DNA from: Blastocystis sp. Blastoise
Lineage: Eukaryota > Protista > Bigyra: Opalinata
DNA length: 64,000 bases
Assembly: GCA_039096225.1 (NCBI GenBank)
Contig: JBBPEB010000011.1
Span: forward strand, 496,001 to 560,000
Direction of reading: 5' to 3'
Part shown: positions 1 through 64,000 of the stretch, piece after piece
Position numbering within the stretch: the first letter of the stretch is position 1
How the letters are laid out: every line of letters begins with the position of its first letter
The notes under the pieces: generated by a model
Seen by the model: the letters and a program-made list of their open reading frames with translations, nothing else
Databases searched by the model: none
Told to the model about the DNA's origin: nothing
Made by a program: the position numbers and the translations under genes

Positions 1-1220
1 AATATAACCGCGGGACTGGAATGAATCACGAAGTGTAGGTTGAGAATACACAAGATTATTAATCACAGTAATAGTATTACACATAATCACGTGATCTTCT
101 TTATAGTTTATAGAGCTAAATGCAAGATTCACAATATCATTATAATATACCGATATAATTGTACATATATCTTTATTAGTAAGTAGATTAGCAACAGTAG
201 CTAAAACAAAAGGTAATAATTCTTTTGAAATAGGAGAAGTAATAACCGATAGAATACTATTTAATAACTCCTTCTTCTTACCAATAGCAGATACAATAGA
301 AGCTATATATAGATAGATAATAATATATATATAATCAATATTAAAAATAATATATATATAATCAATATTGAAAATAATATATATATATATATACCATCTC
401 TAGTAATCATAGCTAAACATTTATATAAATGTATATAAATATCTTCTGAAGGATCTCTATAGATACCAAATAAACTCATAAAAGTATCAGGAATAGTATA
501 TATATATTTTGAAGCTTCTATATAAAAGTATAATAATAATAATTATAATAATAATTAAATATATATATATATATACCTGATTGATCTTTGAATGTTAAAC
601 CTAATAATTGAAGATATAATTTTGTAATTTCAAGATTTTTAAAATGAGTACGTATCTTATTATTAATAGTACCAAATAATTGGATGAAATCATCATAAAA
701 TATAACAGAATATTCTATAGATAAGTATTATAAGTATAATAATAATAATAATAATAATAGACATAATAAAATTAATAAACATAATATATATATATATATA
801 TATATATACCCATAGTAACAAAGTTGGTAAGAGCAAGAAGAAGAGGTAATATAATATCTTCTTCATTAGTTTGATATAAGGTATCTTCTATTTTACGTAA
901 AGCAGGGCTATCCAATATAAATAAAGTAATTGACTCTATATATAATTATATTATGTTTATTATTATATTAATAAAATAATAAATATATAATAAAAAGAAA
1001 ACTCTTAAAATCTTTAAAAAAATGAAAAAAAAAATTAAATTTATAATATATATATATATACTATCACTAAAGAAATGGCTAAGTGTATAAGAAGCTAAAG
1101 TAACAAGAGTAACATCTTCATATATATATTTTGACATAGTATCTGTCATCATACGTAAATATTTCTCTTGAATTAATTCATTCAAATGAAATACATTCTC
1201 AGGAGACACTAAAGGATCTA

Positions 1221-1252
<32 letters not shown>

Positions 1253-2310
1253 TAATAATAATATTAGAATAATAAAAGTATAAAAAAGAATATTTAATAA
1301 TTAATAATAAAAGAATAATTTATAATATAAGAATAAATAAGAATATAAGAATAAATAATAATAATAAAAATATAATTAATAATAATAATAAAATATACCA
1401 GTATATAATAATTCTGTAATAAATAAAATTAATATTTTTAATACTTGTTTTCCTTCAGGAAGAGAAGTATTCTTATATTTATTATATAAGTAATTTAATT
1501 GAGCAGGAAGTGTATTTTCATTTACATCTTGAGCTGTTTCTAATTCGGGTATCAAATCAGGCTCTATAATATATATATATATAATAATTACAAATAAAAT
1601 AATTACAAATAAAATAATAAATAATAAAAAACAAATAACAATAATTAGAAAAAAAAATATTTCTATACCAAATTGAAGCAAGGCCATAAGAACTTTAAAT
1701 AAACGAATAAGACATATAGGTTCATTTTTAAGTTCATCAATCATAGCCATTAACGCAAGTGAACCATCAGTCATTAAAGATTGAGTACAACGTAATGCTA
1801 TAATAAGTATAAATAGAAAATAAATAGAATCTATATATCAGCATACCAATAATAGAAGTATCTATTCCAGAAAAAGAAGGTAAAGCCTATAAAAAAAACG
1901 ATTAAAACAAATTATTTAAAGAAATAGCAAATACGGGAGGATTGTAAAGTTCAATGATTTGTCCAGGAACATATAAATACCAGCAAAGCTTATTTTCAGG
2001 AGATAAATCAATGCCTTTATATCTTAGTAAAATATTATCACGAACATCAACGAGTTTATCGGTCTAGAGATAATTTATTATTGGTTAGAAACTCATGTAT
2101 TCACAAAAATCAAAAGATAGAATAAATATACAGACAAAAAAAGTCTTAAGAGATCAATAATTCGACTAATTTTATAACTTGGGTCGACATTATGCTTATA
2201 AATTGTGTTGAATTTTACAACAAGAAATGTAACTTCGATTTGAACCATCTTCTTATTTGTTTTAAAACAAAAATACTAATAATTTGGATCAGTTTTCTAT
2301 TTCTCCTCAT
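1..2310 (-). CDS. Multi-exon host gene of unknown function, 3' part runs off the window
   Basis: Series of short GC-richer exons bounded by GT..AG around (TA)n introns, e.g. TDKLVDVRDNILLRYKGIDLSPENKLCWYLYVPGQIIELYNPP, LRCTQSLMTDGSLALMAMIDELKNEP, PLVSPENVFHLNELIQEKYLR; includes ORF-track 946..1209 and 1376..1774. Start codon uncertain. Confidence 0.6.
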
Positions 2311-2467
2311 GAATAAAAAAATCTAAAAAAAAGTGTTTGCATTTCGCACAAGAAAATTGTTTTCTCATGGTTATTCCTTATTTATCCTCTTTATTTTAAA
2401 ATTTTCAGAAAAACAAAATATTTTTAAATTTCTAGAAAAATTGAATCTGTACATAAAGAAATAAACA

Positions 2468-2867
2468 TGGTATTTCTTACAAACACAGTTGAATTTTATA
2501 TTTTTTTCATTAAAGAAATTTTTTTTTATTTTTTTTAAATATAGAAGCCTATTATGGTAATTTGTTCATTATATTCCCTTTTTTATTAAGCCTCATATAG
2601 TCTTCCGACGTAACGTTTTCGTCAAATATTAATATTTCATTAAAAGAATCTAATACTCAAGCTAATGATAGTAATATGGAACTCCCTAAAATGGATTCTA
2701 TAGATTGGGTTGTTAATCATTATAGAGATTATTATGCATCCAATTTAATACATGAAGAAACGTTATGTTACACATCGATTTCAGAGCATAAATCCATTGG
2801 CAGAGTACGACATGAAATGATAAATAGAATTATGAATCCATCAGCAAAATTTGATACTTCAAATTAA
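2468..2867 (+). CDS. SF3B5: SF3B5/SF3b10-like splicing factor (divergent N-terminus)
   Basis: DWVVNHYRDYYAS...LCYTSISEHKSIGRVRHEMINRIMNP aligns by eye to SF3B5 EWLVNQHRDSYCS...LNYFAIAENESKARVRFNLMEKMLQP. The two small upstream exons (ATG 2468) are inferred from GT-AG sites. Confidence 0.6.
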
Positions 2868-4042
2868 CTTTTAATTGTAGACTCACACCAGTTTCATCTT
2901 TTCTACTTTTTCTATTTTTTTATATAATATATATATATATTTTAATAATTTATGTGTATTTATATTTTTAATAATGAAATATATATATATATGTATATAT
3001 TATAATTAACTTGTTCTAATTCATTATTGTTTTCAATTTGTTTAGTTAAATGAATTTAATTGCACTATCAGCGATTTCCATGAATAAAAATGGCCTTCTT
3101 TGTCACGTTTTGCTTTTTGGATTTAAGATTTTTTCAGAACAATTAAACAAGGAAAAAAAATACCCTCCACAGAATAAACAACAAAAAGCATAAAAAAACC
3201 CAATGAAGATTTTTAGTATATACACGATGATTATTTTTGGTCGCTCTTTGAATAATTAATTTAAAAACTATTTAATGATTTAAATTTATCTTTGTTATTT
3301 TCATAAACTACTCTATACGCAACTATGGCTTTAACCATTATAACAAAAATTAGAAAACAAAACGAGTAAATTGTAAATAAATTCTAATTGTGAAATAACA
3401 TTAAAACATTTTTTTAAATCTATCTACTGGTGGTAATTACTTCTGTCTATAAATACTCTATATAAAAAAAATAAGTTAGAATTATTCAAATCAATAAATA
3501 GTTATACATACCTAATTCACATCGTTAAAGATAGCTGTCATTTCAATGCACGTTACAATTTATATGAAGCAACTAAAGAAAGGGATATTGATAGTTAATT
3601 AAATAATAGTAACAAAGAATTATAGAAATACGAAACAAAATACTTGCTACCCTTGAATAATCAAACACCTGACATTCTATATAAAAAGATGTTATGATAT
3701 TTTACAACATTATATACATTAACAAGATAATTGATTCGAAAATTGATAGACACCTAGACACAATAATACTTTAATACTGTTTAAAAGTAAAATACATTTT
3801 CAAAGAGTATAGTTATTGAATATGTTCATTGATATTTTTGTTGTGAGATAAACAAAGCAATAAAATAAAATATGAATGTATGGTGTAAAACAAAAAATAA
3901 AGTCAGCATAAAAATATATTCTATTAAAAATACTTAGCCAATCATTTTAATATAAATCAAAAGAATTATAGTGTAGAAGATAAATAGCCAATCATTATGA
4001 AATAGAATAAAGGAATAAAGAAAAATAGAATAATTCAAAGAT

Positions 4043-4829
4043 TTATCCTGAGAATGGTAGAATCTCTTGGCATTTCTGCAAATTGTTTATTATTGTTTCA
4101 TAATGTATATATGTATAAGAACTTGTATTTGGAAAAGGACTAATTGGAATCCATTTGCCAAACTAAAAATAAAGAATATTATATAAAAGAATGATAAAAG
4201 AAACGTATAAAAGCATACAATCTCAGAGGATCCTGAGTCATGTATTTCTATTTCTCTATCTAAATGAAACCCAAAGAATTGAGGAAACGAGCCTTTTCGA
4301 CGACGATTAGTAATACATTCACGAACACAAACCATTATAATTTCATCACTATAATTATCTTGTTTCTCATATGTATGCAAATAAAGACGAGCAAGACGAC
4401 AAATATATATGTAGACCTCTGACTCATGATCTAAACATATATTATTCTTTTTTAATGTAAACATGGATTTTGCATTTTTTCGTATAGCTTCAGGTAAGCA
4501 AAAAGGAATTACCTTTATTATAGTCTATTGAATTAAACATTATATATGTATACAATAAATACTTTTAATTTATTTGAATTCAACTTCTTGTTTCTAAATG
4601 GAATATCTCTTTTAATGGAAAGTCTTCTTATCATAGCCTCACATTCTATAAAAACATCTGAGCAACGAATAGTCTTTTCTAAATAATTATTACCAAAGAA
4701 TTAAATTGAAATACCATTTGTCTCTTCACCTTTTAATTCGTTAAAATAATGTTCGATAGCTTTATAGATATCTTCTTGAAGACTATCAATTTTATTTCTT
4801 TCTAATGAAGATAAAGTAGATGATTCCAT
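4043..4829 (-). CDS. Second transposon gene (4 exons, ~218 aa), candidate TnpA-like accessory protein
   Basis: Four exons splice in frame via GT-AG introns (MESSTLSS...; KTIRCSDVF...; TIIKVIPFCLPEAIRK...VRECITNRRRKG...; FGKWIPISPF...PFSG*). Head-to-head with the transposase, ~200 bp away. Function is inferred from position only. Confidence 0.65.
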
Positions 4830-5026
4830 GAAAAAGAAAGTAAAAGAAAAAATATATATGAAAACCGTGATAATAATCAGTAAAATTCTACAGAAGAAAT
4901 GAATTTTATTTTTTTTAATAAACATTTTTCATAGTATTTGTTATAATGAATAATTATAGACATAAGATATCTAATAAGAAGAAATCAGGAATAAATAGTA
5001 AGATATAAAAATAAGAAATAACATTA

Positions 5027-8000
5027 ATGATCATAGCAACATTATTATCTGAGAGACATGACACTTATCATAGATCAACTACCTTGATTGCAGATGAAAT
5101 CAACAATGTGAATATTTCTTTAAATAATGAGAATACACCAATTGAGATAGAAAATGGTGATATTATAAGGCAGATCATGCAACTCATCTTATCACAAAAA
5201 GTATACGGTTTATATTAATATATATATAATATATACCTCTCTTTTAATATAAGCCATTATTATATTTCTTCAACACAATACCTACTAATCATTTTATCTA
5301 GATAATTCATGAGAAAGTGAGTACAAAAGAGGATGCCATGAATGACCTAATTTTTGAGTGTTGGAGAAAACTAGGTATTAGCTTTCAAAAAGTAGCAAAT
5401 TTGTATGAATTAATAAATAATTTAATAAGCGAATTTGACATTGATCTTCCTATATTAACAATACCCAAATGCTCACAAAATATTGTAAGAAAATATGTTA
5501 GAAATTCTATATATAAGCCTCTTCATATAAATATATTTTCATGTAATAAGTGTCATGTAATACATACATATAATACAATACAAGCATATCCATTATTTAA
5601 AGATATAACATGTAGTAATCCTATATGCAACGGAAATATATGTATATATTTCTAGAAGTAGTTATATATATATATATATATATCACAAAACATTATATAA
5701 TTCTTATATAGGTAACAAACAAGTTATTATTCCACTAATTCCCCGACTTCAAGCCATACTTTCATCTCCATATTATATACAAGATATTGAATTTTATCGA
5801 AAAGATGAGATAGAACAAATATATAGTAGTCTTAATAATAGTAACCTAGATTCAATGATTCAAAATATACCAAATTACATGCTAGGAATGAATTATAAAT
5901 CATATCTTAGAGATTGTGCCAATAATGGTGATATCATTTTATCATTCAACGTTACTACAGACGGTATATCGATGTTTGATAAGGCTGTTACTAAGCAGAA
6001 TAGTTCTTCAAACCCAATTTTGATCCAATTATTAAATTATAAGAAATTTAGAAAGTACGATAAAAGAGAGTTCTATATGTATACTTGCGTAGATGAGCCT
6101 TCTATTGACTTATGCCTTGATATACTGATGGCTGAATTCAAGTTACTCCAAGCTGGAATAAACATGGATATTTATCTTGATGGGAGATTACAGAATAGGA
6201 AAGTAGTTGGCATATTAATTAATACATTTGGAGATTCTGCAGCATTATCTCATGTAGGTAAATTTTTAGGTCCATCATCTACATATCCTTGTAGATTTTG
6301 CGATATGCAAAGCGATAAGCATGCTGAACTATTACATGAAGGTATGAAGTGTTCCTATTCTCATGTATCTATATCAGTTCAAAAGTCGAATACTGGAGTC
6401 CATATATATATTCCATGTTATCAGTTTCTTCTTAAATGGATTAATAAAACGAATACTTATATAAATAGTAAACCATATATCATGTACAAATCCTTTTCGA
6501 AGAGTTGTAAGTTATATGAAGATTCATTTACTAATATTAGATACAATCCATATTCTAAAGAAGTAATTACTGAAATAAGAAGTAGTAATAATGATAATCC
6601 ATCCTACAATAAAGGAATAAAAAAGGTAAGAAGTACTTCTGAACAACTTAGCTACTTTAATCCTTCAACATCATTTCCATTAGATACTATGCATCTTTTT
6701 GGAAATGTTTGTAATACTTTATTAAGTTTATTATTTGGATTCAAGAAGGAAAATAAAAATAAAAGTAAGAAGAAGGAAGAAAGTAATAAAAGTAAGAAGA
6801 AGAAAGAAAGTAATAAAGGTAAGAAGAGGAAAAATAGTAATAAAGGTAAGAAGAAGAAAGATAGTAATAAATGTAATATGAAGGAAGATAGTAATGAAAG
6901 TAATATGAAGGAAGATAGTAATATGAAGGAAGATAGTAATGTAAGTAATATGAAGGAAGATCAATCGAATAAAAAGACATCCTCAAATGAAAAAGAAAAT
7001 GATAATACTAAAGAAAACCAGAGGAAACCATTTGAACTAAACCCAACAAATAAAAGCATTTTGGAAACACGTATCTCAGCAGTTAATAGTATATATGGGG
7101 ATTGTGAATACCAGTTTCGTTATATACTAGATGAAACAATGTTCAACAAAATAAATACACACACGAAAATATTTTTCGTTTCTAAAATATTACCATTAAT
7201 ATTATATGATTTTAATTCAAAAGACAGTCCTATAATACCTCTTTTCGAATTATTAGCTTCTATTATTCATGATTGCCATATATATAAAGCGAATGATATC
7301 GAAGACTTGGAAATGCTTGAAAAGAAATGTTTTACATTCACATTTCTCTGTGAGCTTATACTGCCAAAGCAATTAATTACATCTCAAATACATTCTATCC
7401 AGCACTTGGTCTCATGTTTAAGAAATACAGGAAGCTTATCAGTAACATCAACTTGGAAATCAGAATCATATTATTCTAAAATTAAGCACTCATCTCATTC
7501 TCGCAATGAATTTAATATTTCCTGCTGCATGTCATCAATAACCAAAGAAACAATTTTAGTATCTAATGATCATCAAGGAAGATCCAATAACAGAAACGAA
7601 ATAAGTAATATATCTCAACCATGTGAAGATATGCAACATGATAAGAATACTATTTACTATAATCCTGTTGGAAACAATAAAACATATATATATTCTGCTA
7701 GTTGTTCTCATTATTCTGAACCGATAGAGATGCCAGATAAAGTACTTTTCCAGTTTCTCAAAATAATTCTTGAAGAAGGATCTCAAACACTTATTAATTA
7801 TCTAATAGATGGTATTATTGGTTGGACAGGAGAAAATAGAAATTATAATTTAAACTTATTTATAGAAAATAATTTTCATCAGTTGAAGGATAATTATAAT
7901 AAACTATCTGTTAGTTTCTATGATAGAATCCTTGTTAATAACAAACTTATATATACAACCAGCCAAGTTGATGATGGTGTACATAGAATAGATAATTCAT

Positions 8001-8278
8001 ACTTGATATATTATGAAAAAGAAAATAATCATCAGCCACATCTTGTAAAGGCCTTAAAATATATAAAGGTGAATGATTCCATATTTGTAATGAATTACGA
8101 TTATGGTCCAGCATTATCATCTGCAACAGGATTATATTATCACTTTATGGACAGTCAAGGGTTTCAAGGATTCCAAAATATTAACATATTTCTTGCTTCA
8201 AACGTTTTAGTAATGGATATACATACAAATAAAACCCCTGATGACATTCTTTGTGAAGTATATACTTATATTAATTAA
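5027..8278 (+). CDS. CACTA/En-Spm transposase (TnpD-like); exons 5027-5200, 5302-5641, 5712-8278; ~1026 aa
   Basis: Exons join in frame. Motifs: CxxC..C..C zinc region, IPLIPRLQ, TTDG (D1), GDSAA (D2), YPCRFC, PLDTMH, QIHSIQHL, WKSES (E), as in CACTA DDE transposases. Confidence 0.9.
6745..6965 (+). repeat. Coding tandem repeat inside the transposase (27-bp KSKKKEESN-type units, then NMKEDS units)
   Basis: Visible aagtaagaagaa..aagtaataa and taatatgaaggaagatag repeats; reading frame is preserved. Confidence 0.85.
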
Positions 8279-10579
8279 TAATAAATAATAATATATTCAT
8301 ATTAGTATCATAATAAATACATCGTATGTATATTAGTAATAGTTATTTAGTATCATTTTTTATATTTCATTGTGTAGATAAATCTTTTAATTACTAATAT
8401 AATAATTATTATAATGAATTCATTTTACTTTTATATATATTTAATTATCAGAATGATTACCTTCATCTTTATATGCATATATATATTCTTAATACTAATT
8501 ATTTATATATTATTAACTATAAAAAATTTTGTCAAATAATATCTTTTATTGTTTCTATACTTTATTCTTCTTTATATAGGAAAAACAAACCAAAGAAAAG
8601 ACTATCCAAAGGTCTACGTTGACAGTAACTTCAGAAGATGTTTATACTTATACAACATTTATACCAAAAGACTACATGCATGTGAATGGGTACATTTCCA
8701 TGTAAATACTTATAAAATTATATGTATAATCGTATTTAAACTTTGACTTTTTTATAATTTATATTTTTAATGTATAATTTCATACATATTATCTCTTATA
8801 ATCACTTTTTGGTTGTTCTTGTTATTAATGAATTTCATAACATAAAAGCAGATCATAGTAGGTTTTTCTAACTTAATTCAACTTCATAATAGTTAAAATT
8901 ACAGTGAATAAATGTTTTAAATAATACATAAAAAAATGTTCAAATTCATATCTATTTACAACTTTTTTCACCAATAATCTATATATATGAAGCAATAATC
9001 ATCGAACTTTTCAAGTATCTAATATTATATCGAATAATATATATATTATATTGATTTGTACTAAATTCATTCATATTTACTGAATATATCCTTATTTCAT
9101 TGTATTTTTCTATCCATAATAATAAAGCATCTTATTTAAAAACTATTACATGTTCTATTCAAAATAGAATGAGCATAGACTTATTTAATTTAATCTTCTA
9201 AATTCTCATATATTTTTTTAAATGTTTAATATATAATCCTATTTTATTGTTATTAATTCATAAAGTAATTATTACAGTAATATATGTTTTCTATATATTT
9301 TACTAAACCATTTTCAATAACCATATTAGTAGATCTTTTGTTACTAATAAATGAAATATTAATGGCAAACCATAATGAGTAATATATGATTTTTGTATGA
9401 ACAGTCATATGATGAGAGTAAGAAAAGAGATAGAAGAAAAAATAATTAAAAGGAGAATCTGCATAGCAATACTATATTATAATCTCATTAATCTATAGTA
9501 TTATTAGTAGTAATAATAGACATTCATTGATAGTTGTGATAGAACTATTTATGATCTAAGATCAGTAGAGGTTATAAAGAAAGTAATAGTACTTCAAGTA
9601 TTATTACTTATGGTATTCTTTCTTTAAAGATATGATTACGAAAACCGAATTACATATTGATATCATAACATTTTTGGTATTTAAATTAATTTAAAAACTG
9701 TTAGTAAAGGAGGTACAATCATTTAATGACATAGCATAATATTTTAATTGATTCAAAATGTAAGAGAAATTAGAAAACAAGAATAGAAAACATAATTATA
9801 ATCTTATCATTGTTCTTATTAATAACTACTATTATACGTAGTATTAGGAGAAGAAAGAGGAAAAATATAAAAGGTATTGCATAGTAGTATATTCCAAATA
9901 TATAAGTATTAACAATATTAGAAGCAATAGACAGAAAAAGGATTTGGTGTATAATAGTTTAAGTAGCAGAATATCATTAGTATTAGATATAGTATTATTG
10001 GAATAAGAATGTAAAAAGACATGACACATATAAAATATCTTTAATATCATTACAACTAGACATAATAATAACGGTAGTAGTAGCACAAAATATTTCTATT
10101 ATATTTAAGAATTCTTATAATTATTATGAGCATGCGTATTATAACGAAAACAAGAAGAAAATTGTAGGAGTTTAGTAATAGTAGTAGTGTCATCATCAGC
10201 TTATTATATAAAAATACAAGGAGACATAACAGTATGGGTATGTTCTAACAAGAGGAAGATTATTTTGAAGAAATATTTGTATTACGATGAAAATATAATC
10301 AGTTGTTAGAATAAAAAGGCTTATACTAGTAATACTATTATACTTCATGATCTTCTGATTGTTATATAGAGAAGACTATTAATATTATTGATTCTTTATT
10401 AGTATTAGTATATGTACTATTATTTATAATCTTAGTATCTTAGTATTTGCATCCAAATTACTGATTCTTAATATAGCATTCATTCTTCTTCATGCTTTAT
10501 TATTATTCTTATTGTTAATACACTTGATATGACTTTTGTTTTTGTTATTAATAACTGTAATATACAGCAGTAATATATG

Positions 10580-13221
10580 GAAGTAATAATATTTAAGGAT
10601 GTAGTAATAATAGTATCATAAAGAAGTAATATTATCATAAAGAAGTAATAGTATCATAAAGAAGTAATAGTATTATAAAGAAGTAATAGTATTATAAAGA
10701 AGTAATAGTATTATAAAGAAGTAATAGTATCATAAAGAAATAAAAGTATTGTAAAGAAGTAATAGTATTGTACAGAAGTAATATTATTATAAGGAAGTAG
10801 TTACATTATAAGGAAGTAATAATATTATAAGTAAGTAGTTAAATTATAAGTAAGTAATATTATAATGAAGTAGTAATATTATTATTATAAGTAAGTAGTA
10901 ACATTATAAGTTATATTATTAAAATGAAGTAATAATATTGTAATGAAGTAATATTATAAGTAAGTAGTAATAATATTATTATAAGTAAATGGTAACATTA
11001 TAAGTTATATTATTATAATGAAGTCATAGTATTATAAGGAAGTCATATTATAATGAAGTAATAATATTATAAGGAAGTAATAATATTATAAGGAATTAAT
11101 ATTATTATAAGTAAGTAGTAATAATATTATTATAAGTAAGTAATAATATTATAATGAAGTAATAGTATTATATAGATGTAATAATATTATAAGGAAGTAA
11201 TAGTATTATAAGGAAGTAATAATAATATAAGTAAGTAGTAATAATATTATTATAAGGAAGTAATAATATTATGAGGAAGTAATAGTATTGTAAAGAAGTC
11301 ATAGTATTATAAGGAAGTAATAGTATTATAATGAAGTAATAATATCATAAAGAAGTAATATTATTATAAAGAAGTAATCTTATTATAAAGAAGTAATAGT
11401 ATTATAAGGAAGTAATAGTATTATAAGGAAGTAATAATATTATGAGGAAGTAATAATATTATCATAAGTACTAACATTATAAGTTATATTATTATAGGTA
11501 AGTAATAATATTATAAGTAAGTAGTAACATTATAAAGAAGTAGTAACATTATAAAGAAGTAGTAACATTATAAAGAAGTAGTAACATTATAAAGAAGTAT
11601 TAATATTATAAAGAAGTAATAATATTATAAGGAAGTAATAGTATTATAAGGAAATAATAGTATTATGAGGAAGTAATAATATTATAAGTAAGTAGTAATA
11701 ATATTATAAGTACTGACATTATAAGTTATAATATTATAAGGAAGTAATAGTATTATGAGGAAGTAATAGTATTATGAGGAAGTAATAGTATTATAAGAAA
11801 GTAATAGTATTATAAGAAAGTAATAGTATTATGAGGAAGTAATAGTATTATGAGGAAGTAATAGTATTATAAGGAAGTAATAGTATTATGAGGAAGTAAT
11901 AATATTATAATGAAGTAATAATATTATAAGTAAGTAGTAATAATATTATAAAGAAGTAATAATATTATAAGGAAATAATAATATTATGAGGAAGTAATAG
12001 TATTATAAAGAAGTAATAGTATTATAAGGAAGTAATAGTATTATAAGGAAGTAATAATATTATAAGGAAGTAATAATATTATAAGTAAGTAGTAATAATA
12101 TTATAAGTACTAACATTATAAGTTATAATATTATAAAGAAGTAATAATATTATAAGGAAGTAATAATATTATAAGTAAGTAATAATATTATAAGTAAGTA
12201 GTAATAATATTATAAAGAAGTAATAGTATTATGAGGAAGTAATAGTATTATAAGGAAGTAATAGTATTATAAGTACTAACATTATAAGTTATATTATTAT
12301 AAGTAAGTAATAATATTATGAGGAAGTAATAGTATTATGAGGAAGTAATAGTATTATAAGTACTAACATTATAAGTTATATTATTATAAGTAAGTAATAA
12401 TATTATAAGTAAGTAATAATATTATAAGGAAGTAATAGTATTATAAGTAAGTAATAATATTATAAGGAAGTAATAATACTATAAGTACTAACATTATAAG
12501 TTATATTATTATAAGTAAGTAATATTATTATAGGAAAGTAATAATATTATAAGTAAGTAGTAACATTATAAGGAAGTAATAATATTATAAAGAAGTAATA
12601 ATAATATGAGGAAGTAATAATATTATGAGGAATTAATATTATCATAAGTAAGTAGTAATAATATAAGGAAGTAATAATATTATAAGGAATTAGTATTATC
12701 ATAAGTAAGTAGTAATAATATTATTATAAGTAAGTAGTAATATTATTATAGGAAAGTAATAATATTATAAGGAAGTAGTAGTAATAAGGAAGCAATTACA
12801 ATATTATTATAAAGAAGTTGTAATAATATTATAGGTAAGTAATATTATTATAGGTAAGTAATAATAGTATTATAGGAAAGTAATAATATTATAAGGAAGT
12901 AGTATTAATATTATTATAGGTAAGTAATAATATTACAGGTAAGTAATAATATTACAGGTAAGTAATAATATTATAGGTAAGTAATATTATTATAGGTAAA
13001 TAGTAATAATATTATAGGTAAGTAATAATATTATAGGTAAATAGTAATAATATTATAGGTAAGTAATAATATTATAGGTAAGTAATAATATTATAAGGAA
13101 GTAATAATATTATAAGGAAGTAGTAGTAATAATTTTATAGGTAAGTAATAATATTATAAGGAAGTAGTAGTAATAATAATAGTATAAGTAATAGTATTAT
13201 AAGGAAGTAATAATACTATTA
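10580..13221. repeat. ~2.6-kb minisatellite of ~19-bp units (GAAGTAATA[G/A]TATTATAAG) inside A1
   Basis: Direct tandem repetition with recurring variant units such as AAGTACTAACATTATAAGTTATA. Confidence 0.9.
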
Positions 13222-13488
13222 TTATCGCCAAAAAAGTTAATTTCATCATTCATATTATTCTTCTTAGTTATAACATTAATATAATTCTTATCATTATTAT
13301 AAGATAATATATTATTATTATAATTAGTACCTATAAGGCACTCATACTTATATTCTTATTATTTTCTTTACATGATTCTTTTTATTCTTATTATAATATC
13401 ATAAAATCTAGAAGTGAGAAATAAAATTATGAAAAGCAGAATCTATAGAATGTAAATAAATATTTCTGTGTAACGCTTGTAATAATAA

Positions 13489-13522
<34 letters not shown>

Positions 13523-13524
<2 letters not shown>

Positions 13525-14870
13525 TATATGTTTCAAGTGGATATTGAGTAGTTGATATATCTAATAGTAATTGAGAGCAGGCATGATCATTACAGAGATT
13601 AAGGAATATATCTAAGCAATTTTTAATAATCACTGTATTATCTTCCCAATAACGAAGGTTATTCAAAATTACATCGATTAAGTGATTTAATATATTACTC
13701 TTCTTACATCTAGACAAAAAATAAGATAAATCATCAATGCAATATTGATAAATTATTTATATATATATTTAATTTCTATCTATTAATACATAGCCAATAA
13801 ATATATATAATTGCTCTTTTCGAGAGGAATTCATATCAAGAAAGGTATCATCAGGAAGACGCTTCTTATTCTCATATATATATCTATATTTCTGAATTGT
13901 TCAAAGAAAATTTAATGATAATTCCATGTTGGAATTAATCCTACTAAATCAATTCTATATATATATATTTATACATATATATATATACTGTAAAAACGAA
14001 AGCAAAAACAAATGTAATAATATATAATAATATATATAATAATATATAATAACATATTATAATATAGTTTATATATATTTACGTTAAGTCAATAACTAGC
14101 ATTATGTTTAAGTTGAATAACTTCTGTACCTATTAATGATAGTTATTTTGAACCTGTGTTTGCTGAATACTTGATTAATAAAAACAGTAACAACAGTATT
14201 ACAAAACCACGAAAGACAGCCTATAAATAATTGTTTAAGAATATATATATTGCTCAATAATTGTTTTATTCGCCAATTCTTGATAATCTGTAGTATTTAC
14301 TCATACTTTAGAAAATTGATAAAGAAGGGTCTAGAAATACACGAGAATAGAAGTAATAAATATAATAATGAATATAAATATAAACGTATATTTAAATGCA
14401 AATATAAACAAAAAAAGAGATTATTATAATAATACTATATACATTATATTCTTCATTAAGAGGATCAAAGCAGTTACATATATATGTAGTATTCACTTAA
14501 AAAAATATCTGACTATTTGAGGTAATTGTTGCATTTCTATGGCTAAGCTTTCTGTATCACTAAGAGGGTTATTCATATCATCATCAACATAATCATCTAC
14601 ACTTTCCATTTTACCATTAATATATGCTTGTATTAATTGATGAACAGATTCATTAAAACAACTTGTATTATCAATATCTGAACCGATCTGAACATAACGT
14701 TCAGCACAAATCAGTCAACTCCATAAAGTAAGTAAATAACTAAAAGAATTACTACACCATTGCCAATTCTTAAAGGAATCAATAGTAAAATTTGTTAAAA
14801 GACGAATAAATTCACTATATCGTGGAGTTCTGAAAAGTTCTGATAACTGGAAATTAGCCTAAAGAAATAG

Positions 14871-14919
<49 letters not shown>

Positions 14920-15273
14920 TTATAGTATAATATATTCGTATATAGAATTCATATAATACATTAATAATAATAATAATAAATATATCTATATACTTTAAGT
15001 TTTCATAATAATTGACAGAACATATGATAAGTATCTTTATCATCAAATGCATGACTACGAGTTAATTGTTCAAAAACCTCTTCAATTAATAATTTTAAGA
15101 ATTCTAAACGAGATTCAGGTTTAACAAAGAGATAACGTCTCATAGAAGTCATCATTAATAAACAATGTAAACAAGTGACTGTAGTAGGAGGATAGCAGGA
15201 GTAATAACTAGATAAAGAAGATAATGATGACAATAATAATAAGTATAATAATAAGTATAATAATGATAGACAT
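13523..15273 (-). pseudogene. XPO7: Captured exportin-7 (RanBP16) gene fragment with introns
   Basis: CLHCLLMMTSMRRYLF..ESRLEFL..DKDTYHMFCQLL*KLK / ANFQLSELF / FTIDSFKNWQWCSNSFSYLLTLWS*L / LIDVILNNLRYW match exportin-7 motifs ([42 protein letters not shown]). In-frame stops; no recognisable N- or C-terminus. Confidence 0.85.
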
Positions 15274-16975
15274 CTATTATATAATATATATATATAATAA
15301 TTACTATACAATGATTTTTAGTAAAGTTAAATAAATGAATAAATACAGAAAAGTATGTAATTCTAAATCAGAACAAAACATGAATTTAATTTTTGCACAA
15401 AAACATATTCTGTTCTTGTTTAATATGATTAGACAAGCCGTAGACAATAGTAACAATCATAAAACTTAACCGATGTAGTTAATTCACAAAAGAATTGTGG
15501 CAGCATAACTTCTTAAATACTCTAATAAATATCCAAAACCATTATTGAAAGGCATAACTTCATTAACAACTGTAAACATCGAAAGGAAAAACTAAAAAGA
15601 CAACAGATTAACAACAACATATAAAAAAATCTATAAGATTATAAAGTAATACGTGTAGCAATTATATCTATAATAATCAAACACATTTATCAATTTAAAA
15701 TAAATTATGACATTTTGTTAACAATAATTATAATAAAAATTCTTCGTTTAAAAAAAACGAAGAAAACTCGCTGTTTTTTACAAAAAAATTTTTCTTCGTT
15801 TTTTAATCATTCATTGACCTAATTCAAATGTTACAAGCTGTTCGTCATATAGAATAAAAATTAGTTGTGTCTTCTTACTTTTAAATAAAAACTAACAAAT
15901 TATATTGATTTACTCAAAATCGATATGAAATAATTTGGGCAACTATAATGTTTATAGCATATAATTTAGGGTGATTATGCTATGATACAATTGTGAAATC
16001 AACACACAAACAAATATTTGAATCTGATGCAAAATATTCTATTGACGCATCATTAAGGGTGTCTTGTGGCTCATATACTCATATCTGATATGAAATGAGT
16101 CTTAAAACAATTTTCAATTATATTTAGACATGTTTTAATTCAAAAATAGAAATAGACCAAGTTTTGAATGGGAAAAACATTCCCGTAAGTATTTCAAAAA
16201 TTTAAGACTCTGGTCTGACTGTCCATCAAACAAATAGGCTCGGTTATTTTTTTTCACTGAAAAAAAAATAACAAAATTTGAATTTTTGGCTGAAATTTGG
16301 TTTTGAGCCATAGCGGCCATTTTATTAATTTTTATTCGTATATATGACTCTTAAAAATCTTTTACTCCAAACACAACTATAAAAAACTTTATAATATGGA
16401 CCCGATGAATTAACCAAATTTCGACTTAAAACAAACTAAAAACGTTTTTGATATTATGTGACATTCTAAGACGAGAAAATAATGTCAATTTTTTAATAAA
16501 ATATGTCTAATATGGTTTTTTATACCTAAGAAAAACTAAACTGAAAAAAAGTGTCAAAATTTTGTCAAAATTCACGATTTTTGCCTAAGTCGCTGAAGTA
16601 AATCTCATTCCATTGGTGGAACAAGTTTTGAACCAAAATCAACCAATCAGATACATTTAATAATTAAAATATCGCTGATAGTGTTGAAAAATTTAAAAGA
16701 GAGATTATCATAAAATATAAATTAGTAAGTTTTGATAAAACAATTAAATAACTGTTTTTAAAAACAAATAGCCAAATAGTAATACGTGAATAGAATCATA
16801 TTCATAATAGAAAAGAAAAAAAATAAAAATATGTTTAAGAAAAGAATATAAGAATTCTATAGTAATATATATACAACATAAATATTAATTTGAAAAAAAG
16901 AGAAAAGAAGTAGAATAGAATGAATACGTGAATATACTAATTAGTTATAACAAATAAATACTAAAAATACACTGT

Positions 16976-19238
16976 TTATACAATTGGATATTTACTTAAA
17001 TGATCAATATCTTTGAGTTTCTGTAATGTAGCTATTAAACATTGATTCTCTTCTTGTGTTTCTTTATCTATATATATATATATATTAAAAACATATTATA
17101 AATAATATATATTATTAAAAATATATTAAAAACATATTATAAATAATATATATATTAAAAACATATTAAAAACATATTATAAATAATATATATATATAAA
17201 AGCATACCCAGATTTGAAAATGAAGATAAAAATAGAATGAGAATAACTCTATTATTATATAAAATTCGATAAATTTGTTTATTTTCTTCAACAACAGGTA
17301 AATTTAATTGTGGAAGTGATTTCGACGAACTTCTAACAACAGTATTTTCTAATGTCATATATAAGGATTCTGTTCCTCGAATAGAAATAGAAAGAGGTGT
17401 AGGTATAGAAATAGGAGTAGAATTACGACTTTTATTATGATATAAAGAAGATAAAGAAGGAGATGAAGAAATACTTAATCCATTATGTTTATTATTAGAA
17501 ATAGGTGTAGGATTTGAAGGAGAAGAGGAAGAAGAAGGAGTATTATAATTACTAGTAGAATTATGCATATAATAAGGTGTACTTCGAATACTTAAATCAG
17601 TAATATCACTAGCATATGAACAATATGGATAATATACATATAACTATAGATAGTAAAGAAAACATATATATATATATTGTAATAGAAATAATATAAAAAA
17701 ATTTTAAAATATATATTTATATAATTTAAAGGGAATAAAAGATATTACAATTAAAAGAAGAACTTATTATTATGAATATAAATTCAAAACAATAGTATAT
17801 TTATATCTAATGATATATACTATCATGTTATTATTAAAATATATATTCATATATATAAATAATAATAAACATTATATATATATACTTTAAATATAGTTTG
17901 CCATGGTTTAAAATAAGGAATATCTTTAGATAATAATAATGATAATAAAGATTTGAAGAATGTTATATTTCTTAAGAATAATAATACAAAAGGAACATAT
18001 GCAGGAACATAGAAAAATCGTTCAATCAACTATATGAAGAGTATAGTATGAATAGTATATATATATATTAATAATTATATCTATTATGTATAATATATAT
18101 TATTATACGTATATATACTTCTAATCTTCCCTTAATATATGCAGGATCATAACTTGTATTTAAAGGATAAAAATATGCTTTTAAAATCTAATAATAAGAA
18201 TAATATATATTTAGTTTTAATAAATTATATTATTCAATAATAATAAAAAATGAATAATAAAAGAATAAAAAAAAAATTTAAAATAAAAAAAAAACTATAA
18301 ATATATATACTTCTTCTGCATTCGAAATTGAGAATAGAATAGTTAATGTTCTTTTAGAATTCTCAAAGAATAATAATCTATATATAGATTTTAATCGACT
18401 TATAATAAGAGGAAGAGATTCTTGTGGATATATAGATAAATATTCATCAATATGAGTTATTTGCTGATAATCTAAAATACATATCTTTAAAAAATCATCA
18501 CTTCGATTAAATATCTGTAATAATTCATATAATGATTTATAACATTTCTCATGTATATATTTATATAAATGATTATTAAGCATTTGTACATAGAGTTGAA
18601 TTGTTTCTTCTGATAAAGCATGATCTATTATATTATCTCTATCCATTAAAAAAAATAATTGTACTGTCTTTAAAAAGGATTCTCGTGCCTATAGATTTAT
18701 ATATTTATAGATTTATAGATTTATAGATTTATAGATTTATAGATTTATAATTAATATTGATAATTAAAAAAAGTAAAAAAACAACAAACAACAAACAACG
18801 AACAACAACAAAAAAATAATATACAAATAAAAAAAAAGCAAATAAACATACTTCTTCTTGAAATAGCGAGAAAAAACGAAGACCATTATCCACAAATTTC
18901 TTTTCTAATAATATTCTAGCTATTTCATTAAACGTAGTCCTTGAAGACGATTGATTCTATAAATAACAGTAAAATAATAACGAAATATAAAATTTTATTC
19001 TTAGAGAACAACGCCTCTTTCTATCAACTATTATATATACCTGTTTTTCAATTATTTTTCGAACATCATTAAACAATTTTGGTAACTAAATATAAAAATA
19101 TATTATATTACATATTTAACAACAACATACCTTTACTATACTATCCGGAGTATCTTTTGAAAACAATTTATCATATTCGTTTTGAATCTTCGATAAAGTA
19201 TCATTCAAATACTTTATTGGAGAGAAAATAATATTCAT
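16976..19238 (-). CDS. MO25/CAB39-like scaffold protein (multi-exon host gene)
   Basis: KDTPDSIVK ~ KSPADIVK; FKSLLSLLLSKDIPYFKPWQTIFKLYVYYP ~ [49 protein letters not shown] ~ ILDILLKNQAKLIEFLSKF; carries a Ser-rich insertion. Alignment by eye. Confidence 0.7.
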
Positions 19239-19880
19239 TTCAATGAATAAAAGAACTAATTCAATATAAACTTTATCAATAAACCAAAAATAACGTCAAT
19301 CAAAGATATATAAATCTAAAATATAAAAAAAAGAATAACCATGAAAACAAGTAACAAATCAACCCCAAAACAAGTTTTAATTTTTTGTGAATCAAAAATA
19401 GATAATGTTGTTGAAAATGCGTTCTAGATAGGGTTCAGCTTATTTGTTGTTCGCCATAAGATACCCTAGCGTAACTTGCCTACCCCTAAAAGAATTTTAC
19501 GAAACATTTTGAGTTCCTCTATAAATATCTGAAATTGACCTTTTTGAATACTTTACAACCCCAAAAAAATTATTGTTGCGAACACTGAACATCTTAAATG
19601 TCTCTTATATCATTCATACATGTTAACTAGAATTTCTGTTCGCAATTATACTAGGAATGTTATTATTTTTAAAAAAGGCTTCTCCAAGAAGACTCACGTG
19701 GAGTACAGACCTTAAAATACAGTTTCGTGAAACCTGAGTATAATTATAGTGGAAAAAAAACTAAATATTATATGTAGTAAAAAAATGAAAAAAAACTAGA
19801 ATTTTTATTTTTTTGTTCATTATTTTTTAGGTAAATAATATTATAATAGTTATATATATCATAGTTTTAGTTAGGACACG

Positions 19881-22153
19881 ATGCCTCGAGATTTAGAAAG
19901 AGAAGCTCTGGTAGATTCAAGTCAATTTATTGAAAAAGGGATGATAACATTCTTTGGAAGAGAAAGAAATCTTCACTGCTCCATTTCACAAGAAAGATTG
20001 GCTTTATATCCTGATAGTTGGTTGTATGAAAGTTGGTTGAAAAAGAATCAAGCGATAAATGGTGAGTTTTTCACTGGATTTTCTGAACGTAATTTAGAAT
20101 TAATTATTGCCCATATGAAAGGAGAGCATATTGATATAGATATGAAAGATAATGAAGAAATATCTATATTAGTTGATGATTTTAAGGCTTTAAATGTTCC
20201 ACTTCCTTTATATTTAACAGAAAGAATTTCAAAGCAGAAATGGAATTATGGTTTTAAAGGTATCTATGCATATATAACAGCAATAAATAATGATCATTCG
20301 AAACAGAATAGTGATCTAAATTCACTTTCTAATAGTAGTAATGAGCAAACAGTCATTTTGAATAAGATACTTGGTTTAGTAGATCAATTAGTAAGTGATA
20401 ATAAAAACCTTAAAGATGATAATGCTATTTTGAAGAATGATATGAAGAATATTAAAGATGATAATAATATTATAAAGAATGATATTATTAATATAAAGAA
20501 TGATTTTAAGAATATTAAAGATGATCATACTACAATAAAGAATGATATAAAGTTTATTAAGAATGATAATAATATTATAAAGAATGATAATACTACAATT
20601 AAGAATGATATTAAGAATGATAATTATGCAATAAAGAATGATATAAAGAATATTAAAGATAATTGTATTAGTTTAAAGAATGATATAAAGAATATTAAAG
20701 ATGATAATATTAGTTTAAAGAATGATATAAAAGATATTAAGAATGATAATTCTACTATAAAGAATGATATAAAAAATATTAAGAATGATAATTCTACTAT
20801 AAAGAATGATATTAAGAACGATAATCCTATAATAAAGAATGATATAAAGAATATTTAAGATAATAATATTAGTTTAAAGAATGATATTAAAAGTATTAAA
20901 GATGATAATAATAGTATAAAGAATGATATAAATGAAATAAAGAATAATGAAAAGTTAATTTCAAGTGATATTACAGTTTTAAAGTCAAAATTTGATAGTA
21001 ATAATAACAATAATTGTATTATAAAAATTGATTCTAATGATAATAAAAACGTCAATAAGCAATTTAAATATAATAATAATATAAATAACAAAAAAGATAA
21101 CTTCTCGGATTCTTCTGATAATAAAAATAAGTCAAATAGTAGAGATGTTTCTCCCAATAATAAATCTATTTCTCATCCTCCTATGAATGATCTTCCTATG
21201 AAATCTGTTTTTAATAATAATATTCCTCCTCCCTCTAATTCAAATACTCCTATTAGTATTGCTAATTCTACTTCTTCTCCTTCTCCTTTTAATAATAAAA
21301 TTAATCATGTTTCTCCTTCTCATCATATGATTTCTCCTCCGTCTTCTCCTTCTCCTCCTCCTTCTATTCCTATTTCTTCTATTTCTTCATCGTCTAATAA
21401 TTTTCCTTCAAATCTTCATCCACATTCTCTTGATAATAATCAAATTAAAAATTTTGTTAAATCTCCTAACAATAATAAAGTTAAAGATAATTCATTTGAT
21501 AAGAGTATAATATTAAATGATAATTCTCAATATATAACTTCATTAACTAATTGGCTTGGTAAAGAAAAGAAATGGAAATTATTATTTAGGTATATATGTA
21601 GTTATTATTATATTTATTATTATACATATTATTATCATTATACTTATTATTTATATAGAGCAAGTGAACATTATTATTTAGCAAGTGAATTCCATAAATA
21701 GTGTGACAAAAAAGGAGAAACAGTGACTCTAATTAAGCATATAGGTCAAAATAATCATATTAATATATATGGAGGATATACTGATCAAAAATGGGATAGA
21801 TCAAATGAATATGAACCTAATTCTAAAGAATTTCTATTTACTTTAAGTAATGAACATAATATTGCTCCTTCTCAATATTATTATACAAATATTACTAAAA
21901 TCTATGGTATATGTTGTTATCCTAATTATGGTCCAACATTTGGAGGTGGTTATATGATATCTATATATGTGATCAATGTGATCAATATGATCGACATGAT
22001 CGATATGATAAGAAAATTATTTCTTCTTGTTTAGCTCATTCTTATGATCTAGTCAATACTAATGAAAAATCATCATTATTTGTGAATACTAACGATGCTA
22101 ATTCTGAAAATGAATTTATAGTGGAAGATTATGAAGTATGGGGAAGAGCTTAA
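19881..22153 (+). pseudogene. BTB-like + coiled-coil repeat + Pro/Ser-rich + TLDc-domain gene, disrupted
   Basis: TLDc motifs WKLLFR/ASEH..ASEFHK, YGGYT, FLFTL, YGPTFGGG, VEDYEVW. Lesions: TAA at 20856-20858 within IKND repeats (frame continues afterwards), TAG at 21699-21701, frameshift near 21950. Confidence 0.85.
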
Positions 22154-23885
22154 ATTACTATGTTTTTTTATTTTTTTATTTTTTTATTTTTTTATTTATA
22201 TTTTATTGTTTTATTTATATACATTATTGTTTTTTTTTATATATTTTATTCTATTTTGGCCTTTTTCTTTAAAAAAAAACTATTTTCAATATATGATATT
22301 TTTTTGTTAAATATCTTTCAAATACATATATATACATATCATTATAATATGATCATTACTATTATTACCTAGTATTACACTGGTGGGCAGCTTTTTCCCT
22401 TTTATACCAGGTTCCCCATAAATTTATACCAAAATTACGAAAAAATCGGTCTTTAATTTTTTTTATACCGACGAAAGTAATTTATACCACAAAAACAAAT
22501 ATAAACTTGGTATAATGTTGTGTGGACACTCATATAAATTCGTTGTTTTATATTTATATATTTATATCTAAGAAACTGATAGTAAGATGTTTTATTTGTA
22601 TATTAACTGATAATTTAAGACTTTCTATAACATATTCAAGAAATTATCCACAATATCTAGGACAATCATTTTTAATTTTGTTCGACAATTTACTTAATTG
22701 AATTATTCACGTATACTAACGAATTCACAGACTCGAAAGAACATAGAATTGAATATGAATTATGATAAAGTTGCCATTCTTATGAATGTCAGAAAATTGT
22801 CACTGGTGGACCATTTTTCTTGTCTAGGGTTAGGGTTAGTGTTTGAGTTCAGTTTAAAACAAAAAAAGAAAAAAATCGGTCGAAAAAAAGTCTTTAACTA
22901 ACAAAAGAAAAAATTGTATCACTATGAGGCACTTTTTAATTTTTAAAGCTTCTTGATTGGCTAATTTTCGTTCAGAACTTATTCAGCCAATAAAATTTGA
23001 ATAAAAAAAAGACTTAGGCAAAAAAATGAAAATTTTCACAAAATTTATAAGTCGACTGTTAATTTAGACACAAAGACCCTGTTAGACAAATTTTATTAAA
23101 GAATTAACATTATTTTTTTATATCAGTGGGTCACACAATATCAAAAACGTTTTTATTTATTTTAAAGTCGCAATTCCGACAAATATTGGGGTCAATATTT
23201 TAAAACCTTTTGTTGCTCTGTTTAAAGTTTAGACCCTCTTGGAGTCATAAATGTAATTAAAAGTCAATCAGCTGACCTCTATGGGACAAAACCAAAATTC
23301 AGTCAAAAAGTCAAAAAATTATATTTTTTTTACACTGAAAAATTGAACCGAGCCTATTTGTTCCATGGGCAATCAGACCAGAGTTTTGAATTTTTAAAAT
23401 ATTTACGGGAATATTTTTATTGTTTAAAAGTGAGTCTATTTATATTTTATTATATATCAGACGACATAAGAGTTTTAAAAGACTTTTTTCATTTTATTCT
23501 ATCATGACTTAAAGTTCCGCATACAAAGAGTATGTCAAAACTTAAAAAAAAACTACTTTTCCTCAGAATCAAATTAAAGTCTTTTAAAAAGTTGTTTTCA
23601 GAGTTAATTATGTATTATAAAAACGTTTCAAGTTATAATCAATAGTTTTTAGAACAGAATATAAACAGATCAGAGAGTCAACAAAAATGAGTAATTTTTT
23701 AAAACCTGAAAGTAGTGGGATACAATAATGTTGTGTCAATAGTGTAATATATAATTGTTAAAACTTGTTATTTTAGTATTGAGTCATAAAAAATTTAAAA
23801 AAATTTAAAAATGAATTTTTATGAAAATTTTTAGTATTTGACTAAAAAATTGACTTTAAATATGAATTTATCTTTATTTTTAATT

Positions 23886-27900
<4,015 letters not shown>

Positions 27901-28719
27901 ATAAGCTTCAGACATATATATATTATATGTATTATAATGATGTTACTTATATATATATATATATATTATCTAATATCTATTTTATCTATTTTTTATTGTG
28001 TTATATTTATTTATTATATTTATTTTGCTTAGTATTATTTAAGAATAAGATTATTCTAAAAGAATTCTTAGAAAAACAGGAAAAATGAGTAACTATTAAT
28101 ATAGTTTTTATTAATTTTTTATAATTTTCTTTATAAAGCATAAAACAACTTAAGAATCTCTCAGACATTCTCAGTTCATTTATTCACTAATATTAATATA
28201 TGATTCGTTGATATAAAACATATTATAAAACAAAAGTTGTAAATTGCGAATTATATCTTCATAAATAACTATACTAAATATATTTTTTGATTCTCCATTG
28301 CACTCTTATTAAAAATAAAAGATTATTGTATAAATATAACTAACAAATATATTTAATTGTAATAATAGTTTATTAAAATAGTAATTTTCTTGTTTAATTA
28401 AGTCCGGAAATATGTTATAATTAAATAATTAAACTTAATAGACATATACAACACTTATATATTAATTTATATTCAAATAGACTATTTTTAGTAGAGAAAC
28501 AGAGAAAAAATTTAAAAATTTGTTCACCCCTGGAAATAAAAAAAATTATACAGACTTTTATTATAGGAAAAAAAAGATTTTATAAAAGGGCCACCCTATG
28601 TTTGTTTTATGTAAAAAAAATTTTGAATTTTGACATAAATCTTTTTATTTATTATCTATTAAAGCTTTTTATAAAGTTTTTAAAAATGTAATTTTTATTA
28701 TTTATATATCTTATATAAT

Positions 28720-29150
28720 ATAGGCTCTCTTTCTTCTCAAAATAACTACAAATATGGCTCCATTTGTCTGATTCTTTTCGAGCTAAACCATGGTGATAGA
28801 AACCCATCATGATCTTGATTTCTTGGTATTAAGCTAGTACGTGGTGTATCAAGTCCTCCTGATCTGATCCGTATTCTTTTAAAGTATATAGGTGGTTTCT
28901 GTCCTCTGGAAGCATTCCTATAAGGGTTACAAAGGTTTCTAAGGTATATTCTATATATATATATTAACTTTATAATTCATTTTTATAGTTTTTCCTTTTC
29001 CTGTGCTAGTCTTAACCAAAGGTTCTTCAAAAAAAGGTATATATTATCTAATAATATTATTTTAATATACTAATTTTATATTTCTTTTTAGTTTTAGTCT
29101 TAATCGGGTAATAGAAACTAGGAGAGGCTAGTAGAAACTATATATAATTA
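28720..29150 (+). pseudogene. Second small captured spliced-gene remnant in element C
   Basis: Short GC-richer exons with GT-AG borders and stops in all frames; positional counterpart at 48400-48920 (-). Confidence 0.45.
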
Positions 29151-29479
29151 AAAGTCTTGCTTATTCTTATATCTATATATATATATATTATTATGTTTTT
29201 CTTGTTAGTTATTAAATTTTGTAATTATTAATAAATTGTTGTGTTTTTTTAAATTTTGTTGAAAATCACTGAAAATTCTTAAAAAAGAGGACAGTTTTTA
29301 CACAAAACTATTCCCGTGAATATATTCTCTAATCATATGTCTGAATTTATCTTAAAAAAATTCTACAACAATTGGCGTTGATCTGCAAATAATATTTACG
29401 GGAATGCCTCATAGTGTATAAAAAAAATTATTTTTTTAAAAAATCAAAAATTTATTTTTAAGCTTATCCAGCTTTGTTG

Positions 29480-30321
29480 ATTGCTTTTCTTTTATTTTCG
29501 AGCATCAACTATCTCAGGAAGTCTGTGAACCTTTAAACTAGTAAATATTTTATAATTATTTTATATACAAATACTTAATCAGTAATTATGTTATTGTTTA
29601 TTTATTTTTAGAACATATAGGTGTCACCAACAGTTTCAAGCCTTCTCTTTAGTCACGCAGGTCTCTTCAAAAGTATATAAATATAAAATATAATAATTTT
29701 GTCTAATTTCTATTTTATTTATTTAGGTTGTAATTGAATGAGATCATTCAATTTGGTTGAATGGTAGTAATGGATGGTTTCAAATCAAAAAAATTTCAAA
29801 ACAAATCAAAAAGGAGAGAATGGGAGACATTCATTTTTGTATATATTTATTATTATTTATTTTTTTATTTATTTTTACTTTATTCACTATCTATATTACT
29901 CTAGGGTTATTATTGAGTCTTGAAAGAGTTGCTTAATTGAAAATAAATTCTTTCTTTTTAATTTTTAGGTATATATAAATATTTTTATTATTAGTTTTGT
30001 ATTTTTATAATATTCTATTTTCTTATTTTAGATGTAAATTGAATTATAATATATTGGAGAATATTGTTTTATATATTTATTTTATTTTAGATTTATTTAT
30101 TCACATGTTTATATAGATTTGAATGTATAAAAATTTATATTATTTATTACTCTATATATTTATAAATTATTTATTATCATTATTATTATATATATATTTT
30201 TTATATATTCATTCTATTTATTATTTATATAGTATCATTTGATTAATTGAACAATTATATCAAAGTTCATTATAGAAAATTATTGTATATATATATATAT
30301 ATATATATTATTATATATTAT

Positions 30322-30352
<31 letters not shown>

Positions 30353-31697
30353 ATATATATATATATTATTATATATATATATTATTATATATATATATTA
30401 TTATATATATATATTATTAAGAATATTTCTCAATTTTTTCAATATATTTTTAAATTATTAAAATGATTTTGTATTATATATATAGGCATCTAATACTATT
30501 TGAATACTGAGAATTAATCAGCATAAAGATAGAACATAGGTTATTACTACTTGCTTTCATTATAATATGGTATATATATATTATATATTGTAGTATTTAT
30601 TATATATCTATGTCAATAGCAGAATAAAATATTTAGAATTAAAGAAAACAGTTATTATTATATTGATTATGACGAATCTTAAATGATTTATATATATAAT
30701 TATGTATATATATATTATTATATATATTATTATATATAATGTTTTCTATATACATATATTATTATTATATTGTTTATTATATATATATATATATAGTTTT
30801 TCAGTATAATAGAAACTAGACAATTGAATAAATTCTTATAGGGAAAAATATAGAAAAGTTTATTCCTTTTAATAAAAGGATTTGGAAAATTAGTATATTA
30901 ATAATTTTGTTTATATGGATTAATCTCGATTATATATTTATATATATATCTTTATTTATATGCATTTTAATGTTATTATTGTAAAAAAATAGTTATATAT
31001 ATATTATTATATTATTATATATAATTATATTATTATTATCTTTATTATTACTATTTTTATTTCATAGATATATATGAATATAGATATAGATAGACTTCTC
31101 TCGATTGTAATAAGAATGGGTTAGTGTCAAGAGAGTCTCACTATTTATTGCGAGTTCAGTTTATTTGGAATTATATCAAGTTAAACATATTATTATAAAA
31201 GTATATATTTAATTATAATATTTCCAAATAAATATATTATTATATGTATCTATTATATATAGTTTAGTATCATGAAAAGAAAGTGGTAGAGAAGTTACTA
31301 TGAACCCTCAAAAATGTCTTTTCTTTTGGTTAATCTGTTTTATATGGTTTAACATAGTATTATGTATATTATTAAATATATATTACTGTTATTACACTTT
31401 ATATATAACATTATATATTACTATATATTATAAATTCATTTTAGCTTTCTCTATCTATAGTTATATATGTATTAAATCAACAAGGAGATATTATATATAT
31501 GTTTTGAATATTGTGCTTCTTATGATGTGAATAAAATATAAAATAAGAATTCGAGATTATTCATATAAGTATATATATTAAAATTACTATGTATTTATTA
31601 ATTTATATTATAATATATATATAGTTAAATATATTTATGATTCTTCTTTAGTAGAGAATCACAGTTTACATAAAGTATATATTATGTATATACAATA

Positions 31698-31735
<38 letters not shown>

Positions 31736-32460
31736 TTTAGCTACTATTCTATATGTATTTGTCTATATTTATTTTTATATAAACATATATAGTGTAAGAA
31801 TACATTATTCTTTCTTGAGTACTCAATGAAATTTATGTTATTTGTTTCTGGTACTACTATCTCTCCTATAGTATATAATGTTATTATTATTATATCATTT
31901 TTTATATTTATATGTATATATTATTATACATAAAACTATATATATATATACATATATGTTATTATATACGTTTAACAAACAATTTAGAATACTATATCTA
32001 TTATATCTATTTATAAATAGATCATTTTTCCCGTGATTCTTCTTATACTTTTACCTTTAGAATTAATATACTTAAGTAGAAAATAAATGCCTTAAAATGA
32101 GATTAATTACTCTTAATTATTGAATTCTTCAACTAATTAATATATACATATATAATAAAAATAATAGATAGAAATGAAGACTAATGAAATGAGAGAGTTT
32201 TATTTATATCGAGGAATGTGTTGAATGTTTCAGTATATATATATTCATTTATTTATATTTATTTATATCTATTTAAATATATTTATACTTATTTATATCT
32301 ATATATATCTATTTATATTTATTTATATCTATTTATATCTATTTATATTTATTTATATCTATTTATATTTATTTATATCTATTTAAATATATTTATATAG
32401 ATTAAATAGATATATAATTATTGTAATTCTTTTCTCTACTACTATTACTCTTTCTCTTAA
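29480..32460 (+). pseudogene. Decayed multi-exon gene remnant in element B (unidentified)
   Basis: Regular alternation of short exon-like blocks and (TA)n introns with gtatat..atag borders; no sustained ORF. Confidence 0.45.
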
Positions 32461-35400
32461 TCAGTATTCTGTTTTAAAAAGATAATATATACAATGGAGA
32501 ATGAACAATATATACGTATATGTACATATAGGTTATATACATGGATTATATATATATATAGGTTATATAATAAATGTTTTATATATATATAAATCTATCC
32601 TAAATTAAAATAATCAACTAGTATTTATTAACTCATTCTTATTATAAGTAATTATATTATATTGTTGTTTTTATATTTACTTTTTATTATATATATATAT
32701 TTTATTATTATAATATTAATAAATTATTTTATTTATTCTCTTTGTATAATATATAATAGTTATTAATCTTTTAGTTTTTAATATGATTTTAAGTGAAAAC
32801 AATTGAAAATAAAGCTTATATATATATTTATAATATTTTTAGAAAATATTTTTATTTATTGAAAATAACCTTAAAACCATTTAATTAAGCTTTTTAAAAG
32901 CTAATTTTACACTTATTCATCTCTACAAGTGTATTGCTATTAAAAGAAAACATAAATATAATAAAATATTTTATCTCAGTATTTGTTAATCAGTTTGATA
33001 AAAGTTCGTTATTTGTATATATTTTGACTCAAAACGACTCACTGACAATCAATCAACACTACAACGTCAATAAAGCTCATAAGTAAAACAAATATGAAAG
33101 TAATTGCCTTCAAGAATGGAAGTTTTTTACATCAGTAACCTTAAAACCATTGTCAGAGTACAATTTATATATTTATAAACAACCATATTACATAAGCATC
33201 AATATATACATTTTTCTTAACTTCAAAGTGAAGTTTTACTAAAAATATTACAAAGTCGAAATAACCCCTGGATTTTAGTACTTTTCTTATATATAAAAAA
33301 ATTTCATACAAATTCATATTCAGGGGCATGCTTATTCTTTTTTCAAGAAAACACTTACAAAAATCTTTATATTTATTAATATTTATAAAGTTGGTTGTTT
33401 TCTTTAAAATGGTATTTTTTTTCATTCCCTATATATCTATTATTCTATAGCTTGTATATATAACTCAAATTATTCAAAAATAAGCACAGATTCTCTTCGT
33501 GATTCTAAATATAGCTTCTTCTATAACGATCAGCTGACCAGAAATAACTTGATTTCAAAGGTAGCCTCTCTTGTTGTTCTGCTTCAAGGAAATGCGATTC
33601 TCCATGAGCTCTTAAACTGTATGTATTTATTTATCCTTTTATTTATTACATTTCTATAATTATATTTTTATAGGTTCCTTATATGAGTAGAAAACAAAGT
33701 CCCTCGGTCAAAATTAAATAATAGTTTTTTATATTTTGCTTTATTTAATTGTTTATTCTTTAATTTTTTTGTATTTTGTTATTTTTATTGTTTTTTATGC
33801 TTAAACAACTAAAATATGTATTAAAAGAAGACAAAGAAATAATGTGTTTAAAACAGTCTAAAATAACCCTAATGAAAGTCTAAAATGTAAAATAGATGTT
33901 GTTATGGACATTTTTATCTTATATATATCAACAGTAAATACAACCACTGTCATTATGGAATACCAAAAATAAACATTAAAAATAAGTCGTAGTCATAAAA
34001 AGATACATGGCCCGTCACTATAGGAATACAAAACCCACCATAAGTTTATACCAGGAAAAGTCCTGTATATACCAGAAAATCACTTTTTTTATACCAAAAA
34101 ACAGCTAGGGTGCATACCAGAATTTTCACGATTTTAAAAAGCTGCCCACCAGTGTTATTAAACCATCAATTTATATATAAAGTTTCCATAAAATATTCTT
34201 TCACAAAATATATCTAATTAAAATAATATAGAATACATGTTTAATATCATTATGAACATTATTAATATAAAAAAAACAATATGTCAAATAAATCAATATC
34301 TTTTTATAAAACTAGTTATTATTGCTATACAAACAACTCAAAAATTTTCTATTAATAAAATATTTTTCTGACAATTTTATTTTATATATGTTAAGTCCAG
34401 TTAAATAGAATTAAGAGTAGTAGTTCGTTATTGATATGATAAGAGTACAAAAAAAGACAAGTTTATGATTAATAAATGCACTATCAGCGATATTTTAATT
34501 ATTAAATGTATCTGATTGGTTGATTTTGGTTCAAAACTTGTTCCACCAATGGAATGAGATTTACTTCAGCGACTTAGGCAAAAATCGTGAATTTTGACAA
34601 AATTTTGACACTTTTTTTCAGTTTAGTTTTTCTTAGGTATAAAAAACCATATTAGACATATTTTATTAAAAAATTGACATTATTTTCTCGTCTTAGAATG
34701 TCACATAATATCAAAAACGTTTTTAGTTTGTTTTAAGTCGAAATTTGGTTAATTCATCGGGTCCATATTATAAAGTTTTTTATAGTTGTGTTTGGAGTAA
34801 AAGATTTTTAAGAGTCATATATACGAATAAAAATTAATAAAATGGCCGCTATGGCTCAAAACCAAATTTCAGCCAAAAATTCAAATTTTGTTATTTTTTT
34901 TTCAGTGAAAAAAAATAACCGAGCCTATTTGTTTGATGGACAGTCAGACCAGAGTCTTAAATTTTTGAAATACTTACGGGAATGTTTTTCCCATTCAAAA
35001 CTTGGTCTATTTCTATTTTTGAATTAAAACATGTCTAAATATAATTGAAAATTGTTTTAAGACTCATTTCATATCAGATATGAGTATATGAGCCACAAGA
35101 CACCCTTAATGATGCGTCAATAGAATATTTTGCATCAGATTCAAATATTTGTTTGTGTGTTGATTTCACAATTGTATCATAGCATAATCACCCTAAATTA
35201 TATGCTATAAACATTATAGTTGCCCAAATTATTTCATATCGATTTTGAGTAAATCAATATAATTTGTTAGTTTTTATTTAAAAGTAAGAAGACACAACTA
35301 ATTTTTATTCTATATGACGAACAGCTTGTAACATTTGAATTAGGTCAATGAATGATTAAAAAACGAAGAAAAATTTTTTTGTAAAAAACAGCGAGTTTTC

Positions 35401-35888
35401 TTCGTTTTTTTTAAACGAAGAATTTTTATTATAATTATTGTTAACAAAATGTCATAATTTATTTTAAATTGATAAATGTGTTTGATTATTATAGATATAA
35501 TTGCTACACGTATTACTTTATAATCTTATAGATTTTTTTATATGTTGTTGTTAATCTGTTGTCTTTTTAGTTTTTCCTTTCGATGTTTACAGTTGTTAAT
35601 GAAGTTATGCCTTTCAATAATGGTTTTGGATATTTATTAGAGTATTTAAGAAGTTATGCTGCCACAATTCTTTTGTGAATTAACTACATCGGTTAAGTTT
35701 TATGATTGTTACTATTGTCTACGGCTTGTCTAATCATATTAAACAAGAACAGAATATGTTTTTGTGCAAAAATTAAATTCATGTTTTGTTCTGATTTAGA
35801 ATTACATACTTTTCTGTATTTATTCATTTATTTAACTTTACTAAAAATCATTGTATAGTAATTATTATATATATATATTATATAATAG

Positions 35889-36239
35889 ATGTCTATCATT
35901 ATTATACTTATTATTATACTTATTATTATTGTCATCATTATCTTCTTTATCTAGTTATTACTCCTGCTATCCTCCTACTACAGTCACTTGTTTACATTGT
36001 TTATTAATGATGACTTCTATGAGACGTTATCTCTTTGTTAAACCTGAATCTCGTTTAGAATTCTTAAAATTATTAATTGAAGAGGTTTTTGAACAATTAA
36101 CTCGTAGTCATGCATTTGATGATAAAGATACTTATCATATGTTCTGTCAATTATTATGAAAACTTAAAGTATATAGATATATTTATTATTATTATTATTA
36201 ATGTATTATATGAATTCTATATACGAATATATTATACTA

Positions 36240-36288
<49 letters not shown>

Positions 36289-37634
36289 CTATTTCTTTAG
36301 GCTAATTTCCAGTTATCAGAACTTTTCAGAACTCCACGATATAGTGAATTTATTCGTCTTTTAACAAATTTTACTATTGATTCCTTTAAGAATTGGCAAT
36401 GGTGTAGTAATTCTTTTAGTTATTTACTTACTTTATGGAGTTGACTGATTTGTGCTGAACGTTATGTTCAGATCGGTTCAGATATTGATAATACAAGTTG
36501 TTTTAATGAATCTGTTCATCAATTAATACAAGCATATATTAATGGTAAAATGGAAAGTGTAGATGATTATGTTGATGATGATATGAATAACCCTCTTAGT
36601 GATACAGAAAGCTTAGCCATAGAAATGCAACAATTACCTCAAATAGTCAGATATTTTTTTAAGTGAATACTACATATATATGTAACTGCTTTGATCCTCT
36701 TAATGAAGAATATAATGTATATAGTATTATTATAATAATCTCTTTTTTTGTTTATATTTGCATTTAAATATACGTTTATATTTATATTCATTATTATATT
36801 TATTACTTCTATTCTCGTGTATTTCTAGACCCTTCTTTATCAATTTTCTAAAGTATGAGTAAATACTACAGATTATCAAGAATTGGCGAATAAAACAATT
36901 ATTGAGCAATATATATATTCTTAAACAATTATTTATAGGCTGTCTTTCGTGGTTTTGTAATACTGTTGTTACTGTTTTTATTAATCAAGTATTCAGCAAA
37001 CACAGGTTCAAAATAACTATCATTAATAGGTACAGAAGTTATTCAACTTAAACATAATGCTAGTTATTGACTTAACGTAAATATATATAAACTATATTAT
37101 AATATGTTATTATATATTATTATATATATTATTATATATTATTACATTTGTTTTTGCTTTCGTTTTTACAGTATATATATATATGTATAAATATATATAT
37201 ATAGAATTGATTTAGTAGGATTAATTCCAACATGGAATTATCATTAAATTTTCTTTGAACAATTCAGAAATATAGATATATATATGAGAATAAGAAGCGT
37301 CTTCCTGATGATACCTTTCTTGATATGAATTCCTCTCGAAAAGAGCAATTATATATATTTATTGGCTATGTATTAATAGATAGAAATTAAATATATATAT
37401 AAATAATTTATCAATATTGCATTGATGATTTATCTTATTTTTTGTCTAGATGTAAGAAGAGTAATATATTAAATCACTTAATCGATGTAATTTTGAATAA
37501 CCTTCGTTATTGGGAAGATAATACAGTGATTATTAAAAATTGCTTAGATATATTCCTTAATCTCTGTAATGATCATGCCTGCTCTCAATTACTATTAGAT
37601 ATATCAACTACTCAATATCCACTTGAAACATATA

Positions 37635-37636
<2 letters not shown>
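35889..37636 (+). pseudogene. XPO7: Captured exportin-7 fragment (copy in A2)
   Basis: Mirror of 13523-15273 with the same stops. Confidence 0.85.
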
Positions 37637-37670
<34 letters not shown>

Positions 37671-37937
37671 TTATTATTACAAGCGTTACACAGAAATATT
37701 TATTTACATTCTATAGATTCTGCTTTTCATAATTTTATTTCTCACTTCTAGATTTTATGATATTATAATAAGAATAAAAAGAATCATGTAAAGAAAATAA
37801 TAAGAATATAAGTATGAGTGCCTTATAGGTACTAATTATAATAATAATATATTATCTTATAATAATGATAAGAATTATATTAATGTTATAACTAAGAAGA
37901 ATAATATGAATGATGAAATTAACTTTTTTGGCGATAA

Positions 37938-40579
37938 TAATAGTATTATTACTTCCTTATAATACTATTACTTATACTATTATTATTACTACTACTTCCT
38001 TATAATATTATTACTTACCTATAAAATTATTACTACTACTTCCTTATAATATTATTACTTCCTTATAATATTATTACTTACCTATAATATTATTACTTAC
38101 CTATAATATTATTACTATTTACCTATAATATTATTACTTACCTATAATATTATTACTATTTACCTATAATAATATTACTTACCTATAATATTATTACTTA
38201 CCTGTAATATTATTACTTACCTGTAATATTATTACTTACCTATAATAATATTAATACTACTTCCTTATAATATTATTACTTTCCTATAATACTATTATTA
38301 CTTACCTATAATAATATTACTTACCTATAATATTATTACAACTTCTTTATAATAATATTGTAATTGCTTCCTTATTACTACTACTTCCTTATAATATTAT
38401 TACTTTCCTATAATAATATTACTACTTACTTATAATAATATTATTACTACTTACTTATGATAATACTAATTCCTTATAATATTATTACTTCCTTATATTA
38501 TTACTACTTACTTATGATAATATTAATTCCTCATAATATTATTACTTCCTCATATTATTATTACTTCTTTATAATATTATTACTTCCTTATAATGTTACT
38601 ACTTACTTATAATATTATTACTTTCCTATAATAATATTACTTACTTATAATAATATAACTTATAATGTTAGTACTTATAGTATTATTACTTCCTTATAAT
38701 ATTATTACTTACTTATAATACTATTACTTCCTTATAATATTATTACTTACTTATAATATTATTACTTACTTATAATAATATAACTTATAATGTTAGTACT
38801 TATAATACTATTACTTCCTCATAATACTATTACTTCCTCATAATATTATTACTTACTTATAATAATATAACTTATAATGTTAGTACTTATAATACTATTA
38901 CTTCCTTATAATACTATTACTTCCTCATAATACTATTACTTCTTTATAATATTATTACTACTTACTTATAATATTATTACTTACTTATAATATTATTACT
39001 TCCTTATAATATTATTACTTCTTTATAATATTATAACTTATAATGTTAGTACTTATAATATTATTACTACTTACTTATAATATTATTACTTCCTTATAAT
39101 ATTATTACTTCCTTATAATACTATTACTTCCTTATAATACTATTACTTCTTTATAATACTATTACTTCCTCATAATATTATTATTTCCTTATAATATTAT
39201 TACTTCTTTATAATATTATTACTACTTACTTATAATATTATTACTTCATTATAATATTATTACTTCCTCATAATACTATTACTTCCTTATAATACTATTA
39301 CTTCCTCATAATACTATTACTTCCTCATAATACTATTACTTTCTTATAATACTATTACTTTCTTATAATACTATTACTTCCTCATAATACTATTACTTCC
39401 TCATAATACTATTACTTCCTTATAATATTATAACTTATAATGTCAGTACTTATAATATTATTACTACTTACTTATAATATTATTACTTCCTCATAATACT
39501 ATTATTTCCTTATAATACTATTACTTCCTTATAATATTATTACTTCTTTATAATATTAATACTTCTTTATAATGTTACTACTTCTTTATAATGTTACTAC
39601 TTCTTTATAATGTTACTACTTCTTTATAATGTTACTACTTACTTATAATATTATTACTTACCTATAATAATATAACTTATAATGTTAGTACTTATGATAA
39701 TATTATTACTTCCTCATAATATTATTACTTCCTTATAATACTATTACTTCCTTATAATACTATTACTTCTTTATAATAAGATTACTTCTTTATAATAATA
39801 TTACTTCTTTATGATATTATTACTTCATTATAATACTATTACTTCCTTATAATACTATGACTTCTTTACAATACTATTACTTCCTCATAATATTATTACT
39901 TCCTTATAATAATATTATTACTACTTACTTATATTATTATTACTTCCTTATAATACTATTACTTCCTTATAATATTATTACATCTATATAATACTATTAC
40001 TTCATTATAATATTATTACTTACTTATAATAATATTATTACTACTTACTTATAATAATATTAATTCCTTATAATATTATTACTTCCTTATAATATTATTA
40101 CTTCATTATAATATGACTTCCTTATAATACTATGACTTCATTATAATAATATAACTTATAATGTTACCATTTACTTATAATAATATTATTACTACTTACT
40201 TATAATATTACTTCATTACAATATTATTACTTCATTTTAATAATATAACTTATAATGTTACTACTTACTTATAATAATAATATTACTACTTCATTATAAT
40301 ATTACTTACTTATAATTTAACTACTTACTTATAATATTATTACTTCCTTATAATGTAACTACTTCCTTATAATAATATTACTTCTGTACAATACTATTAC
40401 TTCTTTACAATACTTTTATTTCTTTATGATACTATTACTTCTTTATAATACTATTACTTCTTTATAATACTATTACTTCTTTATAATACTATTACTTCTT
40501 TATGATACTATTACTTCTTTATGATAATATTACTTCTTTATGATACTATTATTACTACATCCTTAAATATTATTACTTC
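37938..40579. repeat. 19-bp minisatellite inside A2
   Basis: Reverse complement of 10580-13221. Confidence 0.9.
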
Positions 40580-42880
40580 CATATATTACTGCTGTATATT
40601 ACAGTTATTAATAACAAAAACAAAAGTCATATCAAGTGTATTAACAATAAGAATAATAATAAAGCATGAAGAAGAATGAATGCTATATTAAGAATCAGTA
40701 ATTTGGATGCAAATACTAAGATACTAAGATTATAAATAATAGTACATATACTAATACTAATAAAGAATCAATAATATTAATAGTCTTCTCTATATAACAA
40801 TCAGAAGATCATGAAGTATAATAGTATTACTAGTATAAGCCTTTTTATTCTAACAACTGATTATATTTTCATCGTAATACAAATATTTCTTCAAAATAAT
40901 CTTCCTCTTGTTAGAACATACCCATACTGTTATGTCTCCTTGTATTTTTATATAATAAGCTGATGATGACACTACTACTATTACTAAACTCCTACAATTT
41001 TCTTCTTGTTTTCGTTATAATACGCATGCTCATAATAATTATAAGAATTCTTAAATATAATAGAAATATTTTGTGCTACTACTACCGTTATTATTATGTC
41101 TAGTTGTAATGATATTAAAGATATTTTATATGTGTCATGTCTTTTTACATTCTTATTCCAATAATACTATATCTAATACTAATGATATTCTGCTACTTAA
41201 ACTATTATACACCAAATCCTTTTTCTGTCTATTGCTTCTAATATTGTTAATACTTATATATTTGGAATATACTACTATGCAATACCTTTTATATTTTTCC
41301 TCTTTCTTCTCCTAATACTACGTATAATAGTAGTTATTAATAAGAACAATGATAAGATTATAATTATGTTTTCTATTCTTGTTTTCTAATTTCTCTTACA
41401 TTTTGAATCAATTAAAATATTATGCTATGTCATTAAATGATTGTACCTCCTTTACTAACAGTTTTTAAATTAATTTAAATACCAAAAATGTTATGATATC
41501 AATATGTAATTCGGTTTTCGTAATCATATCTTTAAAGAAAGAATACCATAAGTAATAATACTTGAAGTACTATTACTTTCTTTATAACCTCTACTGATCT
41601 TAGATCATAAATAGTTCTATCACAACTATCAATGAATGTCTATTATTACTACTAATAATACTATAGATTAATGAGATTATAATATAGTATTGCTATGCAG
41701 ATTCTCCTTTTAATTATTTTTTCTTCTATCTCTTTTCTTACTCTCATCATATGACTGTTCATACAAAAATCATATATTACTCATTATGGTTTGCCATTAA
41801 TATTTCATTTATTAGTAACAAAAGATCTACTAATATGGTTATTGAAAATGGTTTAGTAAAATATATAGAAAACATATATTACTGTAATAATTACTTTATG
41901 AATTAATAACAATAAAATAGGATTATATATTAAACATTTAAAAAAATATATGAGAATTTAGAAGATTAAATTAAATAAGTCTATGCTCATTCTATTTTGA
42001 ATAGAACATGTAATAGTTTTTAAATAAGATGCTTTATTATTATGGATAGAAAAATACAATGAAATAAGGATATATTCAGTAAATATGAATGAATTTAGTA
42101 CAAATCAATATAATATATATATTATTCGATATAATATTAGATACTTGAAAAGTTCGATGATTATTGCTTCATATATATAGATTATTGGTGAAAAAAGTTG
42201 TAAATAGATATGAATTTGAACATTTTTTTATGTATTATTTAAAACATTTATTCACTGTAATTTTAACTATTATGAAGTTGAATTAAGTTAGAAAAACCTA
42301 CTATGATCTGCTTTTATGTTATGAAATTCATTAATAACAAGAACAACCAAAAAGTGATTATAAGAGATAATATGTATGAAATTATACATTAAAAATATAA
42401 ATTATAAAAAAGTCAAAGTTTAAATACGATTATACATATAATTTTATAAGTATTTACATGGAAATGTACCCATTCACATGCATGTAGTCTTTTGGTATAA
42501 ATGTTGTATAAGTATAAACATCTTCTGAAGTTACTGTCAACGTAGACCTTTGGATAGTCTTTTCTTTGGTTTGTTTTTCCTATATAAAGAAGAATAAAGT
42601 ATAGAAACAATAAAAGATATTATTTGACAAAATTTTTTATAGTTAATAATATATAAATAATTAGTATTAAGAATATATATATGCATATAAAGATGAAGGT
42701 AATCATTCTGATAATTAAATATATATAAAAGTAAAATGAATTCATTATAATAATTATTATATTAGTAATTAAAAGATTTATCTACACAATGAAATATAAA
42801 AAATGATACTAAATAACTATTACTAATATACATACGATGTATTTATTATGATACTAATATGAATATATTATTATTTATTA

Positions 42881-45800
42881 TTAATTAATATAAGTATATA
42901 CTTCACAAAGAATGTCATCAGGGGTTTTATTTGTATGTATATCCATTACTAAAACGTTTGAAGCAAGAAATATGTTAATATTTTGGAATCCTTGAAACCC
43001 TTGACTGTCCATAAAGTGATAATATAATCCTGTTGCAGATGATAATGCTGGACCATAATCGTAATTCATTACAAATATGGAATCATTCACCTTTATATAT
43101 TTTAAGGCCTTTACAAGATGTGGCTGATGATTATTTTCTTTTTCATAATATATCAAGTATGAATTATCTATTCTATGTACACCATCATCAACTTGGCTGG
43201 TTGTATATATAAGTTTGTTATTAACAAGGATTCTATCATAGAAACTAACAGATAGTTTATTATAATTATCCTTCAACTGATGAAAATTATTTTCTATAAA
43301 TAAGTTTAAATTATAATTTCTATTTTCTCCTGTCCAACCAATAATACCATCTATTAGATAATTAATAAGTGTTTGAGATCCTTCTTCAAGAATTATTTTG
43401 AGAAACTGGAAAAGTACTTTATCTGGCATCTCTATCGGTTCAGAATAATGAGAACAACTAGCAGAATATATATATGTTTTATTGTTTCCAACAGGATTAT
43501 AGTAAATAGTATTCTTATCATGTTGCATATCTTCACATGGTTGAGATATATTACTTATTTCGTTTCTGTTATTGGATCTTCCTTGATGATCATTAGATAC
43601 TAAAATTGTTTCTTTGGTTATTGATGACATGCAGCAGGAAATATTAAATTCATTGCGAGAATGAGATGAGTGCTTAATTTTAGAATAATATGATTCTGAT
43701 TTCCAAGTTGATGTTACTGATAAGCTTCCTGTATTTCTTAAACATGAGACCAAGTGCTGGATAGAATGTATTTGAGATGTAATTAATTGCTTTGGCAGTA
43801 TAAGCTCACAGAGAAATGTGAATGTAAAACATTTCTTTTCAAGCATTTCCAAGTCTTCGATATCATTCGCTTTATATATATGGCAATCATGAATAATAGA
43901 AGCTAATAATTCGAAAAGAGGTATTATAGGACTGTCTTTTGAATTAAAATCATATAATATTAATGGTAATATTTTAGAAACGAAAAATATTTTCGTGTGT
44001 GTATTTATTTTGTTGAACATTGTTTCATCTAGTATATAACGAAACTGGTATTCACAATCCCCATATATACTATTAACTGCTGAGATACGTGTTTCCAAAA
44101 TGCTTTTATTTGTTGGGTTTAGTTCAAATGGTTTCCTCTGGTTTTCTTTAGTATTATCATTTTCTTTTTCATTTGAGGATGTCTTTTTATTCGATTGATC
44201 TTCCTTCATATTACTTACATTACTATCTTCCTTCATATTACTATCTTCCTTCATATTACTTTCATTACTATCTTCCTTCATATTACATTTATTACTATCT
44301 TTCTTCTTCTTACCTTTATTACTATTTTTCCTCTTCTTACCTTTATTACTTTCTTTCTTCTTCTTACTTTTATTACTTTCTTCCTTCTTCTTACTTTTAT
44401 TTTTATTTTCCTTCTTGAATCCAAATAATAAACTTAATAAAGTATTACAAACATTTCCAAAAAGATGCATAGTATCTAATGGAAATGATGTTGAAGGATT
44501 AAAGTAGCTAAGTTGTTCAGAAGTACTTCTTACCTTTTTTATTCCTTTATTGTAGGATGGATTATCATTATTACTACTTCTTATTTCAGTAATTACTTCT
44601 TTAGAATATGGATTGTATCTAATATTAGTAAATGAATCTTCATATAACTTACAACTCTTCGAAAAGGATTTGTACATGATATATGGTTTACTATTTATAT
44701 AAGTATTCGTTTTATTAATCCATTTAAGAAGAAACTGATAACATGGAATATATATATGGACTCCAGTATTCGACTTTTGAACTGATATAGATACATGAGA
44801 ATAGGAACACTTCATACCTTCATGTAATAGTTCAGCATGCTTATCGCTTTGCATATCGCAAAATCTACAAGGATATGTAGATGATGGACCTAAAAATTTA
44901 CCTACATGAGATAATGCTGCAGAATCTCCAAATGTATTAATTAATATGCCAACTACTTTCCTATTCTGTAATCTCCCATCAAGATAAATATCCATGTTTA
45001 TTCCAGCTTGGAGTAACTTGAATTCAGCCATCAGTATATCAAGGCATAAGTCAATAGAAGGCTCATCTACGCAAGTATACATATAGAACTCTCTTTTATC
45101 GTACTTTCTAAATTTCTTATAATTTAATAATTGGATCAAAATTGGGTTTGAAGAACTATTCTGCTTAGTAACAGCCTTATCAAACATCGATATACCGTCT
45201 GTAGTAACGTTGAATGATAAAATGATATCACCATTATTGGCACAATCTCTAAGATATGATTTATAATTCATTCCTAGCATGTAATTTGGTATATTTTGAA
45301 TCATTGAATCTAGGTTACTATTATTAAGACTACTATATATTTGTTCTATCTCATCTTTTCGATAAAATTCAATATCTTGTATATAATATGGAGATGAAAG
45401 TATGGCTTGAAGTCGGGGAATTAGTGGAATAATAACTTGTTTGTTACCTATATAAGAATTATATAATGTTTTGTGATATATATATATATATATATAACTA
45501 CTTCTAGAAATATATACATATATTTCCGTTGCATATAGGATTACTACATGTTATATCTTTAAATAATGGATATGCTTGTATTGTATTATATGTATGTATT
45601 ACATGACACTTATTACATGAAAATATATTTATATGAAGAGGCTTATATATAGAATTTCTAACATATTTTCTTACAATATTTTGTGAGCATTTGGGTATTG
45701 TTAATATAGGAAGATCAATGTCAAATTCGCTTATTAAATTATTTATTAATTCATACAAATTTGCTACTTTTTGAAAGCTAATACCTAGTTTTCTCCAACA

Positions 45801-46132
45801 CTCAAAAATTAGGTCATTCATGGCATCCTCTTTTGTACTCACTTTCTCATGAATTATCTAGATAAAATGATTAGTAGGTATTGTGTTGAAGAAATATAAT
45901 AATGGCTTATATTAAAAGAGAGGTATATATTATATATATATTAATATAAACCGTATACTTTTTGTGATAAGATGAGTTGCATGATCTGCCTTATAATATC
46001 ACCATTTTCTATCTCAATTGGTGTATTCTCATTATTTAAAGAAATATTCACATTGTTGATTTCATCTGCAATCAAGGTAGTTGATCTATGATAAGTGTCA
46101 TGTCTCTCAGATAATAATGTTGCTATGATCAT
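42881..46132 (-). CDS. CACTA transposase (copy A2), 3 exons
   Basis: The 807-aa main ORF and upstream exon ORFs are identical to A1. Confidence 0.9.
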
Positions 46133-46329
46133 TAATGTTATTTCTTATTTTTATATCTTACTATTTATTCCTGATTTCTTCTTATTAGATATCTTATGTC
46201 TATAATTATTCATTATAACAAATACTATGAAAAATGTTTATTAAAAAAAATAAAATTCATTTCTTCTGTAGAATTTTACTGATTATTATCACGGTTTTCA
46301 TATATATTTTTTCTTTTACTTTCTTTTTC

Positions 46330-47116
46330 ATGGAATCATCTACTTTATCTTCATTAGAAAGAAATAAAATTGATAGTCTTCAAGAAGATATCTATAAAGC
46401 TATCGAACATTATTTTAACGAATTAAAAGGTGAAGAGACAAATGGTATTTCAATTTAATTCTTTGGTAATAATTATTTAGAAAAGACTATTCGTTGCTCA
46501 GATGTTTTTATAGAATGTGAGGCTATGATAAGAAGACTTTCCATTAAAAGAGATATTCCATTTAGAAACAAGAAGTTGAATTCAAATAAATTAAAAGTAT
46601 TTATTGTATACATATATAATGTTTAATTCAATAGACTATAATAAAGGTAATTCCTTTTTGCTTACCTGAAGCTATACGAAAAAATGCAAAATCCATGTTT
46701 ACATTAAAAAAGAATAATATATGTTTAGATCATGAGTCAGAGGTCTACATATATATTTGTCGTCTTGCTCGTCTTTATTTGCATACATATGAGAAACAAG
46801 ATAATTATAGTGATGAAATTATAATGGTTTGTGTTCGTGAATGTATTACTAATCGTCGTCGAAAAGGCTCGTTTCCTCAATTCTTTGGGTTTCATTTAGA
46901 TAGAGAAATAGAAATACATGACTCAGGATCCTCTGAGATTGTATGCTTTTATACGTTTCTTTTATCATTCTTTTATATAATATTCTTTATTTTTAGTTTG
47001 GCAAATGGATTCCAATTAGTCCTTTTCCAAATACAAGTTCTTATACATATATACATTATGAAACAATAATAAACAATTTGCAGAAATGCCAAGAGATTCT
47101 ACCATTCTCAGGATAA
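46330..47116 (+). CDS. Second transposon gene (copy A2); exons 46330-46444, 46481-46596, 46635-46940, 46997-47116
   Basis: In-frame splicing gives 218 aa. Confidence 0.65.
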
Positions 47117-49759
47117 ATCTTTGAATTATTCTATTTTTCTTTATTCCTTTATTCTATTTCATAATGATTGGCTATTTATCTTCTACACTATAATTCTTTT
47201 GATTTATATTAAAATGATTGGCTAAGTATTTTTAATAGAATATATTTTTATGCTGACTTTATTTTTTGTTTTACACCATACATTCATATTTTATTTTATT
47301 GCTTTGTTTATCTCACAACAAAAATATCAATGAACATATTCAATAACTATACTCTTTGAAAATGTATTTTACTTTTAAACAGTATTAAAGTATTATTGTG
47401 TCTAGGTGTCTATCAATTTTCGAATCAATTATCTTGTTAATGTATATAATGTTGTAAAATATCATAACATCTTTTTATATAGAATGTCAGGTGTTTGATT
47501 ATTCAAGGGTAGCAAGTATTTTGTTTCGTATTTCTATAATTCTTTGTTACTATTATTTAATTAACTATCAATATCCCTTTCTTTAGTTGCTTCATATAAA
47601 TTGTAACGTGCATTGAAATGACAGCTATCTTTAACGATGTGAATTAGGTATGTATAACTATTTATTGATTTGAATAATTCTAACTTATTTTTTTTATATA
47701 GAGTATTTATAGACAGAAGTAATTACCACCAGTAGATAGATTTAAAAAAATGTTTTAATGTTATTTCACAATTAGAATTTATTTACAATTTACTCGTTTT
47801 GTTTTCTAATTTTTGTTATAATGGTTAAAGCCATAGTTGCGTATAGAGTAGTTTATGAAAATAACAAAGATAAATTTAAATCATTAAATAGTTTTTAAAT
47901 TAATTATTCAAAGAGCGACCAAAAATAATCATCGTGTATATACTAAAAATCTTCATTGGGTTTTTTTATGCTTTTTGTTGTTTATTCTGTGGAGGGTATT
48001 TTTTTTCCTTGTTTAATTGTTCTGAAAAAATCTTAAATCCAAAAAGCAAAACGTGACAAAGAAGGCCATTTTTATTCATGGAAATCGCTGATAGTGATGA
48101 TTTGAAATAATTATAAATATTCTTTATTAATTATTCACTATCAGGTATTTCCGTGATACTTTTTGGAGAGTTTTGCCAAAAAATGACTAAATTACTTTTT
48201 AAGACTATTTTCAGTCAGGCGAAAAGAGTAGCCAAAAACTAGGTTATTTTTGTCGAATATGGTCTTTCTTTTCATTCGTTCAGAATTCTTTTAGAAACGT
48301 CATTTTATTATTAATTTAATCGTTGTGTGAATGATAATCAATATATATATATAACAAAAGACAATAAATAATATATAATAATTAAAATAGCAAGAAAGAT
48401 AAGAAAATAATAATTATTTTGATTTGTTTTGATAAATTGGCAACTGTATCTGAGGACTATATATATAAATTGATAGAACTAATAATAATATAGATAATAT
48501 AGAATACATACCTTCTAACATCACTTCTAGACCAACTCTTGAACAAGAACCAAAACTATAAAAATAGAATGTAAAAAAATAAATATATTATAACAATATA
48601 CCTTCTAAATCCTAGCAGTGTAGACCAAAAGGGACACCAGAGAGTACCTAGAACCTATAAAAAATTAAATTAGTTAATTTCAAAAAAATAAAATATAATT
48701 AAATACCTTCAGAAGCATTGATTTGTTGACCAAGGAGACCTGAGACAATAGTTGAACCTATATAAGATAATAAATAATAATAGCAGAGAGAATGCTAAAA
48801 AATATATACCTTTAATACAACCAGATTTCTATACGTTCAGGCCCGGAAACTCATAAACTAACTTTAAAAAAGAAGACCAATTAGGACCTATTAGAATCTA
48901 TTTTGACACACCAGTAAGCCTATATAGAATAAGATAAATAAAAAAAATATAATATACATTTAATAATATATAAAATATAGTTGTAAATTAAAGAAAAATA
49001 AAAATAAATATGTGAAAAAGTTGAATCTTATAAACAAAGAGAAATTCCCCCTTACAATTTTTTTTTTGTATAATAAAATTCTTTACAAAATCTGGGTTTC
49101 CAGGGGTTAAAACATTTTAAAAATTTCCCTTTTTCTCTAATAAAAAGTCTATTTGAATATAAAAATGATTTATAAATGTAATATGTGTTTATGAACCTAA
49201 ATTATTTAATTACAACATGTTTAAGACTTATTAGAACAAAAATATAGTTATTTAAAAAATCTTTAATTACAATTAAATATATTTGTCTGCTATTTTTATA
49301 TAATAGTATTTTATTTATAACAAGAAGGTCCTAGATAATCAAGAGAAATATTTAGTATAATCACTTATAGAGACATGATTCAAAAATTTATAAACTTTTG
49401 TTTCTAATATGATTTATTTCAACAATTTATCGATTATTGTAGATGTATAAATAGAACGAGAATGTTTGAAAGCTTTGTGAGTTGTTTAAGACATAATAAA
49501 GAATGTAATTTATTAAAGTATAAAGTAGATTAATATTTACTCTTTTTTCTATTATTCCAAAAGAATTCTATAAATAATTTTATTCCTAAATATCAACAAA
49601 ACAAATAGAGTAATATATAAAGAAATAAAACAAAATAAAAGATAGATAAAAAAGATAATATATAGTATATATATAGTAATATATCATTATAATATATATA
49701 ATATGAATAATTTATTAAACTCCTTTCTATTCTATATATACATGATTATAAAACCATAT

Positions 49760-55060
<5,301 letters not shown>

Positions 55061-55465
55061 AAAATGAATTCATGTATAAATCCAAACTTATGAGTCAAAA
55101 TATAAAAATTTTCATAAATATATTAGTTTTTATTATTATTATTATTTTATGATAGTTTATTATAATTATAACTTCTCACACGTCAATTACAACTTTATTC
55201 ATACAATAACTATGTATTCCACTAATTTCAACTTTAAAAACATAACTCATTTTCTTTGACCCTCTGATGTGTTTGTATGCTCGTCCAAAAACTATAAATT
55301 CTTATTTCAACAATCTATCCATTGCATAATTAACTATAAAAACAACTTTTTAAAAGAATTTTATTTGATTCTGAAAAAAAAACTGTTTTTTATGACTTTT
55401 GACAAACTTTTTGGATGAGGACTTTTGAGTCGTGATAGAGTCAATTGAAAAATTCTTTTTAAAAC

Positions 55466-55582
55466 ATTCTTCGCACAAACCCAGGCGGCCAAGATATGGC
55501 CGACATCCCTATACTGCGAAGTTCTACGAACTTCGCTAGCATAGGGATGTTGCCCATATTTGTGTGGGTTTGTGCGAAGAAT
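55466..55582. repeat. GC-rich imperfect palindrome (117-bp terminal hairpin)
   Basis: ATTCTTCGCACAAACCCA / TGGGTTTGTGCGAAGAAT (18 bp perfect), ACATCCCTAT / ATAGGGATGT, and apex GCGAAGTTC-TAC-GAACTTCGC. Confidence 0.95.
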
Positions 55583-55670
55583 TACTAATTCTTATCATAT
55601 AGAAAAATCAAGGGAATAAAGAAAAATACACTATAAAATATATTTTTCACATAAATAACTATTTTAAACA

Positions 55671-56342
55671 ATTTGATTGGTTAAATCAGTGATGACGCAC
55701 CCTCTGTCATCCATTTTTACTTTTCTAACTTTTTATATATTCTATTTACTTACTTACTACTTTATAAAAAAAATGAATAAGTAAGTACGTAACCCCATAT
55801 ATACAAAAGTTTATTTTGACAAAAAAAGAAGCCAGTTCGGAATCATTTGATTGGATGAATCTTGGAACACAATTTATCATCCAATAAAAATTATGTGTTC
55901 CAAAAAGATGAAATTTGATTGGTTAAATCAGTGATGACGCACCCTCTGTCATCCATTTTTACTTTTCTAACTTTTTGTATATTCTATTTACTTACTTACT
56001 ACTTTATAAAAAAAATGAATAAGTAAGTACGTAACCCCATATATACAAAAGTTTATTTTTGACAAAAAAAAGAGCCAGTTCGGAATCATTTGATTGGATG
56101 AATCTTGGAACACAATTTATCATCCAATAAAAATTATGTGTTCCAAAAAGATGAAATTTGATTGGTTAAATCAGTGATGACGCACCCTCTGTCATCCATT
56201 TTTACTTTTCTAACTTTTTGTATATTCTATTTACTTACTTACTACTTTATAAAAAAAATGAATAAGTAAGTACGTAACCCCATATATACAAAAGTTTATT
56301 TTTGACAAAAAAAAGAGCCAGTTCGGAATCATTTGATTGGTT
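55671..56342. repeat. Subterminal tandem repeat, ~2.8 x 242-243 bp
   Basis: Units start ATTTGATTGGTTAAATCAGTGATGACGCACCC at 55671, 55913 and 56156; near-identical. Confidence 0.95.
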
Positions 56343-56526
56343 GAACGAAATGTTGTTCTTTAAAATATTTCAAATCAAAAAATGAATTTGATATCTTTTA
56401 AATTCACCCCTGGATTTTTGTTTCCATTATAAAAATATAATAAATGAAATATACCCCCATTGTTATAATTTTTATATATTTTTTTAATATAAAATATTTC
56501 TCATTTTTATTTTATTTTTGGAAAGA

Positions 56527-56943
56527 ATGAGTGAAGGTGCTTTCAGATTATTGAATTTCAAGGAAAAGTCAAATTAGTAAATATTTAAGATATATATATA
56601 TATATATTAATTATATAGTTCCGTTGAAGAACTTAATCAAATTAAGAAAGATCTTTGTGAATCATTAAGATCTCAATTAATAATGACTAAATTAAGTATT
56701 GATATTATAAAAAGGAATTGTCAACGTACTAAAGGAAACCAGTATTTATTAAGTAAGCAAATGATGAAATACTTTGATAAAGAATATTCTCCAGCAATTA
56801 ATAAAGCTTTAAATTTAATTGAAGAAAGTGATGATAATATTATGAATACAATTAATAAAAATAAAGAAGATTTTATTAATTTTGATAAATGTTTTGATAA
56901 GATGCTTGATTATCAGTCTAGAATATCGAAATATTTTCATTAA
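56527..56943 (+). CDS. Viral hypothetical protein with a 42-nt intron (56577-56618), ~124 aa
   Basis: MSEGAFRLLNFKEKSN(Y)SVEELNQ... joins in frame to ORF 56683..56943 after removing GTAAAT..TATAG. Confidence 0.65.
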
Positions 56944-57125
56944 AAATATTGAATTCCTATTAGTAGTTTTTTGTTTATTTTTTTAAATTTTTAAACCACT
57001 AAAATCGAATATTCTTTTTTAATATCTAAAAAAGAATAATTAGAACTGACTCTATTTAAAAATATATTTTAATAATTTCACATAATTTATTTATTTTTTA
57101 ATTTTTTAAAAGTGGATATTTACGA

Positions 57126-57410
57126 ATGGATAAGGAAATTAATAACACCCAGGATGTATGTAAAGATGTTGAAATGGATTCAGATCATCCTAAAACACCT
57201 AAGAAGCCCCGCCAACCCCGTGCAGTCTCAATAATTAAACGTAAAGGTGAAGATATTCAAGTTATTCCTGATTATTTACTGGTTTTCCTTAAGAATTTTA
57301 AAGTTATGCTTGATGATCTGCTAATGAATGATATGACCCAACGTCAGAAAATTGATGAATTATTTGAAAATGATGAATCATCAAATTCTAAAAGAAAAAG
57401 AACTGCTTAA
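57126..57410 (+). CDS. Viral hypothetical protein (94 aa, NLS-like KRKR)
   Basis: Clean ORF with coding-like composition. Confidence 0.6.
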   Translation: MDKEINNTQDVCKDVEMDSDHPKTPKKPRQPRAVSIIKRKGEDIQVIPDYLLVFLKNFKVMLDDLLMNDMTQRQKIDELFENDESSNSKRKRTA

Positions 57411-57685
57411 TTTGTCTTAAAATTATCATTAATTAATAAAATTTTGTTTTGTTTTCTTTAAAACTGTTGGATAAATATCTTTAAGCCCATAATACACAAC
57501 TCTATTAATTTTTTATAATAAAATGTAATTTAACCCCTGGATAATAACATTCCAGCCCCTGGATTGTTTCTCTATTATTTTTTAATAATAAACTTTCAAT
57601 ACCCCCTGGATCACTAAAAACGAAATCTTTTTTATTTTATTATAAATTTATTTTCATATTTATTTTTATTTATTTGGTGAAAAAA

Positions 57686-57922
57686 ATGAAATTTTCGTTA
57701 CAACACGATTTGATGACTGCTTGCTTAAATATTAAAAGATTGCAGCGTATGATTACAAAGATGCAGGAGGAAATAGATGATATGGTTGATACTATTGATA
57801 GAATTAATGATACTGTTCTAGAAGATTATTTAGAATTAACTGATGAAGATGATGATATTGAAGATCCTCCAAAATCACCAAGAAGTCCTCGAAGTATGGT
57901 CGAAAAAATCTTAAAATTTTAA
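57686..57922 (+). CDS. Viral hypothetical acidic coiled-coil protein
   Basis: ORF 57674..57922; first ATG at 57686. Confidence 0.55.
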   Translation: MKFSLQHDLMTACLNIKRLQRMITKMQEEIDDMVDTIDRINDTVLEDYLELTDEDDDIEDPPKSPRSPRSMVEKILKF

Positions 57923-58022
57923 TTCATCTGCTTTTTATTTTTATCATATGAGTTTTAAATATATTCAGTTTTGTTTTGTTTTGTTTCTAAAACTTCACAT
58001 AATTATTTTATTCTGATAAAAA

Positions 58023-58958
58023 ATGAGAAATAAAAATTTTGATGCCATTAAGTTAGCAATAATCAAAAGTACCTATTGTGCTGGAAGTAAACGTAAATTT
58101 GCTATTATTATAGAAAAATATATTGAATATTTGCCTTGGGAAAAATTTAAGCAATTCTTGGAAAATCCTTATGCTTTTGCTGATGAATTGGTGAATAAGA
58201 AGTTTATTAAGATTCATGAACTACTGAAATTATCTGAATTAATCTTATATTTAATAAAGGTAAAACACTTTGAATCTAATTTTTGTGAAGATATTCATAA
58301 TGATTGGTTAGAATTTAAAGATATTATTAAGAGTGCTTATGAACAATCCCTTCGTGAAAAGAAATCTGCTAGAATAGAAAATCTTCGAAAAGAATATCCA
58401 AATATAGAATCATTAGAATGTAAACGTGATGAATTAGATAAAGATGATATACTTAGAATTATTATTGATTTATATATATTATGTCCTCCTCAACGTGCTG
58501 ATTATGGTATATGTTCTATTCAAACACCAGAAACTGTAACTAATAAAATGAGAAATTATATCATTTTTGATAAGAATAATGAAACTGCTGAAATTCATCT
58601 GAAAGATTATAAGACTTCATATAAATATGAAGAAATTATAATTAAGAATAATGATAAGTTATATGAAGATATGAACTATATGTTAGAAAAAGAACCTGGT
58701 AGAGTGTTTATATTTGAAAAGACTCCTGGTAAACCATTTTGTGATGTTAAAGATTATGATAGATATATTAATAATCATTTACGTAGATTACATCCAGAAT
58801 TAACTATTAATGGTTGTCGTTTCTATTATGCTACTACAAATTGTACTTCTTTTTCTTCTTTAAGAGATGATTCTGATAGATTAGCTCATACTAAAAGAAC
58901 TCATATTGGCAGTTATGTCTCTTTTACTCAAAGTGATTTATATAAAAAATTAATTTAA
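58023..58958 (+). CDS. Tyrosine recombinase/integrase (Polinton-like-virus type)
   Basis: PPQRADY (R), DYKT (K), TINGCR (HxxR variant), LAHT (H), HIGSY (Y) in canonical order. Confidence 0.85.
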   Translation: MRNKNFDAIKLAIIKSTYCAGSKRKFAIIIEKYIEYLPWEKFKQFLENPYAFADELVNKKFIKIHELLKLSELILYLIKVKHFESNFCEDIHNDWLEFKDIIKSAYEQSLREKKSARIENLRKEYPNIESLECKRDELDKDDILRIIIDLYILCPPQRADYGICSIQTPETVTNKMRNYIIFDKNNETAEIHLKDYKTSYKYEEIIIKNNDKLYEDMNYMLEKEPGRVFIFEKTPGKPFCDVKDYDRYINNHLRRLHPELTINGCRFYYATTNCTSFSSLRDDSDRLAHTKRTHIGSYVSFTQSDLYKKLI

Positions 58959-59045
58959 TTATTATTTGTTTATTTAAAAAAAAGTTGTTTAGTTTTAAAA
59001 AAATTATTTTATTATAACAAAACACAATAATTATAAAAACATATA

Positions 59046-59531
59046 TTAATGACAATTATTATTAGAGAATAAATTAATAGGATTAGGAGAAAAATTATAA
59101 TTATTTAAGACTTCATTAGTAGACGGCAAGGAGTAGAAATCTTCATGATTTTGTATATCTTTTGGAATAGGGATATTAACTTGTTTTTCAAGTTGTGTAG
59201 ATAAATGAGGCATCGTTTCAGAATTAACAGGATTTGAGATAGGAGACGTGACATTGATTTGATTTTTTTCTTTGTTTCTTGAGTGTTCTTCAATTTCATA
59301 GTATAAATTATCTAAAGTATTTTCTAAATATTGTTTTTGTTCAGGATTAGAAATATAAATGATTAAATTTCTAATAGAATCTAATTCTCTCTTTTGTATT
59401 GGACGAGTATGAAAATTAAGAAATTGTTCAATCAATTTAAAGAAATCATTTCCTTTACATTTACATGCATCTAATTGCAGACTTTTAATATTTTTTGAGA
59501 ATGTTGGCCACGGTAGAGGTTGACGATACAT
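59046..59531 (-). CDS. Viral hypothetical protein (161 aa)
   Basis: Clean ORF co-oriented with the protease and core genes. Confidence 0.6.
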   Translation of the reverse strand: MYRQPLPWPTFSKNIKSLQLDACKCKGNDFFKLIEQFLNFHTRPIQKRELDSIRNLIIYISNPEQKQYLENTLDNLYYEIEEHSRNKEKNQINVTSPISNPVNSETMPHLSTQLEKQVNIPIPKDIQNHEDFYSLPSTNEVLNNYNFSPNPINLFSNNNCH

Positions 59532-59600
59532 ATTAATTAAAAAATAAATAATTATGATTAATGTTTTAATCTAATAAAATATATTCGTTTTTATATTCGT

Positions 59601-60197
59601 TTATGTAGGTATGATGGTACCTAAACTAGTTAAATATAATAATGCATAATAGAAACATCCATTAGAGTTTGAAGCAGTACTTTGGAATTGAATAGGGTTG
59701 TATTGAATATTATGTGTCTTAATAAATTGTGGAGAAAATTCTGGAGAATTCCCAAGACTGGAATAGAATTTCATATGTTCTGGACTTTCATAGATAACAG
59801 CTTCAAAATGACCGAAATTAGGGTCATCTTCAGATTGATGAAATAACATATTAAAGTTAGATTTTATATTATCAATATTATGTTCAAAATCATTTAAATT
59901 ATCCCAATATTTCCATGAACCTTTACATTGTGTATTCAGATTTTTCATTGTAGAATCTGCTATATCACATGCAACAGGGTCACATGGATTATTTAAATAT
60001 CCATATTTATATATTTTTGAAATTAAGTTTCTATTAATTATACCAGATAATTGAGCCAATGATTTAGCTATACTATCCAGAGGTTTAGGCTGACTAGATA
60101 ATTGTTTATCAGAATAAATTTTTGTATTACAATTTAATTTATCTTGAATAATATCTTCATCAGGGCTCACTTTTAAACCTCTGGTTGGTAGTTTTTT
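59601..60197 (-). CDS. Adenain-like (clan CE) maturation cysteine protease, no ATG at its 5' end
   Basis: GHFEAV (His), FYSSLG (cf. YFDSFG), IQYNPIQFQ (oxyanion Gln), GCFYYAL (Cys). The frame stays open upstream through the A7 run of the core ORF. Asp and Cys spacing is non-canonical. Confidence 0.7.
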   Translation of the reverse strand, partial: KKLPTRGLKVSPDEDIIQDKLNCNTKIYSDKQLSSQPKPLDSIAKSLAQLSGIINRNLISKIYKYGYLNNPCDPVACDIADSTMKNLNTQCKGSWKYWDNLNDFEHNIDNIKSNFNMLFHQSEDDPNFGHFEAVIYESPEHMKFYSSLGNSPEFSPQFIKTHNIQYNPIQFQSTASNSNGCFYYALLYLTSLGTIIPT

Positions 60198-61291
60198 TGT
60201 AATCCAGCTCCTTCACCACAACCATTTTGTTGACATTGTCGTTTAGCAGCTTTACATTTTTGCATATATTCATAAAAGGCACGACCACGTAATTTTCTTG
60301 GTTTTTTCAATCCAGAAGCATTATTAGGTTGCATTGCTTCTGCTAATGCTCTTTTCTTTGCTTCTATTTCTTGTTCTTGATAAACATTATCTACATTATT
60401 ATCTAATTTATTATTTTCATTGGCTTTTCTCCAAAATTCAGGTGTGAATATTTTACCAATTGCACGTGGAATTGCTGCAATATTATTTCCTAAATTCGTG
60501 ACACCATCTTTTATTGCATTTGGATTAGTTGCTAATCCTTCAAATGCTTTTGAAGCCGCACCAATACCAGCCAACATTGTAAGGAATCCACCACCTTCTT
60601 TCCAAAATTTTCCACCACGACGTACAGTACATCCGTTACCACTTGAATCACCTGAAAAATTAATATAAGAACACAATTGTCTTTTTGAGGGTCTTTTAAT
60701 ACCACATCCAACTTTATTTAACCCTTTACCACCTAAATTCATGGTACTTGCTATACTTCTTATAATTGAAGGTGGAATTAGCATTCCAGCACGAATTCTA
60801 TGTTTTGACCATTTCTTATAATCTTTCATAGCTTCTTGAGAATAGCCAGCTGCTTTTAATACACCTTGACCAATTGAATTATATAATTTTGACATTTCTG
60901 CTTTATTAAAAGCTAATCCATTTCCATTTTTAGGTTCTAAAGCATCTGATTCTGAAATTACTTTTTTATTTGTAATTCCACGTCCATTTCTTTGAATACC
61001 TATTCTTGTAACTGGATTAGCAACAACCAATGAACCACCAGAATCACCATTATTATCACCAAACATTTTATCTCGATTAACATAATTATCAACATTACCA
61101 TTATTTACTTTTTGTGTTTTTAATTGTCTTGTCTTTGCAACACTATTTTCAGGTATTGCTACCATTAATGGATTATGCCTTTCAGCATTATTTAATGGTT
61201 GTGTAATATAATTTCTATTTTCTTTTCCATGTCCTAAATGAATAATACCTTTATCACCTGGACTTGGATATTTTAATATAGTTTGTTCCAT
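60173..61291 (-). CDS. Basic Gly-rich virion core protein precursor with repeated GxG/GG cleavage-like motifs
   Basis: SGGSL, NGRGI, NGNGL, GGKGL, VGCGI, SGNGC, EGGGFL, GAGL; GGFLTMLAGIGAA resembles the adenovirus pX/mu GG[F/I]L amphipathic segment. Likely start MEQTIL at 61291. Confidence 0.65.
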   Translation of the reverse strand: MEQTILKYPSPGDKGIIHLGHGKENRNYITQPLNNAERHNPLMVAIPENSVAKTRQLKTQKVNNGNVDNYVNRDKMFGDNNGDSGGSLVVANPVTRIGIQRNGRGITNKKVISESDALEPKNGNGLAFNKAEMSKLYNSIGQGVLKAAGYSQEAMKDYKKWSKHRIRAGMLIPPSIIRSIASTMNLGGKGLNKVGCGIKRPSKRQLCSYINFSGDSSGNGCTVRRGGKFWKEGGGFLTMLAGIGAASKAFEGLATNPNAIKDGVTNLGNNIAAIPRAIGKIFTPEFWRKANENNKLDNNVDNVYQEQEIEAKKRALAEAMQPNNASGLKKPRKLRGRAFYEYMQKCKAAKRQCQQNGCGEGAGLQKNYQPEV

Positions 61292-61325
61292 ATATATATA
61301 ATAAAAAATAAATAAAAAATAAATA

Positions 61326-62126
61326 TTAAGCAATTTTAATTGTTACATCTGAATATTCATCATAATTTTTAATATTAAATTTATTCTTACGAATATATCG
61401 TAAAACCTCTTTATAATATACATTATTTCGACCTAATTCAACAAGCATATTCTCATTATCAGATAAGTATATATGTAATGTTTCAGGAGCAGACTTTAAA
61501 TAGTTTATTAACTTATTGTTATCAAATATTATAGGTATATATTTATCATACATATTCATATAGGGTGGGTCCATATAAATAATACCATTTTGTATATTTT
61601 TAAGTAAATCATGATAATAATCACCACAAATAAATGAAACAGGCTGAATTAATTCTGAAATTTCTTTCAAATCATTTTCAGTATAAATAATAGGATTAGT
61701 ATAATTACCATAACCAACATTAAATTTTCCTTCACGATTTATTCTCCATACACCATGATAACATGTTTTATTTAAATACAGAAATAATGCAGCACGTTCT
61801 ATAGAATCTTTACTTTCATTAAATATTGTTCTATATTTATAATAATGTTCACAATCTATTTTATCATGAATATTTTTTAAATAATCAACAATAAGTCTAT
61901 AATCTAATTGGAGTATTTTCCAAAAATTAATTAAATCTGAACACATATCACATGCAAAATATTTTCGAGTAATATTATTAGTTTTATCAAATTTTAATAC
62001 ATTAATTAATATTGTTCCACCACCTAAGAATGGTTCATAATAATCTAAATTATTATTAAATCGTTCTTTAATAACAAAATCAGAAACAATATAATCTTTA
62101 TTTCCAACCCATTTTAATAATGGCAT
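61326..62126 (-). CDS. dam: Dam-family (D12 class) N6-adenine DNA methyltransferase
   Basis: LKWVGNK, EPFLGGG, FLYLNKTCYHGVWRINREGKFNV, YMDPPY. Confidence 0.92.
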   Translation of the reverse strand: MPLLKWVGNKDYIVSDFVIKERFNNNLDYYEPFLGGGTILINVLKFDKTNNITRKYFACDMCSDLINFWKILQLDYRLIVDYLKNIHDKIDCEHYYKYRTIFNESKDSIERAALFLYLNKTCYHGVWRINREGKFNVGYGNYTNPIIYTENDLKEISELIQPVSFICGDYYHDLLKNIQNGIIYMDPPYMNMYDKYIPIIFDNNKLINYLKSAPETLHIYLSDNENMLVELGRNNVYYKEVLRYIRKNKFNIKNYDEYSDVTIKIA

Positions 62127-62264
62127 TTTATTTTAAGTTATTAAATTAATTATTTATGTCATTTAAATAATTTTTAGAAACAAAACACATAAAAAATATA
62201 AAATAATTAATAATTTAACAATATAAGAAAATAAGAAAAATATATAGAAATAATTATATAATAA

Positions 62265-63044
62265 TTAATCATCAATTTCATTAACAGGAACAATATAATC
62301 AAGAGAACTACCAAGTATCTTTAATTGTTTAAGACCACGTGTAATATACCATTCTTTATCATAATATTTAACTCTATCTAATTTCATAATAGCAATAGCA
62401 CTATCCAAGGCAGAAATGTATTGAGTACAATTCGAAGTATTAATGATTGGATTATAATGATTATTAATAAGCTTACCATCTTTATCATATAAATCAAAAG
62501 CCAATTGATTTCTAGTATTCTTAAAGATTTTTATACTTACAATATTCATTGGATATTTTTGCCAAGTCTTCTGTTGAGTAATAGCATGCATAGGAACAGA
62601 TTCATTACCAAGTTCTTTATCTAAATTCAATTTTAACTTACCTCTTTCATCATTAACGCTATCAGGAACATGTATCTTTTCAAATATCTTATGGCTAACA
62701 TCAACTCTAATGGCTTCCAATAACTTTACAAAATCTTTGTTTTCAGTACCTAAAGAACAAACTAAATACTTACTATTAGAATTACCAAAATCACTAAATT
62801 CATAAAGAACAACACATGTAGGAGTTTTGATTTGAAGAATCTTTCCATTATATCTTATCTTATATCCATCTTGACGACCAAGAGCAAGGTTTCTATTGGG
62901 TTCATCAGTTTCTTTATCGAGAGTAACAGTTAGTAAATCATTATTATAATCACTTAATTTAGATATTGTACAGCATTCTTCATGTAAATGACCAACAGCA
63001 GCAGCTTGGAACAAAGTACTAGATATAGGGGAAATATCAGACAT
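62265..63044 (-). CDS. Putative OB-fold ssDNA-binding protein (viral SSB-like)
   Basis: LQIKTP..FG..YLVCSL..F..LLEAI pattern, beta-rich C-terminus, acidic tail, adjacent to the primase. Assignment by pattern only. Confidence 0.5.
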   Translation of the reverse strand: MSDISPISSTLFQAAAVGHLHEECCTISKLSDYNNDLLTVTLDKETDEPNRNLALGRQDGYKIRYNGKILQIKTPTCVVLYEFSDFGNSNSKYLVCSLGTENKDFVKLLEAIRVDVSHKIFEKIHVPDSVNDERGKLKLNLDKELGNESVPMHAITQQKTWQKYPMNIVSIKIFKNTRNQLAFDLYDKDGKLINNHYNPIINTSNCTQYISALDSAIAIMKLDRVKYYDKEWYITRGLKQLKILGSSLDYIVPVNEIDD

Positions 63045-63110
63045 TTTTTAAATTAAAAAAAAAATTAAAAAATAAAATAAATATGAATTTAATAATAAAA
63101 TAAAAATAAA

Positions 63111-63320
63111 TAATGAGATACAAATGAGATACAGATGAGATATAAATGAGATACAAATTTATTATGATTGGATAATCTCGTCAGGTTTGATTCTCGATTT
63201 AGGATTTTTCATTTTATTATAAATGTTTTCATTGTTGACTTAGGATTTCGTCAGGTTTGATTCTCGATTTAGGATTTTATTACTTTATTATAAATATTTT
63301 CATTGTCGACTTAGGATTTT
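63111..63320. repeat. Direct repeats in the divergent SSB/primase intergenic region (4 x ~11-bp ATGAGATA; 2 x 70 bp)
   Basis: TCGTCAGGTTTGATTCTCGATTTAGGATTTT at 63178 and 63248. Confidence 0.85.
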
Positions 63321-63370
63321 AGTATTTTATTAATTTTAAATTTTATTTTATATTTCTTTTTATTTTTCTA

Positions 63371-64000
63371 ATGAGTACTGAACCTAAATTATCCTGTGAA
63401 TTTCAAGTATTTAATCAAGTTGATAAAACTAGTTGTCGTGCCGCCAAAATAATTGAGAATCCTGATGAATGGTATAGATCTGTTTTCGAAAGCTACTATA
63501 AACAAAAGATTGGTGAAAATACTGGTTTTGAAGAGCCACTACATTATGTTGACGTTGTTCCAAAGAATTCCGAAGGTTGTTATCGTCGTTTATGGTTTGA
63601 TTTAGATTTTTCAAAAGATACTAATGATTTCTCTATGTTTTCTGATGAAAATGTTAAAGTATTTCTTATTGGTTTATTTGATGTGTGTTGCCACTATTAT
63701 GATACAAATCTAGATGATATTAATGTTGTAATAACAAAAAAAGATGTTAATCAAAAGAAGAATGGATCAGAAATTAATTATTCATGGGGTTGTCATGTCT
63801 TTACAAATTTATTTGTTCTTCCTGATAGTCTTCCATGTTTTTATTCATTATTAATTAATCATTCAAAGATTAAAGAATCATGTGAACTACTTAATGTTAT
63901 TCCAGAAAAATTCATTGATAAAGCTGTAATTGGAAATAGAAGTCGTAATAATGGATGTATGATGCTTGGCTGTTCAAAAAATAATGTACGTTCTACTTAT
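63371..64000 (+). CDS. Archaeo-eukaryotic primase (PrimPol/D5-type N-terminal domain), truncated by the window end; missing from the ORF track
   Basis: 210 open codons from ATG 63371: RLWFDLD (motif I), WGCHVF (II), FIDKAV (III), MLGCSK. Confidence 0.85.
   Translation, partial: MSTEPKLSCEFQVFNQVDKTSCRAAKIIENPDEWYRSVFESYYKQKIGENTGFEEPLHYVDVVPKNSEGCYRRLWFDLDFSKDTNDFSMFSDENVKVFLIGLFDVCCHYYDTNLDDINVVITKKDVNQKKNGSEINYSWGCHVFTNLFVLPDSLPCFYSLLINHSKIKESCELLNVIPEKFIDKAVIGNRSRNNGCMMLGCSKNNVRSTY

Follow-up and report, generated by a model that had tools for sequence, protein, structure and literature searches.

The final 8.5 kb of the window, the 64,000-nt stretch of DNA analysed from Blastocystis sp. 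Blastoise, a gut protist of tortoise, probably forms one end, the left one, of an endogenous Polinton-like (MELD) virus that is present in several copies and whose maturation protease is likely produced as a minor core-protease fusion by programmed −1 frameshifting. The junction between these two genes, which resembles a frameshift site, is the most unusual part of the element. Programmed frameshifting is a characteristic feature of retroelements, tailed phages and RNA viruses, and a −1 signal combines an X XXY YYZ heptamer in frame, a spacer of 5–9 nt, a downstream structure and an open −1 frame. The junction comprises the following features:

59601..60212, minus strand: protease frame of clan CE (adenain/Ulp1-like), 203 codons from stop to stop
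60161..60183, minus strand: stem-loop lying 7 nt past the heptamer and including the core stop codon (RNA fold)
60173..61291, minus strand: core-like precursor of 372 aa, rich in Gly, Lys and Arg
60191..60197, minus strand: A AAA AAC, a slippery heptamer that the core frame reads as X XXY YYZ

At the heptamer, the protease frame runs in −1 phase over the last part of the core-like gene, and an in-frame heptamer, a spacer, a downstream structure and an open −1 frame are all present there. Among the 11 in-frame slippery heptamers of the six larger ORFs, this is the only one at which the −1 frame stays open for long (196 codons vs. 0–12 at the others), and its downstream fold is the strongest (−9.5 vs. 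−6.8 for the next); 80 stop-free off-frame codons are expected by chance with a probability of ~2e-5. The stem-loop itself is modest, with z-scores of −2.5 to −2.9 and 1–3 of 200 shuffles equalling it in four overlapping folding windows. The core-like precursor (11.6% Gly, 58 Lys and Arg residues) carries nine xGxG/xGG motifs, as opposed to 0–1 in each of the nine other ORFs, and these represent candidate cleavage sites. It is homologous to P0027 (E 4e-25), a protein of a second, diverged family of the element carried by the same host.

The same arrangement recurs among relatives. In all three Blastoise copies, the NCBI gene models retain the 0-frame residues QKNYQPE and then bridge to the protease with an 89-nt model intron, so that the frame is broken in every copy. 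The gene models of the second host family (P0011, P0027) span the corresponding junction with two introns that differ from each other, and in a metagenome cluster of 15 members the protease is called as a stand-alone ORF of 115–190 aa, even on contigs of 16–24 kb; in the relative P0029, core and protease are fused in frame. The published Blastocystis MELD virus BK012044, which encodes PolB and an rve integrase (Starrett et al., PMC8502044), offers a further case. Its proteins were taken from supplement file 2 of PMC11071296. By a hand check, the first 39 residues of its annotated Adenain correspond to the last part of the neighboring GG-rich protein read in −1 phase, which requires A AAA AAG where the two overlap. 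These sequence comparisons point to a likely conserved programmed −1 frameshift at the core-protease junction.

Splicing within the same virus, either by the 89-nt intron of the NCBI models or by a nearby alternative, is an improbable way of joining the two frames, even though all three copies are modeled as spliced, the virus is likely transcribed in the nucleus and introns of the tortoise Blastocystis vary in length. A usable donor (GTAAAG at 60255) could indeed join the frames together with AAG or GAG acceptors. However, the model intron removes residues that are conserved across all relatives, and the four remaining in-frame acceptors that spare these residues are all AAG or GAG, none being YAG. 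The NCBI introns are furthermore best regarded as predictor artefacts, since the models also disagree elsewhere, both on the recombinase among near-identical copies and within the second family. Splicing would also have no need for a slippery heptamer in both the Blastoise element and BK012044. A core-protease frameshift, if conserved, would account for the mis-spliced or truncated models that gene finders give for these proteases. No RNA run is among the listed sequencing runs that contain the sequence; one run contains a fraction of 0.22 of its words, and the contigs from it reach 17 of the 30 bins of 56700–64000, with no joints and not including the slip site, a result that has no bearing on expression.

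The remainder of the element and its host junction contain the following features:

54113..55465, unstranded: non-viral host flank, belonging to a repeat family and split by the viral insertion (paralogue alignment)
55466..55582, unstranded: branched terminal hairpin with an outer stem of 19–20 bp and two inner arms (DNA fold)
55670..56345, unstranded: tandem repeat of two full units (242 and 243 bp) and an incomplete one of 191 bp, 97–99% identity
56683..56943, plus strand: ORF of 86 aa with no assigned family and no Pfam match
57126..57410, plus strand: ORF of 94 aa with basic motifs, no family above cut-off
57686..57922, plus strand: acidic, coiled-coil-like ORF of 78 aa (ORF call)
58023..58958, plus strand: tyrosine recombinase (YR) of the PLV/giant-virus type (alignment and profile search)
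59046..59531, minus strand: ORF of 161 aa with no assigned family (BLASTP)
61326..62126, minus strand: Dam-like N6-adenine methyltransferase with FLGGG and DPPY motifs (Pfam, PHROG 56)
62265..63044, minus strand: predicted single-stranded DNA-binding protein (SSB) of the giant-virus DUF5871/DUF2738/Pox I3 class (ESM Atlas structure)
63113..63319, unstranded: short direct repeats (3 × 11 nt; 2 × 34–44 nt) in the intergenic region from which the SSB and primase genes diverge
63371..64000, plus strand: N-terminal AEP primase domain of the C962R/D5 type, open at the window end (Pfam AEP_C962R)

The host flank aligns with 23472–24860 of the window at 69% identity over 1422 columns. This alignment runs to 55465, directly past TTTTAAAAC, and then ends (±~5 nt), thereby giving independent support to the left edge of the viral insertion, which is seen from 55466 to the window end at 64000. 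At this edge lies the hairpin end noted in the preliminary description, which is confirmed as the top fold of the window in a 120-nt scan (−47.5 kcal/mol, z −10.7, 0 of 200 shuffles equal) and has a GC content of 49%, compared to 22% for the genome. The tandem repeat that follows is likely a portion of a terminal inverted repeat, and the direct repeats at 63113..63319 are a possible origin or promoter. No viral remnants were found in the rest of the window (1–55465), nor was any Rfam match within its 64 kb.

The element is inserted at least three times, host insertion in several copies being a feature of PLVs: three near-identical copies reside on three contigs of the Blastoise genome and differ by 1–4 residues per protein, which bears out the proposal of a recently endogenized Polinton-like virus in a protist. 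All five genes named in that proposal, encoding recombinase, primase, SSB, Dam and protease, were recovered where it had placed them. The gene block is 83% coding. Calling its ORFs intact is not quite right, since the protease has no AUG at its conserved start and is out of frame with the preceding gene; the proposal did not include the frameshift-like junction of core and protease. PLVs are 15–40 kb long, end in terminal inverted repeats and encode a double jelly-roll major capsid protein, a penton and an A32-like ATPase; of the Blastoise element the left end is seen, and relatives are found on metagenome contigs of up to 23,956 nt. The virus family is present on 88 metagenome contig records. 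IMG/VR scans with YR, protease, AEP and P0014 queries returned no relative, and JGI metagenome and GTDB scans no close sequence relative. Two motif matches, L016 and L017, were rejected as chance.

In the recombinase, alignment with viral relatives identifies the invariant residues R158, K197, R266 and H289 as well as a candidate nucleophile, Y298; from 15 motif-scan loci, the 7 with an in-frame motif were aligned and 8 were dropped. The single sequence has no Pfam or PDB match and a phage tblastn search gave none either, but a profile of the recombinase and its seven viral relatives matches XerC-like 4a8e (E 4.5e-5) as well as Tn1549 Int and XerH, and the relative L008 matches Phage_integrase (E 4e-5). 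A protelomerase is a conceivable alternative; the profile matches are all Xer/Int recombinases and include no telomere resolvase. NCBI models splice the 78-aa ORF to the recombinase, differently between copies. The 161-aa ORF shares 21% identity with P0011 over 150 columns (E 0.002, BLASTP), and in the second host family its weak homologue sits after the protease.

The methyltransferase matches Pfam MethyltransfD12 (E 1.2e-33) and the primase AEP_C962R (E 5e-7, 30.5 bits vs. a cut-off of 23), whereas the SSB, which has no Pfam, PDB or phage match (including phage tblastn), is recognized by its structure. It resembles DUF5871/DUF2738 clusters of Nucleocytoviricota (TM 0.62–0.67 over ~190–210 residues) and carries a Pox_I3 feature match in the ESM Atlas; a DUF2738 search covering three of five targets gave no match, its control being silent too. 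The element pairs an integrase with a replicase as expected of a PLV, in the form of YR and the AEP domain, with no helicase part seen. None of 252 candidates proved to be a longer AEP homologue, which is weak evidence. In the 8.5 kb seen, rve integrase and PolB are absent, with YR and AEP there instead, as are HUH endonuclease and VLTF.

Neither a capsid gene nor an A32-like packaging ATPase was found in these left 8.5 kb, as would be the case in a capsid-less transpoviron- or transposon-like derivative that keeps the core and protease genes and moves via its recombinase. Such a derivative is rather unlikely, as a core precursor and a maturation protease are virion components, the related BK012044 encodes pentons as well as a packaging ATPase, and relatives occupy contigs far longer than the portion seen here.

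The protease has the fold, residue order and oxyanion Gln of clan CE, but Ser replaces the acid. H135, Q177 and C186 are invariant in all four aligned sequences, and the usual acid position is occupied by Ser151. Due to this Ser and a Phe after the catalytic Cys, its activity is not certain. The family went undetected in Pfam and PDB sequence searches, and a single-sequence fold reached a pLDDT of only 31.8; the fold matches of the model used (pLDDT 68.6) are clan CE throughout, at a PDB E-value of only 1.6e-3 and Z 6.7, and the Atlas assigns the protease to Peptidase_C5 (0.92–0.94). Its best viral structure match is a MELD-virus protease (E 1.5e-6), and ASFV pS273R ranks first among the VIA matches listed, at Z 6.7 and level with others.

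The first AUG of the protease frame lies only at 59948, while protease conservation already starts at the slip site, ~76–80 codons upstream. Relatives with 43–49% identity align from residue 7–14 of the protease frame, a position within the 89-nt model intron, and share no conserved Met. In some cluster members such as P0010, the gene call starts 13 residues earlier, at a Met that might correspond to a genuine AUG. Independent translation of the protease, with the overlap being incidental, is very unlikely: a start at AUG 59948 loses ~76 conserved residues, and the near-cognate GUG at ~60171, despite an A at −3 and its position where the conserved part begins, encodes a Val that is not conserved. 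Metagenome calls do present the protease as a separate ORF, but the BK012044 protease also has no Met, and no AT-rich intergenic spacer precedes the protease, unlike the other genes. Least probable is the loss of one base from the A-run of a former in-frame fusion, by mutation before the copies spread or by long-read error, leaving protease-defective copies: the break falls in a homopolymer, the assembly is built from long reads and P0029 is fused in frame, but the junction is also broken in three copies, the second family (49% identity), a third cluster and BK012044, and the rest of the protease frame is intact.

Under the favored programmed −1 frameshift, most ribosomes would terminate at the core stop codon while a few per cent slip, yielding many core precursors per protease. 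The protease would then release itself at a Gly motif just upstream of its domain (RG, or GG in relatives) and cleave the xGxG/xGG motifs of the core within the particle. The recombinase may integrate and excise the genome at the hairpin end, and the primase, probably a primase-helicase, would replicate it in the nucleus together with SSB and host polymerases. Capsid, penton and packaging ATPase genes would lie beyond 64000, by analogy with BK012044 and in agreement with the 24-kb contigs of relatives.

The evidence leans somewhat towards a broader view, in which a widespread Blastocystis PLV family swaps PolB-rve and AEP-YR modules while all members retain a core-protease −1 frameshift, a Gag-Pro-like arrangement in a eukaryotic dsDNA virus; the present branch would have a His-Ser-Cys protease and maybe YR integration via the folded hairpin end. 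If the frameshift is conserved, Gag-Pro-style dosing of a protease had a further origin in a capsid lineage with adenovirus relatives. The metagenome records and recent proviruses also draw attention to a virus family about which little is known, in the most common genus of gut protists, and a culturable host with recent proviruses makes induction and proteomics practical.

In retroviral Gag-Pro, a structural precursor is followed by a protease in −1 phase, with A AAA AAC and a downstream stem at the switch, the same layout as the Blastoise junction, but retroviruses have an RNA genome and an aspartic protease. Adenovirus AVP and ASFV pS273R are clan CE proteases which process core precursors and cut after Gly motifs; both are encoded as separate genes. 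A further parallel for the frameshift comes from adintoviruses, where a predicted −1 slip appends adenain to a virion protein in Penton and Hexon-Adenain (Hexain) (PMC11071296, section 16). That case has a hexon partner and is supported by a KnotInFrame prediction, whereas the Blastoise partner is core-like, with conservation over several lineages and one in-frame relative. Beyond the predicted Penton/Hexon case, no core-protease frameshift was found in the PLV literature searched, a body with few subscription papers, and on endogenous viruses of Blastocystis it yielded just the papers named here. Mriyaviruses share an AEP-helicase without their own polymerase, and gamadviruses a T7-like SSB, but the defining genes of Mriyaviruses are HUH endonuclease and VLTF, with integrases missing (10.1101/2024.02.29.582850), while the Blastoise element has YR.

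The preliminary description had proposed an undescribed lineage on the basis of YR, AEP, SSB and protease, which is overstated, because YR-AEP pairing is common, proteases and DUF2738 occur in other groups and a Blastocystis MELD virus with a related protease is published. YR accompanies AEP or PolA replicases as a rule (10.64898/2026.10.13.758929). The same YR-AEP pairing characterizes PLVs of the Polisuviricotina (Gezel/PgVV group, VC134, group 2 Mavericks, Gosseviruses and Meld19810), which are likewise endogenous, measure 15–30 kb and carry a methyltransferase, with a DUF2738 SSB in some; DUF2738 proteins are found in PgVV-group PLVs. The protease is a core gene of Gosseviruses and of group 1 Mavericks, and Meld19810 combines Prim-S2H and Yrec with adintovirus virion genes. 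The element may belong to a Bellas and Sommaruga cluster.

BK012044 shares the host genus. Comparison by eye shows YGYLN and DPNxGH motifs in common with the Blastoise protease, a GG-rich protein adjoining a Met-less Adenain as core adjoins protease here, and a hypothetical protein resembling the Blastoise SSB. In contrast, the acid and Cys motifs of its protease are the canonical DSFG and CG, as opposed to SSLG and CF/CL in the Blastoise family; PolB and rve integrase take the place of YR, AEP and Dam; and its capsid genes are known, while the Blastoise element is read only over its left 8.5 kb. BK012044 is the closest described virus, and the Blastoise element is a module-swapped variant rather than a new class.

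The left edge of the Polinton-like provirus, which spans 55466-64000 and is cut by the window end, is fixed at 55465/55466 independently of the viral genes, because the alignment of its left flank with a host paralogue (69% identity) continues up to 55465 and diverges beyond. The insertion point lies inside one member of a diverged host repeat family, which has stops in every conserved frame, and directly follows TTTTAAAAC, a sequence common to both members; a target preference at this sequence is possible. The features concerned are the following:

16143-16683, 22920-23448, 23472-24860 and 54113-55465: members of the diverged host repeat family (69-72% identity)
From 55466: branched hairpin of 117 nt (49% GC; -47.5 kcal/mol, z -10.7)
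After the hairpin, left arm of the element: three 243-bp repeats
60173-61291, minus strand: core-like gene (core below), a 372-aa Gly/Lys/Arg-rich ORF
60212-59601, minus strand: protease frame, -1 relative to the core ORF and overlapping its final 40 nt

The hairpin is the top fold of the window in a 120-nt scan and could serve as an origin or as a recombination site in folded form, or could be the relic of a closed end. Ten ORFs cover 83% of 56683-64000. Microsatellites account for 0.2% of bases in the element as opposed to 3.2% in the host portion, which is rich in them and has a GC content of ~22%.

The viral gene block proposed in the preliminary description holds from 55466 onward, with the tyrosine recombinase (YR), the AEP primase, the ssDNA-binding protein (SSB), the Dam methyltransferase and the protease supported by Pfam, profile or structure matches. 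Both Dam and the C962R-type AEP domain pass Pfam. The YR retains invariant R, K, R and H in an alignment with seven relatives (taken from 15 loci in a motif scan of IMG/VR), and its profile matches XerC-like, Int and XerH structures. The predicted SSB structure matches the DUF5871/DUF2738/Pox I3 clusters of giant viruses, which are probably T7-like SSBs. GATC occurs 8 times in 55466-64000 (19 expected), despite the encoded Dam-like enzyme, and 83 times in the host part (101 expected). CCCCTGGA, a candidate promoter or recombinase-binding motif, has four intergenic occurrences in the left arm (56407-57603) and two in the other 55 kb. TTTGTT (56944-62264) follows the stop within 110 nt in 6 of 9 viral ORFs versus 9.8% of host windows drawn at random, but not after the Dam, core and protease stops; the excess may stem from T-rich spacers. 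The motif resembles a downstream element of human Blastocystis subtypes, reportedly not enriched in tortoise isolates in the available text of PMC10690189.

The YR is 100% identical to a Blastocystis sp. Blastoise protein. Its cluster comprises three members on three contigs, as does that of the adjoining core-protease model, with consecutive locus tags, giving at least three copies of the element. The copies differ by only 1-4 residues per protein and spread was therefore recent, in agreement with the recent integration first proposed. Tortoise isolates have 21-23% GC, and in the genome paper "virus" and "viral" occur once each, with viral insertions not discussed in its available passages (PMC10690189). 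A second-family core-protease relative, P0027 (WA158_005801), lies 13 locus tags from an element copy (WA158_005814-005816) on the same 752-kb contig, possibly as a nested or clustered insertion. Elsewhere in the window, 3063-16683 and 34479-48096 form a 13.6-kb inverted duplication (99.98% identity), which is either very recent or an assembly artefact. It contains an 889-codon intronless ORF (5609-8278/42881-45550), transposase-like by eye and with no Pfam match, and a degenerate 2.6-kb tandem array with a GC skew of 0.8 (10569-13222 and 37937-40590). A host gene at 19875-22034 combines a coiled-coil repeat with a TLDc domain (Pfam E 2.4e-11).

The frameshift-like junction between core and protease is conserved and represents the most notable part of the element, worth following. 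The 372-aa ORF is basic, with 11.6% Gly and nine xGxG/xGG motifs (0-1 in other ORFs), and its composition suggests a core precursor. The protease is Peptidase_C5-like in the ESM Atlas, and its structure model (pLDDT 68.6, built from five sequences) matches clan CE folds, weakly in the PDB (best E 1.6e-3; Z 6.7) and with a MELD-virus protease as top BFVD match (E 1.5e-6). His135, Gln177 and Cys186 are invariant in all four protease sequences, and Ser occupies the usual acid position. Among 1.84 billion representatives searched, four matched: one is the element itself, and the other three are relatives with 44-49% identity.

The first AUG of the protease frame lies 80 codons beyond the overlap, and the probability that so many codons are free of stops by chance is ~2e-5. 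Within the overlap, A AAA AAC stands in the correct register, followed by 7 nt and a stem-loop (z -2.5 to -2.9); among 11 in-frame heptamers across the six larger ORFs, no other opens into a long -1 frame, and none is followed by as strong a fold. The frame break is present in every copy, because all three NCBI models retain the 0-frame residues and bridge it by an 89-nt intron. Splicing of core to protease is the main rival, and donors exist, but use of the sole YAG acceptor would delete conserved residues, and AAG or GAG stands at each of the four remaining acceptors. The relatives' alignments begin at residue 7-14 of the protease frame, within this model intron, and share no conserved Met. 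In the second family of the same host (P0011/P0027), the order core, protease, ORF161 (a 161-aa ORF) is kept and the same junction is spanned by two different model introns. Core and protease share one frame in P0029, while in the 15-member P0010 cluster, which occurs on 88 contig records of up to 23,956 nt, the protease is called as a stand-alone ORF. Independent initiation of the protease and a one-base loss shared at the junction both match these relatives poorly. Most likely, translation of the core mRNA would mostly end in core precursor, and an occasional -1 slip would add a small amount of core-protease, from which the protease would be released at a Gly motif just before its domain to mature the particle. 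The YR would integrate the element at its hairpin end, and replication would be nuclear, by primase, SSB and host polymerase.

Judged from its left 8.5 kb, the element likely belongs to Polisuviricotina, a group defined by capsid and ATPase. Instead of the undescribed lineage suggested earlier, it is a new variant within the Blastocystis MELD/Polinton-like viruses, and its combination of genes is more ordinary than first proposed. In the available portions of the sources, YR plus AEP is the usual pairing in Polinton-like viruses (10.64898/2026.10.13.758929; PMC10120064), YRs are known from virophages (PMC8547959), Gosseviruses and group 1 Mavericks count a protease among their core genes (10.64898/2026.06.19.733378), DUF2738 is present in PgVV-group PLVs (10.1101/2022.07.28.501842), and a MELD virus of Blastocystis that carries PolB and an integrase is published (Starrett et al., PMC8502044); egoviruses are given no link to Blastocystis (10.1101/2024.03.23.586382). 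The literature searched for frameshifting in Polinton-like viruses contained no core-protease frameshift, and in the accessible text of Buck et al. Penton and Hexon-Adenain are the only proteins with a predicted -1 slip (PMC11071296). Proteins of that MELD virus, BK012044, in the PMC11071296 supplement (13 of the 17 entries, plus the first) include pentons, a packaging ATPase, and an Adenain adjoining a GG-rich hypothetical protein. By eye, this Adenain, which lacks Met altogether, has YGYLN and DPNxGH in common with the element protease. Comparison of the protein sequences by hand shows that a single DNA stretch could encode the first 39 Adenain residues in its -1 frame and the final 38 residues and stop of the GG-rich protein in its 0 frame, with no conflict at any codon, and that a Lys run forces A AAA AAG in the overlap. 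This layout is therefore shared by a distant virus whose genes for replication and integration differ.

What the first reader, a model, noticed from the sequence alone, without database searches (positions are those of the whole stretch)
55466..55582. 117-bp GC-rich hairpin exactly at the virus-host junction
Seen: homology of element D to element C stops at 55465 and a three-segment imperfect palindrome with a 3-nt loop starts at 55466. Known: incompletely paired terminal hairpins followed by tandem repeats are typical of poxvirus/asfarvirus ends and parvoviral self-priming termini, and protelomerases are tyrosine-recombinase relatives. Inference: this is the self-priming origin or covalently closed end, and/or the substrate of the encoded recombinase for integration or resolution.
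Basis: partly seen in the sequence, partly recalled or inferred. Interest (0 to 1): 0.8.

Follow-up and report, generated by a model that had tools for sequence, protein, structure and literature searches.

The report
Long hairpin tip of gut-protist virus
A 117-base imperfect fold-back sequence sits exactly where a host transposon is broken off by a small Polinton-like or virophage-type virus in a Blastocystis genome; it is likely the virus's own tip and likely serves as its replication start, a longer and mismatched version of palindromic virus ends reported in a 2026 preprint, but its function is untested.

Summary
55466-55582 is a 117-nt, 49% GC imperfect palindrome (z -11; strongest fold of 2130 windows). 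It starts on the base after homology between two CACTA transposons (D and C) collapses (10-18 of 20 matches per block before, 2-7 after). D lacks its last ~550 bp, so this is an insertion point. Inside follow 243-bp tandem repeats and viral genes: a tyrosine recombinase with intact catalytic residues (three near-identical copies on three contigs of Blastocystis sp. Blastoise), a likely adenain-type protease, a Dam methylase and an AEP primase. The element is therefore likely Polinton-like or virophage-type, not pox-, asfar- or parvovirus. The recombinase model is closer to Cre/Xer (Z about 12) than to protelomerase (Z 7), and the hairpin centre is not a telRL-type palindrome. Best reading: the hairpin is the viral tip and likely a fold-back replication start. 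Terminal palindromes were described in Halocafeteria virophages and PLVs (52 nt in the figured case, RVE integrase, TSD). This one is longer, mismatched and beside a tyrosine recombinase. Similar long palindromes occur inside distant relatives with or without the recombinase (9 of 17 versus 7 of 23 clusters). The far end and the other copies could not be read.

The parts
55466..55582 (.). 117-nt imperfect palindrome (hairpin): 18-bp perfect outer stem, mismatched or branched middle, 9-bp inner stem, 3-nt loop; four copies of CTTCGC/GCGAAG in alternating orientation (55469, 55516, 55531, 55574), the only ones in the window
55577..55593 (.). small 8-1-8 perfect palindrome overlapping the base of the big stem on the viral side; repeats the first six bases of the hairpin at 55588; a possible alternative fold or nick site (inferred; about 1% chance, found after the fact)
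48136..55465 (+). host CACTA-type element D, left end at 48136 (left flank ATT), broken off at 55465 about 550 bp before its expected right end; no closing terminus before 64000
22920..29416 (-). intact CACTA-type element C (3-bp duplication TAT); serves as the empty-site comparison, and its 22920-23471 part is what D lacks
55670..56345 (.). 243-bp tandem repeat, 2.8 copies, 98% alike, rich in CCAAT boxes (10.5 per kb versus about 1 in host DNA), with inner small palindromes; likely part of the viral end
56683..57922 (+). three small ORFs (86, 94, 78 aa) without a convincing family match
58023..58958 (+). tyrosine recombinase, 311 aa; R158, K197, R266, H289, Y298 present, N263 in place of the first His; virophage/PLV/giant-virus family
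59601..60212 (-). open frame for a likely adenain-type (Peptidase C5) maturation protease; first ATG only at 59948, so the start is unclear
   Evidence: a lead: recognition value below the tool's mark; no Pfam, PDB or homolog hit
60173..61291 (-). 372-aa basic, glycine-rich ORF; resembles virion core proteins by recalled motif only, no family hit
61326..62126 (-). Dam-type adenine methyltransferase; copies on the same three contigs as the recombinase
62265..63044 (-). 259-aa ORF without a convincing family hit
63371..64000 (+). N-terminal AEP primase domain (PF23162, E 5e-7), cut by the window end; likely a primase-helicase

Best explanation
The 117-nt hairpin begins on the base where a host CACTA transposon is cut off, and it is likely the left tip of an integrated Polinton-like or virophage-type DNA virus, where it likely acts as a fold-back replication start. 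Shown: the palindrome, the sharp break in host homology, the viral genes behind it, and three near-identical copies of the recombinase and methylase on three contigs. Inferred: in a free genome that ends at 55466, the 3' end of the bottom strand would fold back, pair to its last base through the 18-bp stem and be extended into the genome, so no terminal protein is needed; the element's AEP primase (likely a primase-helicase) would do or start the copying, and the four CTTCGC/GCGAAG hexamers and the 243-bp repeats would be protein-binding sites. Inferred: the encoded tyrosine recombinase joined this end to the host at or within a few bases of the stem base, using little or no homology (possibly TCTT) and making no target duplication.
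For: Palindrome start and homology end coincide within about 6 nt; only one such hairpin in 64 kb, rough chance of adjacency 4e-4. No trace of D's missing 550 bp behind the hairpin (local scores at shuffle level: 32 of 200, 94 of 200, 6 of 50, 7 of 50; positive controls 0 of 200), so the hairpin is not a small insertion inside continuing host DNA. Viral genes from 56683 on, with 0 microsatellites in 56683-64000 versus 18 in D. Recombinase catalytic set intact; model pLDDT 94; best folds Xer/Cre and viral integrases. Three copies in the organism named by the source of P0001. Precedent: palindromes at TIR tips of Halocafeteria virophages and PLVs, linked to non-pPolB replication genes, with the same proposed priming role (bioRxiv 10.64898/2026.07.28.741278, section 7 read whole). 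In distant relatives long palindromes often lie right beside a D5 primase-helicase gene (L021, L025, L032, L034; L022 is a mirror contig centred 470 nt behind it), which fits an origin role.
Against: Only one end of one copy was seen; no genome is held. In distant relatives the long palindromes lie inside the contigs, not at contig ends, so a palindrome need not mark a physical genome end and may sit in a circular genome. Tyrosine-recombinase PLVs are thought to integrate as circles (PMC12220804 and PMC12747079, passages), which fits an attachment site as well as a linear tip. No pPolB was seen in the 8.5 kb in view, but a pPolB or an RVE integrase beyond 64000 cannot be excluded, and no capsid gene is in view. 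The assignment of 55466-56345 to the virus rests on position, not on a second copy.
Confidence: 0.55

Rival explanations
1. The hairpin is part of the attachment site of a circular genome: the tyrosine recombinase binds it, as duplex, cruciform or folded single strand, and crosses over at the stem base, leaving the whole palindrome at one junction only.
For: Junction at the stem base with a possible 4-6 nt overlap; recombinase gene 2.4 kb away; long palindromes within about 2.5 kb of the recombinase gene in L012, L017, L018, L021, L026, L027, L032. [quoted passage not shown] Integron attC sites are folded imperfect hairpins recombined near the stem base (recalled).
Against: Long palindromes are not clearly tied to the recombinase: 9 of 17 clusters with it versus 7 of 23 without, Fisher p 0.2. 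Classical att cores are split between the two junctions rather than left whole (recalled). The model is no closer to the integron integrase (Z 11.2) than to Cre or Xer (12.2-12.4).
Confidence: 0.25
2. The palindrome is an ordinary internal signal of this virus class (origin or transcript-end hairpin) that lies next to the integration site only because the non-coding control region does.
For: 16 of 40 dereplicated clusters of related viral loci hold a long imperfect palindrome, about one per 30 kb, none in 515 kb of shuffled controls; most lie between genes.
Against: The break falls on the first base of the stem, not merely near it. The nearest ORF starts 1.1 kb away and points away from it, so it cannot be that gene's 3' hairpin.
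Confidence: 0.08
3. The hairpin is an independent miniature inverted-repeat element that landed at, or attracted, the viral insertion.
For: 117 nt with an 18-bp terminal inverted repeat is MITE-like in size; the region is crowded with transposons. The genome could not be searched for other copies.
Against: No duplication flanks it (left AAAAC, right TACTA; only the self-complementary AT if 2 nt are trimmed). No second copy in 64 kb. It is palindromic to its centre and twice as GC-rich as the host. Host homology does not resume behind it.
Confidence: 0.07
4. The palindrome is a telomere-resolution site and the 58023-58958 protein a protelomerase that makes covalently closed ends.
For: Same catalytic superfamily; TelA appears in the fold list (Z 7.2); a distant relative, L022, is assembled as a perfect 9950-nt mirror.
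Against: Z 11.7-12.4 for Xer, Cre and Tn1549 Int versus 6.9-7.2 for TelA; 15 of 89 family members hit Phage_integrase. telRL sites are cut across a 6-bp palindromic core (PMC13236599, passage), while this centre is an unpaired TAC. In phaeoviruses the telRL site is internal to the provirus, not at the junction.
Confidence: 0.04
5. The hairpin is an assembly or fold-back read artefact.
Against: Its arms differ by mismatches and indels (78% self-identity), and its sequence is not a mirror of either flank; a fold-back artefact would be a near-perfect mirror of neighbouring DNA.
Confidence: 0.01

Closest known systems
Terminal palindromes of endogenous virophage subtypes 1, 2, 5, 6 and PLV subtype 4 of Halocafeteria seosinensis (bioRxiv 10.64898/2026.07.28.741278; section 7 read whole, other passages; figures and supplements not seen)
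   Same: Palindrome at the very tip of an integrated Polinton-like or virophage-type element of a stramenopile; linked to non-pPolB replication genes; proposed hairpin priming, untested.
   Different: There 52 nt in the figured case, found with at most 4 mismatches, next to a TSD and linked to RVE integrases, at both ends. Here 117 nt, 78% self-identity with bulges or side arms, GC-rich, beside a tyrosine recombinase; second end unseen. Some Halocafeteria virophages also carry a Yrec; whether those have palindromes is in a figure I could not see.
Tyrosine-recombinase PLVs of cryptophytes and Tyrannomonas (PMC12220804, PMC12747079; passages)
   Same: YREC as integrase, no regular TSD expected, multi-copy proviruses.
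   Different: No terminal palindromes mentioned for these PLVs (0 hits for 'palindrom' in both texts); Tyrannomonas YREC elements have terminal direct repeats.
Phaeovirus proviruses of Ectocarpus (PMC13236599; passages)
   Same: [quoted passage not shown]
   Different: Giant viruses of 350-400 kb; AT-rich repeats flank a 2-nt core; a separate protelomerase and an internal telRL site.
Parvovirus terminal hairpins and poxvirus/asfarvirus hairpin telomeres (recalled)
   Same: Length near 100-125 nt, incomplete pairing, asymmetric loop that would give flip and flop forms, tandem repeats just inside (pox).
   Different: No Rep/NS1, no pox or asfar core genes in view; pox and asfar hairpins are AT-rich; these viruses do not integrate by a tyrosine recombinase.
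Integron attC sites (recalled)
   Same: Imperfect hairpin of similar size with extra bases, next to a tyrosine recombinase, junction near the stem base.
   Different: No attC end boxes, no cassette array, eukaryotic virus; recombinase not specially close to IntI.

Membership tests
Polinton-like virus / virophage (Preplasmiviricota) provirus | Double jelly-roll major capsid protein, penton and A32 ATPase | not testable with these tools
   Only the first 8.5 kb of the element lie in the window; no genome held.
Polinton-like virus / virophage (Preplasmiviricota) provirus | Adenain-type maturation protease (core in virophages and Polintons) | tested here: inconclusive
   Atlas feature hits 0.93-0.95 to Peptidase_C5 clusters (13% and 62% of members), recognition below the tool's mark; no Pfam, PDB or homolog hit.
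Polinton-like virus / virophage (Preplasmiviricota) provirus | Integrase (RVE or tyrosine recombinase) of the family used by these viruses | tested here: met
   Atlas clusters 100% viral, mostly Preplasmiviricota; relatives lie beside virophage MCP (L013, L017, L023, L027) or A32 ATPase (L025, L032) among 13 loci scanned of 24 found.
Polinton-like virus / virophage (Preplasmiviricota) provirus | pPolB or a primase-helicase replication gene | tested here: met
   AEP primase domain at 63371-64000, E 5e-7; the helicase part lies outside the window.
Halocafeteria-type terminal palindrome | Palindrome at the outermost bases of the element | tested here: met
   Starts on the base after host homology ends, within about 6 nt.
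Halocafeteria-type terminal palindrome | Present at both ends within TIRs and next to a TSD; RVE integrase | not testable with these tools
   Far end outside the window; the only integrase in view is a tyrosine recombinase.
Halocafeteria-type terminal palindrome | Near-perfect palindrome (at most 4 mismatches in that screen) | tested here: not met
   78% self-identity over 123 columns; the perfect outer arm is 18 bp.
Tyrosine recombinase | R-K-(H)xxR-H/W-Y catalytic set and Cre/Int fold | tested here: met
   R158, K197, R266 invariant in 89 sequences, H289 nearly so, Y298 present; folds Xer/Cre Z 12.2-12.4 over 263-274 residues, TopIB Z 12.9 over 171.
Protelomerase with telRL site | Target with a perfectly palindromic 6-bp core | tested here: not met
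   Centre is an unpaired 3-nt loop TAC.
Protelomerase with telRL site | Enzyme of the TelA/TelK/ResT family | tested here: inconclusive
   TelA Z 6.9-7.2, well below Xer/Cre; activity untested.
MITE | TSD around the element and host sequence resuming behind it | tested here: not met
MITE | Many copies across the genome | not testable with these tools
   One copy in 64 kb; no genome.
Known structured RNA family | Rfam match at gathering score | tested here: not met
   0 matches in the window; none on the hairpin at E up to 1.

The most novel reading that the evidence does not exclude
This eukaryotic virus uses one folded, mismatched hairpin both as replication primer and as the substrate of its tyrosine recombinase: the enzyme cuts at the stem base of the folded single strand, as integron integrases do at attC, and joins it to nearly arbitrary host DNA, so hairpin-ended genomes integrate without an RVE integrase or a target duplication.
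Probability: 0.12. Interest if true: 0.8.

Novelty: new variant of a known kind. Interest (0 to 1): 0.42.

Why it matters
How tyrosine-recombinase PLVs and virophages integrate, and how those without a protein-primed polymerase start replication, is open; the 2026 preprint calls its hairpin model untested. This locus gives a base-exact junction with an empty-site comparison, an asymmetric hairpin whose flip or flop form can be read from any second end, and three near-identical copies in a cultured gut protist, so the question can be tested with existing assemblies and reads. It also points to integrated Polinton-like or virophage-type elements in Blastocystis, which my searches did not find described.

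Tried and rejected
No genome is held, so the far end, the TSD and the other copies were not read. Sequencing runs: no RNA holder listed on record; one run (X1, RNA is a guess) held 26% of the words. Its contigs match parts of the small ORFs and the recombinase at depth 2-6 but none covers 55424-55671, which is no evidence either way. The recombinase alone and its relative P0135 found no loci in viral or metagenome contigs; an alignment found only distant ones (24 viral loci; 1 metagenome locus). A 16-nt piece of the outer arm matched 10 viral contigs, 0 of 10 with a partner arm, so chance. Searches for the full-length primase, the protease and the methylase found nothing. Single-sequence fold of the recombinase was useless (pLDDT 37). 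No protelomerase Pfam family appeared among 89 family members; absence from that list does not exclude it. The idea that long palindromes go specifically with the recombinase was not supported (p 0.2); that screen missed the L034 palindrome (z -17) and left out the L022 mirror, so counts are lower bounds. Rfam gave nothing. Removing the hairpin does not restore host homology beyond a 6-nt TCTTAT match. Paper searches for a long palindrome beside a Sputnik-type integrase gave 0 papers. Earlier scan notes held nothing on this place or sequence.

Full report
Observation. It has an 18-bp perfect outer stem, a mismatched middle that can fold either as a rod with bulges or with small side arms, and a 9-bp inner stem with the loop TAC. 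Folded as DNA, 55440-55610 gives -47.5 kcal/mol, z -11.1, with 0 of 200 shuffles as stable. It is the best fold of 2130 windows and the GC-richest stretch in the window. It matches no Rfam family and has no second copy in the window.

The junction. The window holds four elements with CACTA ends (family definition recalled): A 3063-16683, B 34479-48096 (an inverted, 99.98% copy of A), C 22920-29416, each with its own 3-bp duplication, and D, which starts at 48136 and has no closing end. D follows C in reverse at about 69% up to 55465. Matches per 20 nt are 10-18 in the 12 blocks before 55466 and 2-7 in the 10 blocks after. C runs on for about 550 bp to its end, a part also alike in A and B; none of it appears behind the hairpin (scores at shuffle level, positive controls far above). 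So D was interrupted here by a large insertion, and the palindrome is the first thing in that insertion. C reads TCTT after the break and the hairpin starts ATTCTT, so the first few bases could be shared between host and virus.

The inserted element. After the hairpin come an 87-nt spacer, 2.8 copies of a 243-bp CCAAT-rich repeat and a compact gene array without microsatellites. ORF 58023-58958 is identical over its last 300 residues to a record that its source names a hypothetical protein of Blastocystis sp. Blastoise, with two near-identical partners on two other contigs; the methylase has copies on the same contigs. A search of 1.84 billion representatives gave 123 hits; the closest are a second family in the same organism (41%, 10 sequences, 19 gene places) and an unnamed Logan/ENA family (32%). 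R158, K197 and R266 are invariant in the 89 sequences aligned of those found, H289 nearly so, and Y298 is in place. The alignment-based model (pLDDT 94) matches Xer, Cre, Int and topoisomerase IB (Z 11-13) and viral integrases, and protelomerase TelA much less (Z 7.2). Other genes: a likely adenain-type protease (a lead only), a Dam methylase and an AEP primase domain. Relatives of the recombinase sit beside virophage capsid or A32 ATPase genes in 6 of the 13 loci scanned. The element is therefore likely Polinton-like or virophage-type; capsid genes, if present, lie beyond the window.

Relatives. Only distant viral loci could be fetched. After grouping 103 loci into 40 clusters, long imperfect palindromes were found in 9 of 17 clusters with the recombinase and 7 of 23 without, and 0 in 515 kb of shuffled controls (p 0.2). 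They lie inside the contigs, often right beside a D5 primase-helicase or the recombinase gene, and several are built of short repeated hexamers. Two things follow. A long palindrome is common in this class of viral DNA, so its mere presence is not surprising. And such palindromes need not be physical ends, which keeps the circular attachment-site reading alive. What is special here is the base-exact position at the host junction.

Mechanism. If the free genome ends at 55466, the bottom strand's 3' end would fold back and pair to its last base, the geometry of a self-priming end (parvovirus comparison recalled). That fits an element with a primase rather than a protein-primed polymerase in view, and it matches the model offered for Halocafeteria virophages and PLVs (bioRxiv 10.64898/2026.07.28.741278, section 7 read whole). 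I put this at 0.55. The main rival (0.25) is an attachment site of a circular genome, as in phaeoviruses (PMC13236599, passages) and as assumed for tyrosine-recombinase PLVs (PMC12220804 and PMC12747079, passages); the two roles could coexist. A small 8-1-8 palindrome overlapping the stem base (55577-55593; about 1% chance) could be an alternative fold where a nick is made; this is a guess. A MITE, a telRL site and an artefact are unlikely for the reasons listed under rivals.

Novelty. Palindromic tips of integrated virophages and PLVs are in print since 2026, and four earlier notes of this scan (AI notes, not checked by me) report perfect 42-50 nt ones in other genomes. This case differs in length, mismatches and integrase type. 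I found no paper on such an end with a tyrosine recombinase or on such elements in Blastocystis (searches; passages read in PMC10690189, 10.64898/2026.06.19.733378, 10.1101/2025.10.09.676808, PMC9356565, 10.1101/2024.03.23.586382; other hits seen as listings only). The library lacks most subscription papers, and the figures and supplements of the Halocafeteria preprint, which could show palindromes in its Yrec-bearing virophages, were not seen. Verdict: real feature, new variant of a known kind, function untested, interest 0.42.

Noticed in passing
window 3063-16683 and 34479-48096: Two inverted, 99.98% identical 13.6-kb CACTA-ended elements with their own 3-bp duplications (TTG, ATG), an 807-aa ORF without Pfam hit and a 138-copy 19-bp satellite; a very recent transposition.
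   Followed up: partly
P0004, P0126-P0134, P0006: A second recombinase family (41% to this one) with 19 gene places, and a third single one, in the same named organism: more integrated virus-like elements whose ends could be compared.
   Followed up: no
P0005, P0135-P0144: A 32%-identical recombinase family in Logan/ENA assemblies, one sequence on 89 contigs of up to 21.8 kb; possibly a widespread relative whose ends could be read.
   Followed up: partly
L021 381-643 and 10473-10751: A pair of about 270-bp inverted repeats, each holding a 140-nt hairpin, brackets a 10-kb block with D5 primase-helicase, GIY-YIG, SAP protein, a 369-nt palindrome and the recombinase inside a 26.9-kb contig.
   Followed up: partly
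L022 1-9950: Whole contig is a perfect mirror centred 470 nt behind a primase-helicase gene, with a recombinase gene in the arm; a closed hairpin end or an amplification artefact.
   Followed up: no
L034 5810-5950, L025 13896-14035, L032 10134-10468: Long palindromes next to D5 primase-helicase genes share GGCAA/TTGCC repeats, like origin iterons (reading recalled, untested).
   Followed up: partly
L018 7379-7689: 311-nt branched palindrome of 49% GC in a 28% GC contig, 2 kb from a related recombinase; the closest look-alike in composition to the window's hairpin.
   Followed up: no
window 63040-63370: Divergent intergenic region before the primase with short direct repeats (four 10-nt units, then two about 85-nt units); a possible promoter or second origin.
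   Followed up: no
window 59948-60212: The protease-like frame is open 264 nt upstream of its first ATG and overlaps the end of the 372-aa ORF; splicing, a frameshift or a non-ATG start may join them.
   Followed up: no
window 54263: A CACTATCAG motif like a transposon end inside element D.
   Followed up: no

Follow-up and report, generated by a model that had tools for sequence, protein, structure and literature searches.

Two overlapping ORFs on the minus strand of a virus-like gene block, a likely virion core precursor and a predicted clan-CE-type protease, probably give rise to a minor core-protease fusion through -1 ribosomal frameshifting at the heptamer A_AAA_AAC. The block is compact, occupying ~55.5-64 kb of an AT-rich eukaryotic window (the whole 64-kb stretch of DNA that was analysed) and continuing past the window end, and we infer that a virus of the Polinton-like (MELD) type, of which one end is seen, has become endogenous in a Blastocystis-like protist. 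The features on which the argument turns are as follows.

61291-60173, minus strand: Gly-motif-rich basic ORF of 372 aa, likely virion core precursor
60215-60213, minus strand: TGA shutting the protease frame on its upstream side, read from the sequence
60212-59601, minus strand: protease frame, 203 codons from stop to stop, -1 relative to the core ORF
60211-60200, minus strand: GAGL, a G-x-G motif resembling a cleavage site, directly ahead of the shift; putatively cleaved
60197-60191, minus strand: slippery heptamer A_AAA_AAC in the core frame, inside an A7 run at 60198-60192
60190-60184, minus strand: spacer of 7 nt between heptamer and hairpin
60183-60161, minus strand: predicted hairpin of 9 bp with one bulge, containing the core stop; candidate stimulator
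60182-60174, minus strand: R-G-L read in the protease frame, a candidate site for freeing the mature enzyme
60178-60090, minus strand: GT-AG stretch of 89 nt, an intron in the NCBI gene models and here judged coding
60175-60173, minus strand: core stop codon TAA, read from the sequence
59810-59808, 59684-59682 and 59657-59655, minus strand: candidate active-site codons for His, Gln and Cys respectively, of predicted activity

The upstream ORF contains 16 GG/GxG motif starts and is basic (K+R 15.6%), and is homologous to the N-terminal part of the fused relative P0024 (E 4e-7 and 3e-5). Searches of Pfam and PHROGs gave no family match for it, and its best ESM Atlas value of 0.76 amounts to no support; it is labelled a core precursor because of its basic, Gly-motif-rich make-up and because of the fusion to a protease in relatives.

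Layout of the core/protease junction

The core ORF and the protease frame share 13 codons of overlap on the minus strand, with the core frame reading CAA AAA AAC across the A-run. The protease frame is without a start of the usual kind, being closed just upstream by a TGA and having its first ATG only at 59948, which is codon 89, so that 88 codons pass without an ATG. The joint occurrence of heptamer, -1 overlap and missing ATG, described in the original prediction along with the 7-nt spacer, a stem-loop enclosing the core stop and the GAGL directly before the shift, is confirmed, with RNA folding placing the stem-loop at 60183-60161. As 196 protease-frame codons remain 3' of the slippery site, a -1 slip at A_AAA_AAC would give a computed product of 367 + 196 = 563 aa.

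In the mechanism proposed here, the hairpin would stall ribosomes that have AAA in the P site and AAC in the A site, whereupon the Lys and Asn tRNAs would re-pair in the -1 frame and reading would continue into the protease. The majority would end at the TAA six codons past the site, giving the 372-aa protein, with a minority giving the 563-aa core-protease fusion, the core half of which could deliver the protease to the virion in a low, fixed proportion. Peptidase_C5 proteases cut Gly-motif substrates, and the packaged protease may free itself by cutting such motifs, one of which (GAGL) lies just before the shift and one (R-G-L) just after it. Relatives have G-G or K-G at about the position of the window's R-G-L.

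The hairpin is a modest feature and a weak candidate for a stimulator. Its predicted stability of -8.6 kcal/mol corresponds to z -4.45 in a 41-nt window, with none of 200 shuffles equalling it, and to z -2.0 to -2.95 in longer windows, whilst equally stable hairpins at a spacing of 5-9 nt are found at 50 of the 2019 codon positions in 10 element ORFs, or ~1 in 40. A scan for pseudoknots at the junction returned weak AU/GU-rich options, none of them convincing. The case for frameshifting draws its weight from the comparative evidence.

Heptamers of the X_XXY_YYZ type are frequent in the window, with 578 on the plus strand and 582 on the minus strand, and any A7C run gives a canonical heptamer in two of three frames, so the heptamer alone would not discriminate between readings. 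Over the same 2019 codon positions there are 17 in-frame heptamers, one of them being the junction A-run counted again in the protease frame. A matching hairpin occurs only at the junction A-run, and a long -1 frame (196 codons) opens only behind the core-frame site, the other heptamers being followed by at most 12 codons. Long ORFs of the window contain three further A7 runs and one T9 run, with the frame intact in all of them. The A7 at the junction is that of the assembly sequence; of three read runs from one study, X1 covers parts of the element, with a depth of zero over 59956-60246, and X2 and X3 yielded nothing, so that the reads speak neither for nor against A7.

The protease and its ATG-less upstream part

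The original prediction had taken the downstream ORF for a maturation protease, and the searches bear this out. In the ESM Atlas the protease frame adjoins Peptidase_C5 look-alikes at 0.92-0.94, with a recognition value of 2101 that lies under the tool's 2300 mark. An AlphaFold model built from 15 sequences has a pLDDT of 76 (a single-sequence model was unusable at pLDDT 32), and the best viral fold match in Foldseek is a MELD virus protease (E 1.4e-5). Fold matches in the PDB are of clan-CE type throughout, though weak (E 4e-3 or weaker), with the best structure alignment giving Z 5.8 and rmsd 3.9 over 113 aligned residues, and that with adenovirus protease giving Z 4.1 and rmsd 4.2 over 117. 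The modelled fold thus points to a clan-CE-type protease. At the level of primary sequence, Pfam PF00770 had no match at E 0.1 for the window protease or for the relatives P0004, P0005 and P0024, a PDB sequence search with the protease returned chance matches only, a word-indexed search returned none, and a PHROGs search was uninformative for the element proteins.

The assignment of His, Gln and Cys, which we take from the canonical motif, falls on residues that are invariant in all four aligned protease sequences. In the same four sequences Ser stands at the usual acidic position of the triad and no Gly follows the Cys, and in an alternative alignment register an Asn would fall at the nucleophile position. 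Despite this non-canonical site, the conserved residues suggest that the protease is likely to be catalytically active. Ser at the acidic position is common to the entire protease clade, as is a Glu that never varies two residues past the His, and the active site of the clade has possibly been rewired. An N-terminal extension of ~65 aa is conserved in the window protease.

The part of the protease frame ahead of its first ATG appears, from its conservation and codon usage, to be real protein. Measured against the codon usage of the element itself, the 30 codons behind the slippery site reach +15.7 bits, compared with -20.9 and -38.2 bits for the same stretch (60178-60090) in the other two frames, a coding score reached by 2 of 5000 shuffles. 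A search of 1.84 billion representatives with the protease gave four matches, namely the named model and three relatives of 44-49% identity, whose alignments each begin at residue 7-14 of the protease frame and therefore span the supposed intron. Because this pre-ATG part is conserved and coding-like, the protease would need ~75 codons upstream of its first ATG.

These observations bear directly on splicing, by which core and protease would be joined through the 89-nt intron at 60178-60090 or another GT-AG pair. NCBI has three named proteins, each from a different contig of Blastocystis sp. Blastoise, that are nearly the same as the two ORFs; all three copies differ by few residues and share a model in which this intron skips the junction, one of them matching the window residue for residue outside the skipped stretch and so not counted as independent. 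The annotation pipeline preferred RNA-supported introns, and intron length is variable in these hosts, according to the accessible text of PMC10690189. The element itself seems to contain a 42-nt intron (56577-56618), and 64 frame-restoring GT-AG pairs lie upstream of 60140. However, the annotated intron is coding-like, and its residues are conserved in all relative clades seen, for which reasons we judge against it; its GC content is 24%, compared with 7% in the element's candidate real intron, and the two models of a second family differ in their acceptor. Furthermore, only one of the 64 pairs has a YAG acceptor, and its use would excise 395 nt from a part of the core that can be aligned with relatives. 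Splicing is accordingly a very unlikely account of the junction.

Alternatively, the protease could be made separately, by a restart at GTG 60170 once the core stop has been passed, or by initiation at ATG 59948. The GTG lies 2 nt past the core stop in the protease frame, and the proteins of the P0004 cluster are called as separate proteins of 190 or 177 aa. A start at ATG 59948 would nevertheless lose 88 codons, mostly conserved and with predicted helices among them, and a conserved Gly lies upstream of GTG 60170. Neither codon has the AT-only leader of other genes, the 40 nt ahead of ATG 59948 having 42% GC and those ahead of GTG 60170 having 35%, compared with 0-23% for the 10 other element starts tested. 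The adenain of the published Blastocystis virus BK012044 lacks any Met whatsoever. Taken with these points, a separate start seems highly improbable, and frameshifting remains our preferred reading of how the ATG-less frame is entered.

Relatives and the Blastocystis MELD virus BK012044

Relatives of the two ORFs occur in three states. In the fused state, core and protease lie in one ORF of up to 617 aa that is homologous to both window ORFs, as in 8 of the 15 listed members of the P0024 cluster (30 members were read) and in P0023; the C-terminal part of P0024 matches the window protease at 40% identity over 187 aa. The other seven listed members of this cluster are shorter, three of them beginning at an internal Met despite long contigs. 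In this fused lineage the gene calls for P0025, P0027, P0035 and P0006, some of them with long contigs, begin at a Met that lies ~365 aa inside the 617-aa ORF, which may reflect a contig-edge effect or a second, upstream break.

In the split state, all 15 members of the P0004 cluster are at most 190 aa long, with 88 contig sightings on contigs of up to 24 kb. The proteases of this cluster are called from two alternative starts, giving 190 or 177 aa, and if the first residue is a true ATG the clade may have the protease as an independent gene. The bridged state is that of a second named family, P0005 and P0021, in which both models skip the same junction. The two models use different acceptors and therefore look like guesses of the gene predictor, which suggests that the frame break between core and protease is present in this family also. 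In a tree of eight protease rows, unrooted, with a long branch for the window and with BK012044 left out, the two fused rows form one clade (support 100/99). The P0004 and P0024 cluster proteases are 40-49% identical to that of the window, and the two lineages are likely to be further Blastocystis-associated viruses. Both have been sampled repeatedly, with 15 and 30 cluster members respectively from many public metagenome assemblies. Scans of viral, metagenome and genome contigs, and a tblastn search of phage records, returned no DNA of a relative.

The in-frame fusion in relatives has two consequences. A fixed low ratio of protease is not required across the family, and it becomes plausible that the junction in the window is a broken or mis-assembled single ORF, that is, a continuous core-protease ORF that has lost one A through a homopolymer error or through deletion in an inactive copy. 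Such continuous ORFs do occur in relatives, and the break falls within an A-run. The named assemblies are based on long reads and polished with short reads (PMC10690189, accessible text), and where endogenous viruses are present in many copies, polishing is able to introduce spurious frameshifts (PMC10120064, accessible text). Against a lost A, all three named copies carry the same model, although one may be the window copy and the comparison is judged from protein models; the second family, P0005/P0021, is also broken here by its models; the P0004 cluster is split in all 15 members; and BK012044 has the same -1 overlap. Additionally, no break is apparent in the remaining ORFs of the element within the window, the other A7 runs keep their frame, and the hairpin sits at the expected spacing. 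On balance, the loss of an A is unlikely, and a programmed -1 shift accounts better for a break that recurs in several lineages.

The Blastocystis MELD virus BK012044 was described by Starrett et al. 2021 (PMC8502044), and its adenain, as given in the supplement of PMC11071296, is a protein of 176 aa that begins with Tyr and contains no Met. If the final 37 codons and the stop of a neighbouring Gly-rich ORF are read in the -1 frame, they give residues 1-38 of this adenain, with 38 of 38 residues agreeing in a hand check from the protein sequences. Random peptide pairs, 200,000 in number, gave no run of this kind longer than 6, whilst the overlap in the window, used as a control, gave 12 of 12. 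As at the window junction, the tail of a Gly-rich ORF runs in -1 register into an adenain, here Met-free, across an A-run. By eye, the adenain shares short motifs with the window protease and the Gly-rich neighbour shares one with the core. BK012044 differs in several respects, having PolB and a retroviral integrase in contrast to the AEP primase and recombinase-like ORF of the window element, an overlap of 38 codons compared with 13, and an adenain with the canonical D-S-F-G and C-G motifs that are not seen in the window protease. Being separately assembled and having another replication module, it is a distant virus with the same architecture. This shared overlap, together with the natural occurrence of the single-ORF fusion in relatives, supports the core-protease fusion that the original prediction had put forward. 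In the accessible main text of PMC8502044 the word 'frameshift' occurs once, for a decayed human relic, and the overlap goes unmentioned.

The frames of BK012044 force an A8 at Ser-Lys-Lys-Lys, from which a core-frame A_AAA_AAG is deduced. An A-run ending or starting with G is not a standard eukaryotic heptamer, and this deduced run fits polymerase slippage or a homopolymer error equally well. Programmed transcriptional slippage, in which the polymerase would add one A on the A7 in some transcripts, would yield nearly the same fusion; seven-A editing is known from filoviruses, and a plain A-run is present at both junctions (A7 here and, by deduction, A8 in BK012044), the second of them within a heptamer that is non-standard for eukaryotes. 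By contrast, the phasing of the window run as A_AAA_AAC, with a hairpin 7 nt to its 3' side, is the ribosomal pattern, and the other A7 runs in element ORFs have no open alternative frame. We therefore consider polymerase slippage quite unlikely, and ribosomal slippage the better account of the window junction.

Known systems and the surrounding element

MMTV and HTLV use A_AAA_AAC at gag-pro. The likeness of the window to the retroviral gag-pro junctions (MMTV, HTLV, BLV) lies in the order of the genes, the protease that processes a structural precursor coming directly after it in the -1 frame, and in the heptamer A_AAA_AAC with a 3' structure. In contrast, the window element is dsDNA virus-like with a clan-CE cysteine protease and a weak hairpin, where gag-pro has a retropepsin and a pseudoknot, and Pfam, ESM Atlas, PDB and viral fold searches gave no match for Gag or retropepsin homology. 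The window cassette works like gag-pro without being a member of it, the logic being convergent. A_AAA_AAC is reported to be among the heptamers most prone to shifting on mammalian ribosomes (PMC5009743, accessible text).

Adenovirus and Polinton/virophage proteases (Peptidase_C5) share with the window protease the class of fold and the order His-Gln-Cys. Peptidase_C5 proteases are, however, usually encoded by a stand-alone gene, of ~145-150 aa in Atlas clusters, whereas the window protease has the ~65-aa extension, a Ser at the acidic position and no start of its own. Lambda gpG-GT is alike in that a DNA virus relies on a -1 shift to fix how much of one assembly protein is made relative to another, as far as the accessible sources describe it, but involves bacterial ribosomes and chaperones in place of a core and a protease.

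Frameshifting has been recognised in relatively few DNA viruses of eukaryotes, according to the accessible part of a 2021 review (PMC8310308). The preprint PMC11071296, in its accessible text, predicts -1 frameshifts for adintovirus Penton and for Hexon-Adenain ('Hexain') fusions, which resemble the window in that a -1 shift extends a virion protein, once into adenain. These cases differ from ours in being KnotInFrame predictions only, in animal viruses, and in having the major capsid or penton as partner rather than the core. The preprint is thus a precedent in outline, the core-protease shift itself being absent from its accessible text. Among the full-text literature matches listed, none describes a core-protease frameshift, and only PMC11071296 ties frameshifting to these viruses. 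The word 'frameshift' is absent from the accessible portions of bioRxiv 10.64898/2026.06.19.733378, PMC11161782 and bioRxiv 10.1101/2024.03.23.586382, and in those of PMC10120064 it is used for errors or decay only. The original prediction had held this logic to be unfamiliar from Polinton-like viruses, which stands for the pairing of core with protease and gives way to the preprint where -1 shifts into adenain are concerned.

A broader proposal, which we hold to be evenly balanced between true and false, is that Blastocystis-associated DNA viruses have independently evolved the gag-pro logic, with the -1 shift kept from the window element to BK012044, an in-frame fusion replacing it in one clade, and the protease linked to a core precursor by which it is packaged in a set proportion. 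If true, the adenovirus/Polinton supergroup would gain its first example of a programmed frameshift that is both conserved and linked to assembly, and the same fix for the packaging and dosage of a protease would have arisen in an unrelated virus realm. It would also explain the Met-free published protease and the introns invented here by gene predictors. The shifted, split and in-frame-fused states provide a natural series on when the dosage of a protease needs control, and the 40-nt cassette is small enough for a reporter.

Elsewhere in the block, the following features were recognised.

55670..56345, plus strand: repeat of 243 bp in 2.8 copies, near the left end of the element
58023..58958, plus strand: tyrosine-recombinase-like ORF, with no Pfam or PHROG match
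61326..62126, minus strand: D12 adenine methyltransferase (PF02086, E 1.7e-33)
63371..64000, plus strand: AEP primase of the C962R type, running off the window (PF23162, E 6.1e-7)

The label of the ORF at 58023..58958 is one that we take from its motifs. No double jelly-roll capsid, penton or packaging ATPase was found among the ORFs in 55-64 kb, the element extending beyond the window. A small element gene on the plus strand (56527-56943) likely contains the 42-nt GT-AG intron at 56577-56618, with a GC content of 7%, the removal of which restores the frame from ATG 56527; this host-like intron suggests nuclear transcription of the element. A 259-aa ORF on the minus strand (62265-63044) has no significant family match, and presumably, from its motif, is similar to single-strand DNA binding proteins of viruses. 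A 71-bp repeat in 2 to 2.4 copies (63178-63351), which is a candidate origin or promoter element, separates two divergent genes immediately upstream of the primase.

Outside the block, the window contains an inverted repeat of 13.6 kb (3063-16683 and 34479-48096), the arms of which are 99.98% identical. Each arm carries an 889-aa ORF, transposase-like by eye and without a Pfam match, and a skewed tandem array of 2.5 kb, with ~18 kb of host-like genes between the arms. The repeat may represent a giant element or a recent inverted duplication.
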